This document shows, one piece after another, positions 1-64,000 of a stretch of 64,000 nucleotides of DNA. Every line of letters begins with the position of its first letter. Within the stretch, counting starts at the first letter, position 1. Made by a program: the position numbers and the translations under genes. Source of the stretch: Escherichia phage VTCCBPA_322. The DNA lies in sequence record PP989839.1; one strand, written 5' to 3'. The notes beneath the pieces were generated by a model. The model did not search any database. It was not told where the DNA came from and saw nothing but the letters and a program-made list of their open reading frames with translations.

Positions 1-1
1 C

Positions 2-268
2 GTTCTCAGAATCCTTACAGAATTCCTCAATACTTTTCTTACGCAGAGTCTCAGTCATAGCTGTTTCCTCTGCCAGTTTATTAACGAATGTATGCATTTC
101 TAATTTAGTACGAATGGCTTGTTTCTCTGCCATAGTACTTACATATGAATTAAGCATACCTACTGCTTTAGTTGCTGTACCGAATGTATCTGCAACAGTA
201 GTAGCAGCTGAGTTAACAGTACCAAGTAAAGTTCCTGCGGTCATACGTACAGTAGCTTGAGTAGTCAT
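2..268 (-). CDS. hypothetical protein, 3'-truncated at window edge
   Basis: ATG at 268-266 (MTTQATVRM...) with GGAG SD 8 nt upstream; frame stays open to coordinate 2 (...AMTETLRKKSIEEFCKDSEN). Absent from ORF track because it has no stop in the window. Confidence 0.4.
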   Translation of the reverse strand, partial: MTTQATVRMTAGTLLGTVNSAATTVADTFGTATKAVGMLNSYVSTMAEKQAIRTKLEMHTFVNKLAEETAMTETLRKKSIEEFCKDSEN

Positions 269-501
269 GATGATAGCTCCAATAGTTGATGATAGGACGA
301 CATGTCCATAACATGCGGAGCATGTGTAACGTGTAAGGTGGGGTAGGGTAGTGGCTACACCGTCAACATACCGGGGGGCTAGTTGAGTGTAAGGGTGTAG
401 CCCCAGCCACAACACTGTAGTCATACATAGCTATCACAATTTTGACATGCAAAAATATTATAGGCACTATCTCTATAAGCAGATAACTTTGAGGTATTAA
501 C

Positions 502-627
502 ATGAAAGATGGATGGGGTAACTACAATCCTACAGACCCTGAGAACTGGTTTCACTTTATTGCATGTGCCTGTGTCGCAGGATTCGTAGGTATTGTACTC
601 TTGCCACTGGTTCTACCTTACTTATAA
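502..627 (+). CDS. small hydrophobic peptide (41 aa, one predicted TM helix)
   Basis: ATG 502 with GAGGT SD 8 nt upstream, TAA 625-627; MKDGWGNYNPTDPENWFHFIACACVAGFVGIVLLPLVLPYL. Below the 60-aa track cutoff; followed by hairpin GGGGATA-TCTATC-TATCCCC (636-655). Confidence 0.25.
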   Translation: MKDGWGNYNPTDPENWFHFIACACVAGFVGIVLLPLVLPYL

Positions 628-790
628 ATACTATGGGGGATATCTATCTATCCCCTATTCATCATAGCGTTTGATACTTAAAACCTCACATAGCTTACCA
701 TTAACAAGCAATGGTCCACCTACTTCTACAAAAGCTAGGCTGTGTACTATCACTGGTTCAGGTAAGCCTTTGACTGTTACATACCACATA

Positions 791-1120
791 TTAATCCTTA
801 TAAGCAGTTAAATAGGAGGGAGCATACACCAAATGTGGAAAGTGAAGGGAATCACTCGTGGTGAAGGTAAGAGTGTACTTATCCGTATTCACATGCCAGG
901 GGGAATAAATATGGATAGGCCATGGTACTTCCTTTCCTGGTTCAAGAACTTCTACAATAACCCTCTTGTTTAGAATTAGTGTTAACCCTTTGACCTCATG
1001 AAGTGTTTGTTCATCCGGTACTAGGATAATAGGAGTAAGTCTACCAGGTACAAGGTCTTGCAAGATTGCATGGGTAGTGGGGTTAGGTCCACCAGCATAG
1101 CCTATCTTAGTAAGTTTCAT
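791..1120 (-). CDS. early-region paralog family protein (member 6 in transcription order)
   Basis: 109 aa; shares core motif with five neighbours (PIILVPDEQTLHEVKGLTLIL); overlaps upstream gene by 14 nt. Confidence 0.5.
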   Translation of the reverse strand: MKLTKIGYAGGPNPTTHAILQDLVPGRLTPIILVPDEQTLHEVKGLTLILNKRVIVEVLEPGKEVPWPIHIYSPWHVNTDKYTLTFTTSDSLHFPHLVYAPSYLTAYKD

Positions 1121-1454
1121 GAGATATAATCCTTACTCTTTTAAAATCTTTATTAGGTCTACCATCTATAGTAAGTCCAACGAATCCCTCGTCTATCCTT
1201 GGTTCAAAGAACAAGAATGCAGATTCACCAGCAGGTATCCATATGGATTCTCCTAGATTAAGGATGGTTATCTTAGCTGGGCTATTAAGTAGGAGGATGG
1301 AACCACGGGTACTATCTGCTAGCTCACCGAATAACATAAGCATATGACAGTCCTGCGGGAGTAACCACTCAATAGCTTTATTGATATTCTCGGAGTAAAC
1401 AGAGACTTCATCCTTATACTGATGAAGGTACATTACTCTATTCATATGGTGCAC
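1107..1454 (-). CDS. early-region paralog family protein
   Basis: 115 aa; divergent copy of family motif (HMLMLFGELADSTRGSILLL); overlapping tandem arrangement. Confidence 0.45.
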   Translation of the reverse strand: MHHMNRVMYLHQYKDEVSVYSENINKAIEWLLPQDCHMLMLFGELADSTRGSILLLNSPAKITILNLGESIWIPAGESAFLFFEPRIDEGFVGLTIDGRPNKDFKRVRIISHETY

Positions 1455-1765
1455 TCGTCGCTAGATAAATATGAGGTAGAAGGGTATAAGGTAATAAGTC
1501 TACCAGTTAGGGTAGTTACTACCATAGGTTCATTAGTGGATAGTATGTACACACTGGTGTGCTCTGGTATTTCTACGGAATCTTCCATCTTAATGAATTT
1601 GATAGGTTGCCCCAACATTAAGCAAGTACCAATGAACACTTCTGCTTCTTCACTTGGCTCATACAGGATAGTGGTAACTCTCCCCTTACCTGCCAGGATA
1701 TTATCCAGCGTATACGGGGATAGATAGCAAGTAGTAGCAAAGCTAATAAGGCAGTAAAGATGCAT
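1442..1765 (-). CDS. early-region paralog family protein
   Basis: 107 aa; family motif (TTILYEPSEEAEVFIGTCLML); AAGGAAG SD 7 nt upstream of ATG at 1765. Confidence 0.45.
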   Translation of the reverse strand: MHLYCLISFATTCYLSPYTLDNILAGKGRVTTILYEPSEEAEVFIGTCLMLGQPIKFIKMEDSVEIPEHTSVYILSTNEPMVVTTLTGRLITLYPSTSYLSSDECTI

Positions 1766-1768
1766 AGC

Positions 1769-2083
1769 TTACTTCCTTACATAGTAGTAATGGTATTCCT
1801 CATCCTCATAACGACTATCCCATTGGTAGTCATCTGATACCAACATAAAAGGTAGAGCATCATACGCACCACTATTGGTATAGACAGAAGGAGGAATGAT
1901 ACATACAACTTTACGGTCATTACCTGCTAAGAAGAGTTGACCCCTTACTTCATGATAATCCTCTAAGGTAGGAACCAGGATTACATGCTGAGGGTTGCTA
2001 TCTATGACTTCTTCTAAGGTGAAGTCCGTTGTGTATAAGGATTCCCCTTTAACAAAGCTGGGGGCGGTCAGTATGAATTTCAT
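1769..2083 (-). CDS. early-region paralog family protein
   Basis: 104 aa; motif HVILVPTLEDYHEVRGQLFL; AGGAAGGAAA SD upstream of ATG at 2083. Confidence 0.5.
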   Translation of the reverse strand: MKFILTAPSFVKGESLYTTDFTLEEVIDSNPQHVILVPTLEDYHEVRGQLFLAGNDRKVVCIIPPSVYTNSGAYDALPFMLVSDDYQWDSRYEDEEYHYYYVRK

Positions 2084-2447
2084 GATTGATTTTCCTTCCT
2101 TTGGGGATAGGTCTGAAGTAAATGGAAAGTGTTTTATTAAAGACGTTATGGTCAGCTATTAATTCCCAACCAGGTACTTTATAGAACCTAACTCCTGGGA
2201 AGAATATTTCAAAGCCTGCATACTCAGTAAGGTCATACACCACTGGTTCAGTGAGTATATGCGTATTGATTTGCAGGTTACTTAAAAAGAATGAGCCAAC
2301 TATCTTATGGGATTCTTCACAATCAGGTAAGAATACTACTTGCTTGTGTGTGATGAACTTACTTACTGCCTCTGGTTCTCCAAGGTAGTAGGGGTCTTGT
2401 CTACGTAGTACACCGGTAATATCAATATCGAAAGCGTAGATGCTCAT
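2049..2447 (-). CDS. early-region paralog family protein
   Basis: 132 aa; motif QVVFLPDCEESHKIVGSFFL; GGAGGT SD upstream of ATG at 2447; directly preceded by hairpin and T-run. Confidence 0.5.
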   Translation of the reverse strand: MSIYAFDIDITGVLRRQDPYYLGEPEAVSKFITHKQVVFLPDCEESHKIVGSFFLSNLQINTHILTEPVVYDLTEYAGFEIFFPGVRFYKVPGWELIADHNVFNKTLSIYFRPIPKGRKINHEIHTDRPQLC

Positions 2448-2460
2448 AATTACATACCTC

Positions 2461-2499
2461 CAGAAAAAGAAATGGGGTAGAGCCTCTCGACTCTACCCC
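2461..2499 (-). terminator. intrinsic terminator-like hairpin (9-bp stem GGGGTAGAG/CTCTACCCC) with T-run on - strand
   Basis: Stem 2474-2482 and 2491-2499, 8-nt loop; on - strand followed by ATTTCTTTTTCTG then the SD of the gene at 2447. Confidence 0.4.
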
Positions 2500-2647
2500 T
2501 TACCGTTTTCAATCACGGGTCAGTTCATCACCCTAGATACATGTGTATCGTTAGCCTACTAGGTAGGAAAGGAGCCGGGTAACCCTGACTGTAGAAGTTA
2601 TTAACTCTTTACGAGTACCGCCACTGTCTACTAGGCGGTATGACTAA

Positions 2648-2938
2648 TCACATCGTCACCATCATCCGAACACTGTCTTTACTTCGCCTGACGGAGACAC
2701 TATGAGGTAATTTTGTGAAGAACACAAGAGATGAAATAGACTTTTCTAAAGAGTAACTTTCTCTTGGTTCTAAGATCTTAATGCCTGGACGATTCTCTAA
2801 CAGCATCATCCCAGCTAATTCATGGTAGGAATCTTCATCATGTGTAATGATAATATCATCTGAAAGAATACCAGCCTTGGTATGGTCTAGCTCTTTGTAT
2901 TCATCTTTGGAGTCTTGGACTCTCATATAGATTCTCAA
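2648..2938 (-). CDS. early-region paralog family protein (first in transcription order)
   Basis: Motif DIIITHDEDSYHELAGMMLLEN matches family; TTG at 2938 has AAGGAG SD 6 nt upstream, first ATG at 2926. Confidence 0.45.
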   Translation of the reverse strand: MRIYMRVQDSKDEYKELDHTKAGILSDDIIITHDEDSYHELAGMMLLENRPGIKILEPRESYSLEKSISSLVFFTKLPHSVSVRRSKDSVRMMVTM

Positions 2939-2977
2939 AGGTTACTCCTTTTAGGAATAGGGTCATCGGAACATTAC

Positions 2978-2991
2978 ATACTATTTAGTAT
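2978..2991. promoter_or_regulatory. inverted repeat ATACTA-TT-TAGTAT in divergent intergenic region
   Basis: Near-perfect 14-bp palindrome 40 bp upstream of the - strand gene start at 2938; second hairpin GGGGT-ATCTC-ACCCC at 3048-3062 lies ~50 bp upstream of the + strand gene at 3110. Confidence 0.25.
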
Positions 2992-3109
2992 CATGAACTT
3001 TTTCTATATCATGACTAAAGTGTAACTGTATGGTATGGTTTCTTCAAGGGGTATCTCACCCCAAGAAAAGAATCTTCTTTAATAGACATAACTTTGTAGC
3101 GAGATAAGT

Positions 3110-3799
3110 ATGAGTGAACTAACTAAGCAGCAGATTGTTAATGCCCTACCTGCTAATTTCAAGAATAGTGTAACCCAGGAGTTGGTGGACACGATTAACA
3201 ACATTACCCAAGACCAACTGGTTGCTGAAGCATTCCGTGAAAACTTCATCTCTTACTCTGGAGTTATGAAGGAAGGTAAGTTTAAGACACAGGACTACAT
3301 GAATGCAGTTCAGTATGTGACTTACAAACATATGGGCTATTCAAATAAGGAAGCCTACTTCAAAACATTCCCTAACCGACAAGCAGAACTCGTAGCACGG
3401 GGAACCAGTGAGAAAGATATTAGTGCTTACGTGTCTGCTTACCACAGGGGTAAGTTAGTTAACCTCATCATGGAACAAAGTTTGGTTCCAGTGTGGATTG
3501 TGAACCAGGACAATTATCAGAAGGCAATCAATGTTCAGGTTGAACTGATGACTACAGCAGCAAGTGAGAAAGTAAGATGTGATGCAGCTAACTCTATCCT
3601 TACTCACTTGGCTAAACCGAAAGACCAGATAACAAATATTAACCTGGACCTGAGAGAGAACTCTGGGTTGACTGACCTCAAGGCAACACTTGCTGCATTA
3701 GCTGAGCAACAAATTAATGCAATCAATAGTGGTGTACCCACCAAAGAGGTTGCTGGTTCTAAACTAGTACGTGCAGATGAGGACATTACAGATGTCTGA
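3110..3799 (+). CDS. putative terminase small subunit
   Basis: 229 aa ORF immediately upstream of and overlapping the terminase large subunit gene; first gene of the + strand late block. Assignment is positional only. Confidence 0.4.
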   Translation: MSELTKQQIVNALPANFKNSVTQELVDTINNITQDQLVAEAFRENFISYSGVMKEGKFKTQDYMNAVQYVTYKHMGYSNKEAYFKTFPNRQAELVARGTSEKDISAYVSAYHRGKLVNLIMEQSLVPVWIVNQDNYQKAINVQVELMTTAASEKVRCDAANSILTHLAKPKDQITNINLDLRENSGLTDLKATLAALAEQQINAINSGVPTKEVAGSKLVRADEDITDV

Positions 3800-5381
3800 G
3801 TTAATTAAACAGGAACTAGATGAATGGCTAGACCAGGTGGATTACTCCCACCTTAACTCATCTAACTATGTTCCTAGTCAGTTTGCTCTTACCTTTGCCA
3901 ACTTTATTAAGTTGGTTAATGGCAAAGAGGGTGAATCCAACAAAACACCGCCAGTCCATTTGAAGATGTTGGATAAGATGATTAGCCCGAACCAGTATGT
4001 AGTTAACCTGTGTTTCCGTGGTGCAGGTAAGACTGCCGTGTTCATGGAATACTTTACCCTGTTCCTGGCAGTGTTTGGGCACTTACCAAGTCTGGGTAAG
4101 GTAGAAGGAATGATTTATGTATCTGACTCAATGGATAACGGTGCTAAGTCTGCACGTAAGAACATTGAGTTTCGTTACAAGAATAGTGAGTTCCTTCAGC
4201 AGTGGATACCTGAAGCTACCTTTACGGATAACCTATTAGAGTTCCGTAATGTAGAAGGACATCGACTGGGTGTTAAGCTGTTTGGTGCTAAGACAGGTCT
4301 TCGTGGTACGAAGATATATGGTAAACGTCCAACACTCTGTGTACTGGATGACTTGATTAGCGATGGGGATGCTAACTCCAAGACTAGCATGGAAGCTATT
4401 AAAGACACCGTTTATAAAGGCGTGAACCATGCTCTTGACCCAACACGTCGTAAAGTAATCTTCAATGGTACTCCCTTTAATAAGGAAGATATTATCATTG
4501 AAGCAGTTGAGTCTGGTGCATGGGATGTTAACGTATGGCCTGTATGTGAGAAGTTCCCTTGTAGCAGAGAAGAATTTCAGGGTGCATGGGATGACCGATT
4601 CTCTTACGACTACATCAAAGCCCAGTATGATATGGCAGTTAAGACGGGTAAGTTGGCTGGCTTCTATCAGGAACTTATGCTTCGTATTAGCTCTGAAGAT
4701 GAGAGACTGGTTCAGGATAGTGAGATTAAATGGTATAGCAGACAGCAGCTACTAAGGATGAAGTCCTGCTACAACTATTATATTACAACTGACTTTGCTA
4801 CTTCGGAGAAACAGACTAGTGACTACAGTGTCATTTCAGTTTGGGCTTATAGTTCTAATGGAGATTGGTTCTGGGTTGATGGTGTGGCTAATCGTCAGCT
4901 TATGGATAAAAACTTCGATGACTTGTTCCGTCTGGTTCAGGAATACCAACCACAAAACGTTGGTGTCGAAATTACAGGTCAGCAGGGTGGATTCATCTCC
5001 CTTCTTCAGAAAGAAATGATTAACCGTAATGTCTTCTTTAACTTTGCATCTTCTGAAGGTGGTAAGCCAGGCATACGTCCTGTAACCTCTAAGCTGTCAC
5101 GCTTTAACCTAGTAGTTCCATGGTTCAAAGCTGGTAAGATGTACTTCCCGGAAGAGTTGAGAGATACAACTATTATGGGTCTGTTCATGGGCCAGATAAA
5201 ACTGGCTACCATTAATGGAATCAAAGGTAAGGATGACTGTATTGATACTATCTCCATGCTGGGATATCTCAACCCTTGGAAACCACAAGCAGGTATGACT
5301 ATGGTGGATAACAAGGGTGACCCTATGTGGGATGATGAAGAAGAAGATAGTGTTAACCCTCTACGTTCATATATTGTGTGA
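3792..5381 (+). CDS. terminase large subunit
   Basis: Walker A-like CFRGAGKTAV, Walker B-like LCVLDDLISD, acidic C-terminal nuclease-like region; ATG 3792 overlaps upstream stop (ATGTCTGA); track start 3771 is GTG. Confidence 0.8.
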   Translation: MSELIKQELDEWLDQVDYSHLNSSNYVPSQFALTFANFIKLVNGKEGESNKTPPVHLKMLDKMISPNQYVVNLCFRGAGKTAVFMEYFTLFLAVFGHLPSLGKVEGMIYVSDSMDNGAKSARKNIEFRYKNSEFLQQWIPEATFTDNLLEFRNVEGHRLGVKLFGAKTGLRGTKIYGKRPTLCVLDDLISDGDANSKTSMEAIKDTVYKGVNHALDPTRRKVIFNGTPFNKEDIIIEAVESGAWDVNVWPVCEKFPCSREEFQGAWDDRFSYDYIKAQYDMAVKTGKLAGFYQELMLRISSEDERLVQDSEIKWYSRQQLLRMKSCYNYYITTDFATSEKQTSDYSVISVWAYSSNGDWFWVDGVANRQLMDKNFDDLFRLVQEYQPQNVGVEITGQQGGFISLLQKEMINRNVFFNFASSEGGKPGIRPVTSKLSRFNLVVPWFKAGKMYFPEELRDTTIMGLFMGQIKLATINGIKGKDDCIDTISMLGYLNPWKPQAGMTMVDNKGDPMWDDEEEDSVNPLRSYIV

Positions 5382-5387
5382 GGAACC

Positions 5388-6098
5388 ATGCAAAAATTAT
5401 CGGAAGTATACCGTGGTTTAGCACTAAGTACCTTGAAGGGTACTGGTGCAGTCACGGATGATAGATTAGGTATTGAACCAGATAGTAAGCCTGAAATATT
5501 GGCAGCTATTAATGAAGGGTTGGTTCGACTACATAGTCGTTTCCCCCTTAAGACTAATAGCTGCATTGTGGAGATGAAGGAAGGACGTACTGATTATCCT
5601 CTTCAATCCAAGTATGCTTACTCCAGATTTACTAAACCTACTCTTGAGATTCAGTATCCGTACATCATGGATGGGTTCATGAAACCTTTCCAGGATGATG
5701 TTATTAAAATCTTAAATGTGTTTGATAACTCAGGGAACCGACGTAGACTGAACGACGATTCAGACCCTCGTGCTATCTTCACTCCACGGCCTGATACTAT
5801 TCAGTGTATGCGACCTCGACACTTTGAGGCACTTAACGTAACGTATCAAGCTAAGCACCCAGTTCTTACGGGTGATGAAGAACAGGAAGTTGACTTAGCA
5901 GATACGCTAATGACGGCACTTCATAATTGGGTGGGTTATCGTTACCACACTGGTTTGAATACTCCTGAAGCTAACGCTAAGGCAGCAGAGTATCTGCAAA
6001 CGTATGAAAGCATCTGTGGTGAGGTTGTTGATTATGACCTGGCTAATGGAAGTATTTCAATTACCGAAACTAAATTTGAACAACGAGGATGGCGATGA
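5388..6098 (+). CDS. hypothetical virion-associated protein
   Basis: 236 aa; GAGGAA SD before ATG 5388; between terminase and tail genes. Confidence 0.4.
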   Translation: MQKLSEVYRGLALSTLKGTGAVTDDRLGIEPDSKPEILAAINEGLVRLHSRFPLKTNSCIVEMKEGRTDYPLQSKYAYSRFTKPTLEIQYPYIMDGFMKPFQDDVIKILNVFDNSGNRRRLNDDSDPRAIFTPRPDTIQCMRPRHFEALNVTYQAKHPVLTGDEEQEVDLADTLMTALHNWVGYRYHTGLNTPEANAKAAEYLQTYESICGEVVDYDLANGSISITETKFEQRGWR

Positions 6099-9000
6099 AC
6101 GCACACACTCCCTTTGATGCAAATCAGGATTGGACCAATCCTTACTGCCAGAACAGTTCCAATGACCCTATGGTAGATGCATTACTTGGTAATGCTTATC
6201 ATGTGGTTCGAACTGTTTACTGTAACTTGGGTAACCTGAAACTTATCTATGACTTCCTTAACCAGTATGGAATGGTACTTGGTGTACAGTCTGAAGCAGA
6301 ACTTAAAGCACTAACTACCAAATCTAAGTATGCACGTATCTATGGCTTCTCCCGTGCAGGTGATCGTCAGGTTACTGACTACTTGTATGTGGAAGGTGAT
6401 CGTACTGGTATTATCCCAGATAATCCAGAAGCAACTGGTTCATGGATTACTGTTGCTACCTCTGGTTCTAATGGCGGTGGTACTCCATCTAGTGAAGGTG
6501 CATATATCCCATGGGTATACTCAAACGGTTCTGCTACTGGTGGGGAAACCTCAATCAACGTACCGGATGGTACGGTGGGTGTACCCTTTATTATTATTAA
6601 TGGTGACATGCAGTATGTAGGCCGTGGTTTTGAGTTTAATGTGGATAGCTTGTCCGTAACTCTGGCTCAACCTCTGGAAGAAGGTGATGAGGTAGTATTC
6701 CTTTTGACGGGAGTGCCTGCTGTACCGGATAATCCTAACGTTAATGACTGGGTTCAGATTAACTGGTTATACAACAATGGTACTGCTGTAGGTGGAGAGC
6801 AGGTTATTGCTATTCCTTATACCTTCCAGTCTATTCCGGCAGTGTATAAGAATGGGCTTCGTTTGTATAAAGGATTAACTACTGAATCATATACTGCTGA
6901 CCCAGATAACCAGCGTATCCTTCTTACTGAACCACTGGTAACCAATGACCGATTGATTGTACAGATTGGTGGAGAAGCACAGGTACTGGAGACATCAGAC
7001 CATACTCTTCAGGAAGTTGCTCGTTCTGCTAATGTGAAGGATAGTGAGGTAATTCTGAGTACAGATACCACACAATTCCTGAATAACAAAAAAGTTATCT
7101 ATTCTATTAGTGAACAGAGAATCTATGGTCTCCCTGCCTTACCAACTAATATATACATTCAATCTGTTTCAAATGGTCAGTTAACTTACTTACCGGGTGG
7201 TATTACTGTAGATTTGCTACCTATTGACTCTGCTATTATTTTACGTGAGGAACTAAAAGAAGAGGGTGGAGACAGGCTGGTTAATGGATTTACTTCCATA
7301 GACTCCATGAAGTTATCAACCATACTTTCATTGGGGGATGTGGTATCTACAGGTCGTTCTAAGTGGGAAATTGTTTCTTCAGAGACCCCTATTGCATTAG
7401 CAAACGGCTTATTCGCTAAGTTACTCAACAGCCTGTACATTGATGATTTTGCAGGTACTGGCACGGATAAAATAAACTCACTAAATGCTTATATAACACA
7501 TGGTATGCAAGCATCCTATGCATCTTCCATGTTACTAGAGGCATACAAGTATTCTCTTACCCCTGTTCATGTGGTATTTACCTCCCGTGTAGAAACGGAA
7601 GTACCACTGCTTTTAATGCGTCACGTTCACTATGACCAGGTTGGTAGTCAAACGTATTTCAACAGGCAGATGCCTGTAGGCTTATATTATGCCCCAGCTG
7701 ATTTAAACACATCCGCCACAGAACCAGTTGTTTTTGAGTTGTCAGGCACTTCTTATGTGAGGAAAACTGGCGTTTTAATTGGCACGCCGGACAACGATAT
7801 TACCGATGTGAACGGTTATATCACGATGTCAGATGGGTTCCTATTCGACCTATCCGTGGCATGTTCTGGCGGTGTCAAGATAGGTCTTAACTTCTCAATG
7901 GCCCCTGGATGTAAAGGCACAAAAACCAGTATAGGAATCACAGAACGTGGCGGTAATCTGGTATCCGCACCTCTGTTAGGAATGTATTTTAGATGGTCAT
8001 GGGGTGCTGATTTCCGTTCCCCTAAAGTGTTGGCTATGCGTCAGGGTATCCATCTTTATAAGGCAAACGCCGGGCTACGTATAACCAACCCTTATGTTGC
8101 ACGAGTTGGTGCTAACGCCGACAATCCAGAATTAGTCTATTCAGCATCTGCATGGACTACTGAAGGTAAAAATCAGAACACAGGTATAACTTGCGATACA
8201 GTTCGTGATTTTGTTATTGATGAGCCTGTCGTTGAATGGTGGCGTCAGGCGTTCGCATTTAACGATACAGACATTCACTTACGAAAGCCGCACGTAGAAG
8301 ATGTAGGTGGCAATATGATTATGCGCCACAACTTTGTGATAGCTAATAGTTATATAGATTTGGATAACTGGTCACAAGTTAACTATACATGCCTTTCCTA
8401 TGGTTTTTATTTTTGCGGCCAAGACGGCAGCGAACGTAAAGTTATTGCTCGCGGTATGCCCCCAGTCGGTGGGTTCTCTAATGGGATGGTTGGTGGAACA
8501 TTCACTAATGCTCCGTTACGTGTAGAGAATATAAGTCCCGCTATGACTGACTATGGGAGCATTGGTAACTGGTCTGCTATAAACTATTTAGGGATGGATT
8601 TCTATCGGGAAATCTTTGTTAACCCTACTACCGGTAATGACGAGAACTCCGGATTTGTTTCTGGTAGGGCTGTAGCATCTCTGGAGCGAGCTATAGAAAT
8701 CATTAATATCATTCAACAACGTGGCAGTTTCCGGGGCAACTTCGTTATTAACGTAAGTGGAAGTATTGCTTTAACCAGGGTGGTTAGGGCATACAAAGAT
8801 TTTCGTATAAATGCTGCGGGTTCTGTTATTACTTCTAGCAGTACCGGACATATAGAAATGAGTGGTATTGATGTAATCCTGGCATCTGGCACGTTTAGTG
8901 GTACTGCTGCTCTATTACGCCATGTAGCAGACAACAATAGGGTTTATTTGATAGGTTCCGCTGTTGTAAACACCCCGGCTATAGTTACGGCATCCATAGG

Positions 9001-9184
9001 TTTGGGCACACTACATATTAACCAAACAGCTGGTACTAATACGTCTGAAATATCTAAGTATGTAGATGGTGCTGGAGTTGTAATGGTTACTCTTTTAGTA
9101 AGAGCAGCTAATAGAAATACTGCTATTGATTCTGTTCCTGTATCTGCAAATCAGTATGCTGGTATATCAAGTATTACATCTTAA
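6095..9184 (+). CDS. tail appendage/tailspike-like protein with conserved N-terminal region and divergent C-terminal module
   Basis: ~1030 aa; tandem ~70-aa internal repeat (WVYSNGSATGGE... / WLYNNGTAVGGE...); codon usage shifts after about nt 6950-7150 (ATA, AGA/AGG, CGG, CTA appear); ATG 6095 has better SD spacing than 6089. Confidence 0.55.
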   Translation: MNAHTPFDANQDWTNPYCQNSSNDPMVDALLGNAYHVVRTVYCNLGNLKLIYDFLNQYGMVLGVQSEAELKALTTKSKYARIYGFSRAGDRQVTDYLYVEGDRTGIIPDNPEATGSWITVATSGSNGGGTPSSEGAYIPWVYSNGSATGGETSINVPDGTVGVPFIIINGDMQYVGRGFEFNVDSLSVTLAQPLEEGDEVVFLLTGVPAVPDNPNVNDWVQINWLYNNGTAVGGEQVIAIPYTFQSIPAVYKNGLRLYKGLTTESYTADPDNQRILLTEPLVTNDRLIVQIGGEAQVLETSDHTLQEVARSANVKDSEVILSTDTTQFLNNKKVIYSISEQRIYGLPALPTNIYIQSVSNGQLTYLPGGITVDLLPIDSAIILREELKEEGGDRLVNGFTSIDSMKLSTILSLGDVVSTGRSKWEIVSSETPIALANGLFAKLLNSLYIDDFAGTGTDKINSLNAYITHGMQASYASSMLLEAYKYSLTPVHVVFTSRVETEVPLLLMRHVHYDQVGSQTYFNRQMPVGLYYAPADLNTSATEPVVFELSGTSYVRKTGVLIGTPDNDITDVNGYITMSDGFLFDLSVACSGGVKIGLNFSMAPGCKGTKTSIGITERGGNLVSAPLLGMYFRWSWGADFRSPKVLAMRQGIHLYKANAGLRITNPYVARVGANADNPELVYSASAWTTEGKNQNTGITCDTVRDFVIDEPVVEWWRQAFAFNDTDIHLRKPHVEDVGGNMIMRHNFVIANSYIDLDNWSQVNYTCLSYGFYFCGQDGSERKVIARGMPPVGGFSNGMVGGTFTNAPLRVENISPAMTDYGSIGNWSAINYLGMDFYREIFVNPTTGNDENSGFVSGRAVASLERAIEIINIIQQRGSFRGNFVINVSGSIALTRVVRAYKDFRINAAGSVITSSSTGHIEMSGIDVILASGTFSGTAALLRHVADNNRVYLIGSAVVNTPAIVTASIGLGTLHINQTAGTNTSEISKYVDGAGVVMVTLLVRAANRNTAIDSVPVSANQYAGISSITS

Positions 9185-9192
9185 ACAGTAAC

Positions 9193-9214
9193 ACCCCTCT
9201 TCGGAGGGGTTTCC
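9193..9214 (+). terminator. hairpin ACCCCTC-TTCG-GAGGGGT followed by TTCC
   Basis: 7-bp GC-rich stem with TTCG tetraloop between the two tail genes; short T-run, so likely a partial terminator or attenuator. Confidence 0.4.
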
Positions 9215-9235
9215 TAGAAAAACGAAGAGGTTATT

Positions 9236-11533
9236 ATGAACGAAATGTTCTCGCAAGGTGGCAAAGGCTCCACTGGTATTCTTACCAATAAGCAAGCTAT
9301 TGCCCGTCATTTTGGTATTAAGCAATCCGAGGTTCTTTACTTCTCTGTTGGTGCTGTATTAGATGGTTATAAAGTCATTTATGACAAGTCCACTCAAAGG
9401 AGTTATTCCTTACCTGCTGGTATTCCATCTGGCACTACTGCTATTAGTCTAAGCACTGCTGCTGTACTTGTACACTCAGCAGGCAGTGAGGACTTAGGTA
9501 CTTTGGCTGCTACTCGTAAGGAATTTATAACTAAGCAGGAGAACTTTAATACAGGCTTTACTATTAGTACCCATAATGAGCAAGTAGTTACTCCTGGTGG
9601 GGTTTACTACTGGGCAGGGTCTTTACCTAAAGTTGTACCTCCTGGTTCCTCTATTGAGGAAACTGGTGGGGTGAATGCTACTGCATGGGTTAATTCATAC
9701 TCCAATGCTGTCTTATGTATTAAGGATTTGCTGACACATCCACAGGGTGGCACAGTTAGTGTGGTTGGTTACATTTCTGGTACGGACTTTGGTGGTGGTG
9801 ATTTTTACTGGGATGCTACTCGTCCACGTAGTAAACATAATGGTATTACAGTATTCAGTCCTACTGTTCCATTTAGTGGTTTATATACGGATATACCGAA
9901 TTTCCATGCTAAGGTTGGAGAGACTGCACCTGATGCCAATGGTTGTTGGGTGCGTAAGGACTGTGGTCGTAAAGTTCTAATGTCATGGGGTGGTGTAGAT
10001 ATTTCAGGCACTCAGCCAATGGATGCCGTAGTAACAAGTATGTGTACTTATGTGCATAATACTCGTCAGATTTTGGATGCTGATGAGAATGCTGTACTTA
10101 AGGCAGGGTTTACTACCGGTACTCAGACCAAAGATAAGCACAATGTGTTTACCCAAGCTTCTGTAATCTTAGAGGGTAAGTATGTCACCATTCGTGGTAA
10201 TGGGGCTAAGATTGATACATATCACCCTGTCCACAGAGAACGTTCTGTATTTGTTCTTCGTAATGGTGGGTATAACATTTCTGGTTTTAAATGGAATGAT
10301 GGGTACACTGACTTTAGTACTTCCCCTACGGATACCCAGCACAAACAAGGTGAATGGTGGATGGGTATTGTTGCAGATGGTGCAGTTACTTTAGTAGCTG
10401 ACCACCATGAAGTAACTGCTTCTCAGGTATTTGTACGAGCAGATGCATTTAATGCTACGGACTGGAATGAAAGAGTAACTGTACGGTATAGTAAGTTTGA
10501 CTACATTACTAACTACTGTTTCCTTAGTCGTAAGCTGAAACATTATGAGTTCAGCTACAATGAGGTTAAACACAATGGCCGTGAGTGGCATACTTATGGG
10601 GAAGCATGTGCTCCAACCACATACACCACACATACTATTATACGTAGTAATAACTTCTTCAATCAGATCGCAGAACAATCCTGTATTACTCCTGGGTCAT
10701 ACCATAAGTCCTGTCTGATTGTTAATAACCATTGTGAACGCTATCGAGGCATTTTCGTTGAGATTGGTTCTTCCAGTAATATCAGCATTCTGAATAACTA
10801 CTCTTATTCCAGTGGTGAAAGGGATAGTTCTCATATCCTACTTGTATCTGGTGGGGTAGATGACGAACCAGAGGGTGGTTTGAATAACTTGTTGATTAAC
10901 GGTAATGTGTTTGAGAGTGGACCGTATACGCTGCGGGAGTACAACACTGGTACTCCAGTTCGCAGAGGCATTACATTCTCTAATAACCACATTATTGATT
11001 GCCCTATGCCTAATATGGGTAATGCTGCTTACCACTCAATGGCATTTACCAATAACTACTGCCAGCCACCAGCAGACTTCCCGTATCTGGTATGGGCAGG
11101 TAAGAATCCAATTATTGAAGGCAATACTTTTGTTGGTGGGGTTATTCGTGCTAGAGATCTGGGTTATACCATTACTAACCCAATCATTCGTAATAACGTA
11201 TTCCGTGATGGTAGTACTGTTCAGACATTCCCTGCATTAATTGATATGACTGACTTTACCCGTTTAGTTGCTGAGGGTAACGATGTAACTAATGCTACCT
11301 TTACTCGTGTAATTGTTGATCCAGCCAACTGTACTTCGGTCGGGTTTAAACGTATTGGGCAGGCAGAGGGTTTTGAATCTAACCCAGCTACCTTGTATGG
11401 TGCTAAACTTACGGATGTAATTAATGGTGATATTGTGATGAACAATAACCCAGGTAATGCTGAAGGTGGTTACGCATGGGTATGCGTAAATTCTGGTTCT
11501 AAACAATTTGGTAAAATTGTCGTAGCTGTGTAA
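9236..11533 (+). CDS. tailspike-like protein with predicted right-handed beta-helix (possible polysaccharide depolymerase)
   Basis: 765 aa; recurring N-N/G-N-x-F/I rungs (IRSNNFFNQ, LINGNVFESG, ITFSNNHIID, IIEGNTFVGG, IRNNVFRDG, AEGNDVTNATF) typical of pectate-lyase-like beta-helices. Confidence 0.55.
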   Translation: MNEMFSQGGKGSTGILTNKQAIARHFGIKQSEVLYFSVGAVLDGYKVIYDKSTQRSYSLPAGIPSGTTAISLSTAAVLVHSAGSEDLGTLAATRKEFITKQENFNTGFTISTHNEQVVTPGGVYYWAGSLPKVVPPGSSIEETGGVNATAWVNSYSNAVLCIKDLLTHPQGGTVSVVGYISGTDFGGGDFYWDATRPRSKHNGITVFSPTVPFSGLYTDIPNFHAKVGETAPDANGCWVRKDCGRKVLMSWGGVDISGTQPMDAVVTSMCTYVHNTRQILDADENAVLKAGFTTGTQTKDKHNVFTQASVILEGKYVTIRGNGAKIDTYHPVHRERSVFVLRNGGYNISGFKWNDGYTDFSTSPTDTQHKQGEWWMGIVADGAVTLVADHHEVTASQVFVRADAFNATDWNERVTVRYSKFDYITNYCFLSRKLKHYEFSYNEVKHNGREWHTYGEACAPTTYTTHTIIRSNNFFNQIAEQSCITPGSYHKSCLIVNNHCERYRGIFVEIGSSSNISILNNYSYSSGERDSSHILLVSGGVDDEPEGGLNNLLINGNVFESGPYTLREYNTGTPVRRGITFSNNHIIDCPMPNMGNAAYHSMAFTNNYCQPPADFPYLVWAGKNPIIEGNTFVGGVIRARDLGYTITNPIIRNNVFRDGSTVQTFPALIDMTDFTRLVAEGNDVTNATFTRVIVDPANCTSVGFKRIGQAEGFESNPATLYGAKLTDVINGDIVMNNNPGNAEGGYAWVCVNSGSKQFGKIVVAV

Positions 11534-11535
11534 AC

Positions 11536-11561
11536 GAAAGCCCCCAATTAAGGGGGCTTTT
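11536..11561. terminator. bidirectional terminator hairpin AAGCCCCC-AATTAA-GGGGGCTT
   Basis: 8-bp stem between convergent genes ending at 11533 (+) and 11563 (-); T-rich flank on the + side. Confidence 0.55.
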
Positions 11562-11562
11562 C

Positions 11563-11943
11563 CTATATGGAGTTCACTGTTTGCATTACCCTGACTGACA
11601 CTGATGTTAGGGTAATTACTTGACCTGAGATATTGAACATACCCAGCTGGATACCATCTACCATAAACGGGTCTGTTGAACCGAGTGTGTAAGTAGCTAA
11701 TACATTATCTCTGTTAGCAATGTCCGTACCTTGTACCTTAACACTAGCGTCTGAACCCACTATCGTAGTTCCATTGGTTCGCCTTGTTTGTGTTCTCCAT
11801 TCCCTAGCTGTACCAGCACCTCCTGCAATAGTTCCTGAGATACGTACACTAAACATTACCTGGGTATTTCTGGTTCTAACAGGAAACTTAAGATTACCCT
11901 CTTCAATTGTTAGTGCTGCTGTACCTCCAGGAGTTTTAGTCAT
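11563..11943 (-). CDS. hypothetical protein encoded antisense to the late operon
   Basis: Track ORF 11563-12012 starts at TTG; first ATG at 11943 gives 126 aa (MTKTPGGTAALTIEEG...); rich in AGA/AGG/CGA/ATA/CTA codons unlike core genes. Confidence 0.4.
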   Translation of the reverse strand: MTKTPGGTAALTIEEGNLKFPVRTRNTQVMFSVRISGTIAGGAGTAREWRTQTRRTNGTTIVGSDASVKVQGTDIANRDNVLATYTLGSTDPFMVDGIQLGMFNISGQVITLTSVSVRVMQTVNSI

Positions 11944-12032
11944 GCCTGGTAAAGCAAAGTAATTGAACCAGGACTGGTCATTTACTGCCTGGTTCCCTGT
12001 CCACGTATACAAGTCCAGAAGGAAAGTATCTT

Positions 12033-12188
12033 CTAACTCGGTTGGGGGAAAGGTAGCAGTTCTGGTGGGATCTCTGAGATGTTATTAGCAGAAACTATTC
12101 GTTCCCCATAACTTCCCACGACCAACAATCCTCCCTTCATTTTGCATACAACATCCTTACCACTTTGGAAAATATCTTTAATAGACAT
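12033..12188 (-). CDS. small hypothetical protein
   Basis: ATG 12188 with GAGGT SD; MSIKDIFQSGKDVVCKMKGG...; upstream of the 126-aa gene on the same strand. Confidence 0.25.
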   Translation of the reverse strand: MSIKDIFQSGKDVVCKMKGGLLVVGSYGERIVSANNISEIPPELLPFPQPS

Positions 12189-12312
12189 AGTTACCTCGCA
12201 GTCGATACCAGACACTATGTCTGGATGTATTCCATCATACTAAGTATTATCTAAGAGTCATCTTATGATACGACCCTATTGGGGTTCCTAACTTTACAAC
12301 TACGGTAATATT

Positions 12313-12642
12313 ATGAATGAATCGGGTGAACTGCTTCTAGTCAGACTGGAGGAACGATTGAAGACTCTGTTTGAGAACCAGACAAGGGACAGGCAGGACC
12401 GTGAGAAACTGGAGGAAACTCTGGGAGAACTACGGGATTCAATCAATGACATAGGCAATAGACTAAAGAATGTGGAGGATAGCTTAGCTAAGAATGAACC
12501 TACTATTGAAGAGTTCATCACCATTAAGCATAAGGTCGTTGGTGCCGGAATTTTTGGTAAGTGGGTATGGGCTGGGGCAGGTGCAATTATCGGGGTACTG
12601 GCTGCTGCAAGACGGGAGATATTCGCATGGTTCGCAGGCTAA
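12313..12642 (+). CDS. lysis-cassette membrane protein (coiled-coil N-terminus, C-terminal TM helix; holin or antiholin candidate)
   Basis: 109 aa; charged heptad-like N-terminal region then VVGAGIFGKWVWAGAGAIIGVLAAA; first gene of the lysis cluster. Confidence 0.4.
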   Translation: MNESGELLLVRLEERLKTLFENQTRDRQDREKLEETLGELRDSINDIGNRLKNVEDSLAKNEPTIEEFITIKHKVVGAGIFGKWVWAGAGAIIGVLAAARREIFAWFAG

Positions 12643-12887
12643 AAAGAAAAGTAGAGTTAGTACCTAACTGGAAAAGATGCTGGAAGTGGGCATCAGTTCA
12701 AATTAGTACGTTTGGTTTAATTCTATTCTCTGCTGTAGATATCATCCAACCAATGATGACAGGATTACCTCGCCACATCCTGGATGATATTCCTCATGGT
12801 TCCAATATTGCAATCGCACTGTTTGCCTTAAACATCATAGGTAGATTAATACGATTCCGTCCAAAGGAAAATTCTCATGAAAGCTAA
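12627..12887 (+). CDS. putative holin (two TM helices)
   Basis: ATG 12627 (MVRRLKRKVEL...) after GGGAG SD; two hydrophobic helices (ISTFGLILFSAVDII, NIAIALFALNIIGRLI); rare codons; overlaps endolysin start (ATGA). Confidence 0.5.
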   Translation: MVRRLKRKVELVPNWKRCWKWASVQISTFGLILFSAVDIIQPMMTGLPRHILDDIPHGSNIAIALFALNIIGRLIRFRPKENSHES

Positions 12888-13512
12888 ACAGAAACTTGCT
12901 GCGAAAGGTGGTGCAGTGGGAGGAGTTGTCGCTGCTATTCTGGGGGCAGTGTTCTATATGGAAGGGGGTTATGTAAACAATCCTCGTGACCCAGGTGGGG
13001 AAACTAATCATGGTATTACCCAATCAGTAGCTAAGTCTCACAAAGAAGTTCTGGCTACTGAGTATGGTTGGGATGGTTCTATGAAGGGTTTATCTAAAGA
13101 GATGGCTGCTGAGATATACATTGATGACTACGTACTTAAGCCTAACTTCGTAGCCTTCGCTGATATATCTCCTGCTGTAACACATAAGCTGGTAGATGCT
13201 GGTGTTAATACTGGTGTGACTCGCCCGGCTAAGTGGTTACAGTTATCCCTTAATGAAATGTCCCGTGATGGCAAAGACTACCCTAAAATACAGGTTGATG
13301 GTAAAGTCGGTGTAAGTACTGTTAATGCATATAAAGCATTACAGAAAAAACGAGGCAAAGTTGCAGCATGTCAAGTAATGATTAAGCTGCTTGATGCTAA
13401 ACAACTGAACCACTATACCTCATTAAACATGCCAGACTTTACGTATGGTTGGGTAGCTAACCGAATTGGCAATGTGCCACTGGAGGCATGTAATGAAGAC
13501 GCTAATCTCTAA
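12877..13512 (+). CDS. endolysin, GH108-type N-acetylmuramidase with C-terminal peptidoglycan-binding region; possible SAR N-terminus
   Basis: MEGGYVNNPRDPGGETNHGIT matches the GH108 catalytic signature (EGGY...DPGG.T..GIT); preceded by Gly/Ala-rich weakly hydrophobic KGGAVGGVVAAILGAVFY. Confidence 0.75.
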   Translation: MKAKQKLAAKGGAVGGVVAAILGAVFYMEGGYVNNPRDPGGETNHGITQSVAKSHKEVLATEYGWDGSMKGLSKEMAAEIYIDDYVLKPNFVAFADISPAVTHKLVDAGVNTGVTRPAKWLQLSLNEMSRDGKDYPKIQVDGKVGVSTVNAYKALQKKRGKVAACQVMIKLLDAKQLNHYTSLNMPDFTYGWVANRIGNVPLEACNEDANL

Positions 13513-13999
13513 AGGTTGGCCTTATCTTCTGGTGGTGGTCCTTGGGGCCACCATTTACTTTTGGGGCAATTCCAATGGACAGTCTACTGTTCAAAAGAAA
13601 TGGGATGCCCAAAAGGTTGAAGACCAAAAGGCAACACAAAAATTACAGGACAAATACAATGCTCTCCAAAGAAACCATAGTTATGAAGTCGGGTTACTCA
13701 CTTCCCGGTTGCAGACGGCTGAGAGTAATTACGCAAGCGAGCTTGCTCGCGTTAGCAGTGATTACGACAGCCGGATGCAACAGTCTGAAAGGCGAGCATC
13801 GGTATATAAACGTCAAGCCGAAGCCGGAACCCTTGAGTGCAGAAGTCTTGCAAGCCATGCAGCCAGACTCGACAATAGTCTTGAAGAAGGCAGACGTTTG
13901 GTTGAAGAACTCCGGGCAACTGTTAGACTCCGTGACAACCAACTAATTGAGTTGGGTAAACAAATTCAGGCTGACCGTAAACTTTTTGAACAGGAATAA
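13493..13999 (+). CDS. i-spanin (Rz-like)
   Basis: ATG 13493 overlaps endolysin stop; N-terminal TM ([16 protein letters not shown]) then long charged helical region ([26 protein letters not shown]...). Confidence 0.6.
13683..13946 (+). CDS. o-spanin (Rz1-like lipoprotein) embedded in Rz in a different frame
   Basis: ATG 13683; signal-like [32 protein letters not shown] with lipobox-like TAGC; Pro-rich mature part (KPKPEP); wholly inside the Rz ORF. Confidence 0.5.
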   Translation: MKSGYSLPGCRRLRVITQASLLALAVITTAGCNSLKGEHRYINVKPKPEPLSAEVLQAMQPDSTIVLKKADVWLKNSGQLLDSVTTN

Positions 14000-14001
14000 C
14001 T

Positions 14002-16272
14002 ATGGAACACCAAGACACTTTTAAGCCTTTACCAGACCCGGCTCAATCAGAGAAGTTAACGGACTGGAAGAAGGAACCAAGTATCCAATTACTGAAAGGT
14101 GATCTGGAATCTGCTAAACCTGCTCACGATGCAATCATGGCACAAATTCGTGAGTGGAATGACTTAATGGAAGTCAAGGGTAAGGCTAAACCCCCAAAGG
14201 TAAAAGGGCGTTCACAGGTCCAACCTAGACTGGTTCGCCGTCAGGCAGAGTGGCGTTATGCTCCATTGTCTGAACCATTCCTTTCTTCTAATAAACTCTT
14301 TAAAGTAACCCCAGTTACTTTTGAAGATGAGTTAGCTGCTCGTCAGAATGAACTAGTTCTTAACTACCAATTCCGTACTCAGCTTAATAAAGTAAAATTG
14401 GTAGATGATTATGTGCATAGTGTCGTAGATGACGGTACTGGTATTGCTCGTATCGGTTGGGAACGTAAGACTGTTAAGATTAAGACAGAAACCCCAGTCT
14501 TCCAGTTGTATCCAATTGAGAACCAGGAACAAGCAGATGTTCTTCAACAGGCTTTGCAGCTTCAGGCAGAGAATCCCCGTGAGTATGACGAAACAATGCC
14601 GGAAGATATCAAGGAAGCTGTTAACTACTTCAACGAAACTGGAGAAGCTACTTATGCAATCCAGACTGGAGTTACTGAAGTAGAGGTAGAGAAAGCACTG
14701 GTTAACAGACCTACTGTTGAAATGCTTAATCCAAATAACGTAGTTATCGACCCAAGCTGTAATGGTGACTTAGATAAGGCTCTTTATGCAGTTATCTCCT
14801 TTGAGACTTGCAAAGCAGACCTTATGAAAAACAAAGACCGTTATCACAACCTGGATAAAATTGACTGGGAAAGTTCCAGCCCCATTACTGACCCAGACCA
14901 TGAAAGTAAAACCCCTAGCGATTTCCAGTTTAAGGATGCACTTCGTAAGAAGGTAGTTGCTTATGAGTACTGGGGATTCTACGACATCAATGATGATGGT
15001 TCATTGGAACCAATTGTTGCTACATGGATTGGCTCTACTCTTATTCGTATGGAGAAGAACCCATTCCCTGATGGCAAGTTACCATTGGTAGTTGTTCCTT
15101 ACATGCCACGTAAACGTGAACTCTATGGTGAAGCTGATGCTGAATTGTTAGGCGACAACCAGGCAATTCTTGGTGCAACTATACGTGGGATGATTGACCT
15201 GTTGGGTCGAAGTGCAAATGGTCAACGTGGTTATCCTAAAGGGATGTTAGATACCCTGAACCGTCGTCGATATGATGATGGGCAAGACTATGAATATAAC
15301 CCAATGCAAGGTAATCCCAGTCAGTCCATTATGGAACATAAGTTCCCTGAGTTGCCTCAGTCTGCAATAGTAATGACTCAGATGCAAAACCAGGAAGCAG
15401 AAGCATTAACAGGTGTTAAGGCATTTTCTGGTGGTGTAACTGGTTCAGCTTACGGTGATGTTGCTGCCGGTATTCGTGGTGCACTCGATGCAGCATCCAA
15501 ACGTGAGATGGCAATCCTACGTCGATTAGCTAAAGGCATGGCAGACATTGGTACTAAGATTTGTGCAATGAATGCTGTGTTCTTATCTGAGAAAGAAGTA
15601 GTACGTATTACTAATGAACAGTACGTGGAAATTAACCGTGAAGACCTTAAAGGTAACTTCGACATTGAGGTTGATATTAATACTGCTGAAATTGATAACC
15701 AGAAATCCCAGGACTTGAGCTTCATGGTTCAAACATTAGGTAATACAGTTGACCAGACTATTACGTTATCTCTTGTAGCAAAAATTGCAGAACTTAAACG
15801 TATGCCTGACCTTGCACATGAGTTACGTACCTGGCAACCACAACCAGACCCTATGGAAGAACAGCTTAAGCAATTGGCAATTCAGAAAGCACAGCTTGAG
15901 AATGAAGAGTTGCAAAGTAAAATTGCACTCAATATGGCTAAGGCTAAAGAGGCTGCTTCTAGCGGTGACCTTAAAGACCTGGATTATCTGGAGCAGGAAT
16001 CTGGTACTAAACATGCTCGTGATATGGAGAAACAAAAAGCACAATCCCAAGGAAACCAGAACCTTCAGATAACTAAGGCGTTGACAACACCTACTAAAGA
16101 AGGTGAAACTACCCCCAACATATCTGCTGCTGTTGGATATAACGCTTTGACTAACGGGAACTCTATACCAGAACGTGACTTAGCTGCACAACAAGACCCA
16201 GCTTATTCACTTAGTTCCCAATTTTATGACCCTAGCCAAGACCCAGCATCGGCTCTTGGCATGAACTTGTAA
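14002..16272 (+). CDS. portal protein
   Basis: 756 aa between lysis cassette and capsid genes; size and position match N4-type portal; GGAA SD before ATG 14002. No motif verified. Confidence 0.55.
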
Positions 16273-16285
16273 GGCAGACCTTCAC

Positions 16286-16630
16286 ATGAGTAAAGAATCA
16301 ACAATCGCTGGACTGGAACATCGACTGGAAGCTGCTAAAGGTGCAGTTGCACATGCAGAAGATGTACGTAAACTTCTGGAGAATCCACTGTTCCGTAAAG
16401 TAATTCTTCGCCAGTTCTGTGTGGAAGATTGTGCACGTTACGTGCAGGAGTCTGGTGACCCACTGCTTGAACCTAATAACCGTGCAGATGCACTGAATAT
16501 GGCTCAAGCTGCTGGTCACTTACGTCGTTGGCTCGACCTCGCCATTCGTATGGGCGAAAACGAAGCTGATGTTATTCTTCAGGTAGAAGAAGAACTCGAT
16601 GCAGTTCGTGCTGAACCTGAAGACGAATAA
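16286..16630 (+). CDS. hypothetical head-module protein
   Basis: 114 aa between portal and scaffold-like gene. Confidence 0.4.
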   Translation: MSKESTIAGLEHRLEAAKGAVAHAEDVRKLLENPLFRKVILRQFCVEDCARYVQESGDPLLEPNNRADALNMAQAAGHLRRWLDLAIRMGENEADVILQVEEELDAVRAEPEDE

Positions 16631-16649
16631 TTAACCGGAGATATTTCCT

Positions 16650-17870
16650 ATGACTACGGAAGCTGCAACCACAGCTTCCGACATTCTCGCAATGTCGGAT
16701 GATGAGATTCTGAATATGGAAGCCCCAGCAGTTATTGCTGAGGAAGATACTTCCACTCAGAACAACCCTGAAACCAACGGCGTACAGACTCCTGATGAAG
16801 AAGTTGATCCCTCTGCTGTTGAAGACCTACCAACCGAAGAAACCTCCCCTGAAACCGAACCAGTTGAAGAAGATGCAGCAAATTCTTTAACTTCTGATAA
16901 AGTTGATGATAAAGTTGTTGACACAGAAGTTGATAGTAACGGTAAGCCGATTACTAAAGCTGAACCTTCTACTACTGAACCAGGCCAGGAACAGAAAGAA
17001 GAAGGCAAACAGTCTGAAGGTCTGCCTGCTGACTTCAACTATAAGGAAGGTTACGAGAAGTTGATGGCTCCTTTTAAAGCTAACGGCAAAATGATTACTC
17101 CCCGTTCACCGGAGGAGGCCATTAGCCTGATGCAGATGGGTGCTAACTATACTCGCAAGATGCAAGAACTTCAGCCGTACCGTAAGGTAATGCTGATGCT
17201 ACAGAACAACGGTTTAATGGATGAGGAAAAACTTTCTTTCCTGATTGACCTGGATAAGAAGAATCCTGAAGCCATTAAGAAGTTGCTCAAAGACTCTGGT
17301 ACAGACCCTCTGGACTTTAATCCAGATGAGGAAATTAACTACCAGGGTGGCAATTACCGTGTTACCGACACCGAAGCAGATTTTGCAACCGAAATTGACG
17401 ACTTAAAGTCTACTCAAGAAGGACAAGCTACATTAGGTGTTATTGGCTCGACATGGGATGCTGCCAGTAAAGATGCTCTTTATCAGAATCGTGGCTTACT
17501 CCACACTATTCACGAACAACGTGAGAATGGTATTTATGACACCATTGCTAACGAAGTGAATCGTCTTCAGATGTTAGGCCAGATTCCGGTAGGTACTCCG
17601 TTTATTCAGGCTTATAACTACGTTGGTAATCTCCTTGCACAACAGGGAGCATTTAACCAAGTAGCTAAGCCTGAACCGGTACAAGCAGTTAAACCAGCGG
17701 TTCAGCCGGTAGTGCGTGTAGCACAGCCTAAGCAGACTCTGGCTAACAGTGAGCAAGCTAAAGCAGCTTCCCTTAATCGGGCTGCTACACGCAAAGCAAC
17801 ACCTATTGTAAACCCACTCGCCATGAGTGATGAAGATTTCGCTAAACTCCCAGTACCGGGTAGTCTTTAA
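16650..17870 (+). CDS. putative scaffolding-like protein (acidic N-terminal region)
   Basis: 406 aa; N-terminal third very rich in E/D/P/T; immediately upstream of the major capsid gene. Confidence 0.4.
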   Translation: MTTEAATTASDILAMSDDEILNMEAPAVIAEEDTSTQNNPETNGVQTPDEEVDPSAVEDLPTEETSPETEPVEEDAANSLTSDKVDDKVVDTEVDSNGKPITKAEPSTTEPGQEQKEEGKQSEGLPADFNYKEGYEKLMAPFKANGKMITPRSPEEAISLMQMGANYTRKMQELQPYRKVMLMLQNNGLMDEEKLSFLIDLDKKNPEAIKKLLKDSGTDPLDFNPDEEINYQGGNYRVTDTEADFATEIDDLKSTQEGQATLGVIGSTWDAASKDALYQNRGLLHTIHEQRENGIYDTIANEVNRLQMLGQIPVGTPFIQAYNYVGNLLAQQGAFNQVAKPEPVQAVKPAVQPVVRVAQPKQTLANSEQAKAASLNRAATRKATPIVNPLAMSDEDFAKLPVPGSL

Positions 17871-17886
17871 ACAGGAATAATACGAT

Positions 17887-19089
17887 ATGTTAAACTATAA
17901 CGCTCCAATTGACGGTCAGAAATCTAGCATTGATGGTGCTGGTTCCGACCAGATGAATACCTTTTACTGGCTGAAGAAAGCTATTATTCAGTCTCGTAAA
18001 GACCAGTACTTCATGCCACTGGCTAACACCATTAACATGCCGAAGAACTACGGTAAGACTGTTAAGGTGTATGAGTACGTTCCTCTGCTCGATGACAAGA
18101 ACATTAACGATCAGGGTATTGATGCTAACGGTGCTACCATTGTTAACGGTAACCTGTATGGTTCTTCTAAAGACGTAGGTAACATCACCTCTAAACTGCC
18201 TCTTCTGACAGAGAACGGTGGTCGTGTTAACCGTGTAGGATTTACTCGTCTGTCCCGTGAAGGCTCCATCCATAAATTTGGTTTCTTCTACGAATTTACC
18301 CAAGAGTCCCTGGACTTTGATTCTGATGACCAGCTGAAAGAACACCTGTCTCGTGAACTGATGAACGGTGCTGTACAGCTGACCGAAGCTGTTCTCCAGA
18401 AAGACTTGTTGGCTGCTGCTGGTACTGTACTGTATGCAGGTGCTGCTACCTCCGATGCTACCATCACTGGTGAAGGTTCTACTCCGTCTGTAGTTTCTTA
18501 TAAGAACCTGATGCGTCTTGACCAGATTCTTACTGAGAACCGTACTCCGACTCAGACCACTATTATCACTGGTTCTAAACTGACTGATACCAAAGTATTG
18601 GGTGGTACTCGTGTAATGTACGTTGGTTCTGAACTGGTTCCAGAACTGAAAGCGATGAAAGACCTGTTCGGTAATAAAGCATTCATCGAAATTCAGCACT
18701 ATGCTGATGCTGGTACACTGATGAATGGTGAAATCGGTTGTATTGATAAGTTCCGTATTATCCAGGTTCCTGAGATGCTGCATTGGGCAGGTGCTGGTGC
18801 TCAAGTTTCTTCTAACCCGGGTTACCGTACTTCTATGGTATCAGGTCAGGAACACTATGATGTGTTCCCGATGCTGGTAGTTGGTGATGACTCCTTCTCT
18901 ACCATTGGATTCCAGACTGATGGTAAGTCTGTTAAGTTCTCCATCATGACTAAGATGCCTGGTAAAGAAACTGCTGACCGTAATGATCCGTATGGCGAGA
19001 CTGGCTTCAGTTCTATCAAGTGGTACTACGGTATCCTGGTTAAACGTCCAGAACGTCTGGCTCTGATTAAGACTGTTGCTCCTCTGTAA
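17887..19089 (+). CDS. major capsid protein
   Basis: 400 aa; AGGAA SD; strongly biased codon usage (CGT, GGT, CTG, AAC) suggesting high expression; position after portal/scaffold; followed by hairpin. Confidence 0.65.
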
Positions 19090-19106
19090 TAGTCCGAAAT
19101 AAAACA

Positions 19107-19126
19107 AGGGGGACATTAGTCCCCCT
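19107..19126. terminator. hairpin AGGGGGAC-ATTA-GTCCCCCT downstream of capsid gene
   Basis: 8-bp GC stem; A-tract upstream and no T-run downstream on + strand, so the T-run is on the - strand side. Confidence 0.35.
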
Positions 19127-19156
19127 CTTAATAAAACTGAATGAACCACAGGAAAT

Positions 19157-19798
19157 ATGAACATGAGCATTAACGATAAACCGACCACTGACGTAGAAGT
19201 GAACGTACAGGGCAACGAAGATACCGTTAACGATATTGCAATGCCTAGCGAACTTGAAGTTCTTAAGCAACGTGCAACGTTGATGAATATCAAGTTCTCT
19301 AACAACATCTCCGTTGAAAAACTTCGTGAGAAAATTGAAGCAGCACAAGTAAAAGATGAACCAGTAGTAGAAGAAGCTGCTGTTAATCCTCTGGGTGAAA
19401 AACAGGAAGCTGGCGTTAAGAAGATGACTCTGGGTCAGAAGATTCGTGCAGAACAGACTCGACTGATTCGTGTACGTATCCAGAACCTTGACCCTAAGAA
19501 GAAAGACCTGCCTGGTGAGATTATCACCGTAGCTAACGAATATATGGGTACTGTACGTAAGTTTGTTCCATTCGGTGAAGTAACTGACAATGGTTATCAC
19601 ATTCCGTACTGTATCTACGAGTTCCTTAAAGAGCGTAAGTTCATCAACATTACAACCCGTAAGGGTAAGAATGGCTTACCGGATATTCGTGCAACTGAAG
19701 CACGAGAGTTCTCCATTGAGGTACTGCCTCCGTTGACTGAAGCAGAATTGGCTCAACTGGCTCAGGCACAGATTGCTGCTGGTAGCCTGAACGATTAA
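19157..19798 (+). CDS. virion structural protein (highly expressed)
   Basis: 213 aa; same strong codon bias as capsid gene; second in-frame ATG at 19163 has better SD spacing. Confidence 0.45.
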   Translation: MNMSINDKPTTDVEVNVQGNEDTVNDIAMPSELEVLKQRATLMNIKFSNNISVEKLREKIEAAQVKDEPVVEEAAVNPLGEKQEAGVKKMTLGQKIRAEQTRLIRVRIQNLDPKKKDLPGEIITVANEYMGTVRKFVPFGEVTDNGYHIPYCIYEFLKERKFINITTRKGKNGLPDIRATEAREFSIEVLPPLTEAELAQLAQAQIAAGSLND

Positions 19799-19868
19799 CG
19801 TATAAGCTACAGTTCAACACGGCTCACTGGGGTAACTCCGTGGGCCGTTTCTTTTTGAACCAAGAGGA

Positions 19869-20711
19869 ATGATTATGTCTTGTTCTGCTGAGGTAGAAGC
19901 TAACCGACTCCTAGAAGAGTTAACTAAGGGTGACGACTTTACCCTTCCTGATATTGATATGTCCGGTCCTGAATGGGATATCCCTGGTGGAGATGATTCT
20001 CCAATCTTTGGTGCTATTGATAAAATATCCAACGAATCTCTTACTACCCGAGAAGTGGGTGGTAGTGGTACGTTTGATGCATTAATGGAATCTGCTCACA
20101 ATCACCTTAAAGCTGAGTTTAAAGCTAACCGTATTACCGGTGGTGAATATACCAAAGCATACATTGCTATGATGGAATCTTGCATGAGCAATGCTGTTCA
20201 GTTCTTACTTGGTCGTGACCAGGCATACTGGGCTGCTGCTATGGCACAGATTCAGGCAGTTACTGCTCGTGTTCAACTGGCAACTTCTAAAGCACAGTTT
20301 GTACTGGCTAAGATTCAGGCACTGTCTGCTAAGAGTGAATATGCTCTTACTAAGATGAAGATTGCTACTGAGTCTGAAACGTACTGTGCTGCACTGTTTA
20401 ATGCTAACCAGATGCTACCTCAACAGCTTAAATTGCTTACTGAGCAGACTGAAGCACAACGTGCACAGACACTGGATACTCGTACCGATGGTGCAGTAGT
20501 TAAGGGTTCTGTAGGTAAACAGAAAGAGTTGTACTCTCAACAGATTACCTCTTACCAACGTGATGCAGAAGTTAAAGCATCTAAGCTGTTTACTGATGCA
20601 TGGATTACACAGAAGACTATTGATGAAGGCTTGAACCCACCGAATGGTTTCACTAATGCAAGTATTGATACCATTCTGACCAAGCTGAAGTCTAACAACG
20701 GGCTGAACTAA
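19869..20711 (+). CDS. virion structural protein
   Basis: 280 aa; helical, Ala/Gln-rich C-terminal half; within the structural operon. Confidence 0.4.
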
Positions 20712-20712
20712 T

Positions 20713-23367
20713 ATGGGCTTATTCAGTGGGAAGACTAAAGTATACGTAGCATCCTCTGTCTATAACATGGCAGGGGATATACACAAACGTCCTAACTATA
20801 TGAAGACTGTAGTTATCGGTAATATTGTTTCCAATACAGGATTCACTATGGCAGATACTATCTCTGATAGTTATCTGAATGGGCCAGGCATTCGTATGCG
20901 ACTGTTCTCCAGCTGGAGTAAGAACCACTATGATTCAGTAGTTGGTATGGCTGGTTCTTCATTAGGTGTATTGGCTAAGATTGACCCTACTGTTATAGAA
21001 GGGCAAATTACACCACCTGCTGGAGAGTCAGTCTATGTTCAGGCAGCAGAGATAGGCTTTGCTGACTTTGAGCAATGGTGTGACCAGTATCTTTATGAAA
21101 ATGCTCCAAGTCGAATCATGGAACGATTCGACATAGACATTGACGAAGATACTAATGAAATCACTATGACCTCCTTAGATGGAGGCTCTACTATTACATT
21201 CACACCTACTAACTTTGAACCAGGTGCTTTATATCTCTATGCTGATTACTCATTCTATAAGTCCCCTACCACCAATCCACCAGTAGTAGGACCGACTACC
21301 GTTTATGATGATGAGGATGACTTACCATCTACTTTGTTATGGACTACTGTCTCTAGTGATACGACTGCTAACACAACCAATCTTACTAAGACTATACATA
21401 CTCATTCTGTTTACTCTGATGGTAGACCAGATGAGGACAGTACTGTTACTGAGCCAAGTGTGGATAACTGGAACTCTTACATTAAAGTTTACCGTAGAGG
21501 ATTTACTGAGAAACCTGATGATGTGACTGTAGTTGTATCTGACAGGGTAATGACTCATACAAAGTTTGGAGAGATTCAGTCCAGTACTTCTGTAACTACT
21601 AATGTAGTTGATATAGGTGGTGGTGTTACTCGTACAGATACAATCACTACAACCACAGAGACACTGGTTCGTAAGTATTCATCCCAGACTACTCGTACTG
21701 ATACTGAGATGACTGCTGTTGGTACACCTAAGATGCTTATCTATAAGCAGAACTCCGGTAATGTTGTACTGGATTCACTGTTTGAAACTGAGGCTACTGA
21801 TAACCGATTCTACCCATTTATTCCAATCAGGAATGATAAACAATGGGTAGAGAATGACCCAATCTACCCCCACTGTAAGAAAGCTCTTTATAAAGCTACT
21901 GGTGGGAAAATTGATAAAGTAGTCACAGAGCTTAAGAAGAATGATGACATAGGAGATATTCAGTACATCTATGGTTCATTCGGTGTATCCCTTAATACTC
22001 CTGAGGATACTGCTAAAGAATACATCTACCGTTTCTTTCAGATGGCTACTGAAGCATTTCCACCTGACCCAACTTATCCAACACTGGAGGCAGTAATTGC
22101 AGGTTATCAGGCAGCAAATGATGCAGTTGATGCATACGTGGAATGGTGGAACAGGCAGGAAGGTCAGATTGTTGGAACACCTCCTCCATTGCCAGAATAC
22201 CCAGTCATACCTAAGCGAGAGTTTAGGGTACATAGTAATAAGCAGTACAAGTACGACATGACTATTGGCTGGAACTATGTATCTGAAACTACCCATTCAG
22301 GACAAGCATGGTCTGGTGCTAAGCAAGGACAACTTCGAGCCAGATATGCTGGAGATATAACGCTTACTCGTAAGAACATACGTACTGCTAGTAACTCTGG
22401 TTCAGTTAAGAAGTTGGAAGTTACTACTACATTTTACTCTATGCAGGAGTATGAGTTACTTTGGCAGGATGGTAATGACACTTACCGTAAACTTAGGGTA
22501 TTAGGTCTAAACCACAATAACAGGGTATATAAGAACAAGTCAGTGCACATTGATGTTGCCGAAGCAATGGGAGATGCAGAGGAGAGCGGATTCATTATTC
22601 CACTGCACACTAATATCTACCGTTCAATGTCACTGGTTCGTAGTACACAGCTGTCTACTGCCTGTTCCTACTTAGTAATGAACTCATATAAGAAAGTTAA
22701 GCAGAAGTGGTACACAACATCTGCCTTTAAGATTGTGGTTGTTGTAGTTGCTGTCGTTGTATCTGTATTTACTATGGGTGCTGGTGGTGCAGGTATTCTT
22801 GGGGCATACGGTGCAGTTGGTGCATCCCTGGGTTTTGTTGGATTAGCTGCTGTAATAGTTGGTGCTGTAGCAAACGCAATTGCTGCAATGATTCTGGTAT
22901 CTATTATTACTAAAGTATCTACTTCACTGTTCGGTGATAAGCTAGGTTTTATCATTGCTGCTATTGCCTCAATGGTAGCCATGAACGTTGGTACTGCTTT
23001 GTCTACTGGTACATCCTTATCTTCCCTAGCCGGTGAAATGATGAATGCCCAAAACATCATGCAGCTTACCAGTTCAGTTGGCAATGGTATTAGTCAGTAT
23101 ATTAATGCATCCACGGCTGCTACTATTCAGAAAGCAGAGAATATAATGCAGCAGTACAATACTGATATGATGGCAATCAATAAGCAGTATGAAGAAATGT
23201 TCGGTACTGCTGGACAGGGTGTGATTGACCCCATGCAATTCGTGTCAATGGAGTCGTTGGATTCGTTCCTATCACGTACTCTCATGAATGGTTCAGATAT
23301 AGCTGACTTGTCCTTAGACATGGTTGGCAACTACTCTGATATGACTCTTAATACTGACCTTATTTAA
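20713..23367 (+). CDS. large virion protein with C-terminal multi-pass hydrophobic region (ejection/channel protein candidate)
   Basis: 884 aa; residues ~680-790 contain several Gly/Ala/Val-rich helices (VVVVVAVVVSVFTMGAGGAGILGAYGAVGASLGFVGLAAVIVGAV...). Confidence 0.45.
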   Translation: MGLFSGKTKVYVASSVYNMAGDIHKRPNYMKTVVIGNIVSNTGFTMADTISDSYLNGPGIRMRLFSSWSKNHYDSVVGMAGSSLGVLAKIDPTVIEGQITPPAGESVYVQAAEIGFADFEQWCDQYLYENAPSRIMERFDIDIDEDTNEITMTSLDGGSTITFTPTNFEPGALYLYADYSFYKSPTTNPPVVGPTTVYDDEDDLPSTLLWTTVSSDTTANTTNLTKTIHTHSVYSDGRPDEDSTVTEPSVDNWNSYIKVYRRGFTEKPDDVTVVVSDRVMTHTKFGEIQSSTSVTTNVVDIGGGVTRTDTITTTTETLVRKYSSQTTRTDTEMTAVGTPKMLIYKQNSGNVVLDSLFETEATDNRFYPFIPIRNDKQWVENDPIYPHCKKALYKATGGKIDKVVTELKKNDDIGDIQYIYGSFGVSLNTPEDTAKEYIYRFFQMATEAFPPDPTYPTLEAVIAGYQAANDAVDAYVEWWNRQEGQIVGTPPPLPEYPVIPKREFRVHSNKQYKYDMTIGWNYVSETTHSGQAWSGAKQGQLRARYAGDITLTRKNIRTASNSGSVKKLEVTTTFYSMQEYELLWQDGNDTYRKLRVLGLNHNNRVYKNKSVHIDVAEAMGDAEESGFIIPLHTNIYRSMSLVRSTQLSTACSYLVMNSYKKVKQKWYTTSAFKIVVVVVAVVVSVFTMGAGGAGILGAYGAVGASLGFVGLAAVIVGAVANAIAAMILVSIITKVSTSLFGDKLGFIIAAIASMVAMNVGTALSTGTSLSSLAGEMMNAQNIMQLTSSVGNGISQYINASTAATIQKAENIMQQYNTDMMAINKQYEEMFGTAGQGVIDPMQFVSMESLDSFLSRTLMNGSDIADLSLDMVGNYSDMTLNTDLI

Positions 23368-23380
23368 CAGGAGAATCCCC

Positions 23381-23824
23381 ATGGATTTGTCATTCTTAAC
23401 AGGCAACCAAACTCCACAGCCAGCTGCTATGTCTTGGATGTCTAATAACAATCAGAACTTTAATACCCCGGCTATGAACTATGTACCTGGTGCAACTATT
23501 GGTATGGGAGCAAATACAGGAGTAGCTTCTCCTACCTCTTTCCTGTCTGGTTCAGCTAATCAGTTGGGTTTGAATGTACCCACCTTCCAACTAGGCTTAG
23601 GTGCACTTGGTTCATTAGCGAATATCTATAGTGGTTTCCAGGCTAATAAGTTAGCCAAAGACCAGTTGAACTTTACCAAGAGTGTTACTAACACTAACCT
23701 GAATAATCAGATTAAGTCTTATAACACTGCACTGGAAGACCGTGCTCGTAGTCGTGCTACAGCAGAGAACCGTGACCAGTCTACTGCTGATGCTTATATT
23801 GCAGCTAATAAATTAACCCGTTAA
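23381..23824 (+). CDS. virion protein
   Basis: 147 aa; AGGAGA SD before ATG 23381. Confidence 0.4.
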   Translation: MDLSFLTGNQTPQPAAMSWMSNNNQNFNTPAMNYVPGATIGMGANTGVASPTSFLSGSANQLGLNVPTFQLGLGALGSLANIYSGFQANKLAKDQLNFTKSVTNTNLNNQIKSYNTALEDRARSRATAENRDQSTADAYIAANKLTR

Positions 23825-23836
23825 TAGGAAACCATC

Positions 23837-25801
23837 ATGGCTCAAATTACATGGCGTAATGTTGATGCACCCAACTTCTCTGGGGTTGGTGACAGCATTC
23901 GCACATTTGGCAACATGATTGGTAACGCCACCTCCGGCTTAAGTGATGCACTGGGTAATTTCCAGAACGCTGCCAAGCAGGAGGCTGGCAATGCCGTCAT
24001 GATGAATGCTATGCAGTATCAAGACCCTACTGAGTATCGCAATGCTTTAGCATCCGGTGCACTGTTTCAGGGGGTTGACCCTTCACTGGTAAACCAACGT
24101 ACTCTCCAGAATCTGGATGAGCGAGCAGGCACACTTCTGACCCAACAAGGTCAGCAGGGAACCAATGACTATAATGCTTATCGCTTTGGTCGTTTACAGG
24201 ATACTAATGCTGCATTAGATAGTGCTTCCCCAGCTATTCGTTTACTGTCTGAGGCTTATCAGTCTGGTGACCAGAATCGTATTAATGCTGCATTGGGTCA
24301 GACGCGTGAAGCGTTATCTGCACTACCTGCTGACCAACAACTGGATATGTTGAGTCGTCTACAAGGACAAGGTGGTCAGGCTATCAATCAAGCACAGAAC
24401 CGTTTTGATTTAGGCGTGGCTCAACGTAATGATGCAGATAGTCAGGCAGCTATGGGTGTAATGTCTCAAATTACCCGTGGTGCTGAGAACCCCAATGATG
24501 CTCGTTTGCTGGCAGAAGCATATAGTAAAAACCTGTCCCCTGTTGCACAGGCACGTTTACAGGAAATGCTCGCTCGTGCATACCCGGGTGTCTATGGCAA
24601 TAATGTTGGTGCTACATCTGCTCCCGGTACTGCTGGTACTCGTCAGGGTTCCCCTTATGATGTTACTTATCAGTTTGCTGGTACATCTACTCCTATTACT
24701 CAAATGAGTATTGGTGATGTAATTAAACACCAGGATGTTATGAAGACTAATCAGGGTGCTTCCCCTGTTGGTGCATTCCAGATTAACCAAGCTACCTTGA
24801 AAGACTTTGCCCCCAAAGTTCTTGGTTCAGATTGGCAGAACCAACCTCTTTCTCCTGAGAACCAGGAGAAGATTGGTAAGGCTATTTTTGAGGCTCGTAA
24901 GAATGGTAACCTTAAAGATACCTGGGCTGCTTTACCTAACTCTACCCCTGGTGCTTATAAGGATATGACTTGGGAACAGATTAAACCTGTTATTGCCCAA
25001 GCTGAAGTAGGGGCTGACCCATTCGCTCTGATTCAGAATAATCAAGGAAATCAGGCAGTATCTACCTTGGCTCAGGGTATGATTGGTACACGTTCTATGC
25101 AGGATAACACCGGTAGTCTTAATACCGATTTCCTGGGTACTGTCACCGATAATACTCCAGTAGGTGAGATTGCTAATCGTCTACTGGATGGTGACTTTAA
25201 GGGTGCTGACCGTAACTGGGTACTTAACCGATTAACTGATATTTCTCAACGTGGGAATATGTCTCCAGCTATGGCTGCTGCTGTTATGCAACGTGCACAG
25301 ACTGGTGTACCGGAAGGTTATATTAGTCGTGCTATTGATGCGGTTAACCCATTCATTACCAACGAAGCCGGTAATGGTATGCGTCTTAATGACCGTCTGG
25401 TAGATCAGTTAATTGAGGGTGTACAACGTGGTGAACCACTGGAAGGCAGTGTGCGAAACCTTGGTCGTGCTCAAGCTATGCAGAATATTCAGGCAGCACA
25501 GACTGCTTATGATGCTGCTGTAGCTGCACTGACAAATACCCAGAACAAGATTAACACCGGACAAACCGGTCTTACTGCATTGTTACCCGCACGTCAGGAA
25601 GCTGTTACTAAAGCTGCTGCAATGCTTCAAGCTGCACAAGCCCAAGTACAAGCAGACCCAGCTAACCTGGCTCCAAGAGGTTTTCGGTCACAGGCTAGTG
25701 TGGACAGAGCACGAGCCAAGGAAGATGAAGAACGTGCTGCACGTTACCTACGTCAGGCACAAGGTTTGCCTGAGTATATGCAACCAAGACAAAATCGGTA
25801 A
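23837..25801 (+). CDS. virion protein
   Basis: 654 aa; Gln/Ala-rich low-complexity regions; immediately upstream of vRNAP. Confidence 0.4.
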   Translation: MAQITWRNVDAPNFSGVGDSIRTFGNMIGNATSGLSDALGNFQNAAKQEAGNAVMMNAMQYQDPTEYRNALASGALFQGVDPSLVNQRTLQNLDERAGTLLTQQGQQGTNDYNAYRFGRLQDTNAALDSASPAIRLLSEAYQSGDQNRINAALGQTREALSALPADQQLDMLSRLQGQGGQAINQAQNRFDLGVAQRNDADSQAAMGVMSQITRGAENPNDARLLAEAYSKNLSPVAQARLQEMLARAYPGVYGNNVGATSAPGTAGTRQGSPYDVTYQFAGTSTPITQMSIGDVIKHQDVMKTNQGASPVGAFQINQATLKDFAPKVLGSDWQNQPLSPENQEKIGKAIFEARKNGNLKDTWAALPNSTPGAYKDMTWEQIKPVIAQAEVGADPFALIQNNQGNQAVSTLAQGMIGTRSMQDNTGSLNTDFLGTVTDNTPVGEIANRLLDGDFKGADRNWVLNRLTDISQRGNMSPAMAAAVMQRAQTGVPEGYISRAIDAVNPFITNEAGNGMRLNDRLVDQLIEGVQRGEPLEGSVRNLGRAQAMQNIQAAQTAYDAAVAALTNTQNKINTGQTGLTALLPARQEAVTKAAAMLQAAQAQVQADPANLAPRGFRSQASVDRARAKEDEERAARYLRQAQGLPEYMQPRQNR

Positions 25802-25809
25802 TACTAATA

Positions 25810-25831
25810 AAAGCCCTTCGGGGCTTTTTTC
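25810..25831 (+). terminator. rho-independent terminator AAAGCCC-TTCG-GGGCTTT + TTTC
   Basis: Perfect stem with TTCG loop and T-run directly after the stop at 25801. Confidence 0.7.
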
Positions 25832-25839
25832 TTACACAG

Positions 25840-25857
25840 GCTTACTGTAGAGTAAGC
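25840..25857 (+). promoter_or_regulatory. hairpin GCTTACT-GTAG-AGTAAGC upstream of vRNAP gene
   Basis: 7-bp perfect inverted repeat between the terminator and the vRNAP SD (AGGAA 25883-25887). Confidence 0.3.
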
Positions 25858-25895
25858 TTCCTATATACGATATAAGTTTGAACAGGAAACATGCT

Positions 25896-28800
25896 ATGTC
25901 AACATTTGACCGTCTGGCAGGTTTCGCAGACAGCATCACTAATGCCAAGCAAGTCGATGTCTCTACTGCAACCTCTCAGAAGCAAGCTGCACAAGGGCAA
26001 AGCCCTTTCCAATTAACCCCAGAGAATGCTTACAATCTCCAAACTGGTCGTGTAGGTAATCTTGGAATCGGTGCATTCGAACCAGGTTCACTTCAGGCAG
26101 ATTTCACTCAAGCCTCTCCATTAGAAATTCTTAATAAATACGGTAATGAGCAAGGTCTACAGATTCTTAATAGCCGAGCTAATGCTGCTGATGTTGTACG
26201 TCAGGACTTATCTAAGCAACGTACTAACGCAGAAGCATTTGGTGATACTCTTTCTGGTGTTGGTCTTGGTGTTGCTAATACCCTTGGGGGCATTGCTGCT
26301 CTTGGCACAGGTCTGGTCAATGATAATGCCGGGGCATCCATTGCTTCCGGGATGGATTGGTTGAATGAAGGTGTACACAATCTACAGTCTGATGCACTGA
26401 ATGCTACCCGTAAGGTTGTTCAGAATCAGAACCTGATTTCTGCACAAAAGAACCAGAAACTTTATGAAGAAGACATTAAGAATGGGGAGAGCAGTTTGGT
26501 TGCCTCCTTGTCTCGCATTGGTCGTGACGCTTTTGATTCCGTTGCTAATACACTTGATAATGGTATGGCTGCCACCGATGGACTGAGTGAAGGTGTTGGT
26601 TCCCTCTTTACTGGTGGTCCACTTATCCGTGGTGTATCTGCACTTGGTAAAGTAATGGTAGGTGGTGATAAAGCTATTAAAGGTATTACCTTAGCTGCTG
26701 AGTTAGGTTCACGCCCTGCACAGGTTGCATTGTCTGCTGGTCGTGTTGCTGCACCTGCTATAGCAATTGGTGGTATGGAAGCTGGTGGTGCATACCAACA
26801 GACTGCTTCTGAAATCATGAAGATGTCCCATCAAGAATTAGCAAGTAAGTCTCCTGTTTATCAACAACATATTGCTGATGGTTTATCCCCTGATGAAGCT
26901 CGTCGTCAGACTGCATCTGAAACAGGTATCGTTGCTGCTGGCTTAACTGCTCCGGTTGCTGCTGCTACTGGTCCACTGGTATCCAAATTTGAACTCAACC
27001 CCCTTAAAGTAGGTTCACTGGCTGGTGCTGGCTCTAACATGCTACGTGAGACTGTAGAAGAAGGTATCCAGTCCGGTACTAGTCAGTTTGCACAGAACAA
27101 AGCAATTCAGGGTAATGTAGATGCTAAGCGTGATTTGCTTAAAGGTGTCGGTGAACAAGCAGGTCTTGGTGCACTTTATGGCTTCGGTAGTGCTGGTGTT
27201 GCTCAGGCTCCAGGTGCAACTGTTAAAGCTGTTGGTGCTTCTGCTGGGCCTGCTTTACGTACTACTCTGGCTGGTGCTTCTCTGGTTGGTAGTGCATTAG
27301 CAAAAGCTGCCTCTCCTATTACTAACATCCTGGTTCAACGTGGGGAAGAAGTTGCTAAGCGTAATGAACAAGCATCTCCTGTATCAGACGCTACAGTTAA
27401 CGCTGCTGCACAAGAAGCTACTGCTCAGGCAGAACAAGCACAAGCAACTGTACAGGAAGCAGTAGATGCAATGGATATTTCTCCTGAAGAGAAAGCTGCT
27501 GCTACTCAGTATGCTGCTGACTTAACTCAGGCAATGAAGTTTGACCCAGTAGAGTTAGAGCAAGCTAATCCAGCAATCCGTGAAGCTGTTTCTGGTTCCA
27601 CTAACCGTGTAGAAGCTATTCAGAAGATGGCTGACCTGGTTAATACTGCTGAAGACCCTAACGTTCAAATGGAAGCTGCAATCCAGATGTATGACAACAT
27701 CATGTCTATGGATAGCTTCATTAATCGTGACCCGGGTGCTTTGGCTAATCTGGAACAGGGTTCTCCTGCTGCTAATATTGTTGACCAGTTCTCCGGTCTG
27801 ATGGCTAACGTACAGAATACTCCAAAGGTACTTCGTGCATTCCGTGCCATCCATTCTATGATTCAGGAACAGGCTGAAGCAGGTAAGTTAAAAGCTACTG
27901 AAGAAGCTAATCAAGCCCAAGCAAACAACATTGCTATGGCTGCTGATATGTCTCCAGAAGTATTGGATGCAGATTCAGTGAACATGGTTCTGAAACATGC
28001 AAGTGAAGGTAAGATTACACTGGGTAATCGTCAGCGTGCTGCCTTGCAATCTGCTGCTGCTTTATTACAAGGAGCACGGGAATTTGACGCTAAAGCAGAA
28101 GAACTGGGCTTACGTCCTCAGGACATTGTTAGTAAACAGATTAAAACCGACGAATCTCGTTCTAATGAAGGTCAGTACTCTGCGTTGCAACATGCTAAAC
28201 GCATTCGTTCTGCGTACAACTCTGGTAACTTCGATTTGGCTTCCGCTTATCTCGACGACTTTATGAAGTTCGCCCAGCACATGCAGAATAAGGTCGGAGC
28301 GTTGAATGAGCATCTGATTTCTGGGAATGCGGATAAGAATAAGTCTGTCCATTATCAGGCTCTTACTCCCTCCCGTGAATGGGTACGTAGTCGTACTGGC
28401 CTCGGTGTCAATCCGTATGATACCAAGTCGGTTAAGTTTGCCCAGCAAGTAGGACTGGAGGCCAAAACCGTAGCTGATATTGCTAATGCACTTGCTACGG
28501 CTTACCCGGAGCTTAATGTTTCTCATGTGAAGGTTACCCCATTAGATTCACGTCTGGACAAGCCTGCTGCCCAGGTGGTTAAAGAGTTCCGTCAGGGCAA
28601 TCTTGACGCTGCTCAATCCCAACAGACCAATGAACCAGTGAATCAGGTTGATAAATCTCCTGCACCTGTGCAAGAGGCCACTACTACTGTACAGCCTAAA
28701 GCTAAACTAGTGGTAGAAAATAAGACTGTTCCTGTTAAGGAGACTAGTTCAAAAGCAGAAGAAGTCTCTACTACCGAATCCGAAAGGGATGCTTATGTGA

Positions 28801-31800
28801 AAGAAAATACTATTTCACAGGACATCCTCAATAAGAGCGGTGATCGTAGAGAGAGTCCTTGGCTCTTTGCTGATGGTACTGTTGTTGGTTCTAACGGCGA
28901 TCACATTAGCCTGTCCGATGTATTTGGTCACGATGGCTATCGTGATATGTCTTTGGATACTGGTGCTGTACGTTCTACTTTCTATAAAGGCAGTGAGCAA
29001 CCATTCGTATCTTTGCAACTTTTTGATAATCAGAAGCTAACTACTGAACAATTCAATACTGTTCAATCATTCGTAGAAGCAAACAATGCACTGATTCAGA
29101 TTGGTGTAGATACGTCTGGGCGTAACACCAATAACGTTGAGAAGATAGAAGTATCACTGGCCCAACTGAAAGCAGACTATACCGTTGGTGGTAAACCCCT
29201 GTCTGAGATGGAAACAGTGTTCCCTGTCTATAACAATGACAAGACACCGAACCAGTTCCTGAAAGCATTTACCCTGCCGGAAGAACCTAAGTCTCGCACC
29301 ATTGGTTCTGAATCCCCTTTGACTGATGTTAAGCAAGCACTGTCTTCTGCTGCTCGCTTTGAAGCATTCACTCAAAAAGAAAATAACGCTCTCACAAGTG
29401 ATGTGATTAAGCGTTATCAGGACTTAATGGACTTTGGTGAAACTCTGAAGACTACTTTGTCTGACCGTCTGACTAAGTTTCTTGCTAATAAGAATGTTGG
29501 TAAACGTTTTGCAGAAGGTACTGAGGCTAACCGTTGGGTAGGTGGTAAGTTACTTAACATCGTAGAGAAAGATGGGGATACCTTTAAGTTCAATGACCAG
29601 TTGTTAGAGACTGCTGTACTTGCTGGTCTGCAATGGCGACTTACTGCTACACAAAATGCTGCTGTTAAAGATATGAAAGACGTAGCTGCTATTACTGGAG
29701 TAGAAGCATCCTTGTTACCTGAAGGTATCCTGGCTGAATTTGAGAATGCTCAGACTCTGGTTGAAGCTACTAACTCACTGGCTCAAAAGATTGAATCTTA
29801 CTGGGGTCTGAATCGTAATCCTAATGCACCTCTGGGTTATACCAAAGGTATCCCAATGGCAATGGCTACAGAGATTCTGTCTTCTTTCATTGAGATGGGT
29901 GAAGTTAAAGAATCTATGCTGGATGTGTCTGAGTTTGACCCAGCTTCTAATAAGACTGTTGGTCTGTATACTATTGAGAAACTGGATGATAATGATGCCA
30001 TTAACAAATTCCCTACTGCTATTGAGGAAGCTGTCCTCGTAGAACCAGAAGAGAAAATGTACTTTGGTGATGATATTCCTTCCGTGGCTCAAACACAGTT
30101 ACGTAATCCTGCTGTTAAGAATACCCCAGAGCAGAAAGCTGCTCTTAAAGCAGAACAGGCTACCGAGTTCCGTGTACACATGCCTATGGTTAACTTCTAT
30201 GAAGCATTAGGTCGTGACAACATTCTGGAACTGATGGGTGCTGGTACTCTTAATCCTGAACTGCTGAACGTGAATACTGCTAAATCATTGGAAGGTAAAA
30301 ACCTGTCCGTGTCCATGGCATATGATTCCTTGTTTGGTGTAATCAATCAATTACAGGAACAGGAGAATGGTCTGGATACGCCTATTCACTATGGTTACAA
30401 CATGACCCGTGTAGGTCGTATGCAGATGCTTGGTAAGAACAACCCACAATCCAGCAAGCTGGTTCGTGAAGCAATTCTGCCAACCTTCTCTACTATTGAC
30501 TTAAGTAATGAAAATAGCCAAACGTTCTCTGACTTCCAGTTAGGTCTGGCTCAGGCATTGGGCATCAAGGTTCATAATATGTCCCGTGAAGCTATGTCTG
30601 AAAAACTGACCAAAGCTCTGGAAGGTAATTTGAAACCTGCTGTTGATATGATGGTTGAGTTTGATAAGTCCGGTCACTTACCTGCTGATGCAGTAGATAT
30701 TCTGAAGACATCTCTGGGTGGTGATAAATCATTCGTAGCTCTTATGGCTCTTATGGAATATGCCCGTTACCTTAACAGTACTGACCGTGCTAACTTTAAT
30801 ACCCCACTGTACGTTGAAGCCGATGGTGTAACCAACGGGCCAATCAATGCAATGGTATTAATGACCGGTGGTAAGTTCACTTCGGATTGGATTAAGAATA
30901 CTGCTAAAGGTGGTTTGTTCTTCGGTAAAGCTGGTAAGACTATGAACGAACACCGTTCACAGGATGACAGTGTTGACTTGTATGAAGCATCTACTAATGG
31001 TCTGCAACAAGCACTAAATGAGTTACGTACTACTTACCGTAATAATGTTCCGGTCATGAACCAGATGAATCATCTTCAGAAGTTAATGGACCTGTTCATT
31101 AAAGACTTTAACCTGAACGAAGACGGTACTTTGGACCTGAAACGTGGTATCGCTAAAAACCCACTGACTATTACCATCTATGGTTCTGGTGCTCGTGGTA
31201 TTGCTGGCAAGATGGTTAGTGCAATTACTGACACCATCTATGAACGCTTCAGTGATGTTCTGCAAGCTCGTGCTGCTGACCCTAGCATTTCCCCAGCTAT
31301 GGCAATGTTTGGTAAGGAGGCTGCGTCTGAGGCTAATGCTCAGGCTATGCTGGATACTTTCCTTACATCTATGGAAGCACTGACTGGTAATGTTCCAGTT
31401 ATGCGTAAAGGTCAACTGTCTATTCAACAGGTAGAAGGTGCTCTGACTGGTAAGTTAGACCCACAGAAATTTACTGTATCTGGTAATGCCCTGAAGAACT
31501 TACAAGAGAACATGCTTCACCTGTTCGTTGAACCAATGCGTACTGGTATCCGTAATACTGTTGGTGAAGGTCTTATGCATTCTACTGAGAACTTGCAGAA
31601 GGCTACCCAGATTCAGTCTTTGGTTCTGCAAGACATGTTCCAACAAGCAGTACAGGCTAAGCTGGCAGAAAAAGAAAAAGACCCAACATGGAAGAAGGGT
31701 GATTTCTTAACACAGAAAGAACTTAATGAAATCCAGGAATCATTATCTCCACTGGCTCCAATGATTGAGACTGGTTCACAGACTTTCTACATTGCTGGTA

Positions 31801-34800
31801 GTGAGAATACTGACGTTGCTAACCAAGTTCTGGCTACCAACTTAGATGATCGTATGCGTGTGCCAATGAGCATCTATGCTCCTTCACAGGCAGGCGTTGC
31901 AGGTATTCCATTTATGACCATTGGTACTGGCGATGGCATGATGATGCAGACCCTTTCTACTATGAAAGGTGCTCCGAAGAATACCCTGAAAATCTTTGAT
32001 GGTATGAACATTGGTATCGACAACATCACTGATGCAAGTCGTAAAGCTAACGAGGCTGTATACACTTCCTGGCAGGGTAACCCTATCAAGAATGTCTACG
32101 ACTCCTTCTCTAAGTTCATGAAGAATGTAGACTTCAGCAAACTGTCTGATGAAACCAAACAGGCTATCGCTAAATCTGCTCTGGAATATGACCAGCGTGA
32201 AGGTGCTACCGATGACCTGTTACGTGTTGGTGCTGAACAGATTGAACGTAATCTGCGCAACATTGCTCTGGGTGTGGATATTCGCCACAAAGTAATGAAC
32301 CAGGTACAGACTACTGTTGACCAGATGGCTGCTGTAGGTGCTCCTTATGTGAACAACGGTAAAATCTCTCTGGAAGGTCTGACTGTAGACCAGCAAGTAG
32401 CTAAGCTGAACGAACTGTTTGATGCTGAGTTAAACAAGCGTCGTGATGCAGTACGTGCTGCTAAAGCAGAACCAGTGAAAGAAGTACCAGCAATGGAACA
32501 GGTTGGTCGTGTACTGAAGTCTGGTGTACGTCTGCTGTCTAATACTGCTATCTCTAAGCTGGCTAAAGAGATGTCTCCGGAACAGCAAGCGGTACTGAAA
32601 GAAGTACAGAAATCCCTTGCTGCTAAAGACTACAAAGTTGTTTATGGTACTCCTGCTCAATTAGATGCTTATGCTATTGAGAAGAATATTACTCGCCCAG
32701 CACCAGAAGATATTGAAGCTGCTGAAGCAGGTAATGCATACGGCTGGACTAACTTTGATGATAAGACTATCTACTTAGTTACCCCTTCCTTGGAGACTCT
32801 GGTTCATGAATTGGTACATGCTTCTACTTTCGAATCTGTACTGGCTCATTATGAAGGTACTCCAAATGAAGCAGTCCAAAATATTGAAGACTTAATGAAT
32901 CAGTTCCGTACTCTGGATGTTAAGGATGAATCTCCGGCAGTACGCGAAGCATATGCAGATGCTCTTAATACCATTAATGGTCATTTGTCTAATGGCTTCA
33001 TTGAACCAGCAATGGCTAAAGCTGCTGCACTTAACGAGTACATGGCATGGGGTTTAACTAACCGTGAACTAATTAGCAAGCAGAAGAAAACTACTGCACT
33101 GAAGACTATGGTTCAGGCTGTGTATGAAGCAATCAAGCGTCTGGTATTCGGACGTAAGAAAGCTCCCGCTAATGCAGATGATATGTTCTCTGGTTTACTA
33201 TTTAACTCTGCTGTAGTTATGCGAGGACAAGCTCCTACTGCTGCTGTAGCCAAGGATACTACTCTGTTCCATAACAAAGCATACGGTGACAATACTCGTC
33301 TGGAAGAGCTAGGGAAAACCTTCGATAAACTGATTACAGACTACATTGGTTCAGAACCAGTACAACAAGTAATTCGTAAGGGTAAATTCTCTGATGCAGT
33401 AGTGAATGCAACTAAAGTAACCCGTGATGTTCAGGCTCATGGCTTCACTATGAATATGCAGGAACAGCGTCTATTCACTAACATCGTTGCTGCTCTGGCT
33501 ACTGAAGCTGCCATTAGTCCTGCTGCCCTGGCTCGTGCACAGGAATACTATACGCATGTTACTAAGAACCTGACCGTTGAATCGTTCATGGCTGACCCGG
33601 ATAGTACTAACCCTGCTGACCGTTACTATGCTCAACAGAAGTTCGATACCATTATGGGTGCTAACAATATTGAGTTTGATGCACAGGGCCGTTCTTCCTT
33701 ACTGCCTACCTTTGTTGGTCTGGCAATGGTAAGTGAAGAGGTACGTAAAGTACTGGCAGACATTCCTGTTATGAAAGCAGATAAGCAATCCGGTAATACA
33801 GTTGATGCAATGCTGACTAACATTGGTACTGCTGCAATGGCTAGTCTGAATGCTCGTGTAGCGGGTGATACTAAGGCTACCAATGTACAGGAAGGTATGG
33901 ATGCACTGGCTCAGACAATCATGCAGACGAGTCTCAATGCACAGTCCTTCTATGATTCCGTTGCTACTCCTAGTGGTAATGCTATTGACCGTGCTAACCA
34001 GTATCTGGTGGATTCTATTGATGCATTGTCTACCCGTGCTTTAGAAGGTGCTCGTGAAGTTGCAGCTAATACCAAGAACCCGTTGGTTAAAGGTGCTGCT
34101 CATGCTGCACAACTAATAGCTGCTATTGCTACAGAGAAGAATGGTGAAATCGTAGCTGAAGGCGTTATGGCTGCAATGAACCAGGGTAAAGTGTGGCAAC
34201 CTTTCCATGACCTGGTTAATGACTTAACAGGCCGTACTAAGAGCAATGCTTCTGTATACGATTTGATTAAGGCAGTACGTGCACAGGTACAAGCTGACCG
34301 TCAACAGTTCCGTGAACATTTGCCTACCACTATCGCATCTAAGTTCAGCCGTAAGCTGACTAATGATGAATGGAAAGCAATGCATACTGGTATGGGTAAA
34401 ACTGACTTAGCTGTTTTACGTGACACTATGTCTCTGGCTGAAATTCGTGACTTGCTGACTGACCAAAAGATTGTTGACCGTGAAGTGAATAAGCTGGAAG
34501 CAGACTTACAGAAACAAGCTGGTCGTAACTGGCCTCTGATTAGCCGTAAATCTAAGCAACTAGCTCAGTACATGATTAACGGTACAGTTGGTAATAACCT
34601 GCTGCGTAATGCTACAGCAATCTCTCGTATGCTGGGTGAACGTCAGGCTGCACGTTCTACTGTAGATGTAGCTCAACTGGATAAACTGATTACTCTGTAT
34701 GCACTGGAAGCAATGAGTAAGACTGACCGTGAGATGTTATCTTCACTGGCTCAATCAGAAGTTGATGGAATTGATTTTGCTACTTCTTACCTGGTTGGTC

Positions 34801-36608
34801 AGCGTAAAGATGAAATGGCTAAAGCCAAGTCTGACATGCGTGCAACCCTGAACCAGTACAAAGGTTATATCCCAAGTGAGACTAAGCAAGGTGTTAACCT
34901 GATTGTTGCTGAAGACAGTCAATTTGCTGATTTGATTGAGAAGTCTTATGTACGTCTGGGTACTTATCAAGGTAGTTCTGCTAATCGTGGTTCAGCACGT
35001 AGCTACTACTTCGCACCGGTACAGGCACAGGCTCCATTCTCACAGGGTATTCTACAGAACGTTCGTAATACTGCTGGTGGTGTAGACCTTGGTACAGGAT
35101 TTACGATGGGAACCATGGTGGCTGGTCGTATTACTGACAAGCCTTCTGTAGACCGTATCACTAAAGCACTGGCTCGTGGTGAACGAGGTAATGAGCCACT
35201 GATGCCTGTATATGATGACAAAGGTAATGTAGTTGCTTATGAACAATCTATTGACCCTAACATGCTGAAGCACATTGAGGGTGAGAACCATCTTGCTCGT
35301 GCAATCGGTGTATGGCGTGGTCGTCAGGTGGAAGAAGCTAAGGCTCAGCGTTTCAACGATATGCTAATTGAGAATCTGCATAGCATGTATGAGAACGACA
35401 TTAAGATGTCTGCCTCTAATAAGTCCCAGTACGTTAACCTTCTTGGTTCTAAGCTGGACCCAGTAACTGCTGATGCCCTTAAGCTGATGAACAGTGAAAC
35501 ACGTCAGAAAGCAGAAAGCCTGTTTGGCGAAGGTGAACTGTGGGTTCGTCGTGACATGCTGAATGATGCACTAGGCTATCGTGCAGCTTCCGTTGGTGAT
35601 GCCTGGTCTGGTAATTCTCGTTGGTCCCCGGAAACACTGGATACCTTTAAGAAAGCTATGCTTGGTGTGTTCGGCAACCGTGCCTACAAGTATGTAATGG
35701 GTGGTGAGAACCTGGTTCAGAACTTAGTTAAAGAAGCTAAGACTCTGATTGTAGTTAAATCAGTGGTTGTACCTGCTGTTAACTTCCTGGCTAACCTTTA
35801 CCAGATGGTTGGTCGTGGTGTACCCGTTAAGAACATTGCTAAAAGCATTCCACAGAAGACTGCTGAGATTAACCAGTACCTGAAATCTCGTCTGCGTCAG
35901 GTAGACGCAGAAGCAGAATTACGTGCAGCCACTAACCCGAACCAGATTCGTAAACTTAAGGCTGAGATTCAGTCTATTACTGACAGCCATAAGCGTATGA
36001 GTATCTGGCCTCTGTTAGAAGCTGGTGAGTTCTCTTCAATTGCAGATGCTGGTATTGGGCGTGATGATATCCTGATTACTGAGGGTAAACTCCATGAATA
36101 CATGGATAAACTGGCTGATAAGTTACCTAAGTCTGTACGCAACGCTGGACGTTATGCACTTATCACCAAAGATACTGCTCTCTTCCAGGGTATCCAGAAG
36201 ACGGTTGAGTACTCTGACTTTATCGCTAAAGCAATCATCTATGATGATTTGACTCAGCGTAAAGGTAAGACTCGTGAAGAAGCACTAGGACGTGTAACGG
36301 AGGAGTTCATTAACTATGACCGTTTGCCTGGTCGCTTCCGTGGGTATATGGAAAGTGTTGGTTTAATGTGGTTCTACAACTTTAAGATTCGTTCTGCGAA
36401 AATTGCAGTATCCATGATTCGTAACAACCCGGTACATGCAGCTATGGCTATGTTGGCTCCAACTCCTACCATGTTTGGTAACGTTGGTTTACCTATTCAG
36501 GACAACATCTTCAGTATTGCTGCACAAGGTAATCTTGGTTACTCCTGGGGCTTCGGTCAGGGCTTACGTGCCCATAACCTTAACCCTTGGCTCAACCTCA
36601 CTAACTAA
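25896..36608 (+). CDS. virion-encapsidated RNA polymerase (N4 vRNAP-like giant protein)
   Basis: One uninterrupted ~3,570-codon frame; first in-frame ATG 25896 after AGGAA SD (track start 25878 is TTG); a ~3,500-aa virion RNAP is the N4-like hallmark; RNAP motifs not verified. Confidence 0.8.
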   Translation: MSTFDRLAGFADSITNAKQVDVSTATSQKQAAQGQSPFQLTPENAYNLQTGRVGNLGIGAFEPGSLQADFTQASPLEILNKYGNEQGLQILNSRANAADVVRQDLSKQRTNAEAFGDTLSGVGLGVANTLGGIAALGTGLVNDNAGASIASGMDWLNEGVHNLQSDALNATRKVVQNQNLISAQKNQKLYEEDIKNGESSLVASLSRIGRDAFDSVANTLDNGMAATDGLSEGVGSLFTGGPLIRGVSALGKVMVGGDKAIKGITLAAELGSRPAQVALSAGRVAAPAIAIGGMEAGGAYQQTASEIMKMSHQELASKSPVYQQHIADGLSPDEARRQTASETGIVAAGLTAPVAAATGPLVSKFELNPLKVGSLAGAGSNMLRETVEEGIQSGTSQFAQNKAIQGNVDAKRDLLKGVGEQAGLGALYGFGSAGVAQAPGATVKAVGASAGPALRTTLAGASLVGSALAKAASPITNILVQRGEEVAKRNEQASPVSDATVNAAAQEATAQAEQAQATVQEAVDAMDISPEEKAAATQYAADLTQAMKFDPVELEQANPAIREAVSGSTNRVEAIQKMADLVNTAEDPNVQMEAAIQMYDNIMSMDSFINRDPGALANLEQGSPAANIVDQFSGLMANVQNTPKVLRAFRAIHSMIQEQAEAGKLKATEEANQAQANNIAMAADMSPEVLDADSVNMVLKHASEGKITLGNRQRAALQSAAALLQGAREFDAKAEELGLRPQDIVSKQIKTDESRSNEGQYSALQHAKRIRSAYNSGNFDLASAYLDDFMKFAQHMQNKVGALNEHLISGNADKNKSVHYQALTPSREWVRSRTGLGVNPYDTKSVKFAQQVGLEAKTVADIANALATAYPELNVSHVKVTPLDSRLDKPAAQVVKEFRQGNLDAAQSQQTNEPVNQVDKSPAPVQEATTTVQPKAKLVVENKTVPVKETSSKAEEVSTTESERDAYVKENTISQDILNKSGDRRESPWLFADGTVVGSNGDHISLSDVFGHDGYRDMSLDTGAVRSTFYKGSEQPFVSLQLFDNQKLTTEQFNTVQSFVEANNALIQIGVDTSGRNTNNVEKIEVSLAQLKADYTVGGKPLSEMETVFPVYNNDKTPNQFLKAFTLPEEPKSRTIGSESPLTDVKQALSSAARFEAFTQKENNALTSDVIKRYQDLMDFGETLKTTLSDRLTKFLANKNVGKRFAEGTEANRWVGGKLLNIVEKDGDTFKFNDQLLETAVLAGLQWRLTATQNAAVKDMKDVAAITGVEASLLPEGILAEFENAQTLVEATNSLAQKIESYWGLNRNPNAPLGYTKGIPMAMATEILSSFIEMGEVKESMLDVSEFDPASNKTVGLYTIEKLDDNDAINKFPTAIEEAVLVEPEEKMYFGDDIPSVAQTQLRNPAVKNTPEQKAALKAEQATEFRVHMPMVNFYEALGRDNILELMGAGTLNPELLNVNTAKSLEGKNLSVSMAYDSLFGVINQLQEQENGLDTPIHYGYNMTRVGRMQMLGKNNPQSSKLVREAILPTFSTIDLSNENSQTFSDFQLGLAQALGIKVHNMSREAMSEKLTKALEGNLKPAVDMMVEFDKSGHLPADAVDILKTSLGGDKSFVALMALMEYARYLNSTDRANFNTPLYVEADGVTNGPINAMVLMTGGKFTSDWIKNTAKGGLFFGKAGKTMNEHRSQDDSVDLYEASTNGLQQALNELRTTYRNNVPVMNQMNHLQKLMDLFIKDFNLNEDGTLDLKRGIAKNPLTITIYGSGARGIAGKMVSAITDTIYERFSDVLQARAADPSISPAMAMFGKEAASEANAQAMLDTFLTSMEALTGNVPVMRKGQLSIQQVEGALTGKLDPQKFTVSGNALKNLQENMLHLFVEPMRTGIRNTVGEGLMHSTENLQKATQIQSLVLQDMFQQAVQAKLAEKEKDPTWKKGDFLTQKELNEIQESLSPLAPMIETGSQTFYIAGSENTDVANQVLATNLDDRMRVPMSIYAPSQAGVAGIPFMTIGTGDGMMMQTLSTMKGAPKNTLKIFDGMNIGIDNITDASRKANEAVYTSWQGNPIKNVYDSFSKFMKNVDFSKLSDETKQAIAKSALEYDQREGATDDLLRVGAEQIERNLRNIALGVDIRHKVMNQVQTTVDQMAAVGAPYVNNGKISLEGLTVDQQVAKLNELFDAELNKRRDAVRAAKAEPVKEVPAMEQVGRVLKSGVRLLSNTAISKLAKEMSPEQQAVLKEVQKSLAAKDYKVVYGTPAQLDAYAIEKNITRPAPEDIEAAEAGNAYGWTNFDDKTIYLVTPSLETLVHELVHASTFESVLAHYEGTPNEAVQNIEDLMNQFRTLDVKDESPAVREAYADALNTINGHLSNGFIEPAMAKAAALNEYMAWGLTNRELISKQKKTTALKTMVQAVYEAIKRLVFGRKKAPANADDMFSGLLFNSAVVMRGQAPTAAVAKDTTLFHNKAYGDNTRLEELGKTFDKLITDYIGSEPVQQVIRKGKFSDAVVNATKVTRDVQAHGFTMNMQEQRLFTNIVAALATEAAISPAALARAQEYYTHVTKNLTVESFMADPDSTNPADRYYAQQKFDTIMGANNIEFDAQGRSSLLPTFVGLAMVSEEVRKVLADIPVMKADKQSGNTVDAMLTNIGTAAMASLNARVAGDTKATNVQEGMDALAQTIMQTSLNAQSFYDSVATPSGNAIDRANQYLVDSIDALSTRALEGAREVAANTKNPLVKGAAHAAQLIAAIATEKNGEIVAEGVMAAMNQGKVWQPFHDLVNDLTGRTKSNASVYDLIKAVRAQVQADRQQFREHLPTTIASKFSRKLTNDEWKAMHTGMGKTDLAVLRDTMSLAEIRDLLTDQKIVDREVNKLEADLQKQAGRNWPLISRKSKQLAQYMINGTVGNNLLRNATAISRMLGERQAARSTVDVAQLDKLITLYALEAMSKTDREMLSSLAQSEVDGIDFATSYLVGQRKDEMAKAKSDMRATLNQYKGYIPSETKQGVNLIVAEDSQFADLIEKSYVRLGTYQGSSANRGSARSYYFAPVQAQAPFSQGILQNVRNTAGGVDLGTGFTMGTMVAGRITDKPSVDRITKALARGERGNEPLMPVYDDKGNVVAYEQSIDPNMLKHIEGENHLARAIGVWRGRQVEEAKAQRFNDMLIENLHSMYENDIKMSASNKSQYVNLLGSKLDPVTADALKLMNSETRQKAESLFGEGELWVRRDMLNDALGYRAASVGDAWSGNSRWSPETLDTFKKAMLGVFGNRAYKYVMGGENLVQNLVKEAKTLIVVKSVVVPAVNFLANLYQMVGRGVPVKNIAKSIPQKTAEINQYLKSRLRQVDAEAELRAATNPNQIRKLKAEIQSITDSHKRMSIWPLLEAGEFSSIADAGIGRDDILITEGKLHEYMDKLADKLPKSVRNAGRYALITKDTALFQGIQKTVEYSDFIAKAIIYDDLTQRKGKTREEALGRVTEEFINYDRLPGRFRGYMESVGLMWFYNFKIRSAKIAVSMIRNNPVHAAMAMLAPTPTMFGNVGLPIQDNIFSIAAQGNLGYSWGFGQGLRAHNLNPWLNLTN

Positions 36609-36615
36609 ATGAAAA

Positions 36616-36635
36616 AGCCCCTCTAATGAGGGGCT
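36616..36635. terminator. bidirectional terminator AGCCCCTC-TAAT-GAGGGGCT
   Basis: 8-bp stem at the convergence of the + late arm (stop 36608) and the - arm (stop 36649); T-rich flanks on both strands. Confidence 0.7.
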
Positions 36636-36648
36636 TTACTCTTAGAAG

Positions 36649-36879
36649 TTAAGGTGTTTTCCACATTTTAGGCTTACGCCCTTCACTTGGAAATTTACCA
36701 GTCTCCTTAATCTTTCGTAGTGTTTCTTCAGATGGGAACCACAGGAATGTGAAGTAAAGCTTCTTAGCTACGTAACGAGTTACTCCTAGTTTCTCTGCGA
36801 TTTCATCGAATGAATATGTACGAACGGTATTGTTGAGAATGGCTTCACGAACAACAGAGGTAATAGATACTTGTGTCAT
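36649..36879 (-). CDS. small putative DNA-binding protein (HTH-like)
   Basis: 76 aa; SFDEIAEKLGVTRYVAKK resembles a helix-turn-helix; last gene of the - arm. Confidence 0.4.
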   Translation of the reverse strand: MTQVSITSVVREAILNNTVRTYSFDEIAEKLGVTRYVAKKLYFTFLWFPSEETLRKIKETGKFPSEGRKPKMWKTP

Positions 36880-36901
36880 GCTATTTTCCTATAAATGAGA
36901 A

Positions 36902-36931
36902 AGCCCTCACTAGGAGGGCTTGTTTTGTTTT
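36902..36931. terminator. hairpin AGCCCTC-ACTAG-GAGGGCT with T-run on + side
   Basis: Between the two - strand genes; + strand flank TGTTTTGTTTTGG, - strand flank TTCTCATTT. Confidence 0.4.
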
Positions 36932-37001
36932 GGCTTCTTGAGCCTTACCACTTGTCTGGTAGTTCAGTACCTTTCGGTAAAAACTACCTTACATCTTTGA
37001 A

Positions 37002-37382
37002 TCAGATTGTACAACCACCACCATCACAGGTGTTGTTTTCTGCAAAGGAAGCTAGAGCCTTAGCTGTCTCCTCTTTCTCATGCAGTGCCTGACGTAGCAG
37101 GTAACCCTCTAATTCCCAAATCTTATTGAATGCATTTTCATATGCATACTGACGGCCTTTCTTCTCATCATAGATAGTTGGGTCTACACAGGCAGATACA
37201 CCTTCAACTTTGAAGCCGTTTTCTAGGATGATAATGCAATGAGTTGTCAGACCCAGGTTAGCTAAATCATCTGCCGGGAGTGCAGATGGATCAACGAATG
37301 CAGACTTCACTGCATCAGCACCATTGAAATAGTAGACGCTCTTAATCTTAGCTTCGATTGCTTCTTTACTTACTGTTGCCAT
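37002..37382 (-). CDS. hypothetical protein
   Basis: ATG 37382 (MATVSKEAIEAKIK...) with GAGG SD; track start 37394 lacks SD. Confidence 0.45.
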   Translation of the reverse strand: MATVSKEAIEAKIKSVYYFNGADAVKSAFVDPSALPADDLANLGLTTHCIIILENGFKVEGVSACVDPTIYDEKKGRQYAYENAFNKIWELEGYLLRQALHEKEETAKALASFAENNTCDGGGCTI

Positions 37383-37440
37383 TATTAGCCTCATAGAGTG
37401 GTTTTAGTGTGTGCTTAAACATGATTACGTTTATTAATAC

Positions 37441-37480
37441 TCAAATAAAAAAGTCCCCCAGAGTGACGGCTCCAGGGGAC
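37441..37480 (-). terminator. intrinsic terminator on - strand (GTCCCC/GGGGAC stem, then TTTTTTATTT)
   Basis: 6-bp GC stem 37453-37458/37475-37480 with 16-nt loop; strong U-run in - orientation; closes the ORF-poor RNA region. Confidence 0.5.
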
Positions 37481-38265
37481 TTAGTACTATTTACCCATAG
37501 CTGGGAGGCTTTTGGTTCTTACCACGAAGACAGTCCACGCTGACTAGGCTTGGGATTGATAGTCCCGTTCCTGTGGTAATTACTCAGGCTAGGATTTAAG
37601 GAGTTCCTATTCTCCAGCGAAATTCCCGTCGAGGGGAATAACAATACAATAGCAGCCACTGGACTGTCTTACCAGTGTTGTCTTTAGAGTGCTGTGCAAT
37701 CAGGACTATGTTACTGCTAAATAGGTGAGTCATGCCAGGCTCTAACTGGCTCCTTCTTCGCAATCCTTACATACCCCTACATAATTATTGCGTTAAGCTT
37801 TTTTGTTTAAGTTTAAGTGAAGGCGTTCTTGCTGACTCATAATTAGGTTGGGCGTTTGACGAATGACTAGTTCGTTACTACCCGTTTGCCATAAGTACCT
37901 GGCGACTTTGGTTTGAGGTGGGAGTCCGAGTCCTGTACAGCCTTACCGTTCACACATTGGCAGCGTATCTAGAATAGCACTTCCGGCAACTGGATTTAAC
38001 TGTTACACCTCAAATCTGGTAGGGGCGTCCAGAAGTCTCATCTGGTACTTACGCCGTCGTATGGTTACGACTTACCCCCATTGTTAGTTGCTCGGCTCAC
38101 CCCCTCGACTAAAGTGACCTTTGAGGGGCTACGCTACACTATGTGTTTCATCCCATTACAGAGAATCATCAGGCGTATTAGTTGGTCACCCCGGATACCT
38201 ACTTACCGAGCATTGGTATCGTATGACTCTTCCAATTAGAAGTAGCACTGTTGCAGTCGTCACTG

Positions 38266-38337
38266 CCCATAGGTAAGGACTCGAACCTTACAATACCATT
38301 GGTTTACAATGTCGCTGTACCATTTCGCGTTCTATGC
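38266..38337 (-). ncRNA. tRNA-like element a (possible degenerate tRNA)
   Basis: T-arm TAAGG-TTCGAGT-CCTTA then CCTATGG; 5' partner GCATAGA gives only 5 of 7 acceptor pairs; internal CATTG-TAAAC-CAATG hairpin has a 5-nt loop; no canonical anticodon loop found. Confidence 0.3.
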
Positions 38338-38352
38338 AATGCTACTTTGAAT

Positions 38353-38476
38353 TGGTTATCAGTGAAGGATTCGAACCTCCGGTTGGAGTCTATAGCTTAC
38401 CGCAGCAGCCCTCCAATCTAGCGGTGTCACACTTAGTCCAAACTTGAACATGTCAAGCCATCTCGTGCAACTGATA
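38353..38476 (-). ncRNA. tRNA-like structured RNA b (124 nt; exact acceptor stem, T-arm, encoded CCA)
   Basis: 5' TATCAGT pairs exactly with 3' ACTGATA; T-arm GGAGG-TTCGAAT-CCTTC; discriminator A and CCA encoded (38353-38355 as TGG on +); too long for a canonical tRNA. Confidence 0.4.
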
Positions 38477-38478
38477 AT

Positions 38479-38606
38479 TGGTTCCAGGAGAAGGAATCGA
38501 ACCTCCAAGTCAGGCCGTGAACCCTGACTATATCACCTACACTTAGTAGGCTTACTCTAACTGCTGCGCATTACATTAAAGCTATACCTAGTGTTGATAT
38601 CCTGGA
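38479..38606 (-). ncRNA. tRNA-like structured RNA c (128 nt; exact acceptor stem, T-arm, encoded CCA)
   Basis: 5' TCCAGGA pairs exactly with 3' TCCTGGA; T-arm GGAGG-TTCGATT-CCTTC; discriminator A + CCA; 2-nt spacer to element b; internal hairpins CCTAC-TAAGT-GTAGG and GTCAGG-GTTCACGG-CCTGAC. Confidence 0.4.
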
Positions 38607-39240
38607 ATTGGAGTTGCCAGGGATTCCACCTGGCTCCATCTGTTTTTATAGTCACTCAGATATCGTCTGGACTCTTTACTGTGGGCTGTACCGACTACTT
38701 AGAATAACTACGGCAAAGATTATTCCACAGCTTACATTGATGGTACAACCCATCAAAGAGTACACTAGCACTGGGCCACGCATAAGTGGGCATCGGCCTT
38801 CCTCCCACAGCTAATCTACTAATGTACTCATTGATAGGATGTCATAATAGGAGGGAGGGGACGAATCCTCCCTTTATACCCTATGTTGCATGTAAGACCT
38901 AACATCTCGATGTTGTATAAATAGCGTAATGAACTATCCGACATTATTGGTTAATGTTGTGCTCAACATGAGCGTTAGTTGATAAGGGATCTGAAGCCTT
39001 ATCCTAAAGATTCTAACCTTTGGGATATAGCCTAAGATTCAGAAATGGCCCCTATAGGGAGAGGCCATTGATTAACCCGAATGTTGCTTTACATTTTCTG
39101 TAATAACCAATTCTTAAAATAGTCTGTCTGACGGATGGGGGGCCACCCCTAGCGTCAGTGCCATACGGCAAAGATTAAGTTAAGAAAGGTTATGATAGGA
39201 GTTCCTATCTCAAAGGATTCTAACAGAACCCTTCACGATA

Positions 39241-39411
39241 TTAACTACTCTTTTTTAATGCCTTTACTTCACCATCTTTATACCAAGCATACGGTATTAA
39301 GATTTTGCATCCTTCCGAATCAATGTGGAATGCTTTTTTTCCTTCAGCAGGTTCTCCACCCACGAAAGAACTAACCTTTCCATTGAGCCAGTGAATAGTA
39401 AATTTGTTCAT
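39241..39411 (-). CDS. small hypothetical protein (56 aa)
   Basis: ATG 39411, TAA 39243-39241; MNKFTIHWLNGKVSSFVGGEPAEGKKAFHIDSEGCKILIPYAWYKDGEVKALKKSS; below track cutoff; just upstream of the RNA cluster. Confidence 0.3.
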   Translation of the reverse strand: MNKFTIHWLNGKVSSFVGGEPAEGKKAFHIDSEGCKILIPYAWYKDGEVKALKKSS

Positions 39412-39642
39412 GCTAACCCCGTTTGAACCAATCCCCTTCGGAGAGTATTAAAGGGGACTGGTTCGGTTGTTGTTATTCTGGCGGCTTGTCACCACCGTGT
39501 TTACCACTGCATTTCCACAGGATAATGACAGTGATGATAAAAGCTATGTATGGAGCCGACACGTCTATAATTCTGACCAGTAGTAGCATCAGGACTATAA
39601 ACACTACCACACCTAGCAGCAGCTTCTGAGCCACCTACCAGA

Positions 39643-40086
39643 TTAACTACGTTTAAGGCCAGCGAACAGTGAAGGCTTAGTAGCAGGTTTCTCTGCCGGT
39701 TCTTCAGCCTTAACTTCTTCCTGCACAACTTCTTCTTGTGCTTCTGGTTCAGCTACTGCTTCTTCTTCAGGTTCCGGCGTAGAACTCTCGTTCTGACCAC
39801 CAGTAGAGGTCTGGATTTCTTCTTCCTTTACCTCTTCAACCACTTCTTCCGGTTCCGGTTCTACCGGACGGTGTTTGGCTTCCTGCGGGTTCTTACGAGA
39901 ACGACGTGTCTTCTTCTCTACCAAGGGTGGAGTATCATCGTTATGACTTACCTCTTCGTTAATACCAATGGAGGCTGTGCCATCTGCATTTACAACAATG
40001 CTGGCTTCCCCTGGATAATTAACTTGTTCATCTACGTATGCCTGAATAGCTGCTTCTACTTCAGCTTGGTTCAAAGTGATTTGCAT
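39643..40086 (-). CDS. highly acidic Glu/Pro-rich protein
   Basis: 147 aa; ~50-aa N-terminal domain, basic patch KKTRRSRKNPQEAKHR, then long E/P-rich acidic tail. Confidence 0.45.
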   Translation of the reverse strand: MQITLNQAEVEAAIQAYVDEQVNYPGEASIVVNADGTASIGINEEVSHNDDTPPLVEKKTRRSRKNPQEAKHRPVEPEPEEVVEEVKEEEIQTSTGGQNESSTPEPEEEAVAEPEAQEEVVQEEVKAEEPAEKPATKPSLFAGLKRS

Positions 40087-40087
40087 G

Positions 40088-40642
40088 TTACGCCTTTATT
40101 AAATTAAGAAGGTTTTGGAAAGCTGGGAGATTTACACCAGCATGGATTGCACCGATTGCATCTGCTAAGTGCTCATTCTTATTCAGAAGTTTGCCTTTCT
40201 TATCAGTGAGCCAGTTGGCTTCAGGATAGATAGCATGAGCAGCACGAATCATCGTGTCCTTAGATGCAGTTTTATCACCGACCAGTGCAAGTTTGTTTTC
40301 AATTGGGGATACTTCAAAGATTGGACAACCCAACGCACGAAATGCACCAATTAATCCTACGCATACGCCATAGGATTTCATACCGTTAGCAGACTGAGAG
40401 CCTACCGGTACTTCTACGAATACTGCTTTAGCAGACCGTAACCATTCCTCACAACCAAGAAACAAATCGTGAGCGGCTTGTATATCTTTGGAGTTGGTTC
40501 GAACTTGTTTGTTGTGGTCAACTTCAGTTTGAACCAGTTTAAGTTCGACCTGCTCGAAGACGCCGGAATCAATGTCCAGCATCCCACGAGCTAAACCCCA
40601 ATTGCGGAGACTAATATCTGCACCAACAATTGGGATTTTCAT
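40088..40642 (-). CDS. putative RuvC-like Holliday junction resolvase
   Basis: 184 aa; N-terminal MKIPIVGADISLRNWGLA and C-terminal HLADAIGAIHAG resemble RuvC-fold catalytic segments; by eye only. Confidence 0.45.
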   Translation of the reverse strand: MKIPIVGADISLRNWGLARGMLDIDSGVFEQVELKLVQTEVDHNKQVRTNSKDIQAAHDLFLGCEEWLRSAKAVFVEVPVGSQSANGMKSYGVCVGLIGAFRALGCPIFEVSPIENKLALVGDKTASKDTMIRAAHAIYPEANWLTDKKGKLLNKNEHLADAIGAIHAGVNLPAFQNLLNLIKA

Positions 40643-41439
40643 TAACGTTTACCGAACAGTGATTTACCACCAGCAGGAGCAGTACCCGTGCCAGCACCCG
40701 GTTTAGGAGGCAAGCCTGATTTACCAGTACCACCGGCAGAACTCTTAGTCTTGTCACGAGTTTTGCCTTTGTTCTTTTCCAACCATGCTGCATAGAATAC
40801 AGCCAGTTCCGGGGTCAGTTCTTTCTCAGCCTTCTCTGCTTCCTGAGCCTCGACGACTGTGACCAGCAGTTCCGGGTGAAACACTTTCTGAATCTCGTTT
40901 ACTTCACGAGTTTCGCCAGAGTCAACGTAACCGTTGTCTCCTTTGACTTGTTTGGATTCCAGAACTTTTTCCAGAGCGAAGGTAACAGTCTGACCAACCA
41001 GCTCAACTGGAACCATGACAGACTTATTGACTTCTGCTTTAGCATCGAAGTCATAGACTTTGACAATCTTCTCTTCGAAGTCTGCTTCAGGCAGTTCAGT
41101 ACCGGTTGCCATCAGCATCATGTCATTAATGACGGTATAACCAGGCAAGAAGTATTCTTTACCATTCTTCTCGTAAGTAGGCTTATTGCCTTTAGCATTA
41201 CCAGAAGTGAAGTACACCTGAGCACGGAACTCACCAGCAGGCACACCATCTGAGTTTTTCAGGTCTTCAATAATTAACTGCATCCAGTCTGCACCGGAGT
41301 CAGCTTTACCTACGTAAGCTACTTTGACATCGCCCGTGTAGATATCAGTCTCTTTTGCACCGAATCCACCACCACCAAGGGTGTCTTTTACAGCTTCAAC
41401 GTTTTTGGTTTTTTCTTTCAAGTTACTGAACAGTGACAT
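40642..41439 (-). CDS. putative single-stranded DNA-binding protein (N4 SSB-like by position and size)
   Basis: 265 aa; Gly-rich flexible C-terminal tail (SSAGGTGKSGLPPKPGAGTGTAPAGG); sits between recombination and replication genes. Not motif-verified. Confidence 0.4.
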   Translation of the reverse strand: MSLFSNLKEKTKNVEAVKDTLGGGGFGAKETDIYTGDVKVAYVGKADSGADWMQLIIEDLKNSDGVPAGEFRAQVYFTSGNAKGNKPTYEKNGKEYFLPGYTVINDMMLMATGTELPEADFEEKIVKVYDFDAKAEVNKSVMVPVELVGQTVTFALEKVLESKQVKGDNGYVDSGETREVNEIQKVFHPELLVTVVEAQEAEKAEKELTPELAVFYAAWLEKNKGKTRDKTKSSAGGTGKSGLPPKPGAGTGTAPAGGKSLFGKR

Positions 41440-41479
41440 AATATTTTTCCTAATAAGTGATTAACAACCAGGCAAACGC

Positions 41480-42232
41480 TTAAGCGTAGTATTCAGCCAG
41501 ATGGTCTAAGAGTTTCTGGGCATCGTTATCAATGTAAGTCTCGGACTTATCGAACATACCCATTGGAGAACGTAGACGTTTACCAACAGACTTCTTAGTT
41601 GGGCGAGTCTGGAATACGTGCTTATACCCTAAGTCACGTTCTTCTTCGGTAATTTCAAGCATCTTGTTGCCATATTTCTCCAGTTCTTTAATGTCTACAC
41701 GCTCTGCGTAAACCACTGTAGAGAAGTAAGCCTCAAGACCATTGTTCTTCAGAGAGCCTTTCACTGGGATGAATGTTTTGATCACACCAGCAGCTTCGTC
41801 GAGTTCATCTTTGGCATGAGCAGTAATGATTACTGGCTTACCAAACTTAACAACTTTCTGTTGCAGCAGTATTTTAAAGAACTGTGCAAAATCCCCCCAT
41901 GCCTTCTGAGTATTAGCAGACGGCAGTACATACTGGGATTCCAGCATATCCATCATGAAGGTAGCGGAGTCGATAATGATACCATCAACATCGTCTGCCA
42001 TTTCTCCACCTGGAGATGCAACATCAAATGCTTCCCAAATCTGGTATGGGTCTTCAATGTTGTAGGTATTAAACTTGTTACGGAAAGGTAGACGTTTACC
42101 TGCTTCTGTATTCAGATAGAGCCAGCGTTCCTGGTTCCGGATGTTACGCAGTGATGCTGATTTACCACTCGCTGAGAATCCTGCAATCAGGATTAGCTGA
42201 GTGTTCATATCATTGGAGATTTCTTCGGACAT
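41480..42232 (-). CDS. RecA-like P-loop ATPase (Sak4/AAA_24-like recombination protein)
   Basis: LILIAGFSASGKSASL (Walker A) then WLYLNTEAG, the usual AAA_24 arrangement; Walker B-like IIIDSATF. Confidence 0.55.
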   Translation of the reverse strand: MSEEISNDMNTQLILIAGFSASGKSASLRNIRNQERWLYLNTEAGKRLPFRNKFNTYNIEDPYQIWEAFDVASPGGEMADDVDGIIIDSATFMMDMLESQYVLPSANTQKAWGDFAQFFKILLQQKVVKFGKPVIITAHAKDELDEAAGVIKTFIPVKGSLKNNGLEAYFSTVVYAERVDIKELEKYGNKMLEITEEERDLGYKHVFQTRPTKKSVGKRLRSPMGMFDKSETYIDNDAQKLLDHLAEYYA

Positions 42233-42288
42233 TATTTTTCCTCGTTTAATTTAGGAGTCCTTCAAACCAAAGAAAGACTCCTGTTTAC

Positions 42289-44442
42289 TTATTTACCAGC
42301 GTAGCGTTTAGCCACGGTGACCATTACGGTTGCATTCAATTCATCATCTGGTAATGGATTAGCCAGTTTCTTATTGAATGTGTGGACGGCTTGCTGTACT
42401 TGAGCAAAGTCCCAACCACTATCAACCAATGCCAGTGCGTACTTAATCATTTGATTATTACGATTACCGGAGGCAATACGACTAGCGAACCAACGCTCCA
42501 GATTATCCAACGACTGTACTTCCTTCATCTGGTTCTGGAACTGCTCGTTCTTACTAGTACGAGGAATAAAGTCACGCACATCTAACAGATTCGCATCGAG
42601 ATTATAATGATAAGAACCAGTCTCGCAGGACATCCACTTCTTGGCTCGTTGATTAGCTGACTCATCCGTTTCGAATGGTAGCCAAGCCATAACATTATTC
42701 ATGAACTCTTTATATTCCTCAGTATCGAGGTGTAACTCATAGTTCATTGGAATAATCAGACGGAAGCGGTTCTCTTCATCAGTATGACGCTTGGTGGTAT
42801 AGGTCATGAACTTATATTCCTTCATCAGTTCATGGCACGTATGCAGTGGTACTCCACCATCACAATCAATAACAATCATGTTAAATCCTGGAATAACGTT
42901 CTCTTCAGAACGATGCCCATTCTTCATGTGATGGTTTACCCAGTGCATACCGGGAGCTTGGGTTAATACATGCAACTGGTCGAACGGTACACGCTCACCA
43001 ATGTAGTCATAAGCAAAGCTATCACTATACGCCACAATCATCTCATTGATGTCTGTCTCTTTAAGAGTTTCACCACGGAAGAACTCAATACCCTCATTGA
43101 AGGTCTTCTTAATGATGATGTGCTGTTTGTAACCCCATGCAGTAGCAAGAGTCATCATCTCATTACGAGCTGCATTGCCACTCTTATAGAATGGCAAAGA
43201 CTCCAGTAAGTCAGCATGAGTTACTTCTTTACCTACAGAGGCAATGTACTTAGCCAGCTTCACATAGGCTTTTTCACGATTGAGGATTGTCTGGAATGCT
43301 GCTCCAGATTCCTCTACAAGCAGAATTGCTTGTTTAAGGTGAGCCATCTCAATGAATGAACTCTGGTCAACAAACGCCAGTGCACCTGCCAGCTTAAGAG
43401 CTTTGAAGTAGCGGTGGGAGATTTCAGCCTTACGAATTTCTTCGTGGTCAGCCATAGCCTCTGCTTGTTTCTCACAATCAATCTTGTAAGTAATAAGAGC
43501 AATGCCCACAGCATCTTCCACAATCATCTTAAAGCCAAACAAGTTTGGGTCAGCCAGACTATGGAAGTGGTTAGCCCATTTACCAAGAGACTGTACGTTA
43601 TCCTGTTTAATCAGGTTACGGTAGATTTCTTCCGGAGTCAGTGTTGCATGTGCTCGTTTGTCTAAATGCCCTATGGCAAACAGACAACGACGTGCATACC
43701 CTGTATCAAGGAAATCATAGAACTGGTCTTCAGTCTGTCCACCATCCAGCAGCTTACTCGGAGTACCGAACAGCAGCAGGTTAGTTGGAGTCTTACCATC
43801 CAGTTCTTCGCCACGAACGCTTTCAGCAGTATTCTTGGTCAGCTTCTGCTTAACCTTGCCCTGGTCATATAGCTCCAGGAACAAGGTTAATACATCAGAG
43901 TTAGCCAGCAGATTTGAACCAATTTCATCAATCTGAAGGTTAATAGAACCACAGCCAGCCATTAACAGCTTATGGCGTAGTTGTTTAACTGCTGGTGGAG
44001 TACCTGAGTCAAACGTAAACGGATATGCTCCAGCACGTTTATATTCTGCTTCAACTTTATCAAACTCTTCCTGCTGGTCAGTGCCCTGACGTGCAGAACG
44101 TTCGTTAGCAATCTTCCATAGACGGTCATTTGCAATGACGGGCATGGTGTCTTCCATAAAACGCTTACGGAAGCCAGTCATGAACCCGTCTTCGATGATA
44201 TTTACTGAGTGACCTTTACCGAAACCAGATGTAGCCAACGCTATAGCGTAGATGTTTACCGGCAGGTCACCACGGTCTTTAGTTACGATGGTTGCACCCA
44301 TGCAGGATGCCATTTTAGCCAAGAAGTAGGCTACTTCGACACGGAAGAATCCCCGGTCATTGTTCTGGGTTTTATTGCAGAGCACATCTACGATTTCTTC
44401 AATCGCCGGATGATGCACTACTCCGGTAAGGTCAATACTCAT
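42289..44442 (-). CDS. putative DNA primase / replication initiation protein
   Basis: ~717 aa from ATG 44442 (ATGA overlap with upstream stop); large replication-module protein beside polymerase and helicase; positional assignment. Confidence 0.45.
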   Translation of the reverse strand: MSIDLTGVVHHPAIEEIVDVLCNKTQNNDRGFFRVEVAYFLAKMASCMGATIVTKDRGDLPVNIYAIALATSGFGKGHSVNIIEDGFMTGFRKRFMEDTMPVIANDRLWKIANERSARQGTDQQEEFDKVEAEYKRAGAYPFTFDSGTPPAVKQLRHKLLMAGCGSINLQIDEIGSNLLANSDVLTLFLELYDQGKVKQKLTKNTAESVRGEELDGKTPTNLLLFGTPSKLLDGGQTEDQFYDFLDTGYARRCLFAIGHLDKRAHATLTPEEIYRNLIKQDNVQSLGKWANHFHSLADPNLFGFKMIVEDAVGIALITYKIDCEKQAEAMADHEEIRKAEISHRYFKALKLAGALAFVDQSSFIEMAHLKQAILLVEESGAAFQTILNREKAYVKLAKYIASVGKEVTHADLLESLPFYKSGNAARNEMMTLATAWGYKQHIIIKKTFNEGIEFFRGETLKETDINEMIVAYSDSFAYDYIGERVPFDQLHVLTQAPGMHWVNHHMKNGHRSEENVIPGFNMIVIDCDGGVPLHTCHELMKEYKFMTYTTKRHTDEENRFRLIIPMNYELHLDTEEYKEFMNNVMAWLPFETDESANQRAKKWMSCETGSYHYNLDANLLDVRDFIPRTSKNEQFQNQMKEVQSLDNLERWFASRIASGNRNNQMIKYALALVDSGWDFAQVQQAVHTFNKKLANPLPDDELNATVMVTVAKRYAGK

Positions 44443-45419
44443 GATGGAAAATATCTCTCTCTTTGTTTGCAAATGGTAGCGACAGGGCAGTATAAACAAC
44501 GCTTAACCTGCCCCTCCACGACCTTGATAGCACCTTTGCCACCTTTTTCAGCCATGAAGATACGAGCAGATGCCATATCGTCAAAGTTTTTGGTACTTCT
44601 GGCTCCGGGTACATCTACCTTAGAAGCGTCAGAGAAGTATTTGAACTGTGGCTCTGTTCGCCACAACTCCTCATCAGTACATTCAGGAATTTCCTCTTCA
44701 GGAGCATCCCAGTACTTTTCAATGAGGTGAATCTTCTCTTCTACCCAACGTTCAGTCTTCTCGACAGATAGCAGCGGAATATCCTTATGCATAATACGAT
44801 TAGCAGGATAGTTCGGGTTGCTACTAGCCATGTGCTTCATGAAGTCAGTGAAGATGTAGTTAATACGAATTACATCCTCAGTAATGATGTCGTTGTGAAT
44901 CCAACGGTACAAGCTGCCTTGCATCTTGTGTTCATCATCACGGGAACCAGCAACCCAAGAATAGGTTGAGGTAGACTTAAAGTCTTGCAACAGACCTTCA
45001 GTTACGATGTCGAACTTACCACCGATAGTCCAACCCTTAACTACTCTGGTTCCACGTTGTTCAATGTAGATTGGGATAAGGTCAGGGTTAGCATCAAAGT
45101 CTGCTTTGGTTGGGTTAATGACTACTGCATCAATTACTCGCTGAGGATAACCCAACTTTTTCAATGCAGTCTTATGGCCTAACTTCCAGGCTTTCTCAAT
45201 AGAATCGTGTAAGCCAGTACCCATTGATGTGGAGACGAAATCCATAACATCAATGGATTGTTCACTGAGATCTACGCGATGCTTCATGACGATTTGCTTA
45301 ATGGGTTTAAGCAATGTAGTAGCAGACAAGTACTTAGGATTGTCTACATAATCATACTCGTCATGCAATAGCCATACAGCCAAAGCCAGCGAGACATCAT
45401 GGTTGTTGGTTATCTTCAT
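44439..45419 (-). CDS. PD-(D/E)xK family nuclease with C-terminal cysteine cluster (RecB/Cas4-like)
   Basis: 326 aa; GKFDIVTEGLLQDFKST resembles a D...(E/Q)xK core; C-terminus CLYCPVATICKQRE has three Cys. Confidence 0.4.
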   Translation of the reverse strand: MKITNNHDVSLALAVWLLHDEYDYVDNPKYLSATTLLKPIKQIVMKHRVDLSEQSIDVMDFVSTSMGTGLHDSIEKAWKLGHKTALKKLGYPQRVIDAVVINPTKADFDANPDLIPIYIEQRGTRVVKGWTIGGKFDIVTEGLLQDFKSTSTYSWVAGSRDDEHKMQGSLYRWIHNDIITEDVIRINYIFTDFMKHMASSNPNYPANRIMHKDIPLLSVEKTERWVEEKIHLIEKYWDAPEEEIPECTDEELWRTEPQFKYFSDASKVDVPGARSTKNFDDMASARIFMAEKGGKGAIKVVEGQVKRCLYCPVATICKQRERYFPS

Positions 45420-45919
45420 CAGTAGTTAATCCTGTATTTAAGTACACGGTTCCACTGTATTTCACGTAAATTTGAATAGGAGTAAATATACTTCCTATCC
45501 AGTTCCGTCTTATAAACAACTTCAATGGAAGTAAACTTTTTGGTGAAGTACGGATGGCCACTACCTAAGTAATGCCAGCATCCACCAATAGTAGATATGT
45601 CTGGCGGAGTCTCTGTACCTTTTTCTTTAGCTACTTCTTCACTCTCCTTAGCAAATAAAAGCGCTTTAGCTAATAGTCGGTTTGAGTAGTGAACTAACTT
45701 CTCGCAGTCATACACTGGAGTATTTCCAGGTTTACCATTACCCATACGGGCAGCAGCATTTCGCCATAGAGCTTTAAAGGCACAACCTTCATCGAAGGTC
45801 ATGCCCAGTGCCTGGATAATATCCTCGCACTCTGCTTGGTATGGCTCTTGCTCTTTCCGTTGGGGGTTCTTAACTGGTACTACATACCAGTTATTCAATC
45901 CACCGGAGAGCTTAGTCAT
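45419..45919 (-). CDS. hypothetical protein (possibly DUF3310-like)
   Basis: 166 aa; AFKALWRNAAARMGNGKPG...YDCEKLVHYSNRLL loosely resembles a common phage domain; low certainty. Confidence 0.3.
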   Translation of the reverse strand: MTKLSGGLNNWYVVPVKNPQRKEQEPYQAECEDIIQALGMTFDEGCAFKALWRNAAARMGNGKPGNTPVYDCEKLVHYSNRLLAKALLFAKESEEVAKEKGTETPPDISTIGGCWHYLGSGHPYFTKKFTSIEVVYKTELDRKYIYSYSNLREIQWNRVLKYRINY

Positions 45920-46224
45920 TATTCCCCCTTGGGAATCATGTTTGCCTGGAACTCTGGTTCAGACATCAGACCCAGGTTGTTAATAGACAGATAAACGATG
46001 TCTTTCAAATCAACCGAAGTGTCGAAACGCTGGTCCAGACTAATCTTCAGGGAGTGATTGGCACGGGCCAAGTCTTTATAGGTCACATGAGGCTCGTCAG
46101 TGAGCAGCATTGTGTTCATGGTAAGCAGGGAGCCATCATCAGCTTTGGGAAGCTGGAAAATTACCTGTGCTGCCACCATCCAATGATATTTTCTGACAAC
46201 GGTTTCTTTAGTACTTTTAGTCAT
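45919..46224 (-). CDS. hypothetical protein
   Basis: 101 aa; translationally coupled to neighbours. Confidence 0.35.
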   Translation of the reverse strand: MTKSTKETVVRKYHWMVAAQVIFQLPKADDGSLLTMNTMLLTDEPHVTYKDLARANHSLKISLDQRFDTSVDLKDIVYLSINNLGLMSEPEFQANMIPKGE

Positions 46225-48800
46225 GCGAATGCCTTTTGAATTATTTGATGAACTTCATCTGGGGTAGCGTGATTTGGAATTTCAATCTCGTTAGCCCACG
46301 TTGGGTAAAACAAGGATAGTTCCCCACCCAAACCAACTTCTGGATGAGCAATATCAGGATGGTCTTGCCAGTTAACGGCTTCAACCAGATGCTTGTTCGT
46401 ATACTGCAAGGTGTCCATGTTGTCGCGAATCATGAAGTATTGGGCATCATGAATGTGAATACAAGGGCGTATATCTAACCTGAACTCACTGGTTCTGACT
46501 TTACGCATAAATTCTGAGCCAGCACGGTTATTCAGTAGACACCAGCTTTGACCTAATGCATTACCAGCAGTCCTGCCTTCAGCCTCTGCTTCATATGGAG
46601 TCTTACATGTCCCACGTAAAACCTGAGCCAGTAAAGGAGTACGCACTCTCAAACCAAATGCAGCAGTTACATAACCAGTCTTAGCAGCTTCATCTAGCTT
46701 AGCTTGAACCCACGCATCACTAACTACATAGAGGTCGTGATAACGTTTCTCTGTGAGTTTTGCCTTCTCTTCGGAGAAGCCACAGTTTTTCATTAAGCCC
46801 ATATATGTACCACCATAGGTAAGCAGGAAGGTTGGAGCCTTCGAGTCACTACGTAATGATTTGTACTTATGCTGAATGGAGTTAATAGATTCTACAGTGT
46901 CTTCTATGTCTGGCATCTGCTCGCCGAAGTAAGCATATGCACGGAGACTATGTCCATCATAGCCATCGGTATATACCTTAAGCTTCTGAGGGTCTTTAGT
47001 AGTTAGTGCAGAGATACGGTCTTCAAGGCTTGCAAAGTCCAGTCCACAAAATATCCAACCTGGTGGTGCTTCGAAGCATTTCTTAATCTTCTTGGCATAT
47101 TTGGAACCACTGGGGATGGTCTGTAGATTAGGCTCGGACGCTGAGAGACGTCCTGATACTGTGCCTCCAAGATTGAGGTTACCGAACAGGTAGTGCCATC
47201 CATCTGGTCCAGGCTGTGCATTACGGAAAGCTGGTATGAATGAAGTGATAATCTTATCCACGAGCTTATAGTCGATAAGTGCATTGAGCAGTTCCTTAAC
47301 ATCTTCACTCTGCGTATGTGTACGCAGTGCTTTAATAGTGTCACCGTCAGTAGCAGGTTGCTTGCTCTTAGTAAGACCAAGAACCGGTAAGCCGATATAA
47401 TCAAATAACAGCTTCTGTAGTTGTGGCCCAGAGTTAGGATTAAACTCAATGTCACAATCAGCTAGTGTTACCTGTTTCTTTTTCAACTTAGCATTCTTAT
47501 CGTCTACCCATTCCTGACGAAGCATCAGGGTGAAGTTCTTCATGAGATTAGACTCACGAATAGTTTTCAGAGCCTGGTTCCTGTCAGTTTCCATTTCCTC
47601 AGCTACCTGGTTAACGGTTTCCATATTCATGGGCATACCGGTTAACTGCATTTGAATAATGTCTTCACATGCTGGTTTAAAGATGTTGTTGTAAACATCC
47701 AGTTGGTCATCAGTTACCAGGGTATCCCAGTGCTTCTCATAGGTGTACCACGTACACAAACCATCAATGAGGTTGTAGCGTAACAGTTGCTCATTAGGAA
47801 TAAGACGAATGTCTTTAATATCATCCTGAGCATAGTTACCAGCATACTCCTGAGCCTGCTCTTTTAGACTAAGGTGATTACCAGCACAGCTGTTAGTAGC
47901 CAGATAGGTAATTAATTTAGTACAGTCCCAGTTACGCAGCATGATGTCCATGCCATGTAGTAACCCTTCTGTATCAATCAGGTTATCCATGAATAACTGA
48001 TAGATAAGTATGTATACGTCATAGCTAATGTTGTGATACATCTGCCGTTGGGTGTACTTAATGAAGAACTCGCGTAACAGGTTTCGAACAATATCATTTC
48101 TGTTGATACGCCCGTAAGGTGCTTCAGTAGCTCCAGGAATCGGCTCATAGTCCACGTTAAAGGCTATGCCTTGTGTCTTACTCCAACAGAATGTAATTGT
48201 CCCTATACCGGCGTTATAGTGCTTTAAACCGAATGCTTCGATGTCTATAGCCAGAGGCTTATTCATCTCAAGCAACTGGTCTAGCCAGGCTTTAATCTTT
48301 TCGGGTGTATCTGGGTAGGCTTCAAACTCAATGATTCCTTGACCTGGTTCAGCATACTGTCCACGTATGTGGTTGAGTAATGCATCCATACCCTGAGCAA
48401 TCTTGGATTTCACTACGGGTGGGTCATAAAATACCTGCCTGTAGCTAGGCGTATAGATAACCTTCTGCTTACCCCATACTGAGTCACAAACATAGCCGAG
48501 GTTAGCCTCTGCTTTAGCTTCTTTAGTCAGTATTTTGAAGTAGTCAGAATCGGTACAGATAATGTACTGAGTTTCTGCATCATCCAGTACTTGTTGCAAT
48601 TCCTGCTGTATGAACTCCTTAATCTCCCTTGCTGGAGTCTTCTTCTTGCCGGGGGCAGAATGAAGTTCAATAAAGATGAAATCTTCCATGCTTAGGTCAT
48701 AAGGTAGCAGGTAGGTTTTAATCATCTCCTCCCTTCGGATTTGATGACCGAGGATAGCAATAGGATACTTACCAGTATCCTGAGAGGTGATGTAACGCAT
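46221..48800 (-). CDS. DNA polymerase, family A, with 3'-5' exonuclease domain
   Basis: Exo I AIDIEAFGL; motif A LDFASLEDRISAL; motif B RSDSKAPTFLLTYGGTYMG; motif C IHIHDAQYF; AGGT SD before ATG 48800. Confidence 0.9.
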   Translation of the reverse strand: MRYITSQDTGKYPIAILGHQIRREEMIKTYLLPYDLSMEDFIFIELHSAPGKKKTPAREIKEFIQQELQQVLDDAETQYIICTDSDYFKILTKEAKAEANLGYVCDSVWGKQKVIYTPSYRQVFYDPPVVKSKIAQGMDALLNHIRGQYAEPGQGIIEFEAYPDTPEKIKAWLDQLLEMNKPLAIDIEAFGLKHYNAGIGTITFCWSKTQGIAFNVDYEPIPGATEAPYGRINRNDIVRNLLREFFIKYTQRQMYHNISYDVYILIYQLFMDNLIDTEGLLHGMDIMLRNWDCTKLITYLATNSCAGNHLSLKEQAQEYAGNYAQDDIKDIRLIPNEQLLRYNLIDGLCTWYTYEKHWDTLVTDDQLDVYNNIFKPACEDIIQMQLTGMPMNMETVNQVAEEMETDRNQALKTIRESNLMKNFTLMLRQEWVDDKNAKLKKKQVTLADCDIEFNPNSGPQLQKLLFDYIGLPVLGLTKSKQPATDGDTIKALRTHTQSEDVKELLNALIDYKLVDKIITSFIPAFRNAQPGPDGWHYLFGNLNLGGTVSGRLSASEPNLQTIPSGSKYAKKIKKCFEAPPGWIFCGLDFASLEDRISALTTKDPQKLKVYTDGYDGHSLRAYAYFGEQMPDIEDTVESINSIQHKYKSLRSDSKAPTFLLTYGGTYMGLMKNCGFSEEKAKLTEKRYHDLYVVSDAWVQAKLDEAAKTGYVTAAFGLRVRTPLLAQVLRGTCKTPYEAEAEGRTAGNALGQSWCLLNNRAGSEFMRKVRTSEFRLDIRPCIHIHDAQYFMIRDNMDTLQYTNKHLVEAVNWQDHPDIAHPEVGLGGELSLFYPTWANEIEIPNHATPDEVHQIIQKAFA

Positions 48801-48809
48801 AGCTTTACC

Positions 48810-49340
48810 TTAGAAAATCAGATGGGAAGCTGCATAGTACTCAATAGAGGGCAGAATCTTCTCATACTGTTTTATTGCCATAGCATCGCCAGCGAGTGTC
48901 CAGGCTGCTTCACGAGTACGTGGCAGACCTTTGTACTGACCCGTCTGGTCTTGTGCTACCAGACACTCAGGCAGAGCATCACGTACATCCTGATAAGACA
49001 TACAACCGCGAACCAGGCGATATACAGTCTGGTTCACAAGGTGTACTTCCATAATCAGACGACTGGAGGCTTTCAGATACTTGTCCATTGCAGGCCATAG
49101 TTCTGGATTAAGGGTTAATCGTTCACCGTAGGTTGGGGGTCTGGTAGCGTTAGAACGCTGATAGAACTCCCCCTGATAAAGGAATCCAGCTGATACATCA
49201 ATACCATTGATACGGTCATTCTTATCAATGATGCTGTTTAACACACCATCAAGACGAACCAGTTCTGCTAAGAACAGGTGCTTGACTATCTCGCTGCTAT
49301 TGGCAACCTGACCAATAGTTGCTGAACCAATCTGAGGCAT
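48810..49340 (-). CDS. hypothetical replication-module protein
   Basis: 176 aa between helicase and polymerase. Confidence 0.4.
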   Translation of the reverse strand: MPQIGSATIGQVANSSEIVKHLFLAELVRLDGVLNSIIDKNDRINGIDVSAGFLYQGEFYQRSNATRPPTYGERLTLNPELWPAMDKYLKASSRLIMEVHLVNQTVYRLVRGCMSYQDVRDALPECLVAQDQTGQYKGLPRTREAAWTLAGDAMAIKQYEKILPSIEYYAASHLIF

Positions 49341-49350
49341 ATACCCTCCC

Positions 49351-50661
49351 TTAGAAAGTTAGACCACCGTACTTACTGGCAAGATTGCCATAGAACACTA
49401 CACGCTTACGAGCACGAGACACAGCGACGTAAAGCAGACGGGCAACCATATCTGGTTGGCGACAGCTTGAGAGGTCATTTGCGTCAATAAAGATTGTGTC
49501 GTAAGTAGAGCCTTGCGATTTATGAACAGTACATGCGTGAGTAGCACGTAGGTCTGGAATGGTTTCTTTAAGACGGAAGTAAGGTTCCCAGTTCTTCTCT
49601 TTACCTAACCACTTAACTAAACGGTTGAAGTAGTCTGGGTCGGTAGGTACTGGAACTTCACTAACAATACCACCATAACCAAGGTCAAGAGTACTATCAC
49701 GGACTTCCAGTTCCAGGTCACCTGTAACTTTAACCATTCGAGTACTACTATCCTGGTCGATGAGTTTTACGTCTTGCTCGATAGACAGACGATCATCCAC
49801 ACCTAAGCGAACAGCAGAGTTAGATACCAGCTGCTCGCCGATGGAGTACTCACCTACGTAGCCATTAGCCTCACGAATGTAGTTATTGTAATTAATAACC
49901 TGGTCATTTGTGTAAGCAACAATACGGCTGTTGGTAGGTTGAGTGAAGTGACTGAGAACCAGTCTCTCCATCTCTTCTTCCTGTACCCAGTCAATAATGC
50001 CTGGAATACATTTAATAGGCAGGAAGCCTGTCTTACCTTCCACCGTGTCACGCAATTGCTGGTGCAATGCCTTAAGTTCCGGTGCGTCAGTACGCATCTG
50101 TTCAGTCAGATAGTGTGTTGGGATATTACCTGCGTATACCGGAGACTTATTCTCTTTAACGGGCAGAAGCTGGGAAGCATCTCCTACAAATACCAGTTTG
50201 CACTGGTGAGTACCTTCACGAGCATACTTAAGTAACTGACGGTCAATCATGGATGCTTCATCTACGAAGATGATTTTGTTCTTCTTAATATTGAATGACT
50301 TAGAAGGTACGACATTAGCCTCACCAGTCTTAAAATCATTTTTAACAATCAGTCCCTGGAAGGAATGATAGGTAGATGTTGGACGTCCGGTAGCCTGAGC
50401 CAGAACTTCAGCAGCTTTGTTCGTGGTCGCAGTCATAACAACCTCGTTATACAGAGGCTTGGTTCCCATAAGGGAGCAAGTTTCCATATATGCAGGCATA
50501 GTGTCATCAATGAGGTGCGACATCAGGAATGTCTTACCAGTTCCCCCAGGTCCACTAATATTGAATTCTGAGGCATTAGGGTCGAGCAGGAAGTCGAAGA
50601 ACTCCTTCGCAACCGCTTCTTGCCCCTTGTTCAGTGGGGCTTTGGTAGGTTTGGAAAACAT
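49351..50661 (-). CDS. SF1B DNA helicase (Dda/RecD-like)
   Basis: Walker A FNISGPGGTGKTFL; Walker B IFVDEASMI; late motif ATHACTVHKSQGSTYDTIFID. Confidence 0.85.
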   Translation of the reverse strand: MFSKPTKAPLNKGQEAVAKEFFDFLLDPNASEFNISGPGGTGKTFLMSHLIDDTMPAYMETCSLMGTKPLYNEVVMTATTNKAAEVLAQATGRPTSTYHSFQGLIVKNDFKTGEANVVPSKSFNIKKNKIIFVDEASMIDRQLLKYAREGTHQCKLVFVGDASQLLPVKENKSPVYAGNIPTHYLTEQMRTDAPELKALHQQLRDTVEGKTGFLPIKCIPGIIDWVQEEEMERLVLSHFTQPTNSRIVAYTNDQVINYNNYIREANGYVGEYSIGEQLVSNSAVRLGVDDRLSIEQDVKLIDQDSSTRMVKVTGDLELEVRDSTLDLGYGGIVSEVPVPTDPDYFNRLVKWLGKEKNWEPYFRLKETIPDLRATHACTVHKSQGSTYDTIFIDANDLSSCRQPDMVARLLYVAVSRARKRVVFYGNLASKYGGLTF

Positions 50662-50694
50662 TAAAATCTCCAGTAAAAAACCCTCCGTAGAGGG

Positions 50695-51162
50695 TTAGAT
50701 GTAAGGGGTTAAATCTGGGGGAGTGTAGTCTTTCCCCTTCATAACTTTCTTATTCTCATTGAAGACTGGTTCCCCATCTTCAAACTTAGAATAGTTAGAG
50801 CGATTGACTTCAGCCAATGCTCCAGGGACATTCATCCCAAGGAAAGTACCGACGCCAGTTGCTGTAACAATCTGGTCTGCCAGTGCATCCAGTAGTTCTT
50901 TACGGTCTTCTTCTTTAATGAAGAAGCTACCCTCTTCTTGCTTAAGCAAGTTGGATACAAATCGTAAGTGTTTACGTGCATCATCTAACTTGTTTTTATA
51001 GCCAGGATACTTAGTCTGGAGCACATCTAGCATCTCCACTACTTCTTCCAGATGACAACCAATCTGGGTACTAATGTTCTTACTCGTCGGATTTGGTACT
51101 GCTTTCCGGAACCAGGCTTCCGTATTTGCCAGCGTACAAACGGATGAACTTGTCATACTCAC
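50695..51162 (-). CDS. putative MazG-like nucleotide pyrophosphohydrolase
   Basis: 155 aa; HLEEVVEMLD and ELLDALADQIV resemble the acidic EExxE/D metal-binding helices of MazG/HisE-like enzymes; the ORF as listed overlaps the upstream gene by 83 nt, so the true start is probably internal. Confidence 0.4.
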   Translation of the reverse strand: MSMTSSSVCTLANTEAWFRKAVPNPTSKNISTQIGCHLEEVVEMLDVLQTKYPGYKNKLDDARKHLRFVSNLLKQEEGSFFIKEEDRKELLDALADQIVTATGVGTFLGMNVPGALAEVNRSNYSKFEDGEPVFNENKKVMKGKDYTPPDLTPYI

Positions 51163-51475
51163 TCTCTTGGTTAAGGTGGCGATTATTATATGCCTCCAGA
51201 ATCAAGTCCCTTACATATGAGCGAATTTCATAAGCAGGACCAACTTGTTCTGACAGCCAATCTGCCACATGGGTTGGTAAAGGACGTAATACGTTTTCCA
51301 TGAACGTGCGACGTGTGTCGGCTGGTTCAATGTTTAAAGAACGCAATCGCAAAGTAACCGTAGTGGGGTGAACCCCCAACGTCTTAGCGATAGTTGCGAG
51401 GGACAGACCAACAGCATTCATACGAATGATGTCTTCATCAGTTGCTTTGCGATTACTTCTGAATACTTTACTCAT
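51080..51475 (-). CDS. helix-turn-helix DNA-binding protein
   Basis: ATG 51475 (MSKVFRSNRK...) after GAGGAGG SD; HTH-like LSLATIAKTLGVHPTTVTLRL. Confidence 0.45.
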   Translation of the reverse strand: MSKVFRSNRKATDEDIIRMNAVGLSLATIAKTLGVHPTTVTLRLRSLNIEPADTRRTFMENVLRPLPTHVADWLSEQVGPAYEIRSYVRDLILEAYNNRHLNQESEYDKFIRLYAGKYGSLVPESSTKSDE

Positions 51476-51490
51476 AGTACAATTCCTCCT

Positions 51491-51522
51491 CAAAATTACC
51501 CTCACTTTATTACAAGTGAGGG
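51491..51522 (-). terminator. hairpin CCCTCACTT-TATTAC-AAGTGAGGG with T-rich flank on - strand
   Basis: 9-bp stem 51499-51507/51514-51522 between the rIIB-like stop (51538) and the HTH gene SD; - strand flank TAATTTTGAGG. Confidence 0.45.
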
Positions 51523-51537
51523 CATTTGAACAGGCTA

Positions 51538-53589
51538 TTACTTAACTGCTTTGACTAGCTTGGTAGCTAATTTAGCTTCTTCTTCAGTCAGACCCATTGC
51601 AGTGAATGACTTCTTAGCATGACGCTTATAGTCTTGCAGGGCATGACCCTTCTGATAGTCAGAGTATGACGTATCGTTCAGGATGCTACGCAGATTATCA
51701 GCGTGTTTACCAGAAGGAGCTACTTTAGTAGCAGCAGCAGAACGGTGAGCCTTAGCTTGCTTCACTGGTTTAGGTTTACCGATTGGTTTAGCTGTGTAAG
51801 TTGTACGTACATCAGCAATCTTAGCCACCACATCGCTACCTACGCCCAAAGCAGCCCATGGCTTACGAGCCTTGCCTCGCATTTCCACAAGCAAATCAGC
51901 AGCAGCTAACTTATCTTCTGGGGTTGTTGCATTAAGTAACTCTTTAACCAGTTCCTGGATTTGTTCTTTCACAGTAGGAGCCTTCTTAATAACAGGTTTG
52001 AGGTCAGTAGCTTTCACTGGTTCAGCAGCTACAGCTTCATTTAGTGACTCTTCCATATTCAGTGCTTCCTTACTAGCAACTGTACGGAATTGTTCTACAG
52101 AACCAGATGTGAGATTAGTGTATTTGAGGTTAGTACCACGATGCCCACCAACCATAACAAGTGTGGTAGGGGAACTGTGGTTCCCAACGATGGCATCATT
52201 AAGCAACTTCTTGCCCACTTCCGTCTTAGACAGATAGATACCATTGTTAACGTTGCAACGTTCCTCTTCCGGCAGTTCAGCAATAATGTGATATGCAGAT
52301 ACACGCATCTTATTAGTGTTGTACTGAGGAACAGCAAATACATCTTCTGGTGCTACTTTACCAAGGATAGTTACGTTACCACCGAAGCTACGAATGTAGC
52401 TCATGGATGCTACGTGTAGGCCATTAGAACAGTCCTGACGACGGTCAGGGTCTACCAGGTCTTCACGTACCTGCACTTTACAGCCTACCCATTGACGAAT
52501 GTTGCCTGAGTGACAGTCAACGAATACACGTTTACCATCTTCTTTCTCTTTATACTGAAGACGTTTCAGGAACAAGATAGAACCATCATCAGCAATAGGC
52601 AGTTCAGCAGTTTCCATGAACTTCATCAGGTCTTCTACTGAGTGCAGACGGTCTTTAATAACCGGAGCCAGACGCTCAAGGAACTTAGTAAAGCCCTTGT
52701 AGTCTTTCAGCTTGGCAGACTGACGCAAGTGACGTTGTAGGTTCTCAACTCCAGGGATAACCCCATTGTTGGTAACAGCAACAACCACTTCATCTTCCTT
52801 CACATCAGTGTGGAAGTTAGCGTCATCAGTACTAATGGCACCTAATGCAGCTAACTTCTCAGAAGCAGCAGCCAGCTTATCCTGGTTCGAAGTTTTAGTT
52901 ACTTCAATGTAAGGCAGTGGTGTCTGTTCACGGTTGGTAAATACAACATGTACGCCTTTTATGTGCTTAGCTTGTTTAGCAAACTCACCCATTTCATCAT
53001 CAGATACTGCACGAATTGCAACAGGCCATTCTTGTCTGAGCATGGTGTTGGTATGTTCATACCCCCAACCCATTACGTCGTTAATAAAGCGAACCAGTGC
53101 AGGATGGTTATGGTCTTTGTCCCAACCAGTAACCCACATCAGATTGTCACGCTTGTCATAACAACCATCTGATACTGTTACTTCTGGTTCATTAGCCTGT
53201 ACAGCCAGGAAGGTATCCATAGCTTTAGATACTAATGTCTTAGTGGGATTGCCCAGCTTAATATCAGCAACGTTACGGGCTGGTGGAACATCAGTATCAT
53301 CATGGAAGAACTCTTTAAGCTTAGCTTTAGCTACCTTGAAGAAACGAACGAATCCGTTAGTGTTCTTCTCTGCTTCCAGATACTCAGTACGTAGTGATAC
53401 CTCTGGTGCAATGTTTACTTCTATCAGGTCTTTGGTAATTCCCAGACCTTTGGTTTGTGCTTCAGATACAATACGAGCAACCCGTGGGTCGCTCTGAGGA
53501 TACACAATTGTGGAGCCATCTGGCTTCCACAATGTTAGGTTTCGACTGTCAACTGCCAGTGCGATGATAGAAATCAGTTCGATTTTCAT
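51538..53589 (-). CDS. rIIB-like protein
   Basis: 683 aa directly downstream of the rIIA-like gene, as in T4/N4 gene order; positional assignment. Confidence 0.45.
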   Translation of the reverse strand: MKIELISIIALAVDSRNLTLWKPDGSTIVYPQSDPRVARIVSEAQTKGLGITKDLIEVNIAPEVSLRTEYLEAEKNTNGFVRFFKVAKAKLKEFFHDDTDVPPARNVADIKLGNPTKTLVSKAMDTFLAVQANEPEVTVSDGCYDKRDNLMWVTGWDKDHNHPALVRFINDVMGWGYEHTNTMLRQEWPVAIRAVSDDEMGEFAKQAKHIKGVHVVFTNREQTPLPYIEVTKTSNQDKLAAASEKLAALGAISTDDANFHTDVKEDEVVVAVTNNGVIPGVENLQRHLRQSAKLKDYKGFTKFLERLAPVIKDRLHSVEDLMKFMETAELPIADDGSILFLKRLQYKEKEDGKRVFVDCHSGNIRQWVGCKVQVREDLVDPDRRQDCSNGLHVASMSYIRSFGGNVTILGKVAPEDVFAVPQYNTNKMRVSAYHIIAELPEEERCNVNNGIYLSKTEVGKKLLNDAIVGNHSSPTTLVMVGGHRGTNLKYTNLTSGSVEQFRTVASKEALNMEESLNEAVAAEPVKATDLKPVIKKAPTVKEQIQELVKELLNATTPEDKLAAADLLVEMRGKARKPWAALGVGSDVVAKIADVRTTYTAKPIGKPKPVKQAKAHRSAAATKVAPSGKHADNLRSILNDTSYSDYQKGHALQDYKRHAKKSFTAMGLTEEEAKLATKLVKAVK

Positions 53590-53593
53590 CAGA

Positions 53594-56158
53594 TTAGTTA
53601 CCTTTCAGTTTATTTAGACGATTACGGTAGAGGGATTTAAACCCAGGAATATCCTCTGGATTCCTCTTGAGATGTTTAACTAAACTATCTAAGTCCAGAT
53701 TTTGAAGGATGTCACTATCACTCCAGCTATAATGGAATAATCCTTTGTACTGATTAAGTATTTCAAAGTATTTATGATTACGTGGGCTGGTCATTTGTAT
53801 GTAAGGTAATAAGTCTTCCCTTGACTTAATGTAACCCATTTCAATGAGCTTCTCCTCTTTACTCCGATGATTTCTTAGGAAATCATACGCCCATTCATAC
53901 TCTGGTTTAAAAATCAGATTCTGTAATGGTTTGAATGTTAGACCCAGTATGTCGAGGATTTCCCAGTATTCCCTGTCATCTAATCCTACATATTCCAGAA
54001 TACCAATACGGTGTTCAGTGACATACTTCTTAAATCCCTTACTGGTAATGACAGGCATCAGTTCCTTAAAACGAACATCGTCAATGTGAATAGCACCACG
54101 TCGTTTAGCCTTGTTAGCTTCTATTTGATTACGGCAGACAACAGTCTCTGCCTTCATCTCATCAGATAACTCATACCATTTCCACATGGTTCCAATCCGG
54201 GCAATTACTGGACTACCAGAAGCAACCTGATTGGCTAGTACGTAGTACTTAGGTTGTTCCACTTCAACAAAACCATATTTCTCATGGCGGCTTGGGTCAG
54301 CAAACTCCTTCTGGATGTATGGTTTATATACCCAATCACCACTTTTATCTCGTACAGGAGTAGTACCAAGAACTGCATTCAATGAAACCAATGCATTAGT
54401 TTTACCAGTTGCTTTGGTTTTATTGGCAGCTATTGTCTTAGCCCGTCTTTCAGCAGCTATCTTAGCTTGCTCTCTGCGATAGTTAGTTGGTTTGTCCCAC
54501 TCATTATATTGAGTGAGGTCAATTACCCGATAACCCATAGCAGTGAACTTAGCTACAGCTTCCTCTGCTGCACCCTTCTTAGGACCAACGACGTGAACAA
54601 AAGCTGTACGCTCCAGGTCATCTCGGTTGTACTCTGGGAAATATGAGAAAGAGTCCGCACAATCAGATAAACGTCGAGTAACTACAACGTTCTTGGTAGT
54701 GAAAATACCAATACCCAAATGGCAGTTATAGCCCATCTTAAAGTAATCAGTAAGTTTACCTTTCACCAGATCAACACGGTTACCCTGGTTCATTATGTAA
54801 CCAGACCATTTAACACCAGTTGCTTTTAAAGCAGCAAGCTGAGGTAAATGTAGATGGCGATATACCAATTCCTGGAATGGATAGCTTGTACCATCTGCAC
54901 GAGTATCTTTAAGAGCACTCATAGCCTTACTATACAGTTTCTTAAGACCTGCATATTCAGGACGAGCTAGTAGTGCTTTATTAGATAAGTTACGCCAATG
55001 CTTGATGTGATGTTTGCGTTGTTTAGCCCATAAGCTAGAGGACATATAGCGTTGAACAGTTCTGTCTGTAACTGCAAGTAAGAAAGATGGATATTCCCAA
55101 TAACGGGTAGATGATTTAGAGGCGTATTCTTCAATCTGCTTAATAGCTTCAGGAATTTTAGCCTTAATCTCCTTCTCCATACGGTCTACTAAATCTACAC
55201 ATAGAGTAGTAATACCATCGTCGGTTAACTTCTGGTTAGACAGTGTTTCTCGACTAGGAGCAATAGCTAGAGTATCCGGTGCAGCCTGAACTACTAAATT
55301 GTCAGCACCAATAATGTTCATAAAGTTGAGAATAAGACCTACAGCCTCTTCACTAGCAGGGCTGGATACTATTGGGTACATTACATTACCGTAACGAACA
55401 AATAGATTACTGTTACCCATATAGCCTTGATACCAGCTATCAGACATATTATAGGAACCAGGTTCAAATGACATGCCTAGTGTATTCAGTAAAGTGTAGT
55501 CGCCCTGCTGAATACTATTACCTTCTTCTGTTTTAACGAGTTTAGGGATACTAAGTTCAGCTTTAATTTCACCGTTAAATACAATAGATGTAATGTAATG
55601 CACAAAGGTATTTAAATCATGCTTGCCTAACTGGAATTTAACTTCCAGGCCAGATTCCTCAGTAGGAATGTTAGTAACGATAGGAACAATTCCGGGTTTA
55701 CCGTCATTCTCAATCGCAGCTTTAGCTACGTTATATACAGACATCTTTCCCTGGTTCCATGAAGTAACCTGAAAGCTATCTGTATAAGCGAACGGGGATT
55801 TACATCCCAGACCAAAGCCACCAGTAACACTACTGTTGGCTTTCTTAGTAGATGCACCATAGACACCATAAATGGAACCAATGAGTTCATCAGGGATACC
55901 ATTACCGTAGTCACGGAATGTAATAAAGTTGTCTGTATCAATAGTGATACGAATAGGAGTATCAGTCTTACCTGCTTCAATATGAGCATCCCAACTGTTA
56001 CAGATAGTCTCACGAACTACTGCTAAAGTAGGATTGTTATATAAGGAAGTACTTAATACATGAAAGAATGCCGGGTCATCAGAGATGCCAAAGGCAATTG
56101 TTTCTTTGCCACCCAGTGTCGCTGAGGTAGCTACTTCATTGGTATCTGCAACTAACAT
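53594..56158 (-). CDS. rIIA-like protein (N-terminal GHKL/HATPase-like segment)
   Basis: 854 aa; N-terminal AVVRETICNSWDAHIEAG resembles the GHKL ATPase N-box; followed by rIIB-like gene. Confidence 0.6.
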   Translation of the reverse strand: MLVADTNEVATSATLGGKETIAFGISDDPAFFHVLSTSLYNNPTLAVVRETICNSWDAHIEAGKTDTPIRITIDTDNFITFRDYGNGIPDELIGSIYGVYGASTKKANSSVTGGFGLGCKSPFAYTDSFQVTSWNQGKMSVYNVAKAAIENDGKPGIVPIVTNIPTEESGLEVKFQLGKHDLNTFVHYITSIVFNGEIKAELSIPKLVKTEEGNSIQQGDYTLLNTLGMSFEPGSYNMSDSWYQGYMGNSNLFVRYGNVMYPIVSSPASEEAVGLILNFMNIIGADNLVVQAAPDTLAIAPSRETLSNQKLTDDGITTLCVDLVDRMEKEIKAKIPEAIKQIEEYASKSSTRYWEYPSFLLAVTDRTVQRYMSSSLWAKQRKHHIKHWRNLSNKALLARPEYAGLKKLYSKAMSALKDTRADGTSYPFQELVYRHLHLPQLAALKATGVKWSGYIMNQGNRVDLVKGKLTDYFKMGYNCHLGIGIFTTKNVVVTRRLSDCADSFSYFPEYNRDDLERTAFVHVVGPKKGAAEEAVAKFTAMGYRVIDLTQYNEWDKPTNYRREQAKIAAERRAKTIAANKTKATGKTNALVSLNAVLGTTPVRDKSGDWVYKPYIQKEFADPSRHEKYGFVEVEQPKYYVLANQVASGSPVIARIGTMWKWYELSDEMKAETVVCRNQIEANKAKRRGAIHIDDVRFKELMPVITSKGFKKYVTEHRIGILEYVGLDDREYWEILDILGLTFKPLQNLIFKPEYEWAYDFLRNHRSKEEKLIEMGYIKSREDLLPYIQMTSPRNHKYFEILNQYKGLFHYSWSDSDILQNLDLDSLVKHLKRNPEDIPGFKSLYRNRLNKLKGN

Positions 56159-56201
56159 TTATTTACTCTCCAGATTAAATGTTGCTTCCTGGTTATGACT
56201 A

Positions 56202-56426
56202 TTAAGAATTTAATGCTGATTTACAGGCTTCAAAGATTTCTTTACGCAATTCCCGTTCTTTTTCTGGTTCTTCATGAGGATTGTAACCAAAAGGACTGTT
56301 TTGCATAAAACTAGCTAGAATTAGTAAATCTTCTTTAGATAGACCATCAATAGTGATGGAGTATTGGTTTTTGCTTTTTACTGTAGCGTTAGCCATTTCG
56401 TTTCTCCGCCATTGCTTGTAGTACAA
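56202..56426 (-). CDS. small hypothetical protein
   Basis: 74 aa ORF in a run of short overlapping genes. Confidence 0.35.
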   Translation of the reverse strand: MYYKQWRRNEMANATVKSKNQYSITIDGLSKEDLLILASFMQNSPFGYNPHEEPEKERELRKEIFEACKSALNS

Positions 56427-56703
56427 ATACTACAGTGTCTGAAATCTGGTCATCAGTAGGCTCAACTAATTGACCATCCTTGTCATACATTTCTTTCAGA
56501 AGTGCATTAAGTTCAGCCATACCAGCCAATACCATTTCTTTGCTTGGCTCCAACCATAACTTACGTTCCTCTGCTAGTGCAGCAATGCACATACACAGAG
56601 AGGCAATGTTTGCAGGACATGCAAGAATATCTCCAGTAAGAGCTACTTCACTTAGGGGTACTGCTTTGCCTGTTTCAGACAAAATTACTTCAGGATTAAT
56701 CAT
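56389..56703 (-). CDS. small hypothetical protein
   Basis: ATG 56703 (MINPEVILSETGK...) 2 nt after the upstream stop; 104 aa. Confidence 0.4.
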   Translation of the reverse strand: MINPEVILSETGKAVPLSEVALTGDILACPANIASLCMCIAALAEERKLWLEPSKEMVLAGMAELNALLKEMYDKDGQLVEPTDDQISDTVVFVLQAMAEKRNG

Positions 56704-56938
56704 GTATTTGCTCCAGGTTATGGGCAGGAATAGGGAAGCATGGATAGTCACCAGTAGGGTCCAGTGTCACTGATACATGTAGTGTATTTGTCATTTGGGT
56801 TAACATAAGAGCAGCATTGAAATCATCCTGAATACAGGCATATACAATGTCACCCTTCTCACCTTCACACATTAGTGGGGTGTCTTTAATGCGGTATTTA
56901 GCAGGCATATGTCCTCCTAAAAGAGTTAATAGAATCAA
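56696..56938 (-). CDS. small hypothetical protein
   Basis: 80 aa; Cys-containing (CEGEKGDIVYAC). Confidence 0.35.
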   Translation of the reverse strand: MILLTLLGGHMPAKYRIKDTPLMCEGEKGDIVYACIQDDFNAALMLTQMTNTLHVSVTLDPTGDYPCFPIPAHNLEQIHD

Positions 56939-56967
56939 AAAAAGACCTCCCGGAGGAGGTCTTAGGT

Positions 56968-57204
56968 TTACTTACTATTTTCTTCAATGAAACGTCTCAT
57001 ACGCTCCTTTGCTTCATCATGCTCCTTAATGGCTACATAGTCTCGTGCATAATAATATGCACACCATAAGCCAAGAACGCATGCAGAGAAGCGAGCCACT
57101 ACGAAGAACATTTCCTCCAGGCTTTGAGCATTGTGCAATGAAAATACAAATTCCAGAACCAGGATGATACTTATAATCATTGCTTGTATAGCTAGTCGTC
57201 TCAT
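56968..57204 (-). CDS. small membrane protein (two predicted TM helices)
   Basis: 78 aa; AIQAMIISIILVLEFVF and FSACVLGLWCAYYYA; overlaps thyX stop. Confidence 0.4.
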   Translation of the reverse strand: MRRLAIQAMIISIILVLEFVFSLHNAQSLEEMFFVVARFSACVLGLWCAYYYARDYVAIKEHDEAKERMRRFIEENSK

Positions 57205-58145
57205 TCAGTAATAGTCTCACCGGGGATTAACTTACGGAATTGGATAAAGTGAAGTAGGTTACCTGAGTACAGATTCCCTTCTTTATCCATGGATGTAACA
57301 CCTTGTTCCCATGTAGCCGGGTTCATGTTATTCACACACTTTTCACCAAGATTCATAGGTGTAGCCTGATGTTCAGTAGGTGAAGCATGAATAGGCTGTT
57401 TCTCTACCAACTTAGCAAACAGGTCAAGGTCATCGCTGATAGTGGATGGCTTACCTTCGAAGTTGTTATAAGAAGCACGGGCACAACGAGCAGCAGAGAC
57501 TTTAAGCAGCAAGCCTAAAATTTCTTCATTACTTGGTTCATCACGAGTAATTCGCTGATATTTGCAATGATTGTAAGCATTAGCACAATCAACACTGCGA
57601 ATATAAGGCAGATGCCAGTCACCTTTCTTGAGCTTTTGCGGAACAGATTCTTCATGAGCCTTCTTCATGGCCTGGGCCAGTAAACGAATTTCTGGTTGGG
57701 CATCCTCATGGTCACGTAAGCCATAAAAGTTAGCCCAACTTGTTGAAGTTACCACGACACGGATATGTGTGAATGGTTCCAAGATACGGTTAACAATCTG
57801 CTTATGTACTTGCCCACGTCGTAACTGTTCAGCATACACAGCAGCAGCAGATGCAGCGTTATCCCAGATAAACTTAGCATCCTCAATTTCCATAGGAGTG
57901 AGTTCTTCTTCTGCTTGCATACCCTTCTGGTTCTTGCCCCAGTGACTGGGCATCACTGGTTCATTACGAACTTGTTCGATGAACTTAGCTGTTGGAATAG
58001 CACGACTGCTTGAAGCATTACGGTTAAATACACGGTGGGTCATAAACTCACTGTGGATGAATCGGGGATAAACCAATTCAAAGGTAGTAATACGAGTTCC
58101 TGTTTCTGGGTGAACGGAATCTGCAATGACAGTTGCCTTAATCAT
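57201..58145 (-). CDS. thyX: FAD-dependent thymidylate synthase ThyX
   Basis: 314 aa; MTHRVFNRNASSSRAIP fits the ThyX signature (R/T)HR-x7-S-x-R. Confidence 0.7.
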   Translation of the reverse strand: MIKATVIADSVHPETGTRITTFELVYPRFIHSEFMTHRVFNRNASSSRAIPTAKFIEQVRNEPVMPSHWGKNQKGMQAEEELTPMEIEDAKFIWDNAASAAAVYAEQLRRGQVHKQIVNRILEPFTHIRVVVTSTSWANFYGLRDHEDAQPEIRLLAQAMKKAHEESVPQKLKKGDWHLPYIRSVDCANAYNHCKYQRITRDEPSNEEILGLLLKVSAARCARASYNNFEGKPSTISDDLDLFAKLVEKQPIHASPTEHQATPMNLGEKCVNNMNPATWEQGVTSMDKEGNLYSGNLLHFIQFRKLIPGETITE

Positions 58146-58588
58146 TAGAATGACCTTAGATAGTTGGTAATACCACTACGGTTTTCTGTAATTTTCTTAA
58201 CCTGAACGTATACCAGTTTAAACTCACTACGAGGTAGTTCCTGTAATACTGCTATACCTTCAGTAAGAGCCACAGAACACGCTACAGCGGTTTCTTTTTT
58301 AAAGGAGTACAAGTCTTCGTACATGATGGCTTCATACTCCCTGCGGAGCATACAGAGAGCATCTCTTGCCTTATCACTTACTTCTTGTGAACCAGCAGAC
58401 ATAGCTAAACTGTATATGATAAAGACTTGTTCAAAAACAAAGTCCAATAATCTATCAGGATTGTTAGTCCCCATGAATAATTTTGTTGTGTAGGAACGAG
58501 CTTTACGGTTGAGTTCGTACTCATTCTCTATACCTTTATTATAAAGAACCGGATTTCGTTCCCTTTTCCGTAGGAATGGGATACGCAT
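58145..58588 (-). CDS. hypothetical protein
   Basis: 147 aa; ATGA-type coupling with downstream thyX. Confidence 0.4.
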   Translation of the reverse strand: MRIPFLRKRERNPVLYNKGIENEYELNRKARSYTTKLFMGTNNPDRLLDFVFEQVFIIYSLAMSAGSQEVSDKARDALCMLRREYEAIMYEDLYSFKKETAVACSVALTEGIAVLQELPRSEFKLVYVQVKKITENRSGITNYLRSF

Positions 58589-58968
58589 TAGTATTTACTA
58601 CCTCTTCTATACCAAGGGTAATGATGGGTAGTACTTTTACCTTTGAATACATCCTTAGTACGTGGATTCTTTTGTATTTGAGCCAGGTAAAGATGCATAT
58701 CATCTCCACACGGGCTAAGCCAGAACTTATCTATGATTCGGTCTACCTTAGATTTCAGATGAGGTTCCGGAGGAATGTATGAAGGGAAAGGTCTGCTAAT
58801 AGTCCATCCTTTCTGAACAAGAGCCTGCATTGTCGTGTAAAGATCTAATGCAATATCATTATCTACTTGATCATGGATAGTTTTACCTAAAGTAAGCATT
58901 GCAGTTTGTTCCAGCTTACCGAAGTCCAGTCCTTGCAGGATAGACTTACCATTTCGTCTGTTTGACAT
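58588..58968 (-). CDS. hypothetical protein
   Basis: ATG 58968 (MSNRRNGKSILQGL...) with AGGT SD; the track N-terminus (to 59070) runs through a terminator and is probably untranslated. Confidence 0.4.
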   Translation of the reverse strand: MSNRRNGKSILQGLDFGKLEQTAMLTLGKTIHDQVDNDIALDLYTTMQALVQKGWTISRPFPSYIPPEPHLKSKVDRIIDKFWLSPCGDDMHLYLAQIQKNPRTKDVFKGKSTTHHYPWYRRGSKY

Positions 58969-58980
58969 AAGAGTACCTGT

Positions 58981-59010
58981 AAATAAAAAAGCCCACGGGT
59001 TAAGTGGGCT
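58981..59010 (-). terminator. rho-independent terminator on - strand (AGCCCAC-GGGTTAA-GTGGGCT then TTTTTTATTT)
   Basis: 7-bp stem 58990-58996/59004-59010; U-run in - orientation; between the Imm-like gene and the next gene. Confidence 0.6.
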
Positions 59011-59085
59011 TGGGTTAGGAGATGGATAAGCAATGAGCTGGAAGTAACTTCCACAAGCACCACTATGCAATGATGCTTAGGTTAG

Positions 59086-59364
59086 TTACTCTGCTTTACT
59101 ACCACCATTGGTTTGAACAACAGTTACGTTTGTAACTTGGTTCTGACCTTTGTTGGACAGTGACCAAATCAGTGCTACTACCCAGAAGACTAAAGACCAG
59201 CCTAATACAATATTGAGCACACCAATACCCCACTTGGAGGCATGGCCTCGTGCAAAAGCAATGATAGTAGGGATAAGGTATACAGCTAGTATGAATAAGA
59301 AAACAAGGATTGCTGCTAAAGATTCCATGATGGTTCCTATGTGAGGTTGAGTTAGTTTCTTCAC
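59086..59364 (-). CDS. superinfection immunity (Imm-like) membrane protein
   Basis: 92 aa, two TM helices; YLIPTIIAFARGHASKWGIGVLNIVLGWSLVFWVVALIWSL closely follows the Imm-type pattern (P-[ST]-I-I-A-F-A-R ... GW ... W-V-[VI]-A-L-I-W). Confidence 0.6.
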   Translation of the reverse strand: MKKLTQPHIGTIMESLAAILVFLFILAVYLIPTIIAFARGHASKWGIGVLNIVLGWSLVFWVVALIWSLSNKGQNQVTNVTVVQTNGGSKAE

Positions 59365-59401
59365 AAATAGCCCAACTATGCTGGGCTATTTAGGCAGCTA
59401 C

Positions 59402-59602
59402 TTACTCTGCGTCAGAGACAGCAGTCAAAGCTTTACGGATGTAACCACGCACAGAACGGTAACTTTCTTTTACAGATACTGTTCGCCCATCAATCAGATG
59501 AATTACAGCACCGACTGATGTCTCATCTACGTCTACTACGTTAGTTGCAACAATAGTTTTACGCACGGTACTTCCAACAGGAGTTACTTGAAATACTGAC
59601 AT
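59402..59602 (-). CDS. small hypothetical protein
   Basis: 66 aa. Confidence 0.35.
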   Translation of the reverse strand: MSVFQVTPVGSTVRKTIVATNVVDVDETSVGAVIHLIDGRTVSVKESYRSVRGYIRKALTAVSDAE

Positions 59603-59632
59603 GTTGTTTCCTTAATTAAGCTGGATAGCCTT

Positions 59633-60139
59633 TTATTTTGAAGGTCTAGCAGCTACTGGTTGGTTTTCCTGGTTCTGATACTTGCCATTGTAATTAGCAG
59701 GTTCCTGAACCAGATGAAATAATACTTGAGCTATCCCAGCACCAGCCGGGATATGTAGTTTTTTACGACCATGATAGACCAGTTCAAGGGTAAGATACCC
59801 TTTCCATCCTGGTTCTATTACGGTATTAAACACTGATAATGCACGTCTTGCCCACGTAGACTTATCGTGAACGATAGCTACACAGGAAGGAGACATGTTG
59901 AACTTCTCAATTGCTGAAGCCAAGGTGAACTTACCGAGATGGTGTGATACTTGATTCCCATCAACGACTTTCACCATTGGAATCAACCCAAATAAGCGAT
60001 AGAAGGTAATATCTTGTTTGATACGAATATCGTAACCAGCTTCACCCAATCCATAGCTTACACCATGCTCGGATACCTTGCGGTCTGGGATATCCAGCAA
60101 CTGAGATGAACGGTATAGAGAATTACCATTAACAACCAT
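59633..60139 (-). CDS. dCTP deaminase (dUTPase-fold)
   Basis: GYDIRI, VIEPGWKGYLTLELVY and IPAGAGIAQVLF match conserved dCTP deaminase segments. Confidence 0.65.
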   Translation of the reverse strand: MVVNGNSLYRSSQLLDIPDRKVSEHGVSYGLGEAGYDIRIKQDITFYRLFGLIPMVKVVDGNQVSHHLGKFTLASAIEKFNMSPSCVAIVHDKSTWARRALSVFNTVIEPGWKGYLTLELVYHGRKKLHIPAGAGIAQVLFHLVQEPANYNGKYQNQENQPVAARPSK

Positions 60140-61314
60140 TATTTCATTCCTTTAGGGATATGAACTACCTCCCCAAAAGGTACGGTAGCATTGGGATTAT
60201 TCAGAACACACCAGATGATAGGAATATCAAATGGTAATTCTTCCATAGGATGAACATACATATCGGAGAATATGATTGCAGCAGTTGGTTTATTCTTAAT
60301 AATCCAATCACGTACTGGCACAAGGCTTGTACCACCACGACCAGTAATCTTAATCTCTTCAAAAGTATCTTCTTCAGTGATGTCTATTTCTTCTTGGATA
60401 ATATCGTCGAAGGTAATTAGGGACATCTTCTTAGGATTGAACTGGCTCTTAACGTAGGCAACCTCTGAGTTAAATCGCAGAGAGTCTGCACTACTAATAG
60501 AACCAGATACATCCTCAAAGTAGGCCAAGTGTCGTAAACGTCCTTCATCATCTTCCAGTGAAGGTAGATAAATGTCAGTGTAACGACGGTTAGGTCTGGC
60601 CCACGTATAATGAGTATCATCAATGTCGGTAAAGAAGTTCATCAGAACTTCCTGCCATGGAACCACTGGTTTGAGGAATTGGGTAATAACCTCTTCCATA
60701 CGACCAGCACCTTTACCAGGCAATGTTCCACCAGCCATTTTCTGGCTCTGCATTGCACGTACTACGTTGTTGACGACAGCACCCTGGGACTGCCCCGAAG
60801 TGGGGGATTTCATGTCGCCAGCAAGACCTGCTCCAGCACCCCCTGACGGCTTCTGCCTTTTCTGAGGGTTCTTCATCAAGTCATCGTAGATGTCTTCTTC
60901 GACCCACCCTTTGTATTGTGGGTCTTTGCAAATACCTTCATCAATGCCAGTGAACTTGTAACCATCTTCTTCTAACTGAAGGTTAATGAAGTGGTCACAT
61001 GCCTGGTTCCAGATTTCTGGGTCACGGCTTCCACGACGAATATCGTGTAGGTATGCCACATGCCAAAGTTCATGCATTAATACTGTTTTTCTTGCATCTG
61101 GGCACATCCAGATGAAGAAATCAGGATTGAAATGGAGTTCTATCCCATCAGTACATGCAGTGGGACAATCCTCACGTTTCCATGAGAACTTAAGACTACA
61201 TAGTAATGAACCAAAGAACGCAGCAGACTTGCCTAGGAAAGCCTGAGCTTGAATACGGTCATACTCACGCATGAGTTGTTCATCACTAAGGGAGTGCTGA
61301 GGAAATTGGTTCAT
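60139..61314 (-). CDS. VWA-like protein with N-terminal HExxH metallopeptidase-like motif (partner of the AAA+ ATPase)
   Basis: 391 aa; MHELWHVAYLHD (HExxH); C-terminal acidic segment LITFDDIIQEEIDITEED; directly downstream of the MoxR-like gene. Confidence 0.5.
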   Translation of the reverse strand: MNQFPQHSLSDEQLMREYDRIQAQAFLGKSAAFFGSLLCSLKFSWKREDCPTACTDGIELHFNPDFFIWMCPDARKTVLMHELWHVAYLHDIRRGSRDPEIWNQACDHFINLQLEEDGYKFTGIDEGICKDPQYKGWVEEDIYDDLMKNPQKRQKPSGGAGAGLAGDMKSPTSGQSQGAVVNNVVRAMQSQKMAGGTLPGKGAGRMEEVITQFLKPVVPWQEVLMNFFTDIDDTHYTWARPNRRYTDIYLPSLEDDEGRLRHLAYFEDVSGSISSADSLRFNSEVAYVKSQFNPKKMSLITFDDIIQEEIDITEEDTFEEIKITGRGGTSLVPVRDWIIKNKPTAAIIFSDMYVHPMEELPFDIPIIWCVLNNPNATVPFGEVVHIPKGMK

Positions 61315-61318
61315 TGTT

Positions 61319-62371
61319 TTATCCGTGAAGGTAACGAGAGATATTAGCAGCAGCCTTACGCCATTCAGGGGTAGCCTGAAGTTCTGGCAATGCTCTACCT
61401 ACTGTACGGAAGTACAGAATCTTATGAGTGAACGTTTTAAATCGTTCAATGTACTGAAGAACATCAGCGAAGTTCTCTTCAGTAGTTTTGTTAGCCAGAT
61501 GGTTAACGGTAGCCCAGCACAGGTTGTTATCTTCTGGTAGTGCACAGCCCAAGGGGTCTTTTACTACCTTTTCAATCGTAATCATACGATTGTATACCTG
61601 AGTAAATTGAACAAACTCTGTAGCCTTACCAGCAGTAACGTGCCCTGCATAGTAGATAGAATCTTCGTCAGGCAGAGCACCTTCAGGGCGGTTCTTAAGG
61701 TCTTTGTTAACAAAGTCCCAGGTACGAGGGCAACAGAACGTTTTATTCTTATGTGCTGGGTCAAAGTCATGCAGATAACCGGGGTTAGCATGTAAGAATG
61801 CAACCAGACGTTCATCCCATTCTTGAGGAATCATTACGTCTTCAACAAAAATGTCGAAGTTGAGTTCCATTTCGAAGTGGACAACACGAGACTGCATTGC
61901 AGTACCCAGTGGGTTAACGATGGCACGGTCAGTAGCTTTGTTACCTGCACATATAATCATCACATTAGGATGAAGTTTTTTCTGACCAGTCATACGGTCT
62001 AAAATCAGTTTATATGCAGCAGCTACTACTTCTTTTCTGGCTGAGTTGAACTCATCAAGGAACAGGAGCCAACCATTATATCCTTCCGGTACTTTATCTC
62101 CCTCAATAGGGAATAAGTCAGCGAATGGGATAAACTCTGCACGGTCACCATTACGGAATGGTAGGCCAGACAAGTCTTCCGGGGCAGAAGTAGACAGACG
62201 ATGGTCTATCAGCTTCATACCAAATTCTTCTGCAACAGAGCGAATGATTGCAGATTTACCCATACCTGGTGATGAAGTCAGGAACGGTACGTTACCTGCT
62301 TGCAGGGCACGGATAATAAAGTTACGGGCCTGACGTGTATTACATACGGTCAGTGAGTCAATGCTCGCCAT
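61319..62371 (-). CDS. MoxR-like AAA+ ATPase
   Basis: Walker A SSPGMGKSAI; Walker B LLFLDEFNS; sensor-1-like ICAGN; Arg-finger-like TAMQSR. Confidence 0.65.
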   Translation of the reverse strand: MASIDSLTVCNTRQARNFIIRALQAGNVPFLTSSPGMGKSAIIRSVAEEFGMKLIDHRLSTSAPEDLSGLPFRNGDRAEFIPFADLFPIEGDKVPEGYNGWLLFLDEFNSARKEVVAAAYKLILDRMTGQKKLHPNVMIICAGNKATDRAIVNPLGTAMQSRVVHFEMELNFDIFVEDVMIPQEWDERLVAFLHANPGYLHDFDPAHKNKTFCCPRTWDFVNKDLKNRPEGALPDEDSIYYAGHVTAGKATEFVQFTQVYNRMITIEKVVKDPLGCALPEDNNLCWATVNHLANKTTEENFADVLQYIERFKTFTHKILYFRTVGRALPELQATPEWRKAAANISRYLHG

Positions 62372-62405
62372 TTACTTACTCTCCTAAAGTTAATGGAATT
62401 ACTAA

Positions 62406-62732
62406 TTAAGATTTAATACAAGGGTATGCTGTATCAATTGCCAGCAGAACCATGTCTGATGGTACTTTTACTGCATTAACCTTTCGGTCGTACAGAATAA
62501 TAGTGGCTACTTTGTCAAAGACATTTCCTAACTTTAAACTATCTGGTACGCAGTTTTTGCCTGCTTCTACACCCATAGTAACCATGCCCATGAAGTAACC
62601 TTGGTTCACAAAGCTATCATTCCCGGCCTTATAAGCAGCAGCAGCTTCCAATAAGGTTTCACGGCTGGATGCTTGAGCATTGAATGACAGAGCTGATAAA
62701 GCTACTACAGCAACAGCAATTAAAGTTTTCAT
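62406..62732 (-). CDS. small secreted (periplasmic) protein
   Basis: 108 aa; signal-peptide-like MKTLIAVAVVALSALSFNAQA; two Cys in the mature part. Confidence 0.45.
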   Translation of the reverse strand: MKTLIAVAVVALSALSFNAQASSRETLLEAAAAYKAGNDSFVNQGYFMGMVTMGVEAGKNCVPDSLKLGNVFDKVATIILYDRKVNAVKVPSDMVLLAIDTAYPCIKS

Positions 62733-62918
62733 TTAGTTACCTTTTAACTCGTTGAGTTGAAGTACTCCGGTAGGGGTTAATGACCACCCAAGACCAGCGT
62801 TGAACTGTACTAGGCCCAGTTTCTTAAGAGACTGTGCGGTTTTGTTATTACGGTTGCTGGTGGCAGAGCCACCTTGAACCATACGAAGGAAGATTGCTTG
62901 GGACTGAGTTAATTTCAA
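62733..62918 (-). CDS. small hypothetical protein
   Basis: 61 aa; abuts downstream gene. Confidence 0.35.
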   Translation of the reverse strand: MKLTQSQAIFLRMVQGGSATSNRNNKTAQSLKKLGLVQFNAGLGWSLTPTGVLQLNELKGN

Positions 62919-63124
62919 AGGTAATATCCTTCCAGGTTTATTGGTGTTACAAATGTACTAGCTGATAGACAGAAAGACTTACCAGTTTCTACAGCAACAG
63001 CAGCAGGCTTACCATCGGGTAAGTGAATCTTTAAACATACTGACTGGTTATATATAAAACCACAGGCAGGTTGCACATCACCGAAGGTCACTTCATTGCT
63101 TTCAGAACGATTCGTTACTTTCAT
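62915..63124 (-). CDS. small hypothetical protein
   Basis: 69 aa; ATGA-type overlaps both sides. Confidence 0.35.
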   Translation of the reverse strand: MKVTNRSESNEVTFGDVQPACGFIYNQSVCLKIHLPDGKPAAVAVETGKSFCLSASTFVTPINLEGYYL

Positions 63125-63309
63125 TTCTTCTCCGGTACGAACTGCATTACACAGTTTTGATTACGAGGGATATTCAATTCACATTCATGCTTGAGGGTTT
63201 GCGTTACAGAATTTGGAGTAGAACCAAAGTAGGTATTAGAAATAGCTACGAATCCTGCACCTATCAAACCACCTAGTAAGAATGAGAAAAATGCAATCTC
63301 TTTATACAT
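63121..63309 (-). CDS. small membrane protein
   Basis: 62 aa; N-terminal TM helix IAFFSFLLGGLIGAGFVAI. Confidence 0.35.
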   Translation of the reverse strand: MYKEIAFFSFLLGGLIGAGFVAISNTYFGSTPNSVTQTLKHECELNIPRNQNCVMQFVPEKK

Positions 63310-63332
63310 TTCCTGGCTCCAGGATGTTTAAG

Positions 63333-63364
63333 TCAAAAAAAGACCTCCCTTCAATAGGGAGGTC
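63333..63364 (-). terminator. rho-independent terminator on - strand (GACCTCCC-TCAATA-GGGAGGTC then TTTTTTTGA)
   Basis: 8-bp stem 63343-63350/63357-63364; long U-run in - orientation; downstream of the Ig-like gene. Confidence 0.6.
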
Positions 63365-63414
63365 AAACTTGAGGGTTTCATTTCAGGGTTTATAACCCCA
63401 AACAAAGGATACCC

Positions 63415-64000
63415 TTATTCTGCAACAGTAACAGCGATGGTTACATCGACCGTACCGTTGGTAACTACTACAGAAGTATCTTCGCCAGCAGCTACCGGTT
63501 TAACCGTCAGTACGTTACCAGCAATGGTAGCTGTAGCACGAGCAGAATCTGGGGCAGTTTTAATAGACAATGTACCAGCAGAAGAACCAACAGGCATAGC
63601 AGCAATGGTTACAGTCTTACCGGCAGCAGTATCATCAGCAACAGACAGAGCCAGTGAATCAGGAGTAGCTACCAGTGAGCTTGCTTCGTAGTAGCCTACA
63701 GCCAGCAGAGACTCATCTTCTACAGTGGTTCCATTAGCATCAGTAACAATTACTTTATAAGTACCGGCAGAAGCAGCTGTTACGTTGTTAAGGGTCAACG
63801 TTGCAGTAGCAGCGGATGCGTTATCACCAGAATCAATATCGGCGAATACTGCACCGGCAGTATCGGCTTTAAATTGCCATTTATAAGTAAATGGTGCTTT
63901 ACCACCTGCTACATCAACATGCCAGTTAATGTCTTCGCCTTCGATAGCAGAGACTACACGAGGCAGTTTAGTAGCAATAGTCAGTCGTGGAGTAGCTTTC
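63415..64000 (-). CDS. Ig-like domain protein, 5'-truncated at window edge (capsid decoration protein candidate)
   Basis: Frame open from 63415 to window end; track M at 63798 is an internal TTG; Ig-like strands (FTYKWQF...TLNNVTAASAGTYKVIVTDANGT). Confidence 0.45.
   Translation of the reverse strand, partial: KATPRLTIATKLPRVVSAIEGEDINWHVDVAGGKAPFTYKWQFKADTAGAVFADIDSGDNASAATATLTLNNVTAASAGTYKVIVTDANGTTVEDESLLAVGYYEASSLVATPDSLALSVADDTAAGKTVTIAAMPVGSSAGTLSIKTAPDSARATATIAGNVLTVKPVAAGEDTSVVVTNGTVDVTIAVTVAE

Follow-up and report, generated by a model that had tools for sequence, protein, structure and literature searches.

The window analyzed here, 64,000 nucleotides of Escherichia phage VTCCBPA_322 (PP989839.1), is Gamaleyavirus DNA (G7C-like Schitoviridae). 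Between positions 791 and 2938 it carries six consecutive minus-strand open reading frames, called A to F in the following (Table 1). The initial annotation of this DNA had described them as tightly packed, partly overlapping genes, each with its own Shine–Dalgarno site; the frames are real, lie at exactly these positions, and packing, overlaps and Shine–Dalgarno sites are all seen in the sequence. The hairpin and T-run noted there as setting the sixth gene, F, apart from the other five are indeed terminator-like.

Table 1. Positions of the genes and non-coding features at the array locus (coordinates of the window)
Feature	Position	Strand	Basis or remark
Start of terminal repeat, with vRNAP promoter P1 hairpin and 5′ part of gp1	1-410	-	blastn, G7C annotation
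Terminator-like hairpin closing the operon	636-655	-	terminator scan; ~230 nt before terminal repeat
44-aa ORF, N4 gp72 homolog, last gene of the operon	655-789	-	68% identity to N4 gp72
A, 109 aa, family member	791-1120	-	AF2 model; hhalign A-F 3.5e-8
B, 115 aa, most divergent family member; lacks motif Pro and His	1107-1454	-	hhalign B-F 3.1e-5, B-C 6e-5
C, 107 aa, corresponds to body of G7C gp71.2; lacks motif His	1442-1765	-	hhalign C-E, B-C
D, 104 aa, corresponds to G7C gp71.1 (82% identity)	1769-2083	-	hhalign D-E 2.1e-6, A-D 4.9e-6
E, 132 aa, N4 gp71 ortholog, first gene of the coupled operon	2049-2447	-	BLASTP; phrog_9160
Conserved structured non-coding RNA element, ending in a terminator	2448-2647	-	identity, fold z-score, covariation
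Intrinsic terminator, stem 2499-2474, T-run to 2464	2464-2499	-	terminator scan; abuts E Shine–Dalgarno site
F, 96 aa, TTG start, monocistronic, N4 gp70 ortholog	2648-2938	-	BLASTP; phrog_7213
Divergent control region between F and small terminase gene	2939-3109	.	holds hairpin GGGGTGAGATACCCC (3062-3048) and F leader
Sigma70-like promoter of F, TTGAAG (3047-3042), 17-nt spacer, TACACT (3024-3019)	3019-3047	-	read from sequence

Two of the proteins can be related directly to phage N4. F matches N4 gp70 over its full length with 33% identity (BLASTP against a small database, E 2e-23), and E matches N4 gp71 over 117 aa (E 5e-8); A to D are linked to these two proteins through profiles. The other four, D to A, are additional copies that have been inserted ahead of the gp72 homolog, on the far side of gp71; this homolog itself lies outside the family and has its own AGGA Shine–Dalgarno site. 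D also shows a cross-hit to phrog_16338. In public records F is annotated as a 92-aa version, but both the distance of the upstream TTG from AAGGAG and the N-terminus of N4 gp70 (MRLFY against MRIYM) speak for a start at this TTG. Gene B most likely starts at the ATG at 1445, giving a protein of 112 aa, because this ATG overlaps the stop codon of C as ATGA and because the B orthologs begin with MNRV. The C-terminal tail of A (...PSYLTAYKD) is placed on a conserved junction sequence and is also found on G7C gp71.2 and on an unrelated replacement ORF discussed below. We also considered A as a homolog of N4/G7C gp1, a protein of equal size encoded beside the repeat, and rejected this since BLASTP shows no similarity.

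The proposal that the six genes form a tandem array of divergent paralogs is borne out by profile comparisons. hhalign runs on ortholog sub-alignments gave significant matches (P values in Table 1 and 3.6e-6 for C-E) which form a connected network over all six proteins in one register, whereas the lowest P value among 240 column-shuffled controls was 0.007. Pairwise alignment likewise shows similarity beyond chance: against 2000 shuffles, Smith–Waterman scores gave p values of about 1e-5 for A-D and A-F and of 5e-4 to 5e-3 for D-E, B-C and A-C. A core motif had been proposed for the six proteins, running from a hydrophobic strand through a Pro and a His to a Gly. It is real and present in all six but looser than claimed, as only the Gly is invariant among 40 family members; B and C lack the His, and B and F lack the Pro. 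We describe it as a hydrophobic strand followed by (P)-D/E-x-E-x-x-(H)-x-h-x-G-x-h-h-L. One might argue that these are unrelated frames, or no real genes at all, and that the similarity is a chance outcome among AT-rich small ORFs: pairwise identities are just 16–34%, and the pairs B-D, B-E and C-D are individually not significant. Against this stand the profile–profile network in a single register with clean shuffled controls, confident AF2 models of matching topology, dN/dS values well below 1 and orthologs in many phages. The hhalign, AF2, dN/dS and ortholog tests have thus already refuted the chance explanation, to which we assign practically no probability. All six ORFs are functional genes and belong to a single family, with N4 gp70 and gp71 as founding members.

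Structure prediction agrees with this assignment. The AF2 models of A (pLDDT 88.9, pTM 0.80) and of B (pLDDT 78.3, pTM 0.74; from an alignment of B and C sequences only) were built separately, have an equal order of strands and helices, and match the same BFVD structures, among them A-, D- and E-type orthologs; the comparison between the two models was made via these common matches. A common fold is therefore predicted, and not unrelated ones. The shared motif occupies a predicted strand-to-helix junction and the helix bearing the invariant Gly, and the N- and C-terminal thirds vary between copies. The proteins, about 95–133 aa long, are soluble, mostly mildly acidic and of the alpha/beta type. 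An earlier guess at a cupin-like barrel, taken from the pattern G-x-h-h-L ... h-x-h-L-E-P-G-x-x-h-x-h-P, was rejected as AF2 gives a strand–helix–strand crossover. The family had not been recognised in the initial annotation, and our searches of Pfam, NCBIfam, PADLOC and the PDB (the last by sequence and with Foldseek) gave no significant match, be it to a catalytic family, to a characterised defence or anti-defence family or, for the PDB, to the fold. The sole Pfam match was DUF5068 for A (E 0.1, 12.8 bits compared to a cut-off of 26.9 bits).

Upstream of F the divergent control region is conserved to 96.3% nucleotide identity in 10 Gamaleyavirus loci, compared to 93.8% for the terminase genes TerS and TerL, and can be aligned across genera. 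The promoter of F has 8 of 12 consensus matches and falls under the threshold of the scan tool. It is conserved across six genera, the position of TTG-17-TAGACTTTAG being kept in N4, KP8, Achromobacter Axy12, Pseudomonas inbricus and Zuri. The 5′ leader of F is conserved in sequence and forms no convincing structure. The sequence TTAsACTTTAG was dismissed as a repeated phage promoter since it has 3 matches in 64 kb where 4 are expected by chance.

Between F and E lies a structured RNA element present in a single copy per genome. Its nucleotide identity is 95.6% as against 75–88% for the flanking genes, and it reaches 93–98.5% in 56 records. The element has a fold z-score of -3.9, and 89.9% of the cells in the covariation analysis are paired, compared to 32–49% in slid controls. 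The element has a hairpin, H1 (2639-2634 with 2622-2617), and a pseudoknot helix (2631-2627 with 2595-2591); further hairpins follow and then the terminator. For H1 and the pseudoknot 97.4% of the cells are paired (against 36–65%), with 12 double-change cells against 0–2, phages of Achromobacter and Pseudomonas included. The Rho-independent terminator consists of a GC-rich hairpin and a T-run and shows compensatory changes, its stem covarying across lineages as GGGGTAGAG/CTCTACCCC, GGGACTAG/CTAGTCCC and GGGAGCC/GGCTCCC. No Rfam 15 covariance model matched within 2448-2647 (elsewhere in the scanned stretch there was a chance-level miRNA hit, E 0.76). A scan of IMG/VR with the 15-base H1 pattern returned at least 120 hits on contigs of all sizes, this pattern being too unspecific. 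We rejected the pseudoknot as a read-through or frameshift signal at the stop codon of F, because in N4 the TGA is followed by an in-frame TAA and because the knot of Axy12 and inbricus is located about 75 nt past the stop. Since the F mRNA also ends in this element, a small RNA derived from the 3′UTR is an equally good reading.

The family is small. An exhaustive search of representatives found 30 clusters among 1.84 billion representative proteins, and all sources that could be named were N4-like phages; this search was needed, as a word-indexed homolog search gave only close orthologs of A and C. Close homologs lie mostly on contigs of ~70–73 kb, and the organism-named structural matches are almost all from N4-like phages, the sole other one below E 0.1 being a marginal match to a hypovirus protein. 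The same locus is found in other genera (KP8, Moo19, Jgk1, Axy12, inbricus, Zuri). The number of members per genome varies from 0 to 7: N4 has two, G7C four, and most Gamaleyavirus loci six. The locus L016 retains only the gp70-like gene, the array being replaced by an unrelated HExxH ORF (the one carrying the tail of A) with an unchanged 3′ junction, and L018 is without any member. G7C holds a recombinant between two paralogs. The most widespread layout is one gp70-like and one gp71-like gene, which probably is the ancestral state. In Gamaleyavirus, expansion on the gp71 side has led to five genes (E, D, C, B and A). The flanks are conserved, and between them copies are acquired, lost or exchanged.

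The spread of divergence among the genes had been taken to suggest diversifying selection. By gene-wide pairwise NG86 estimates dN/dS among orthologs is 0.13–0.38 and below 1 in every pair, which is purifying selection; values per gene include 0.23 for F, 0.19 for E and 0.38 for C, the highest of the array, with a single-pair maximum of 0.89, again in C. C also has the lowest nucleotide identity of the array (75%). What holds of the claim is the fast evolution: TerS, TerL and gp67 have values of 0.02–0.03, so that the array is 5–15 times looser than the terminase genes. The genes are real and under purifying but relaxed selection, and the array is a divergence hotspot flanked by ultra-conserved non-coding sequence.

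The initial annotation had placed the array where N4-like phages carry their early genes. By blastn, window positions 1-404 are the reverse complement of the terminal repeat of G7C (G7C 6-412 of the first 412 nt), carrying gp1, and the same stretch also matched the right end of G7C. The array is therefore located at the physical right end of the genome, at the N4 gp70–gp72 locus, and the genome end adjoining it is marked by the start of the terminal repeat. The family occupies a rightward unit bounded by the small terminase gene (TerS) on one side and by the right terminal repeat on the other. The terminase operon points the opposite way, and it is only the circular permutation of records that brings the array next to the early region. 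Taking location in the leftmost ~10% of the physical genome as the mark of N4-type early genes (PMC4496689), we find the array outside this part. In N4, entry into the cell begins with the left end and does not reach completion until the machinery for middle transcription has been produced (PMC4496689). We derived a pattern for vRNAP promoters from N4 P1–P3 and G7C (stem, TCC or TTC loop, stem, then TTATGGA). It has one match in the 64-kb window, at ~318 upstream of gp1 (ACATGC-TCC-GCATGT-TATGGAC), and no vRNAP hairpin promoter was found between 600 and 3120. Our literature search found no transcriptome of N4 or of any Gamaleyavirus.

The features described so far suggest how the locus might be expressed. 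F would be transcribed alone from its cross-genus-conserved promoter, and its transcript would run into the pseudoknotted RNA and then into a strong terminator directly against the ribosome-binding site of E. With the terminator in this position the translationally coupled operon E-D-C-B-A-gp72 would be reached only by read-through, and expression of the variable copies would therefore be gated in cis. The proteins perhaps have no enzymatic activity and serve as binding modules that share a conserved scaffold, each copy being tuned to another target in the host or in a competitor. They would act only after entry of the entire genome, in the middle or late period. Our best guess is that they are target-binding accessory proteins, and most likely they make up an accessory host-modulating or counter-defence set. 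The explanation as a whole, a single gp70/gp71 family, a terminator-gated array and accessory binding proteins, has in our judgement an even chance of being correct.

Several other readings have to be weighed against it. If A to F were early genes for host takeover or anti-defence, the injected virion RNA polymerase would transcribe them as soon as infection begins. They are small genes without assigned function, they share the strand of the early genes and adjoin the latter in circular maps, and they evolve fast. However, the physical right end is the last to enter the cell (PMC4496689), the array has a conserved sigma70-like promoter instead of a vRNAP hairpin promoter, and a terminator-like hairpin separates it from the terminal repeat. 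The early-gene reading, which follows solely from how circularly permuted records are drawn, is disfavoured and in our opinion very improbable. Small-molecule sponges or small enzymes might also be encoded here, using the acidic/His site for instance to sequester nucleotides of immune signalling in the manner of Tad and Acb. In the predicted fold a conserved Asp/Glu-x-x-His sits where a beta-strand ends and a helix begins, which is a typical ligand site in Rossmann-like crossovers, and the proteins have a fitting size of ~100 aa. The conserved acidic residues and the His at this predicted junction could form a ligand or metal site and need not be purely structural, a point against our own explanation. 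Several sponges are known in N4-like phages (bioRxiv 10.64898/2026.06.04.730250), but these map to another hotspot; moreover B and C lack the His, the Gly alone is invariant, and neither sequence nor fold comparison linked the family to Tad, Acb or any solved protein. We consider a sponge or enzyme function improbable.

More weight has to be given to a conserved phage-intrinsic function tied to the position of the genes, with the extra copies as sub-functionalised duplicates. Candidates are the handling of the right end or terminal repeat, replication or packaging at concatemer junctions, and tuning of the host RNA polymerase for late transcription. Genes, promoter, leader and RNA element occur at one locus in Enquatrovirinae, Rothmandenesvirinae and Zurivirus, this locus adjoins the terminase genes and the terminal repeat, and conservation of its non-coding parts exceeds that of TerS or TerL. 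TerS identity across these Schitoviridae subfamilies is just 57–70%. Since gp70/gp71-like genes are kept across the subfamilies, a phage-intrinsic role fits them equally well as, or better than, a host-specific accessory one. On the other hand Litunavirus Ab09 and Ithacavirus FSL SP-058 (the ORFs of the latter lying outside the family-profile search) are without a match at the locus, L018 dispenses with the family and L016 with all but the gp70-like gene, the copy number ranges down to zero, and the proteins evolve 5–15 times faster than the neighbouring core genes. We regard a phage-intrinsic function as a real but minority possibility. For the accessory proteins that we favor, it counts against a counter-defence role in particular that the known anti-defence hotspot of N4-like phages is elsewhere, between the primase-polymerase and the vRNAP. 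In the boldest version of the accessory reading, which we think unlikely, the right-end cassette of gp70-like gene, previously undescribed pseudoknotted RNA (signal-sensing or polymerase-modifying) and terminator would gate read-through into an array of exchangeable proteins of novel fold, each neutralising late in infection a different host immunity or host factor. If true, this would be a new class of phage cis-regulatory RNA together with a new counter-defence protein family.

N4-like phages are abundant and part of therapy cocktails. In our analysis six "hypothetical proteins" from six PHROGs are united as one family. Its copy number rises and falls in the way of an arms-race locus, and it is placed behind a pseudoknot RNA that is ultra-conserved and shows covariation. 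The array is thereby a defined target for deletion and host-range experiments, and the RNA a candidate for a new phage regulatory RNA.

The locus can be compared with several known systems. PHROGs 7213, 9160, 11661, 12099, 12606 and 16338, all of "unknown function", are each the end-to-end match of one of the six proteins (E 1e-44 to 1e-63); there they are six separate families, here one superfamily with one predicted fold. The anti-defence hotspot of N4-like phages holds Acb4-Sequestin, Bes1, Bes2, Tad2 and Tad3 (bioRxiv 10.64898/2026.06.04.730250). Like the array it is a variable island in Schitoviridae genomes, made up of small accessory genes with neighbours that are redundant, but it occupies the primase-polymerase/vRNAP interval with unrelated families, and no homology to the gp70/gp71 family was seen. 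The paper on this hotspot deals with a locus other than ours. The F–E RNA resembles the expression platforms of riboswitches or attenuators, and also processive antitermination RNAs of the HK022 put kind, in that a structured RNA is followed by a terminator and the ribosome-binding site of the controlled operon; the likeness is one of layout, read from the sequence, and the element has no Rfam match. Literature searches on the function or transcription class of N4 gp70–72, on accessory-gene screens and on transposon screens gave nothing for this locus, and we found no published statement of the paralogy of gp70 and gp71 or of their function. Another close counterpart is N4 itself, where the uncharacterised gp70 and gp71 (YP_950548, YP_950549) share locus, strand and order with F and E. 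N4 also has a structured spacer of ~200 nt with a terminator, and gp72 at the end, but it carries two members of the family where VTCCBPA_322 has six.

The six minus-strand open reading frames A to F, which the initial annotation had described as a tandem array of paralogs, were found at the same coordinates, each with its own Shine–Dalgarno site, and all are deposited as "hypothetical protein" in public records. F and E are the orthologs of N4 gp70 and gp71. The genes are as tightly packed as claimed, with overlaps of 35 nt (E/D) and 14 nt (B/A), and a single base separates A from a downstream 44-aa ORF; F is set apart, about 200 nt upstream of the other array genes. Since the stop codon of C overlaps an ATG as ATGA, B probably starts at 1445 rather than at the GTG at 1454. 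F probably starts at TTG 2938 (96 aa) and not at ATG 2926 (92 aa); both starts differ from those publicly annotated. The 44-aa ORF is present in only two of ten compared Gamaleyavirus loci and is missing from G7C.

Coordinates of the array genes and of the elements surrounding them
Feature	Coordinates	Strand	Remark
Virion-RNA-polymerase promoter hairpin ACATGC-TCC-GCATGT-TATGGAC	centre ~318, inside 1-410	-	only canonical one in window
41-aa ORF	502-627	+	
44-aa ORF	655-789	-	68% identical to N4 gp72; last gene of operon
Junction beneath the A tail	791-822		equivalent at 7671-7696 in locus L005 and 5756-5780 in locus L016
A	791-1120	-	
B	1107-1454	-	
C	1442-1765	-	
D	1769-2083	-	
E	2049-2447	-	
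Spacer RNA element	2448-2647	-	~200 nt, non-coding
Terminator	2499-2464	-	
F	2648-2938	-	
F–TerS intergenic region	2939-3109		
Promoter-like TTGAAG, 17 nt, TACACT	3047-3019	-	upstream of F
Conserved hairpin GGGGTGAGATACCCC	3062-3048		within the F–TerS region

Pairwise identity among the six proteins is only 16–34%. In Smith–Waterman comparisons against 2000 shuffles A–D and A–F reached p ~1e-5 and D–E, B–C, A–C and C–N4 gp71 p values of 5e-4 to 5e-3; some pairs, e.g., B–E and C–D, were individually non-significant. The orthologs of each gene, drawn from related loci and from database matches, were then aligned (8 to 94 sequences per sub-alignment), and the sub-alignments were compared by hhalign, giving P values of 3.5e-8 (A–F), 2.1e-6 (D–E), 3.6e-6 (C–E), 4.9e-6 (A–D), 3.1e-5 (B–F), 6e-5 (B–C), and 7e-5 (A–E). 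Every alignment shares one register around an invariant glycine, and the lowest P among 240 comparisons of column-shuffled controls was 0.007. Measured against these controls, one network of significant links joins all six genes.

The AlphaFold2 model of A (40-sequence family alignment, pLDDT 88.9, pTM 0.80) consists of three strands, a helix (residues 37–49), a strand, two long strands, and a C-terminal helix. B, the most divergent copy, was modelled from B- and C-type sequences only (pLDDT 78.3, pTM 0.74) and has the same order of elements. The entries which the B model matched in BFVD, themselves separately predicted models, include the E-type ortholog of OLB145 (E 1.4e-6), the D-type ortholog of EC1-UPM (probability 1.00), and the A-type ortholog of PhAPEC7 (TM 0.57–0.61). 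The similarity is thus significant and the predicted folds agree. The array is firmly a single protein family, confined to phages, whose predicted fold has no match. The conserved motif runs from the end of the third strand through the turn and along the first helix, which contains the glycine, the sole residue invariant across 40 members; the motif histidine is missing in B and C. On the models the motif reads as fold core rather than as an obvious catalytic site, but it may also bind a ligand or a metal where strand and helix meet.

By megablast, window 1-6000 matched 98 phage records, the closest being Shigella phage pSb-1 (91.9% identity, 97% query coverage) and the others G7C-like coliphages (genus Gamaleyavirus, family Schitoviridae). 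On the plus strand beyond the array region lie the genes for the small terminase (TerS), the large terminase (TerL), and a 30-kDa adaptor protein. Window 1-404 corresponds, as its reverse complement, to G7C 6-412, the start of the annotated G7C terminal repeat carrying gp1, and 170-494 aligns with the G7C right end; the array is therefore the final unique sequence ahead of the right terminal repeat. As the window begins within the reversed terminal repeat and gp1, the source record represents a circular permutation of the physical genome. Judged from the sequence, the running of the array into early genes in pSb-1 is likewise an appearance arising from a circularly permuted record.

A virion-RNA-polymerase promoter pattern derived from N4 P1–P3 and G7C (stem, TCC/TTC loop, stem, TTATGGA) had a single match in the 64-kb window, upstream of gp1, and none in the array. 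In N4 the left end is injected first, injection finishes only once the middle transcription machinery has been made, and late transcripts are leftward; the same source gives the rightward gp70–72 unit no transcription class (PMC4496689). A literature search found no published transcriptome for N4 or any Gamaleyavirus. From its place before the terminal repeat, its lack of a hairpin promoter, and the injection order we conclude that the array is not "early" in the N4 sense, contrary to what had been proposed. Between array and terminal repeat, on the strand opposite to the array, there is a 41-aa ORF with a GAGG Shine–Dalgarno sequence and a hydrophobic C-terminal half (…FIACACVAGFVGIVLLPLVLPYL); its sole Pfam match is very weak and holin-like (E 0.097), and the surrounding stretch 411-654 was found in three of ten loci.

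Most unexpected in this analysis was a pseudoknot RNA in the spacer between F and E. Among ten Gamaleyavirus loci the spacer is 95.6% identical, as compared with 75–88% for the array genes and 93.8% for TerS and TerL, and is thus conserved above every neighbouring gene; in 56 public records identity is 93–98.5%. Its folding beats all 200 shuffles (z = −3.9), and it can be aligned with the equivalent gaps of N4, KP8, Jgk1, Moo19, Axy12, and inbricus. Helices taken from the window sequence pair in 89.9% of cells versus 32–49% with the partners slid, and the core, a hairpin with loop bases that pair further downstream to form the pseudoknot, in 97.4% versus 36–65%, percentages that are biased upward because the helices derive from one of the compared sequences. 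The compensatory changes are free of this bias: double changes occur in 13 pairs versus 2–5 in slid controls, and for hairpin plus pseudoknot in 12 cells versus 0–2. The pseudoknot segments covary as GUAGA/UCUAC, GGAGU/ACUUC, and GCGGA/UCCGC. No Rfam family was matched by the element, and each genome has a single copy of the hairpin motif, invariably after the gp70-like gene. We regard it as a candidate for a new phage cis-regulatory RNA or a 3′UTR-derived small RNA.

The hairpin and T-run already noted between F and E prove to be an intrinsic terminator at the end of this element, with a covarying stem. The T-run stops three bases ahead of the GGAGG of E, which leaves no room for a promoter, so that on this layout transcription of the operon from E through A to the gp72-like gene would have to occur by read-through. 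An equivalent of the promoter upstream of F (TTG-17-TAGACTTTAG) is kept with part of the leader in N4, Klebsiella phage KP8, Achromobacter phage Axy12, and Pseudomonas phages inbricus and Zuri, the TerS proteins of the last three being only 57–70% identical to that of this phage. A conserved promoter clearly precedes the array, together with a structured RNA and a terminator. The divergent F–TerS intergenic region is 96.3% identical among Gamaleyavirus loci, and its block TTG-17-(G)TTAGACTTTAG plus leader (…CTCCTTACAATAGTAAGACAGAGACA.GGGGAGCCTATTG…) is kept across six genera; for the leader no structure emerged.

When 1.84 billion representative proteins were searched exhaustively with HMMER, no more than 30 clusters reached E ≤ 1e-3; most are of 94–133 aa, and two are shorter fragments. 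A word-indexed search gave 459 sequences; the matches listed are close orthologs, mostly on ~70–73-kb contigs. One C-type ortholog (P0061) is deposited as an Enterococcus faecium hypothetical protein on a 2.76-Mb contig, most likely through contamination or mis-assembly with coliphage sequence. Over the fetched loci, matches of the family HMM were confined to the gp70/gp71 array. Copy number is two in N4, four in G7C, six in most Gamaleyavirus loci, five in KP8 and Jgk1, at least six in Moo19, and two, one, and none in loci L017, L016, and L018. Foldseek against BFVD found the fold also in Achromobacter, Klebsiella, and Pseudomonas N4-like phages, and sequence inspection placed gp70/gp71-like genes at the same locus in Axy12 (genes 078-080) and inbricus (two genes) and five tandem members ahead of the terminal repeat in Zuri (gp97-gp101); Litunavirus Ab09 shows none at this locus. 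In the Ithacavirus Salmonella phage FSL SP-058 an array of ten tRNA genes (L025 1034-2677) takes the place of gp70/gp71-like genes beside the terminase operon.

We conclude that the tandem array, placed at the right end of the genome, is variable. In locus L016, a Gamaleyavirus-like contig whose TerS is 90% identical, the gp70-like gene is kept, as is the RNA element; its gp71-like array is swapped for one unrelated 107-aa ORF (5756-6079, minus strand) with an HExxH motif (HELNH), no Pfam match, and the …PSSYLTAY junction common to A. Such replacement with kept flanks shows cassette exchange between conserved flanks. The A tail …PSYLTAYK(D) sits on a conserved DNA junction, which also ends the unrelated L016 ORF and G7C gp71.2, a C-type body, and looks like a fixed 3′ boundary for cassette exchange. 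On G7C gp71.2 the A-type tail (…SSYLTAYK) has the look of a scar left by deletion through recombination between paralogs. The array of phage UE-S5a holds an annotated 109-aa ORF (L001 922-1251) without family HMM match, so that inserts from outside the family can also occur within arrays.

Pairwise ortholog dN/dS was 0.13–0.38 for the array genes and 0.02–0.03 for TerS, TerL, and gp67, and dS was also above that of these neighbours. The array genes are thus under purifying selection and functional, though constrained 5–15 times less than their neighbours, and gene-wide positive selection was not seen by this measure. The observation made in the initial annotation stands, with its early-gene and diversifying-selection readings corrected.

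The proteins might serve, in the middle or late phase, as binding modules on a common scaffold for variable host or competitor targets. This reading draws on the rapid turnover, the cassette exchange, the mild acidity of the proteins (pI mostly 4.5–6.5), and the absence of enzyme signatures. Their expression would be gated by terminator read-through. The chief alternative is that the gp70/gp71 pair, which is kept across distant subfamilies along with its non-coding elements, has a conserved role intrinsic to the phage. We are highly confident of the anatomical part of our interpretation; our confidence in the functional part is low.

The family is uncharacterised and, as a lineage-specific accessory multigene array, modestly novel in kind. 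N4 has the order gp70, gp71, gp72, whereas here the order is F, E, D, C, B, A, and the gp72-like gene, with four extra family members inserted; in G7C the four members are gp70, gp71, gp71.1 (corresponding to D), and gp71.2 (corresponding to C).

Follow-up and report, generated by a model that had tools for sequence, protein, structure and literature searches.

The interval 2440-3110 is very likely the conserved junction at which gp69 and gp70 diverge, close to the right end of an N4-type genome of the G7C-like kind, and, by homology, is not a genome terminus. The segment 2464-2639 within it probably represents an undescribed family of structured regulatory RNA (small RNA or attenuator) that occurs in N4, G7C-like phages, and Klebsiella N4-like phages. 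The window, the whole 64-kb stretch analyzed here out of a genome of ~72 kb, is assigned by homology to a G7C-like (Gamaleyavirus) N4-type phage in the orientation reverse to the N4 convention. It has the architecture of the N4-like phages (Schitoviridae, Enquatrovirinae, Gamaleyavirus), namely a giant virion RNA polymerase ORF (3576 aa, 25878-36608), opposed arms, and the gp69|gp70-72 junction, and its DNA is 88-97% identical to that of Gamaleyaviruses. The interval 2440-3110 was collinear, 88-97% identical, and free of breakpoints across 56 records. Read from right to left, it consists of a 183-bp divergent spacer, the gp70 gene, and a 176-nt structured element, and its non-coding parts were conserved equally to, or above, the terminase genes.

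We examined the genes on both sides of the junction. As the sequence-only reading had described, the terminase genes adjoin an array on the opposite strand: a homolog of N4 gp69 (3110-3799, plus strand; phrog_2109, E 3e-105, with a weak match to a TerS phrog in addition), which is a putative small terminase and is labeled TerS in the UE-S5a and Moo19 records, and the large terminase (3771-5381, plus strand; N4 gp68 homolog, Terminase_6C) face small ORFs on the minus strand. The first of these is a 92-aa homolog of N4 gp70 (2648-2926, ATG at 2926; phrog_7213, E 6e-41, a function-unknown family), and the interval, which had been taken to be ORF-free, thus contains a gene. It is followed by five gp71-family paralogs within 791-2447 (2049-2447, 1769-2083, 1442-1765, 1107-1445/1454, and 791-1120) and by a 44-aa homolog of N4 gp72 (655-789; phrog_19797, E 2e-30) with a terminator-like hairpin directly after it (655..636). 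At the window start, which is the repeat outer end, a gp1 homolog on the same strand (1-268; phrog_5020, E 4e-38) is cut to its N-terminal 89 aa; it aligned to gp1 of G7C and N4. The proposed paralog array proved to be a family of distant paralogs, of which gp70 is a further member, and it shares the motif ILxPDxExxHxxxGxxLLxN with N4 gp70 and gp71. These ORFs had been called early-type; they are instead the N4 gp70-72 right-end cluster, not the early region. A Pfam search of all small ORFs gave no matches, and a PHROGs search of them gave only families of unknown function. A plus-strand ORF at 2440-2562, called by PHANOTATE in Mimir124, was rejected as coding because it overlaps the terminator and because relatives show 1-nt indels and a 50-nt insertion there.

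The head-to-head gp69|gp70 arrangement was syntenic in N4, G7C, PhAPEC7, Mimir124, Moo19, and the Klebsiella N4-like phages. At the right end of N4 (NC_008720), gp69 runs leftward and gp70, gp71, and gp72 run rightward, followed by the terminus; N4 has one gp71, whereas the window has five gp71-family paralogs. Because N4 has the identical layout, the junction is archetypal and not an assembly artifact. Together with a spacer that is nearly invariant among nine Gamaleyaviruses, this synteny favors the option of a true divergent promoter region.

The spacer between gp70 and gp71 is occupied by the structured element (2464-2639, minus strand, 176 nt). In the direction of gp70 it comprises H1 (2617-2639), H2, a multi-stem domain (2519-2590) enclosing hairpins 2555-2567 and 2536-2549, H5, a terminator stem (2474-2499), and a U-run (2464-2473). 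Its fold had a z-score of -3.46 against shuffles. In the MAFFT-only alignment A5, seven pairs were altered on both sides, a count reached by none of 500 shuffles. Since sequence-only MAFFT across genera recovered only H1 and part of the terminator and did not align the middle of the element, a covariance-model alignment was needed. The model, built from Gamaleyaviruses only, gave full-length matches at the same locus in N4 and the Klebsiella N4-like phages, and also in metagenomes. In alignment A9, 33/47 pairs were compensatory and 98.9% of cells were paired; the cross-genus covariation rests on model-fitted alignments, and the sequences amount to about five or six independent lineages. The gp70-sense strand had 78 G-U cells against 5 A-C cells. 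The element thus shows the generic marks of a conserved structured RNA: compensatory pairs across lineages, stability above shuffles, and G-U strand asymmetry. When N4 was folded by itself, H1, H2, the outer and inner stems, and the terminator all reappeared. The inner hairpins of the domain differ between N4 and the window. In N4 and the Klebsiella phages, the gp70-gp71 spacer is ~200 nt long, and the terminator lies directly before the gp71 ribosome-binding site. A pattern search of IMG/VR with the H1 motif yielded only one further member, the other matches being unrelated. No family match to the element was found in an Rfam 15 search of 1-4000 (E≤1); the sole match in that region, mir-279 at 2966-3044, was judged to be due to chance (21 bits versus a gathering score of 56).

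The hairpin with a T-run noticed earlier is real and forms the last helix of this 176-nt element. Its 11-bp stem (2474-2499) and U-run (2464-2473) are on the minus strand (z -4.4); the stem, read 2499..2474, has 7 G-C pairs among its 11 and is followed by ATTTCTTTTT (minus strand), which makes it an intrinsic (rho-independent) terminator by sequence. The stem covaries in L024, N4, and the Klebsiella phages, the PhAPEC7 record carries a terminator annotation at this site, and only a few nucleotides separate the terminator from the ribosome-binding site that precedes the first gp71-family paralog. It is possible, though rather unlikely, that the element acts in cis as an attenuator or riboswitch-like leader for read-through into, or translation of, the gp71 array and not a stable 3' end or trans-acting small RNA. 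Every lineage has the terminator right in front of the ribosome-binding site of gp71, the junction contains a conserved CUCC(U) motif that is single-stranded and complementary to the AGGAG Shine-Dalgarno sequence, and, judged by eye, GUUACCC might instead form pairs with the terminator's 5' arm. However, this antiterminator pairing is hypothetical, and the element begins just 9 nt past the gp70 stop codon, a position like that of a 3'UTR.

Another reading considered was that the two conserved non-coding blocks, 2464-2647 and 2944-3109, function at the DNA level, for example as a terminase recognition or packaging signal or a replication origin, instead of as promoters or RNA. The blocks adjoin the terminase genes, lie no more than ~2.5 kb from the right end, and show conservation like that of core genes; phages with direct terminal repeats of the T7 type have packaging signals near the right end, and N4 uses DNA hairpins functionally. 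Nevertheless, the 78 G-U cells on the gp70-sense strand would turn into A-C mismatches if the opposite strand were the one that folds, while the converse accounts for 5 only, a canonical terminator with its U-run in the sense orientation closes the element in every lineage, and the element is ~2 kb from the actual cleavage sites. We consider a DNA signal improbable, and the reading of 2464-2639 as a structured RNA is preferred.

The divergent spacer (2927-3109, 183 bp) lies between gp70 (leftward) and gp69 (rightward) as their putative control region. Its conservation extends in part to N4; the block 3015-3109 is also kept in N4, Moo19, and Klebsiella phages. The corresponding N4 spacer is ~160-180 bp long and keeps a GGGGT..ACCCC hairpin and the AAGAAAAGAATC block. 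In the window, this hairpin is located at 3048-3062 (plus strand), 48 nt upstream of the gp69 ATG, with the flanks TTCTTCAA and AAGAAAAGAATC; it is real, as had been noted, but modest (z -1.65 on the plus strand and -2.59 on the minus strand). The 14-bp palindrome reported at 2978-2991 is present as an inverted repeat but is not perfect, its form being 6+2+6 (ATACTA-tt-TAGTAT) with a -10-like TAGTAT hexamer on each strand. Its thermodynamic stability is negligible (z -0.84), a repeat of its size would be expected by chance within 670 bp, and it is extra in the window relative to N4, its left arm being missing in N4 and the Klebsiella relatives. Known N4 late promoters are weak sigma-70 matches. 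Scanning 2927-3109 for sigma-70 promoters (-35/-10 hexamers, 16-18 nt spacing) gave no match of ≥9/12. By inspection, weak candidates were seen as TAGAAA-17-TAGTAT (minus strand) and ATGACT-18-TATGGT (plus strand), with TACAAT in N4 and Klebsiella phages. Because the scan was unconvincing and these -10 elements, picked by eye, are poorly conserved across genera, no promoter was given coordinates; the first late promoter and that of gp70 are presumed to lie in the spacer. A search for spacer motifs that recur upstream of other genes turned up only two isolated repeats, a 15-mer (12175) and an 18-mer that falls within an ORF (10475), and they form no family.

Promoters of the virion RNA polymerase (vRNAP) were searched for in the whole window. 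According to the published rules (PMC4496689), and as in the N4 promoters P1-P3, such a promoter is a DNA hairpin with a 5-7 bp inverted repeat, a 3-nt loop with a central purine, and a GC-rich heptamer (GCGGAGC, template strand) centered at -11. Only two heptamers were found. That at 58343 was regarded as a chance match because it has no flanking inverted repeat and is internal to an ORF. The other (315-321, centered on 318) belongs to a hairpin at 312-324, CATGC-GGA-GCATG on the plus (template) strand, which we assign as the early promoter P1 (minus strand), the one vRNAP promoter identified in the window. It sits within the terminal repeat, outside 2440-3110, and transcription would run leftward into gp1 with +1 predicted near 307. 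Its position and consensus (non-template NNNGC-TCC-GCNNN-TTATGGA) match P1 of N4 (90-102) and of G7C (89-101), and its distance from the left end is the same. It shares the heptamer, 5-bp stem, GGA loop, and TTATGGA initiation region with N4 P1-P3 and differs in two stem base pairs, which are swapped compensatorily relative to both G7C and N4.

Within 2440-3110, the heptamer and hairpin scan gave no match to the vRNAP consensus, in agreement with the sequence-only reading, which had seen no hairpin resembling the 3-nt-loop N4 vRNAP promoter. There is a perfect hairpin of 13 nt at 2555-2567 whose loop is 3 nt, but it has no vRNAP consensus, and it and 2910-2922 are the only 3-nt-loop hairpins in the interval, both without the heptamer. 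It is very improbable that hairpin 2555-2567 (CCTAC-TAG-GTAGG on the plus strand) is a vRNAP- or RNAPII-type promoter for the gp71 array. Its 5-bp stem is perfect and covaries (CCAAC/GTTGG in phiG17 and CCTGA/TCAGG in L024), the template-strand loop in the G7C subgroup is GGA, as in vRNAP promoters, and the middle promoters of LUZ7 are hairpins. However, it has neither GCGGAGC nor a TTATGGA initiation region, its loop varies (TAG, GGA, TGG, or 4 nt), it is missing in N4, and a transcript begun there would reach the terminator ~50 nt downstream. The hairpin is, moreover, nested within the larger covarying domain of the structured RNA, to which we assign it.

The physical ends were located by alignment to relatives. 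The genome ends of N4 were determined classically, and its left end corresponds to approximately window 408. The IME11 read-start pile-ups (PMC3896407) at 62722 (major), 62713 (minor), and 63122-63124 aligned to window 10, 1, and 409-411, respectively. Position 1 of the G7C genome, reported as verified by Sanger run-off (PMC11640937), aligned to window 409. In the UE-S5a record, both ends are the same 401 bp, which equal window 10-409, the Bp4 record has identical 411-bp ends beginning at window 1, and the "DTR (short)" annotation of Mimir124 stops at window 10; PhageTerm gave Mimir124 a repeat of 401 bp, whose left end coincides with the run-off end of G7C (PMC11640937). Because these measured termini all map to 1/10 and 409-411, the ~400-bp direct terminal repeat is placed by homology at 1(10)-409(411). 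This right-end copy (1-411 at its longest) has its outer end at 1 or 10, and its inner boundary, the genome left-end sequence, at 409-411. It aligned end to end with the Gamaleyavirus and N4 repeats at 92-98% identity and keeps both the major and the minor IME11 right-end sites, 9 nt apart. The repeats of G7C, IME11, Mimir124, UE-S5a, Bp4, and N4 are 390-440 bp long with a unique left end and a heterogeneous right end; the G7C record differs in that a longer region of 1160 bp is annotated as "contains terminal repeat." No second copy of 1-409 was present within the 64-kb window, and the other end falls outside it.

The window appears to begin at, or ≤10 nt from, the physical right end, and a circularized assembly, as had been suggested, therefore need not be invoked. 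The fallback location for the ends, the gap 269-790, does contain the left-end, inner boundary of the repeat, but it is not ORF-free, as the gp72 homolog lies in it. The ends had been proposed to lie near 2440-3110, ~2 kb away from the mapped positions, and no relative examined has a mapped end there. That a physical end, or the circularization joint of a collapsed terminal repeat, is inside this interval is hardly credible: late and opposite-strand genes abut there and several public records (for example, nithesis, Bas96, AN24P2, and NAN33P5) are cut at window 3080-3109, but those records merely start at the small terminase gene and are continuous through the repeat region elsewhere, N4, G7C, IME11, Mimir124, UE-S5a, and Bp4 all put their ends at 1/10 and 409-411, and the 56 collinear records show no breakpoint. 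For annotation, the ends should be placed at 1/10 and 409-411, and the terminase-proximal junction, the arbitrary start of many public records, should not be treated as an end.

We propose the following working of the divergent junction. The first late promoter in the spacer 2927-3109 would be used by the host sigma-70 RNA polymerase with N4SSB and be read rightward into gp69, TerL, and the remaining late arm, and a leftward promoter in the same spacer would serve gp70. From its position and strand, we infer that the element is transcribed: gp70 transcripts would run on into 2464-2639, and most would stop at its terminator, giving a stable structured 3' end or a 3'UTR-derived small RNA, while read-through would supply the gp71-family array and gp72. 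The function of the element, as a 3'UTR-derived small RNA or an attenuator, is likewise a proposal. As a stable, terminator-ended small RNA, it could target Shine-Dalgarno regions through its conserved C/U-rich single-stranded junction (CUCCU); as an attenuator, it could gate expression of the array of gp71-family paralogs, which is expandable and lies at the right end of the genome.

N4 is a classical model phage, yet our literature search found no account of the transcription timing or class of its right-end genes gp70-72, nor of an RNA at the gp70-gp71 locus. A structured RNA with strong covariation that every lineage examined carries between gp70 and gp71, and that Rfam lacks, offers a testable lead on the regulation of this cluster and possibly a lead into phage-encoded regulatory RNA in Schitoviridae. 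N4-like phages are known from LUZ7, a Pseudomonas phage, to make short non-coding transcripts and to use leaky terminators (PMC9163698). The putative small RNAs of LUZ7 and the element described here are both non-coding and belong to N4-like phages, and the element is structured, terminator-ended, and ~180 nt long. The LUZ7 candidates differ in that they come from another intergenic region and were defined by reads, whereas the element in the window was defined by conservation and is known from its sequence alone. In its predicted form, the element also resembles the 3'UTR-derived or terminator-ended small RNAs of phages and bacteria.

The window encodes a giant virion RNA polymerase of the N4-like type (3576-aa ORF, 25878-36608, + strand), and its first 6 kb share 88-97% identity with G7C-like coliphages (Gamaleyavirus, Enquatrovirinae). 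Compared with the N4 convention it is reversed: gp69/TerL (3110-3799, 3771-5381) begins a rightward late arm, and the minus strand from ~37 kb onward carries the middle/early arm. In the N4 record, gp69 points leftward and gp70, gp71, and gp72 follow rightward to the record end. The sequence-only reading had treated the interval 2440-3110 as ORF-free; it holds a 92-aa homolog of N4 gp70 (2648-2926, minus strand, ATG at 2926; 279 nt, equal to G7C gp70), and the other supposed gap (269-790) contains a gp72 homolog (655-789). As noted, the ORFs at 791-2447 on the minus strand are paralogs, sharing the motif ILxPDxExxHxxxGxxLLxN and PHROG cross-hits with N4 gp70 and gp71, but they correspond to the N4 gp70-72 right-end cluster and not to an early region. 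The gp71 family, to which gp70 distantly belongs, varies in copy number among close relatives (L001, L005, and L006), with three in G7C, five in the window and Mimir124, and six to seven in PhAPEC7.

Physical genome ends had also been proposed near 2440-3110, yet the ends measured in close relatives map elsewhere in the window, and the fallback location that the same reading had named was correct. Position 1 of the G7C genome, whose ends were verified by Sanger run-off (PMC11640937), aligns with window 409, and the left end of N4 aligns at about 408. IME11 has the orientation of the window (window = IME11 position - 62712); its dominant read starts at 62722, minor site at 62713, and reverse starts at 63122-63124 (PMC3896407) convert to window 10, 1, and 409-411, respectively. 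Mimir124 has a direct terminal repeat (DTR) of 401 bp by PhageTerm, with its right end aligned to window 10; the 401-bp identical ends of the UE-S5a record correspond to window 10-409, and the Bp4 record begins at window 1 with identical ends of 411 bp. These ends place the DTR, by homology, at window 1(10)-409(411), and the physical right end is most likely the window start. Window 1 is also base 1 of the Uz-1 record, as of Bp4, and window 10 also matches the ends of the PBM and 24-32N records; right ends at both positions fit the known right-end micro-heterogeneity of N4. The public records that break at 3080-3109 (nithesis, Bas96, AN24P2, NAN33P5, AlfredRasser, and phi1_146050) are rotated to just before the small terminase gene start; such records can mimic a junction terminus in database comparisons. 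Less than 60 bp from the left genome end lies a perfect 9-bp inverted repeat (353-361, GGCTACACC; 394-402, GGTGTAGCC), of which G7C keeps only part.

As had been noted, the interval 2440-3110 contains no consensus hairpin of the vRNAP promoter type. Within the window, the heptamer GCGGAGC is flanked by an inverted repeat only at 312-324, where the + strand (the template) reads CATGC-GGA-GCATG with TCCATAA just before it. By the promoter rules of PMC4496689, this matches the coding-strand logic of N4 P1 and P2 and G7C P1-P3 (NNNGC-TCC-GCNNN-TTATGGA). Its distance from the left end also matches that of P1, and two stem changes are compensatory. With the loop centre set at -11, the predicted start is near 307, leftward into gp1 (ATG 268). 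Between the repeat and gp72 the sequence is unique; this part holds a sigma-70-like site (ATCACA-17-TATTAT, 433-461) and a small + strand ORF (502-627) of 41 aa without a PHROG hit, which has a GAGG ribosome-binding site and is hydrophobic in its C-terminal half. The 433-627 segment is missing in G7C. A terminator-like hairpin (GGGGATAGATAGATATCCCC, 636-655, minus strand) overlaps the stop codon of the gp72 homolog and would end the right-end operon ahead of the terminal repeat.

The divergent spacer between gp70 and gp69 (2927-3109) is almost invariant in nine Gamaleyaviruses, whereas they diverge by 15-35% in the coding sequences of gp70 and gp71. Conservation of its right half (3015-3109) is recognisable in N4, Moo19, and Klebsiella phages, and comprises the GGGGT..ACCCC hairpin with its flanks (TTCTTCAA and AAGAAAAGAATC) and a TAGAcATAAyTTTGTAG block directly before the gp69 start. 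The three small structures reported earlier are all present at or near their positions. The hairpin at 3048-3062 has modest energy; the inverted repeat at 2978-2991 exists, but as 6+2+6 of chance-expected size and negligible stability (z -0.84). N4SSB activates the late promoters of N4, which are weak sigma-70-like sites, and the spacer is the sole possible start of the late arm; we therefore infer that it carries a late promoter, together with a leftward gp70 promoter. No fixed coordinates are assigned, because no sigma-70 hexamer pair in the spacer reached 9/12 and candidate -10 elements were not conserved between genera. Upstream of gp69, an exact 15-mer (TCTTTAATAGACATA) at 3076-3090 recurs in a second divergent gap (12175-12189), ahead of a + ORF at 12313; an 18-mer (GTAACTGTAYGGTATRGT) occurs at 3022-3039 and inside ORF 9236-11533 (10475-10492). 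Each has two copies only, and both could be late-promoter-associated motifs.

Conservation of the 200-nt gap that separates gp70 from the first gp71 paralog equals that of the terminase genes; the gap is non-coding because 1-nt indels and one 50-nt insertion are tolerated among relatives. Read as RNA in the gp70 sense, 2464-2639 is far more stable than its shuffles (z -3.46) and folds into helices H1 and H2, a multi-stem domain that holds two inner hairpins, H5, and a terminator. The last, described earlier as a 9-bp hairpin with a T-run, has an 11-bp stem (2474-2499) and is a good intrinsic terminator because its U-run is on the minus strand. When 15 Gamaleyavirus-group sequences were aligned with MAFFT, seven pairs showed changes on both sides, a number reached in 0/500 shuffles. 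A covariance model built from this group only gave full-length matches at one and the same place in the genome in N4 (40.6 bits), in five Klebsiella-type phages (43-47 bits) and in each metagenomic gp70 locus that had sufficient flank, for a total of 35. Sequence-only cross-genus alignment fails in the middle of the element; in the model-fitted 35-sequence alignment, which covers few lineages, 98.9% of cells were paired, compensatory changes occurred in 33/47 pairs, and the covariation score was 0.349 against ≤0.071 in slid controls. RNAalifold recovered the same helices from an earlier 20-sequence model-fitted alignment (A7), and N4 folded alone gave H1, H2, the outer and inner stems, and the terminator. 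A DNA cruciform is disfavored relative to RNA on the gp70-sense strand, since G-U pairs (78 cells) far exceed A-C (5 cells). Insertions of 35-50 nt, apparently hairpin-forming, in the distant lineage L024 (1811-1862) and in L028 (about 1795-1830) indicate that the H2 loop tolerates insertion. Among Gamaleyaviruses, L024 included, the final ~30 codons of gp70 (2648-2740) hardly vary in DNA sequence, in contrast to the drifting first two thirds of the gene; the cause may be the best-conserved motif of the protein (FFTKLPHSVS), or a signal that overlaps the gene upstream of the element. Every lineage retains CUCC(U) in the single-stranded junction of the multi-stem domain (2566-2574, minus-sense GGCUCCUUU), with counterparts in N4 (L003, about 2950) and a Klebsiella phage (L014); the motif is the complement of AGGAG, the Shine-Dalgarno sequence of mRNAs generally and of gp71 among them.

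We propose that late transcription runs rightward and gp70 transcription leftward, both from the 2927-3109 spacer. Most gp70 transcripts would stop at the terminator and so have a structured 3' end or yield a 3'UTR-derived sRNA; read-through would supply the gp71 array and gp72, past which lies the second terminator-like hairpin (655..636). Attenuation by the element is a serious alternative: in every lineage the terminator adjoins the ribosome-binding site of gp71, and the conserved single-stranded CUCC(U) could pair with AGGAG. The Rfam search gave no match and the literature search no paper describing the element; the interval contains an apparently undescribed conserved RNA structure, which merits experimental follow-up. 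The abutment of the late arm on the opposite-strand paralogs is itself largely ordinary: the gp69/gp70 junction follows the layout known from N4, which recurs in G7C, PhAPEC7, Mimir124, UE-S5a, Moo19, and the Klebsiella N4-likes.

Follow-up and report, generated by a model that had tools for sequence, protein, structure and literature searches.

Two short minus-strand open reading frames (ORFs) between the tailspike gene and the lysis cassette are, on alignment with related phages, one conserved phage gene, interrupted where a C-run is one base short. We best explain its product as a dispensable accessory fibre, transcribed separately, anchored on the capsid and ending in a ligand-binding knob, its one gene being frameshifted in this genome; we put the probability of this reading at roughly 0.55.

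One gene in two frames

The window (the whole 64-kb stretch of DNA that was analysed) comes from a Gamaleyavirus, a G7C/N4-like coliphage of the Schitoviridae, as judged by megablast and by comparison with annotated relatives. Its identity to phages pSb-1, Bp4, nithesis and the UE phages is about 90% in megablast of the window. The plus strand carries the late and structural genes, namely terminase, a gp66-like tail protein, the tailspike, the gp63-holin-endolysin-Rz cassette, portal, capsid protein and a 3576-residue vRNAP, and the minus strand carries the replication and middle genes. The preliminary description had placed here two minus-strand ORFs (12188-12033 and 11943-11563), convergent with the tailspike gene that ends at 11533 and before the lysis cassette that starts at 12313. 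Both ORFs are present and so arranged: they sit upstream of the gp63 cassette, which is divergent from them.

The lysis cassette is headed by a 109-residue gp63 homologue (12313-12642; phrog_5211, a family of unknown function), which is a short coiled-coil protein ending in a hydrophobic segment. In relatives this protein is labelled 'tail length tape-measure protein' or 'tail needle protein gp26', and both labels look like annotation errors. At the start of the window, six small minus-strand ORFs (96-132 aa) occupy 791-2938, upstream of and divergent from the late operon, in the position of gp70-72 at the right end of the N4 genome; one of them (2049-2447) matches phrog_9160, of unknown function. 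The 790 bp before this block hold no ORF and contain a perfect hairpin, ACATGC-GGA-GCATGT (311-325), with a 6-bp stem and a GGA triloop, which resembles the N4 virion-RNA-polymerase hairpin promoters. Its direction would be leftward, that of the early genes, were the plus strand the template. Finally, in the minus-strand early/middle region, a greedy ORF map gives only short plus-strand ORFs of 52-68 aa at 37400-39640 and 44500-45420, stretches that are probably made up of many very small minus-strand genes.

What had been described as a two-gene island is a single continuous 627-nt gene in nithesis, UE-S5b and Bp4, and DNA alignment shows the split locus of the window to be collinear with these intact genes over its full length. 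An unbroken gene of 208 codons is present in Bp4, pSb-1, nithesis and the UE phages, and the annotation of relatives gives a single gene of 208-217 codons at this locus. In the alignment with nithesis, UE-S5b and Bp4, the window differs by a 1-nt deletion on the minus strand, from CCTTTCCC[A]CCAAC to CCTTTCCCCCAAC; at this site the window reads CCTTTCCCCCAACC and the relatives read CCTTTCCCACCAAC. Restoring one base gives a 208-residue protein that is 91-95% identical to the proteins of the relatives and matches phrog_17779, a Schitoviridae family of unknown function, at E 4e-115 over profile positions 4-207 of 208; each unrepaired half matches only its own section of that profile. The preliminary description had proposed to check the locus by homology and synteny, and both gave positive answers, with this profile match, 45 close homologues of the gene product in a large protein collection, and a gene at the same locus in relatives.

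The 5' frame, which an upstream GTG start would extend to 60 aa, ends in three out-of-frame residues and a TAG stop. The larger ORF can be read as 126 aa from an ATG (11943-11563) or as 149 aa from a TTG (12012-11563). It had been taken for a gene with its own ATG start, a claim that does not hold: the ATG at 11943 is an Ile codon in all relatives, and a convincing Shine-Dalgarno sequence is absent.

Table 1. Features of the frameshifted locus and its surroundings, in window coordinates.
Feature	Position	Strand	Remarks
Tailspike gene, 765 aa	9236-11533	+	convergent with the minus-strand knob gene
Bidirectional intrinsic terminator	11536..11561	.	G+C-rich hairpin, common to the tailspike and knob genes
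Whole putative accessory fibre-knob gene	11563..12188	-	208 codons after restoring one base; frameshift-split here
3' frame	11563..12047	-	Pro-rich linker and predicted TNF/C1q-like knob, residues ~55-206 of the repaired protein
5' frame, 51 aa from ATG	12033..12188	-	residues 1-48 are the authentic N-terminal module
Deletion site, C5 run (G5 on plus strand)	12044..12048	-	alignment gap column
Shine-Dalgarno sequence GAGG	12194..12197	-	5 nt before the ATG at 12188; invariant in relatives
Perfect palindrome CCAGACA-CTA-TGTCTGG	12208..12224	.	predicted mRNA 5' end; invariant in relatives
Sigma-70-like promoter candidate ATGACT-16 nt-TATGAT	12234..12261	-	consensus match 9/12

Comparison of the repaired gene with its relatives gave dN/dS of 0.05-0.10 at dS of 0.41-0.47 in both halves, the differences being mostly synonymous. 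With the phrog_17779 match and the 45 homologues, these values argue for a genuine gene over an ORF that arose by chance, and for purifying selection on it until very recently. Such strong selection means that the break is either recent or a homopolymer error of sequencing or assembly. If it is an error, the real phage would have an intact, functional 208-codon gene with the function that we propose. We find this doubtful, but it stays a serious rival, because the frameshift allele was found in no collection: exact look-up of both ORFs and pattern scans of IMG/VR and the JGI metagenomes for C5 or C6 gave no identical allele elsewhere. The missing base lies inside the C5 run, where a synonymous CCA-to-CCC change would give a C6 run that is easily under-called; if one C were then lost, whether in the phage or during sequencing, exactly the observed sequence would result. 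The repaired gene has no relaxed constraint, its remaining sequence is undecayed, and an ACA-to-ACC change beside the deletion is synonymous in the restored frame only. Against an error, no gene elsewhere in the window looks broken, and the roughly 60 other genes that are intact, including the 10.7-kb vRNAP ORF, imply a low assembly error rate; natural loss of the gene is also common among relatives. In our best reading, the break leaves the gene with little or no activity here. The frameshift would leave a 51-residue anchor-only peptide, and full-length protein would appear in traces at most, by -1 slippage on the sequence U_UUC_CCC.

An N-terminal module shared with phage B2 gp45 and a C-terminal knob

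The intact protein is built from two modules, an N-terminal one with a homologue of solved structure and a C-terminal knob, joined by a Pro-rich linker. Among solved structures, the family profile matches one, chain J of PDB 9d82 ("B2 Dec Gp45"), with E 5e-5 across residues 1-47. Alignment of the N-terminal module with gp45 by hhalign gives a probability of 95.5% and E 1.6e-8 and, reciprocally, residues 1-46 of gp45 match phrog_17779. Gp45 of Shigella phage B2 is a 99-residue homotrimeric capsid decoration protein that was modelled by cryo-EM at quasi-sixfold positions, the hexamer centres (PMC11654681). Its neighbour on the same strand, B2 gp46, is orthologous to the window gene over its full length, with 54% identity, and, since the N-terminal module is common to both, gp45 and gp46 are tandem paralogues.

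The two proteins of B2 differ in what follows this module. Residues 55-99 of gp45 match the last 45 positions of PF11133, the phi29 head-fibre family, a match that neither the window protein nor B2 gp46 gave in the Pfam search. The corresponding region of phi29 gp8.5 is the distal tip; the C-terminus of gp45 would then be tip-like and the shared N-terminus the capsid-proximal anchor. From this we infer that the shared module is the capsid-binding part. The window protein thus resembles gp45 in its N-terminal ~47 residues and in being encoded by a small gene opposite the tail genes and beside the tailspike gene, and differs from it in carrying a TNF-like knob of 150 residues in place of a phi29-head-fibre-like tail of 50. 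A profile search with the N-terminal module alone (50 residues, a short query for the size of the database) returned only truncated alleles of the same gene.

Some observations weigh against a place on the capsid. In B2, gp45 was seen on particles and gp46, the orthologue of the window gene, was not, being absent from the virion mass-spectrometry table (Table 1) of PMC11654681. Moreover, B2 belongs to the Humphriesvirinae, whose scheme of capsid decoration differs from that of the Enquatrovirinae; relatives in the latter group have an Ig-like decoration protein (Moo19 gp28) at the same hexamer site, which may therefore be occupied. For FSL SP-058 and SP-076, Moreno Switt 2013 contains no proteomics.

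Monomer structure prediction folds the C-terminus of the repaired protein into a ten-strand TNF/C1q-like jelly-roll of the Sf6 tail-needle-knob type, the tail-needle knob also being the closest solved fold. The repaired protein had no match in Pfam (E up to 10), NCBIfam (E up to 1) or PADLOC, and a CHRD match on the 149-aa ORF was discarded as marginal at E 0.083. A search with the knob domain among 1.84 billion representative proteins gave 196 clusters. In every match listed, the domain lies at the extreme C-terminus, in proteins of 170-900 residues, where its N-terminal partners are collagen Gly-X-Y repeats, phage tail-fibre repeats, a GDSL esterase or a CBM5/12 module. Fusion to collagen repeats (P0041 and P0042) implies that the knob forms trimers. 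In other phage families, the homologue belongs to structural modules: it comes after four tail-fibre genes in ZPAH14 (a collagen-knob protein), has the portal gene on one side and protease/capsid genes on the other in PAT1, and adjoins the terminase and lysis genes in CLB_P1 and Kp_H01. The existing labels of the family, 'protease', 'tail needle knob' and 'hypothetical', are unfounded or half right. In the Salmonella and CLB_P1 homologues, 'protease' goes back to an E. coli prophage protein, similar to them and labelled 'predicted protease', and the fold lends it no support.

Putting these modules together, we infer a location on the capsid, a trimeric state, a ligand and a benefit for the phage. 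The N-terminal 47 residues would dock a trimer onto the capsid surface, from which the linker and then the TNF-like knob would project outward. The knob would bind a surface ligand, probably a glycan, and this binding would serve as a weak, reversible attachment that aids adsorption. Such a role has been proposed for the phi29 head fibres, T4 Hoc and the side tail fibres of lambda.

Expression, gene loss and tailspike exchange

Read as a late gene, the knob gene would be transcribed alone, from a promoter in the divergent region at 12225-12312 to the terminator that it shares with the tailspike gene, probably by the host RNA polymerase as for the late genes of N4. As N4 has no gene at this position, the knob gene is an added transcription unit. 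The candidate promoter is invariant in relatives, although in a consensus scan its 9/12 match is at chance frequency, and it would start the mRNA about 3 nt before the palindrome. In RNA folding, the 5' arm of the palindrome alternatively joins a 9-bp pairing over the start codon (minimum free energy -16.3 kcal/mol, z -2.5), so that a choice between the two structures may exert translational control; the palindrome/start-codon region is invariant and hence without covariation. With a 7-bp stem and a 3-nt loop, the palindrome also has the dimensions of an N4 vRNAP hairpin promoter (stem of 5-7 bp, loop of 3 nt, purine at the centre of the template-strand loop). It was rejected as such, the template loop CTA having a pyrimidine at its centre. 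An Rfam scan of 11300-12600 gave chance-level matches only.

The preliminary description had the locus bounded by a bidirectional terminator, which is right for its 3' side. The hairpin there is flanked by T-runs left and right and can form on either strand, at -18.0 and -17.6 kcal/mol (z -3.4 and -3.6), as a bidirectional terminator should; the 5' side is instead the divergent promoter region. This region (12208-12312) is near-invariant in relatives, more conserved than the flanking coding DNA, and it is kept with its palindrome in ECBP1 and St11Ph5 despite deletion of the knob gene. It is therefore likely to control the gp63-lysis-portal transcript as well.

The internal deletions of ECBP1 and St11Ph5 differ from each other, and each leaves the promoter region, the last 55-130 nt of the gene and the terminator. 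On two contigs, L026 (70.9 kb) and L027 (coverage 15.8), the 5' 340-410 nt are kept and the sequence then diverges, and further truncated or fused alleles occur in P0032, P0036 and P0043. Absence from N4 and the variety of deletions among relatives mark the gene as dispensable, as far as genome comparison can tell.

A remnant of the gene is found in another phage family. In the Agtrevirus myophages SKML-39 and PC3 (Ackermannviridae), its final ~80 codons are still present, without annotation, immediately after the last tailspike gene, with 90-95% amino-acid identity. The terminator and this ~80-codon scar correspond to 11531-11830 in the window, 4969-5263 in SKML-39 (L008) and 4969-5279 in PC3 (L009), at 82-86% nucleotide identity. 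The last Agtrevirus tailspike has only its N-terminal ~140-200 residues in common with the window tailspike. Among the closest relatives, too, only residues 1-~140 of the window tailspike, the TSP1/gp66-type N-terminal domain, match their tailspikes. The beta-helix body had no match among the related loci compared, which indicates that the receptor-binding part was acquired separately; the exact 765-residue protein was absent from a collection of 15 billion sequences.

Since the flanks are conserved, the tailspike body would be exchanged between two arms of homology, the N-terminal domain on one side and the terminator with the 3' end of the knob gene on the other. The flanks look like homology arms for the exchange of tailspike cassettes across phage families, judging by these alignments. 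The knob gene lies at the edge of the exchanged cassette, and crossovers inside it would damage it collaterally, which explains why it is so often truncated, deleted or reduced to a scar. The gene had been described as adjacent to a mosaic host-range module, and it is indeed physically tied to the mosaic tailspike module.

This linkage bears on whether the protein is a tail accessory, an additional receptor-binding knob docked to the tailspike or to the adaptor complex, and not a head fibre. The gene is always convergent with and beside a tailspike that bears a TSP1/gp66-type N-terminal domain, in Gamaleyavirus, in the Ithacavirus B2 and at the Agtrevirus scar; the nearest solved fold and the neighbourhood in ZPAH14 also point to the tail. 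The recombination arms, however, explain the linkage to the tailspike, the homologue of PAT1 has portal and protease/capsid genes for neighbours, and B2 gp45, the sole relative of the N-terminal module whose position is known from experiment, lies on the capsid. A tail accessory is the chief alternative as to location, but on balance unlikely.

Slippage, known systems and significance

The deletion creates, exactly at the junction of the two frames, a legitimate slippery heptamer, U_UUC_CCC, of the X_XXY_YYZ type. A -1 slip on it restores the ancestral peptide exactly, and a hairpin of -9.3 kcal/mol begins 5 nt downstream. Motifs of the kind U_UU.C_CC.N are measurably, if weakly, shifty in E. 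coli (PMC4066793). In a speculative reading, which we think very unlikely, the 47-residue module would be a universal capsid anchor with swappable heads, a phi29-type tip in gp45 and a TNF-like lectin knob in the window gene. These would form a second, interchangeable class of N4-like capsid fibre, and the frameshift-prone C-runs of the proline linker would serve, if crudely, to turn the fibre on and off or to set its dosage, by slip-strand mutation or by -1 slippage of the ribosome on the heptamer. If this were true, a lytic population would keep fibre-bearing and bare-capsid particles for different environments.

That the split is itself functional, with -1 frameshifting setting a ratio of anchor-only to full-length protein or with C-run slippage turning the gene on and off in the population, is highly improbable. 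Shuffled sequences fold as well as the downstream hairpin (z -0.6), which is also present in the unshifted relatives, and none of the relatives carries the frameshift, all well-covered ones that span the site reading continuously. Both points make programmed frameshifting unlikely, and phase variation by slippage would need a run longer than C5 to be efficient. Other frameshifted alleles were found only on contigs with coverage below 0.5; those of P0048 and P0051 (coverage 0.48 and 0.19) had suggested recurrent slippage but were set aside.

The preliminary description had favoured an acquired opposite-strand insert, a moron that modifies the receptor or excludes other phages. The first half of this stands in part. 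Like phage morons, the gene is inserted on the opposite strand between genes that are adjacent in N4, is deleted in ECBP1 and St11Ph5, and has a convincing terminator and a candidate promoter; its codons are atypical, AGA, AGG, CGA, ATA and CTA making up 8.1% of those in the larger ORF and 0-4.6% in 12 core genes, as had been noted, at an ordinary G+C of 0.43. A non-structural function is, in contrast, hardly credible: PADLOC, NCBIfam and Pfam gave no match to a defence or exclusion family, the sequence shows no evident signal peptide or membrane segment, a strictly lytic phage has no prophage state in which a moron could act, and fold, domain architecture, homology and neighbourhoods are those of virion surface fibres.

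Returning to the accessory fibre that we favour, its closest parallels are the TNF/C1q-like fibre heads, compared here through the Sf6/HS1 tail needle knob (PDB 3rwn, 4k6b), PRD1 P5, BclA, C1q and the TNF-like lectins PLTL and BC2L-C. As in these, the knob stands at the distal C-terminus and homologues carry it on collagen-like stalks, in the manner of C1q and BclA. It differs from them in a sequence identity of only 8-19% and in having no Pfam membership, its trimer would be a putative one, and the module that would attach it at the N-terminus has no relation to the gp26 needle of P22/Sf6. With phi29 gp8.5, T4 Hoc and lambda Stf it would share the character of a non-essential, often lost surface protein, although its fold is unrelated to the Ig fold of Hoc or to the gp8.5 stalk. 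The stf gene of laboratory lambda PaPa is inactivated by a single-base frameshift, like the window gene.

The knob gene is thus an ordinary accessory gene, probably structural, and not a new system, and a specialist would not be much surprised by it; the assignment of a function to phrog_17779 and the observation of the recombination arms are modestly new. An annotation trap is corrected, in that two short 'antisense ORFs' are one broken gene, and phrog_17779 gains a candidate function as a modular, capsid-anchored fibre with a lectin-type knob. In therapeutic N4-like coliphages, such a fibre may have an influence on adsorption, on host range or on persistence at mucosal surfaces. As a putative arm of exchange between Schitoviridae and Ackermannviridae, the knob-gene 3' end with its terminator would be useful for understanding and engineering host-range swaps.

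Follow-up and report, generated by a model that had tools for sequence, protein, structure and literature searches.

How five overlapping genes share the work of host lysis, and which of the first two encodes the hole-forming protein, is the question raised by positions 12313–13999 on the + strand of the window, the 64,000-nt stretch of Escherichia phage VTCCBPA_322 (PP989839.1) analysed here. The original prediction described a lysis cassette with a two-TM holin, a possible antiholin upstream of it, an endolysin with a candidate signal-anchor-release (SAR) N-terminus, and a nested spanin pair. All five open reading frames lie where it had placed them (Table 1), and the cassette, the SAR-type endolysin, and the spanins stand, while the roles assigned to the first two genes lack support. 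Successive genes share 16, 11, and 20 nt; the fourth, the gp60-like gene, contains the whole of the fifth. The locus is collinear with the lysis cassette of phage N4 at 68.5% nucleotide identity, and we are confident that it serves host lysis in a coliphage of the genus Gamaleyavirus (G7C-like Schitoviridae), each of its genes having an orthologue in N4 (gp63-gp62-gp61-gp60/gp60a). The five genes of the N4 cassette follow the same order, overlap in the same way, and likewise include an embedded spanin (Awuah et al., 10.1101/2025.11.12.688109).

Table 1. Genes and sequence features of the cassette; identities are at the amino acid level to the N4 homologue.
Feature	Position	Strand	Remarks
gp63-like protein, probable pinholin	12313..12642	+	109 aa; 68% identity
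gp63 "Receiver" segment PTIEEFITIKHK	aa 63-74, nt 12499-12534	+	conserved
gp63 Gly/Ala-rich C-terminal TMD	aa ~75-99, nt 12535-12609	+	preceded by predicted cytoplasmic helical domain
gp63 possible internal TTG start	12358 (codon 16)	+	GGAGGA upstream
gp62-like two-TMD protein	12627..12887	+	86 aa; 61% identity
gp62 TMD1 and TMD2 (hydropathy)	~aa 21-41; ~aa 58-75		hydrophobic stretches aa 21-48, 55-78
gp61-like endolysin, probable SAR type	12877..13512	+	211 aa; 66% identity; GH108 catalytic domain and PG_binding_3
gp61 putative SAR segment	~aa 8-28, nt ~12898-12960	+	directly before EGGY motif
gp60-like i-spanin	13493..13999	+	168 aa; 56% identity
gp60 N-terminal TMD (hydropathy)	~aa 9-25		followed by helical periplasmic domain; single periplasmic Cys115
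gp60a-like o-spanin	13683..13946	+	+1 frame of gp60; 87 aa, or 95 aa from 13659; 62.5% identity
gp60a lipoprotein signal peptide and lipobox Cys	Cys codon 13776-13778		signal peptide 31 aa; lipobox TAGC; Asn at +2

Relatives and signals of the cassette

Gene structure, homology, domain content, and topology-type features were established at this locus. Topology was called for all products from hydropathy and motifs: one C-terminal TMD in the gp63-like protein, two TMDs in gp62, one weak Gly/Ala-rich N-terminal segment in gp61, and an N-terminal TMD in gp60. PHROG matches within the cassette fall in holin, endolysin, and Rz-like spanin families; the NCBIfam search gave only a sub-threshold match of gp61 to holin-associated N-acetylmuramidase and none for the other cassette proteins. 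DNA identity of the cassette is 96.7% to Escherichia phage UE-M6 and 95–96% to Bp4 and St11Ph5, in which these genes are likewise annotated; the range over the Gamaleyaviruses UE-M6, U1G, Bp4, St11Ph5, and G7C is 93–97%. Compared with these relatives, the gp62-like protein is the most variable (4–15 differences), gp61 differs from St11Ph5 by one residue and from UE-M6 by five, and gp63 is an exact match to the U1G and UE-M6 protein. Against G7C, the first half of gp63 is ~51% identical and the second half 87%, which places a mosaic boundary within the gene. Public databases already contain the protein sequences of gp63, gp61, and gp60, that of gp61 in exact form. The cassette is already known and offers nothing new, having been sequenced many times and its homologues dissected experimentally in N4; its discovery value is small, and its practical value lies in annotation.

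Regulatory signals were scanned over 11400–14200. Five promoter-like sites were found against 5.0 expected from shuffling, which is not above chance, and none was on the + strand in the gap ahead of gp63. Terminator-like hairpins in this interval lie within coding sequence and are probably due to chance. The window contains no tRNA genes. Codons rare in E. coli make up 10 of the 86 codons of gp62 (11.6%) and 15 of the 109 of gp63 (13.8%), a 3–4-fold enrichment over the window mean of 3.8%. The predicted use of rare codons by the holin is correct as to the enrichment; since the content is similar in gp63 and a number of other small genes of the window, it is not a holin-specific signal, and rare codons as a holin-specific throttle were rejected.

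Hole formation and its timing

The first gene had been described as encoding a coiled-coil membrane protein, in agreement with the hydrophobic stretch that hydropathy places at the C-terminus of the product. AF2 predicts a single helix over aa 4–108 (pLDDT 95.4), and the basic residues on either side of the TMD make its membrane orientation ambiguous. The protein belongs to phrog_5211 (E = 2.7e-50), a family of unknown function, and the gp63 family consists of 123 clusters of ~100–120 aa with the conserved pattern PTIxEF..K.KV.GAG..GKW.W (alignment A1). Its length, Receiver segment, C-terminal TMD, and first place in the cassette are those of the N4 gp63 family, whose members have ~110 aa. The segment PTIEEFITIKHKVVGAG is identical to N4, the TMD differs at 4 positions, and the N-terminal cytoplasmic part has diverged. 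T64 and T70 match N4 T65 and T71; these two residues, together with gp63 M17 and gp61 G12, are named in the N4 study and were verified in the N4 sequence. The protein does not fit the classical S21-type pinholin, which is of class II with two TMDs, as it has one C-terminal TMD and no holin Pfam match.

The second gene encodes a member of Pfam DUF7940 (53.8 bits, cut-off 27) that also matches phrog_1356 "holin" (E = 2.9e-30), and its ATG is preceded by a strong Shine-Dalgarno sequence (GGGAGA). The two TM stretches predicted for it were recovered. A lambda-S-like dual start for this gene, from an upstream GTG at 12561 or ATG at 12567, was rejected: these starts fall within the conserved GKWVW codons of gp63, and the extension therefore looks like a by-product of the overlap. 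The in-frame extension is open in most relatives and closed after 4 codons in Moo19 and 10 in RiverRider.

It had been proposed that this 86-aa protein is the lysis-timing holin and the 109-aa helical membrane protein its antiholin. Databases do name the two-TMD protein "holin" (phrog_1356, RefSeq annotations), its N-in/C-in layout with two TMDs is that of class II holins, the two genes co-occur in 60 of 65 N4-like genomes, and N4 gp62 kills when triggered with CCCP and can slowly release both lambda R and R21. The genetic data from N4, however, make this assignment unlikely. N4 gp63 is lethal by itself, complements the S21 pinholin defect and not that of S105, and is a site of rapid-lysis mutations (10.1101/2025.11.12.688109). 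Without gp63, lysis from the plasmid-borne N4 cassette came later, not earlier, which is the opposite of what loss of an antiholin would give, and the phage deletion was recovered only with compensating SAR-domain mutations (10.1101/2025.11.12.688109). Deletion of gp62, on the other hand, left plasmid-driven lysis unchanged and the phage viable; the protein had only late, triggerable holin-like activity and was termed a lysis regulator by the authors. The rapid-lysis mutations in the N4 cassette, from more than 60 isolates, all mapped to gp63 or gp61, and gp62 had none (10.1101/2025.11.12.688109). With gp62 a non-essential regulator and gp63 a pinholin in N4, the predicted holin and antiholin roles are probably reversed: by homology, the gp63-like protein is more likely the pinholin, and the gene labelled "holin" more likely encodes an accessory regulator. 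These labels are not absolute, because N4 gp62, too, can be triggered to form lethal holes and is able to release lambda R. Both of them come from one preprint (10.1101/2025.11.12.688109).

Bp4, U1G, UE-M6, KP8, and others carry for the first gene a product name such as "tail length tape-measure protein" or "tail needle protein", and the gene adjoins the tailspike module. A virion structural protein outside the lysis system is nevertheless extremely unlikely. The product has 109 aa, is predicted to be one helix, and carries its TMD at the C-terminus; it was searched against Pfam and PHROG tail families and matched none; and its gene shares 16 nt with the next lysis gene. In the last column of the KP8 table, which we take to be proteome coverage, other structural proteins have values and the gp63-like gene has none, and the N4 genetics point to pinholin activity. 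The tape-measure name was rejected and looks like an annotation of a coiled-coil protein that has been passed from record to record. Many records mislabel the 109-aa gene in this way, and the proper name would be gp63-type pinholin.

In the sub-lineage of G7C-like phages to which this one belongs, the gp63-like pinholin might be made in two forms. A 109-aa product would start at the ATG at 12313, which has a weak ribosome-binding site, and a 94-aa product at the TTG at 12358, which has a GGAGGA ahead of it. In N4 this position, Leu16 here, is Met17, the alternative start; many gene callers choose the TTG as the start. Two forms of gp63, along with the rare-codon enrichment of gp63 and gp62, could make up a dual-start timing pair resembling a holin and antiholin. 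A second consideration concerns lysis inhibition, which is shown by N4 and is reported to be absent in G7C, a Gamaleyavirus like the nearest relatives of the present phage; regulation may therefore differ between them. Since a genus in which lysis inhibition is reportedly lacking conserves the Receiver segment in full, this segment may take a general gating signal and not an N4-specific superinfection signal. The combined reading, with a dual-product gp63 setting lysis timing and, separately, the Receiver as a general gating input, seems rather doubtful to us. The cassette is a natural comparison for mapping determinants of lysis inhibition, because the genus is reportedly without it, yet the Receiver is identical to N4 and the TMD has 4 differences.

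The endolysin and the proposed course of lysis

The third product was predicted to be a GH108 muramidase, and both Pfam domains score over their cut-offs: Glyco_hydro_108 (PF05838) 72.1 bits against 21.2, and PG_binding_3 (PF09374) 30.8 bits against 24.6. The protein aligns over aa 23–197 with PDB 6v3z (E = 1e-26) and also matches the GH108 structure 6v40, and these sequence matches to solved GH108 structures allow the fold to be regarded as settled. The TtsA-like muramidases 6v3z (Sen1395) and 6v40 are the same two-domain enzyme, GH108 plus PG_binding_3. The GH108 motif EGGY, beginning at E29, is aligned with that of N4 gp61 and Sen1395; E29 is presumably the catalytic residue.

Ahead of this motif the N-terminus reads K10-GGAVGGVVAAILGAVFYM-E29, with 9 Gly/Ala among 18 uncharged residues and a peak Kyte-Doolittle value of 2.0. 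A SAR domain should be a weakly hydrophobic, Gly/Ala-rich N-terminal TMD with a basic flank, contiguous with the enzyme; the N-terminus fits this description, and the SAR glycines of N4 gp61 are conserved. Hydropathy by itself cannot tell a signal peptide, an anchor, and a SAR domain apart, and the segment could in principle be a Sec signal peptide that is cleaved off, or a signal anchor that is never released. This is very unlikely, as the uncharged stretch has just 18 residues, half of them Gly/Ala, and it directly joins EGGY, which leaves no mature N-terminal linker; soluble GH108 structures align from ~aa 19–23. The C-terminal part of the hydrophobic segment aligns with the first residues of these structures, where polar residues replace it (DEILGK against GAVFYM in the present protein). 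Such an overlap is expected if a SAR domain refolds onto the enzyme and is no argument against one. Experiments have established N4 gp61 as a SAR endolysin: it is membrane-associated, works with the pinholin, and lyses slowly alone, and G12E in the SAR domain causes rapid lysis while charge insertions in the segment cause premature lysis (10.1101/2025.11.12.688109; for N4 gp61 see also Stojkovic and Rothman-Denes, 2007, as cited therein). The SAR-type N-terminus proposed earlier is present in the sequence, and its homologue in N4 acts as one. Sec-dependent tethering and release and activation by depolarisation, without a large hole, are known for N4 gp61 and would by analogy apply to the protein studied here.

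The nearest functional parallel is S21/R21 of phage 21, in which the membrane is depolarised by a protein that makes small holes, and an endolysin tethered to that membrane is set free; the same principle would apply here. S21 and R21 have no sequence relationship to the present proteins. S21 has two TMDs, TMD1 being SAR-like, whereas the gp63-like protein has one C-terminal TMD after a ~75-aa cytoplasmic helix, and R21 is a T4-lysozyme-type enzyme whereas the endolysin here is a GH108 muramidase. N4 gp63 and gp61 complement S21 and R21 defects (10.1101/2025.11.12.688109).

For all five products we infer the biochemical roles from experiments on the N4 homologues, which are 56–68% identical, and the following course of lysis is proposed. 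Expression of the cassette would be late. The gp61-like muramidase would be exported by Sec and held inactive at the inner membrane by its SAR segment, while the gp63-like protein, a single long helix whose Gly/Ala-rich TMD is C-terminal, would accumulate in the same membrane. At a set time, this pinholin would form small lethal holes and collapse the proton-motive force; depolarisation would free the SAR segment, and gp61 would refold and degrade peptidoglycan all round the cell. The inner-membrane spanin gp60 and the outer-membrane lipoprotein gp60a would then, as a periplasm-spanning complex, disrupt the outer membrane. The two-TMD gp62-like protein would be accessory, modulating timing and able itself to form late holes.

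The nested spanin genes

The Rz-like i-spanin anticipated for the fourth gene is borne out by a match to phrog_6197 "Rz-like spanin" (E = 1.6e-77), an N-terminal TMD, and the N4 homologue. Searched against the lambda Rz and Rz1 Pfam families, the pair gave no match, with only a sub-threshold hit to DUF2514 (16 bits against 26). As in lambda, a type II inner-membrane protein is paired with a Pro-containing outer-membrane lipoprotein embedded in the +1 frame; the present pair differs in its lack of a Pfam lambda-Rz/Rz1 match and in having no periplasmic Cys in the mature o-spanin. The N4 pair is functionally interchangeable with that of lambda, as N4 gp60/gp60a complement the lambda RzRz1 defect (10.1101/2025.11.12.688109). 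The only periplasmic Cys of the i-spanin is C115, and the mature o-spanin has none besides the lipidated Cys; at least one periplasmic Cys is found in 507 of 528 known spanin pairs (PMC6139136).

The embedded Rz1-like lipoprotein was also recovered with the TAGC and KPKPEP motifs ascribed to it, its best start being 13683 or 13659. Its signal region consists of a basic n-region and a 15-aa h-region followed by the lipobox (IVGC in N4), and the +2 residue is Asn, not Asp. The Thr at −3 lies outside the strict [LVI] consensus, but deviations at this position are documented in o-spanins (PMC6139136). The mature lipoprotein, which contains KPKPEP, has 56 aa, as in N4. A second lipobox-like motif upstream, LPGC, was rejected: only 9 residues separate it from the Met, it lacks a hydrophobic core, and neither N4 nor KP8 conserves it.

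The embedded frame is real, far beyond chance, and both overlapping frames are under purifying selection. A lipobox-bearing ORF occurs in the same relative frame in 12 of the 12 N4-like loci examined. At conserved gp60 residues, codons are identical in 223 of 282 cases in the mature o-spanin region and in 61 of 142 in the non-overlapped part (Fisher p = 1.9e-13), an excess that reflects suppression of synonymous sites across the embedded frame. St11Ph5 and G7C have annotations for all five genes, the o-spanin being called gp60.1 in the former and gp60' in the latter; most records, e.g., UE-M6 and N4 RefSeq, omit it. In the most distant matching records, e.g., Stenotrophomonas phages, DNA-level matching to the query is confined to the dual-coding stretch.

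Gene order and relatives of the cassette

The original prediction of a lysis cassette with five genes at 12313-13999 holds, all five being confirmed on the plus strand by the ORF listing and the raw sequence; the genes are named here after their phage N4 counterparts. Consecutive genes overlap by 16, 11, and 20 nt, Shine-Dalgarno-like sequences were found (GGGAGA before ATG 12627, AAGGAA before 12877, and GGAGG before 13493), and the portal gene starts at 14002, 2 nt past the cassette end. Megablast against phage genomes gave 96.7% identity to Escherichia phage UE-M6 across the whole cassette and 95-96% to Bp4, St11Ph5, U1G, and others, all of them Gamaleyavirus (G7C-like Schitoviridae), and a more sensitive search found N4 to be collinear at 68.5% identity. 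Protein identities to N4 are 68% (gp63), 61% (gp62), 66% (gp61), 56% (gp60), and 62.5% (gp60a). The lysis reading is supported by homology to the dissected N4 cassette, and functional roles were drawn from the N4 experiments (Awuah et al., 2025-26 preprint, bioRxiv 10.1101/2025.11.12.688109); the residues named in that study were checked and confirmed in the N4 sequence. The five genes are annotated in St11Ph5 and G7C too: gp63, the putative holin gp62, the N-acetylmuramidase gp61, and gp60 with a spanin embedded in it (gp60.1 and gp60', respectively). The gp63-like protein has the same sequence in U1G and UE-M6, and public collections already contain exact copies of the endolysin and the i-spanin. 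This is an ordinary N4-type lysis cassette, already sequenced and already known, with homologues now experimentally explained; its remaining value lies in fixing widespread misannotation and in comparison with N4, its own genus being reported without lysis inhibition. Public records commonly mislabel the gp63 homologue as "tail length tape-measure protein (T)" or "tail needle protein" (Bp4, U1G, UE-M6, KP8, and others), and the embedded o-spanin is absent from many of them, including N4 RefSeq and UE-M6.

Features of the lysis cassette and its upstream flank
Feature	Coordinates	Strand	Product or remark
Tailspike gene	9236-11533		765 aa; Tail_spike_N domain and beta-helix
PHROG 17779 gene (unknown function)	11563-12215	-	60-aa and 149-aa ORFs
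Sigma70-like site	12261-12234	-	same intergenic region as AAGTATTATC
Motif AAGTATTATC	12242-12251		candidate late-promoter -10 element
gp63-like gene	12313-12642	+	109 aa
gp62 in-frame extension	12561-12626		GTG 12561, ATG 12567; 106-108-aa form
gp62-like gene	12627-12887	+	86 aa
gp61-like gene	12877-13512	+	211 aa, endolysin
gp60-like gene	13493-13999	+	168 aa, i-spanin
gp60a-like ORF	13683-13946 (best) or 13659-13946	+	87 or 95 aa; +1 frame within gp60

The two membrane proteins

The only match of gp63 is PHROG 5211 (unknown function), beside sub-threshold coiled-coil families (Pfam and PHROG), and its hydropathy shows a C-terminal Gly/Ala-rich stretch at about residues 75-99. AlphaFold2, run on a 48-sequence alignment, predicted one unbroken helix over residues 4-108 (pLDDT 95.4, pTM 0.54), which fits the expected coiled-coil membrane protein; that it forms an oligomeric coiled coil is inferred. 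HMMER, run exhaustively against 1.84 billion representatives, gave 123 clusters at E <= 1e-3, nearly all of about 100-120 aa, and aligning with an N-terminal ES.EV.LAR..ER, a variable middle, PTI.EF..K.KV.GAG..GKW.W, and a hydrophobic tail. The conservation reaches upstream of codon 16 and therefore supports ATG 12313 as the genuine start. Many public gene calls choose TTG 12358 (codon 16), which follows GGAGGA, matches the position of the N4 alternative start Met17, and gives a 94-aa product; this codon is not conserved, since G7C and KP8 have CTG there and Moo19 has TTT.

Databases label gp62 a holin (PHROG 1356 "holin"); it also matches DUF7940 (53.8 bits, cut-off 27) and has two hydrophobic stretches. 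It had been taken as the holin, with gp63 as a possible antiholin. The N4 experiments do not bear this out. N4 gp63 complements the S21 pinholin, not lambda S105, and is lethal alone; its deletion from the plasmid cassette makes lysis about 20 min later; the cassette-borne rapid-lysis mutations outside gp61 all fall in its Receiver, the conserved segment just before the C-terminal transmembrane domain (TMD) (e.g., T65I, T71A); and gp62 was designated lysis regulator (Awuah et al.). The gp63 segment PTIEEFITIKHKVVGAG is the same in window and N4, and the TMD differs at four positions. By analogy with N4, gp63 is most likely the lysis-triggering pinholin and gp62 an accessory protein, the reverse of the predicted roles. 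The extended gp62 has been annotated in KP8 and also described for N4, and it overlaps gp63 TMD codons; since Moo19 and RiverRider have the extension closed, the longer form probably arises as a by-product of that overlap.

Rare codons had also been noted in the presumed holin. With a set of eight for E. coli (AGA, AGG, CGA, CGG, ATA, CTA, CCC, and GGA), the share is 11.6% in gp62 (binomial p = 1.6e-3) and 13.8% in gp63 (p = 1.7e-5), 3.3% in the endolysin, 2.9% in the portal, 2.4% in the tailspike, and 3.8% in the whole window. The enrichment is real, but it does not distinguish gp62, as gp63 and several other small window genes are similar. No tRNA genes are encoded in the window.

Endolysin and spanins

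The endolysin scores above the Pfam thresholds for Glyco_hydro_108 and PG_binding_3 and matches solved GH108 structures (6v3z, E = 1e-26; 6v40, E = 7e-20) in alignments that begin at residues 19-23. Its N-terminus has one weak Gly/Ala-rich hydrophobic segment, K10-GGAVGGVVAAILGAVFYM-E29, with 18 uncharged residues (nine Gly/Ala) and the EGGY motif directly after. N4 gp61 is a signal-anchor-release (SAR) endolysin that complements lambda R and R21 defects and alone gives slow lysis, and G12E in its SAR domain leads to rapid lysis (Awuah et al.). Together these data support the predicted GH108 endolysin with a SAR-type N-terminus. Part of the segment lines up with the beginning of soluble GH108 domains; this is expected if the SAR domain refolds onto the enzyme once released, as in R21 (cited in Awuah et al.), and does not argue against SAR function.

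The i-spanin gp60 matches PHROG 6197 "Rz-like spanin" (E = 1.6e-77) and has an N-terminal TMD. From Met 13683, gp60a shows a basic n-region of 14 residues, a 15-residue hydrophobic core, and the lipobox TAGC, and the mature lipoprotein of 56 residues begins with CN and contains KPKPEP. Asn at +2, not Asp, is compatible with outer-membrane sorting (Lol rule). The mature length equals that of N4 gp60a (Awuah et al.). Thr at -3 is off the consensus [LVI][ASTVI][GAS]C; such deviations are documented for o-spanins (PMC6139136), and relatives carry canonical boxes, IVGC, LLGC, LTGC, and LAGC among them. By comparative sequence evidence, the predicted embedded Rz1-like gene is real, well beyond chance, because a lipobox ORF lies in the same relative frame in 12/12 N4-like loci examined (hosts including Escherichia, Klebsiella, Shigella, Achromobacter, Pseudomonas, Erwinia, Stenotrophomonas, and Xanthomonas), identical codons at conserved gp60 residues are in excess over the mature o-spanin region (223/282 vs 61/142 in the non-overlapped part, Fisher p = 1.9e-13), and in the most distant matching records (e.g., Stenotrophomonas phages) the DNA-level match is limited to the dual-coding stretch. 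The excess has the same direction in 7/7 comparisons, which are not phylogenetically independent. The 12 loci keep the motif INVKPK.EPLS...LQAMQPDST...LLDSVT. The pair has a single periplasmic Cys (i-spanin C115), consistent with the at least one found in nearly all two-component spanins (PMC6139136), and N4 gp60/gp60a complement lambda RzRz1 (Awuah et al.).

The upstream flank

A mosaic boundary lies within the first half of gp63 (12313-12470). G7C-type phages show 93% nucleotide identity only from about 12460-12472 on, and against G7C the first 55 alignment columns of gp63 are 51% identical and the remainder 87%. This break borders on the exchangeable tailspike module, which lies upstream; the tailspike 3' end is unmatched in the closest relatives by megablast, so this phage has a different receptor-binding module. 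The PHROG 17779 gene, an intact 208-aa ORF in UE-M6, is split by a 1-nt deletion near 12046 within a C-run (CCCCC vs CCCACC in UE-M6), which points either to a true pseudogene or to a sequencing error in a homopolymer. The motif AAGTATTATC, about 65 nt upstream of gp63 in the divergent intergenic region, is common to St11Ph5, UE-M6, Moo19, and KP8 (GTATTAT) and similar to N4 GGTACTAT.
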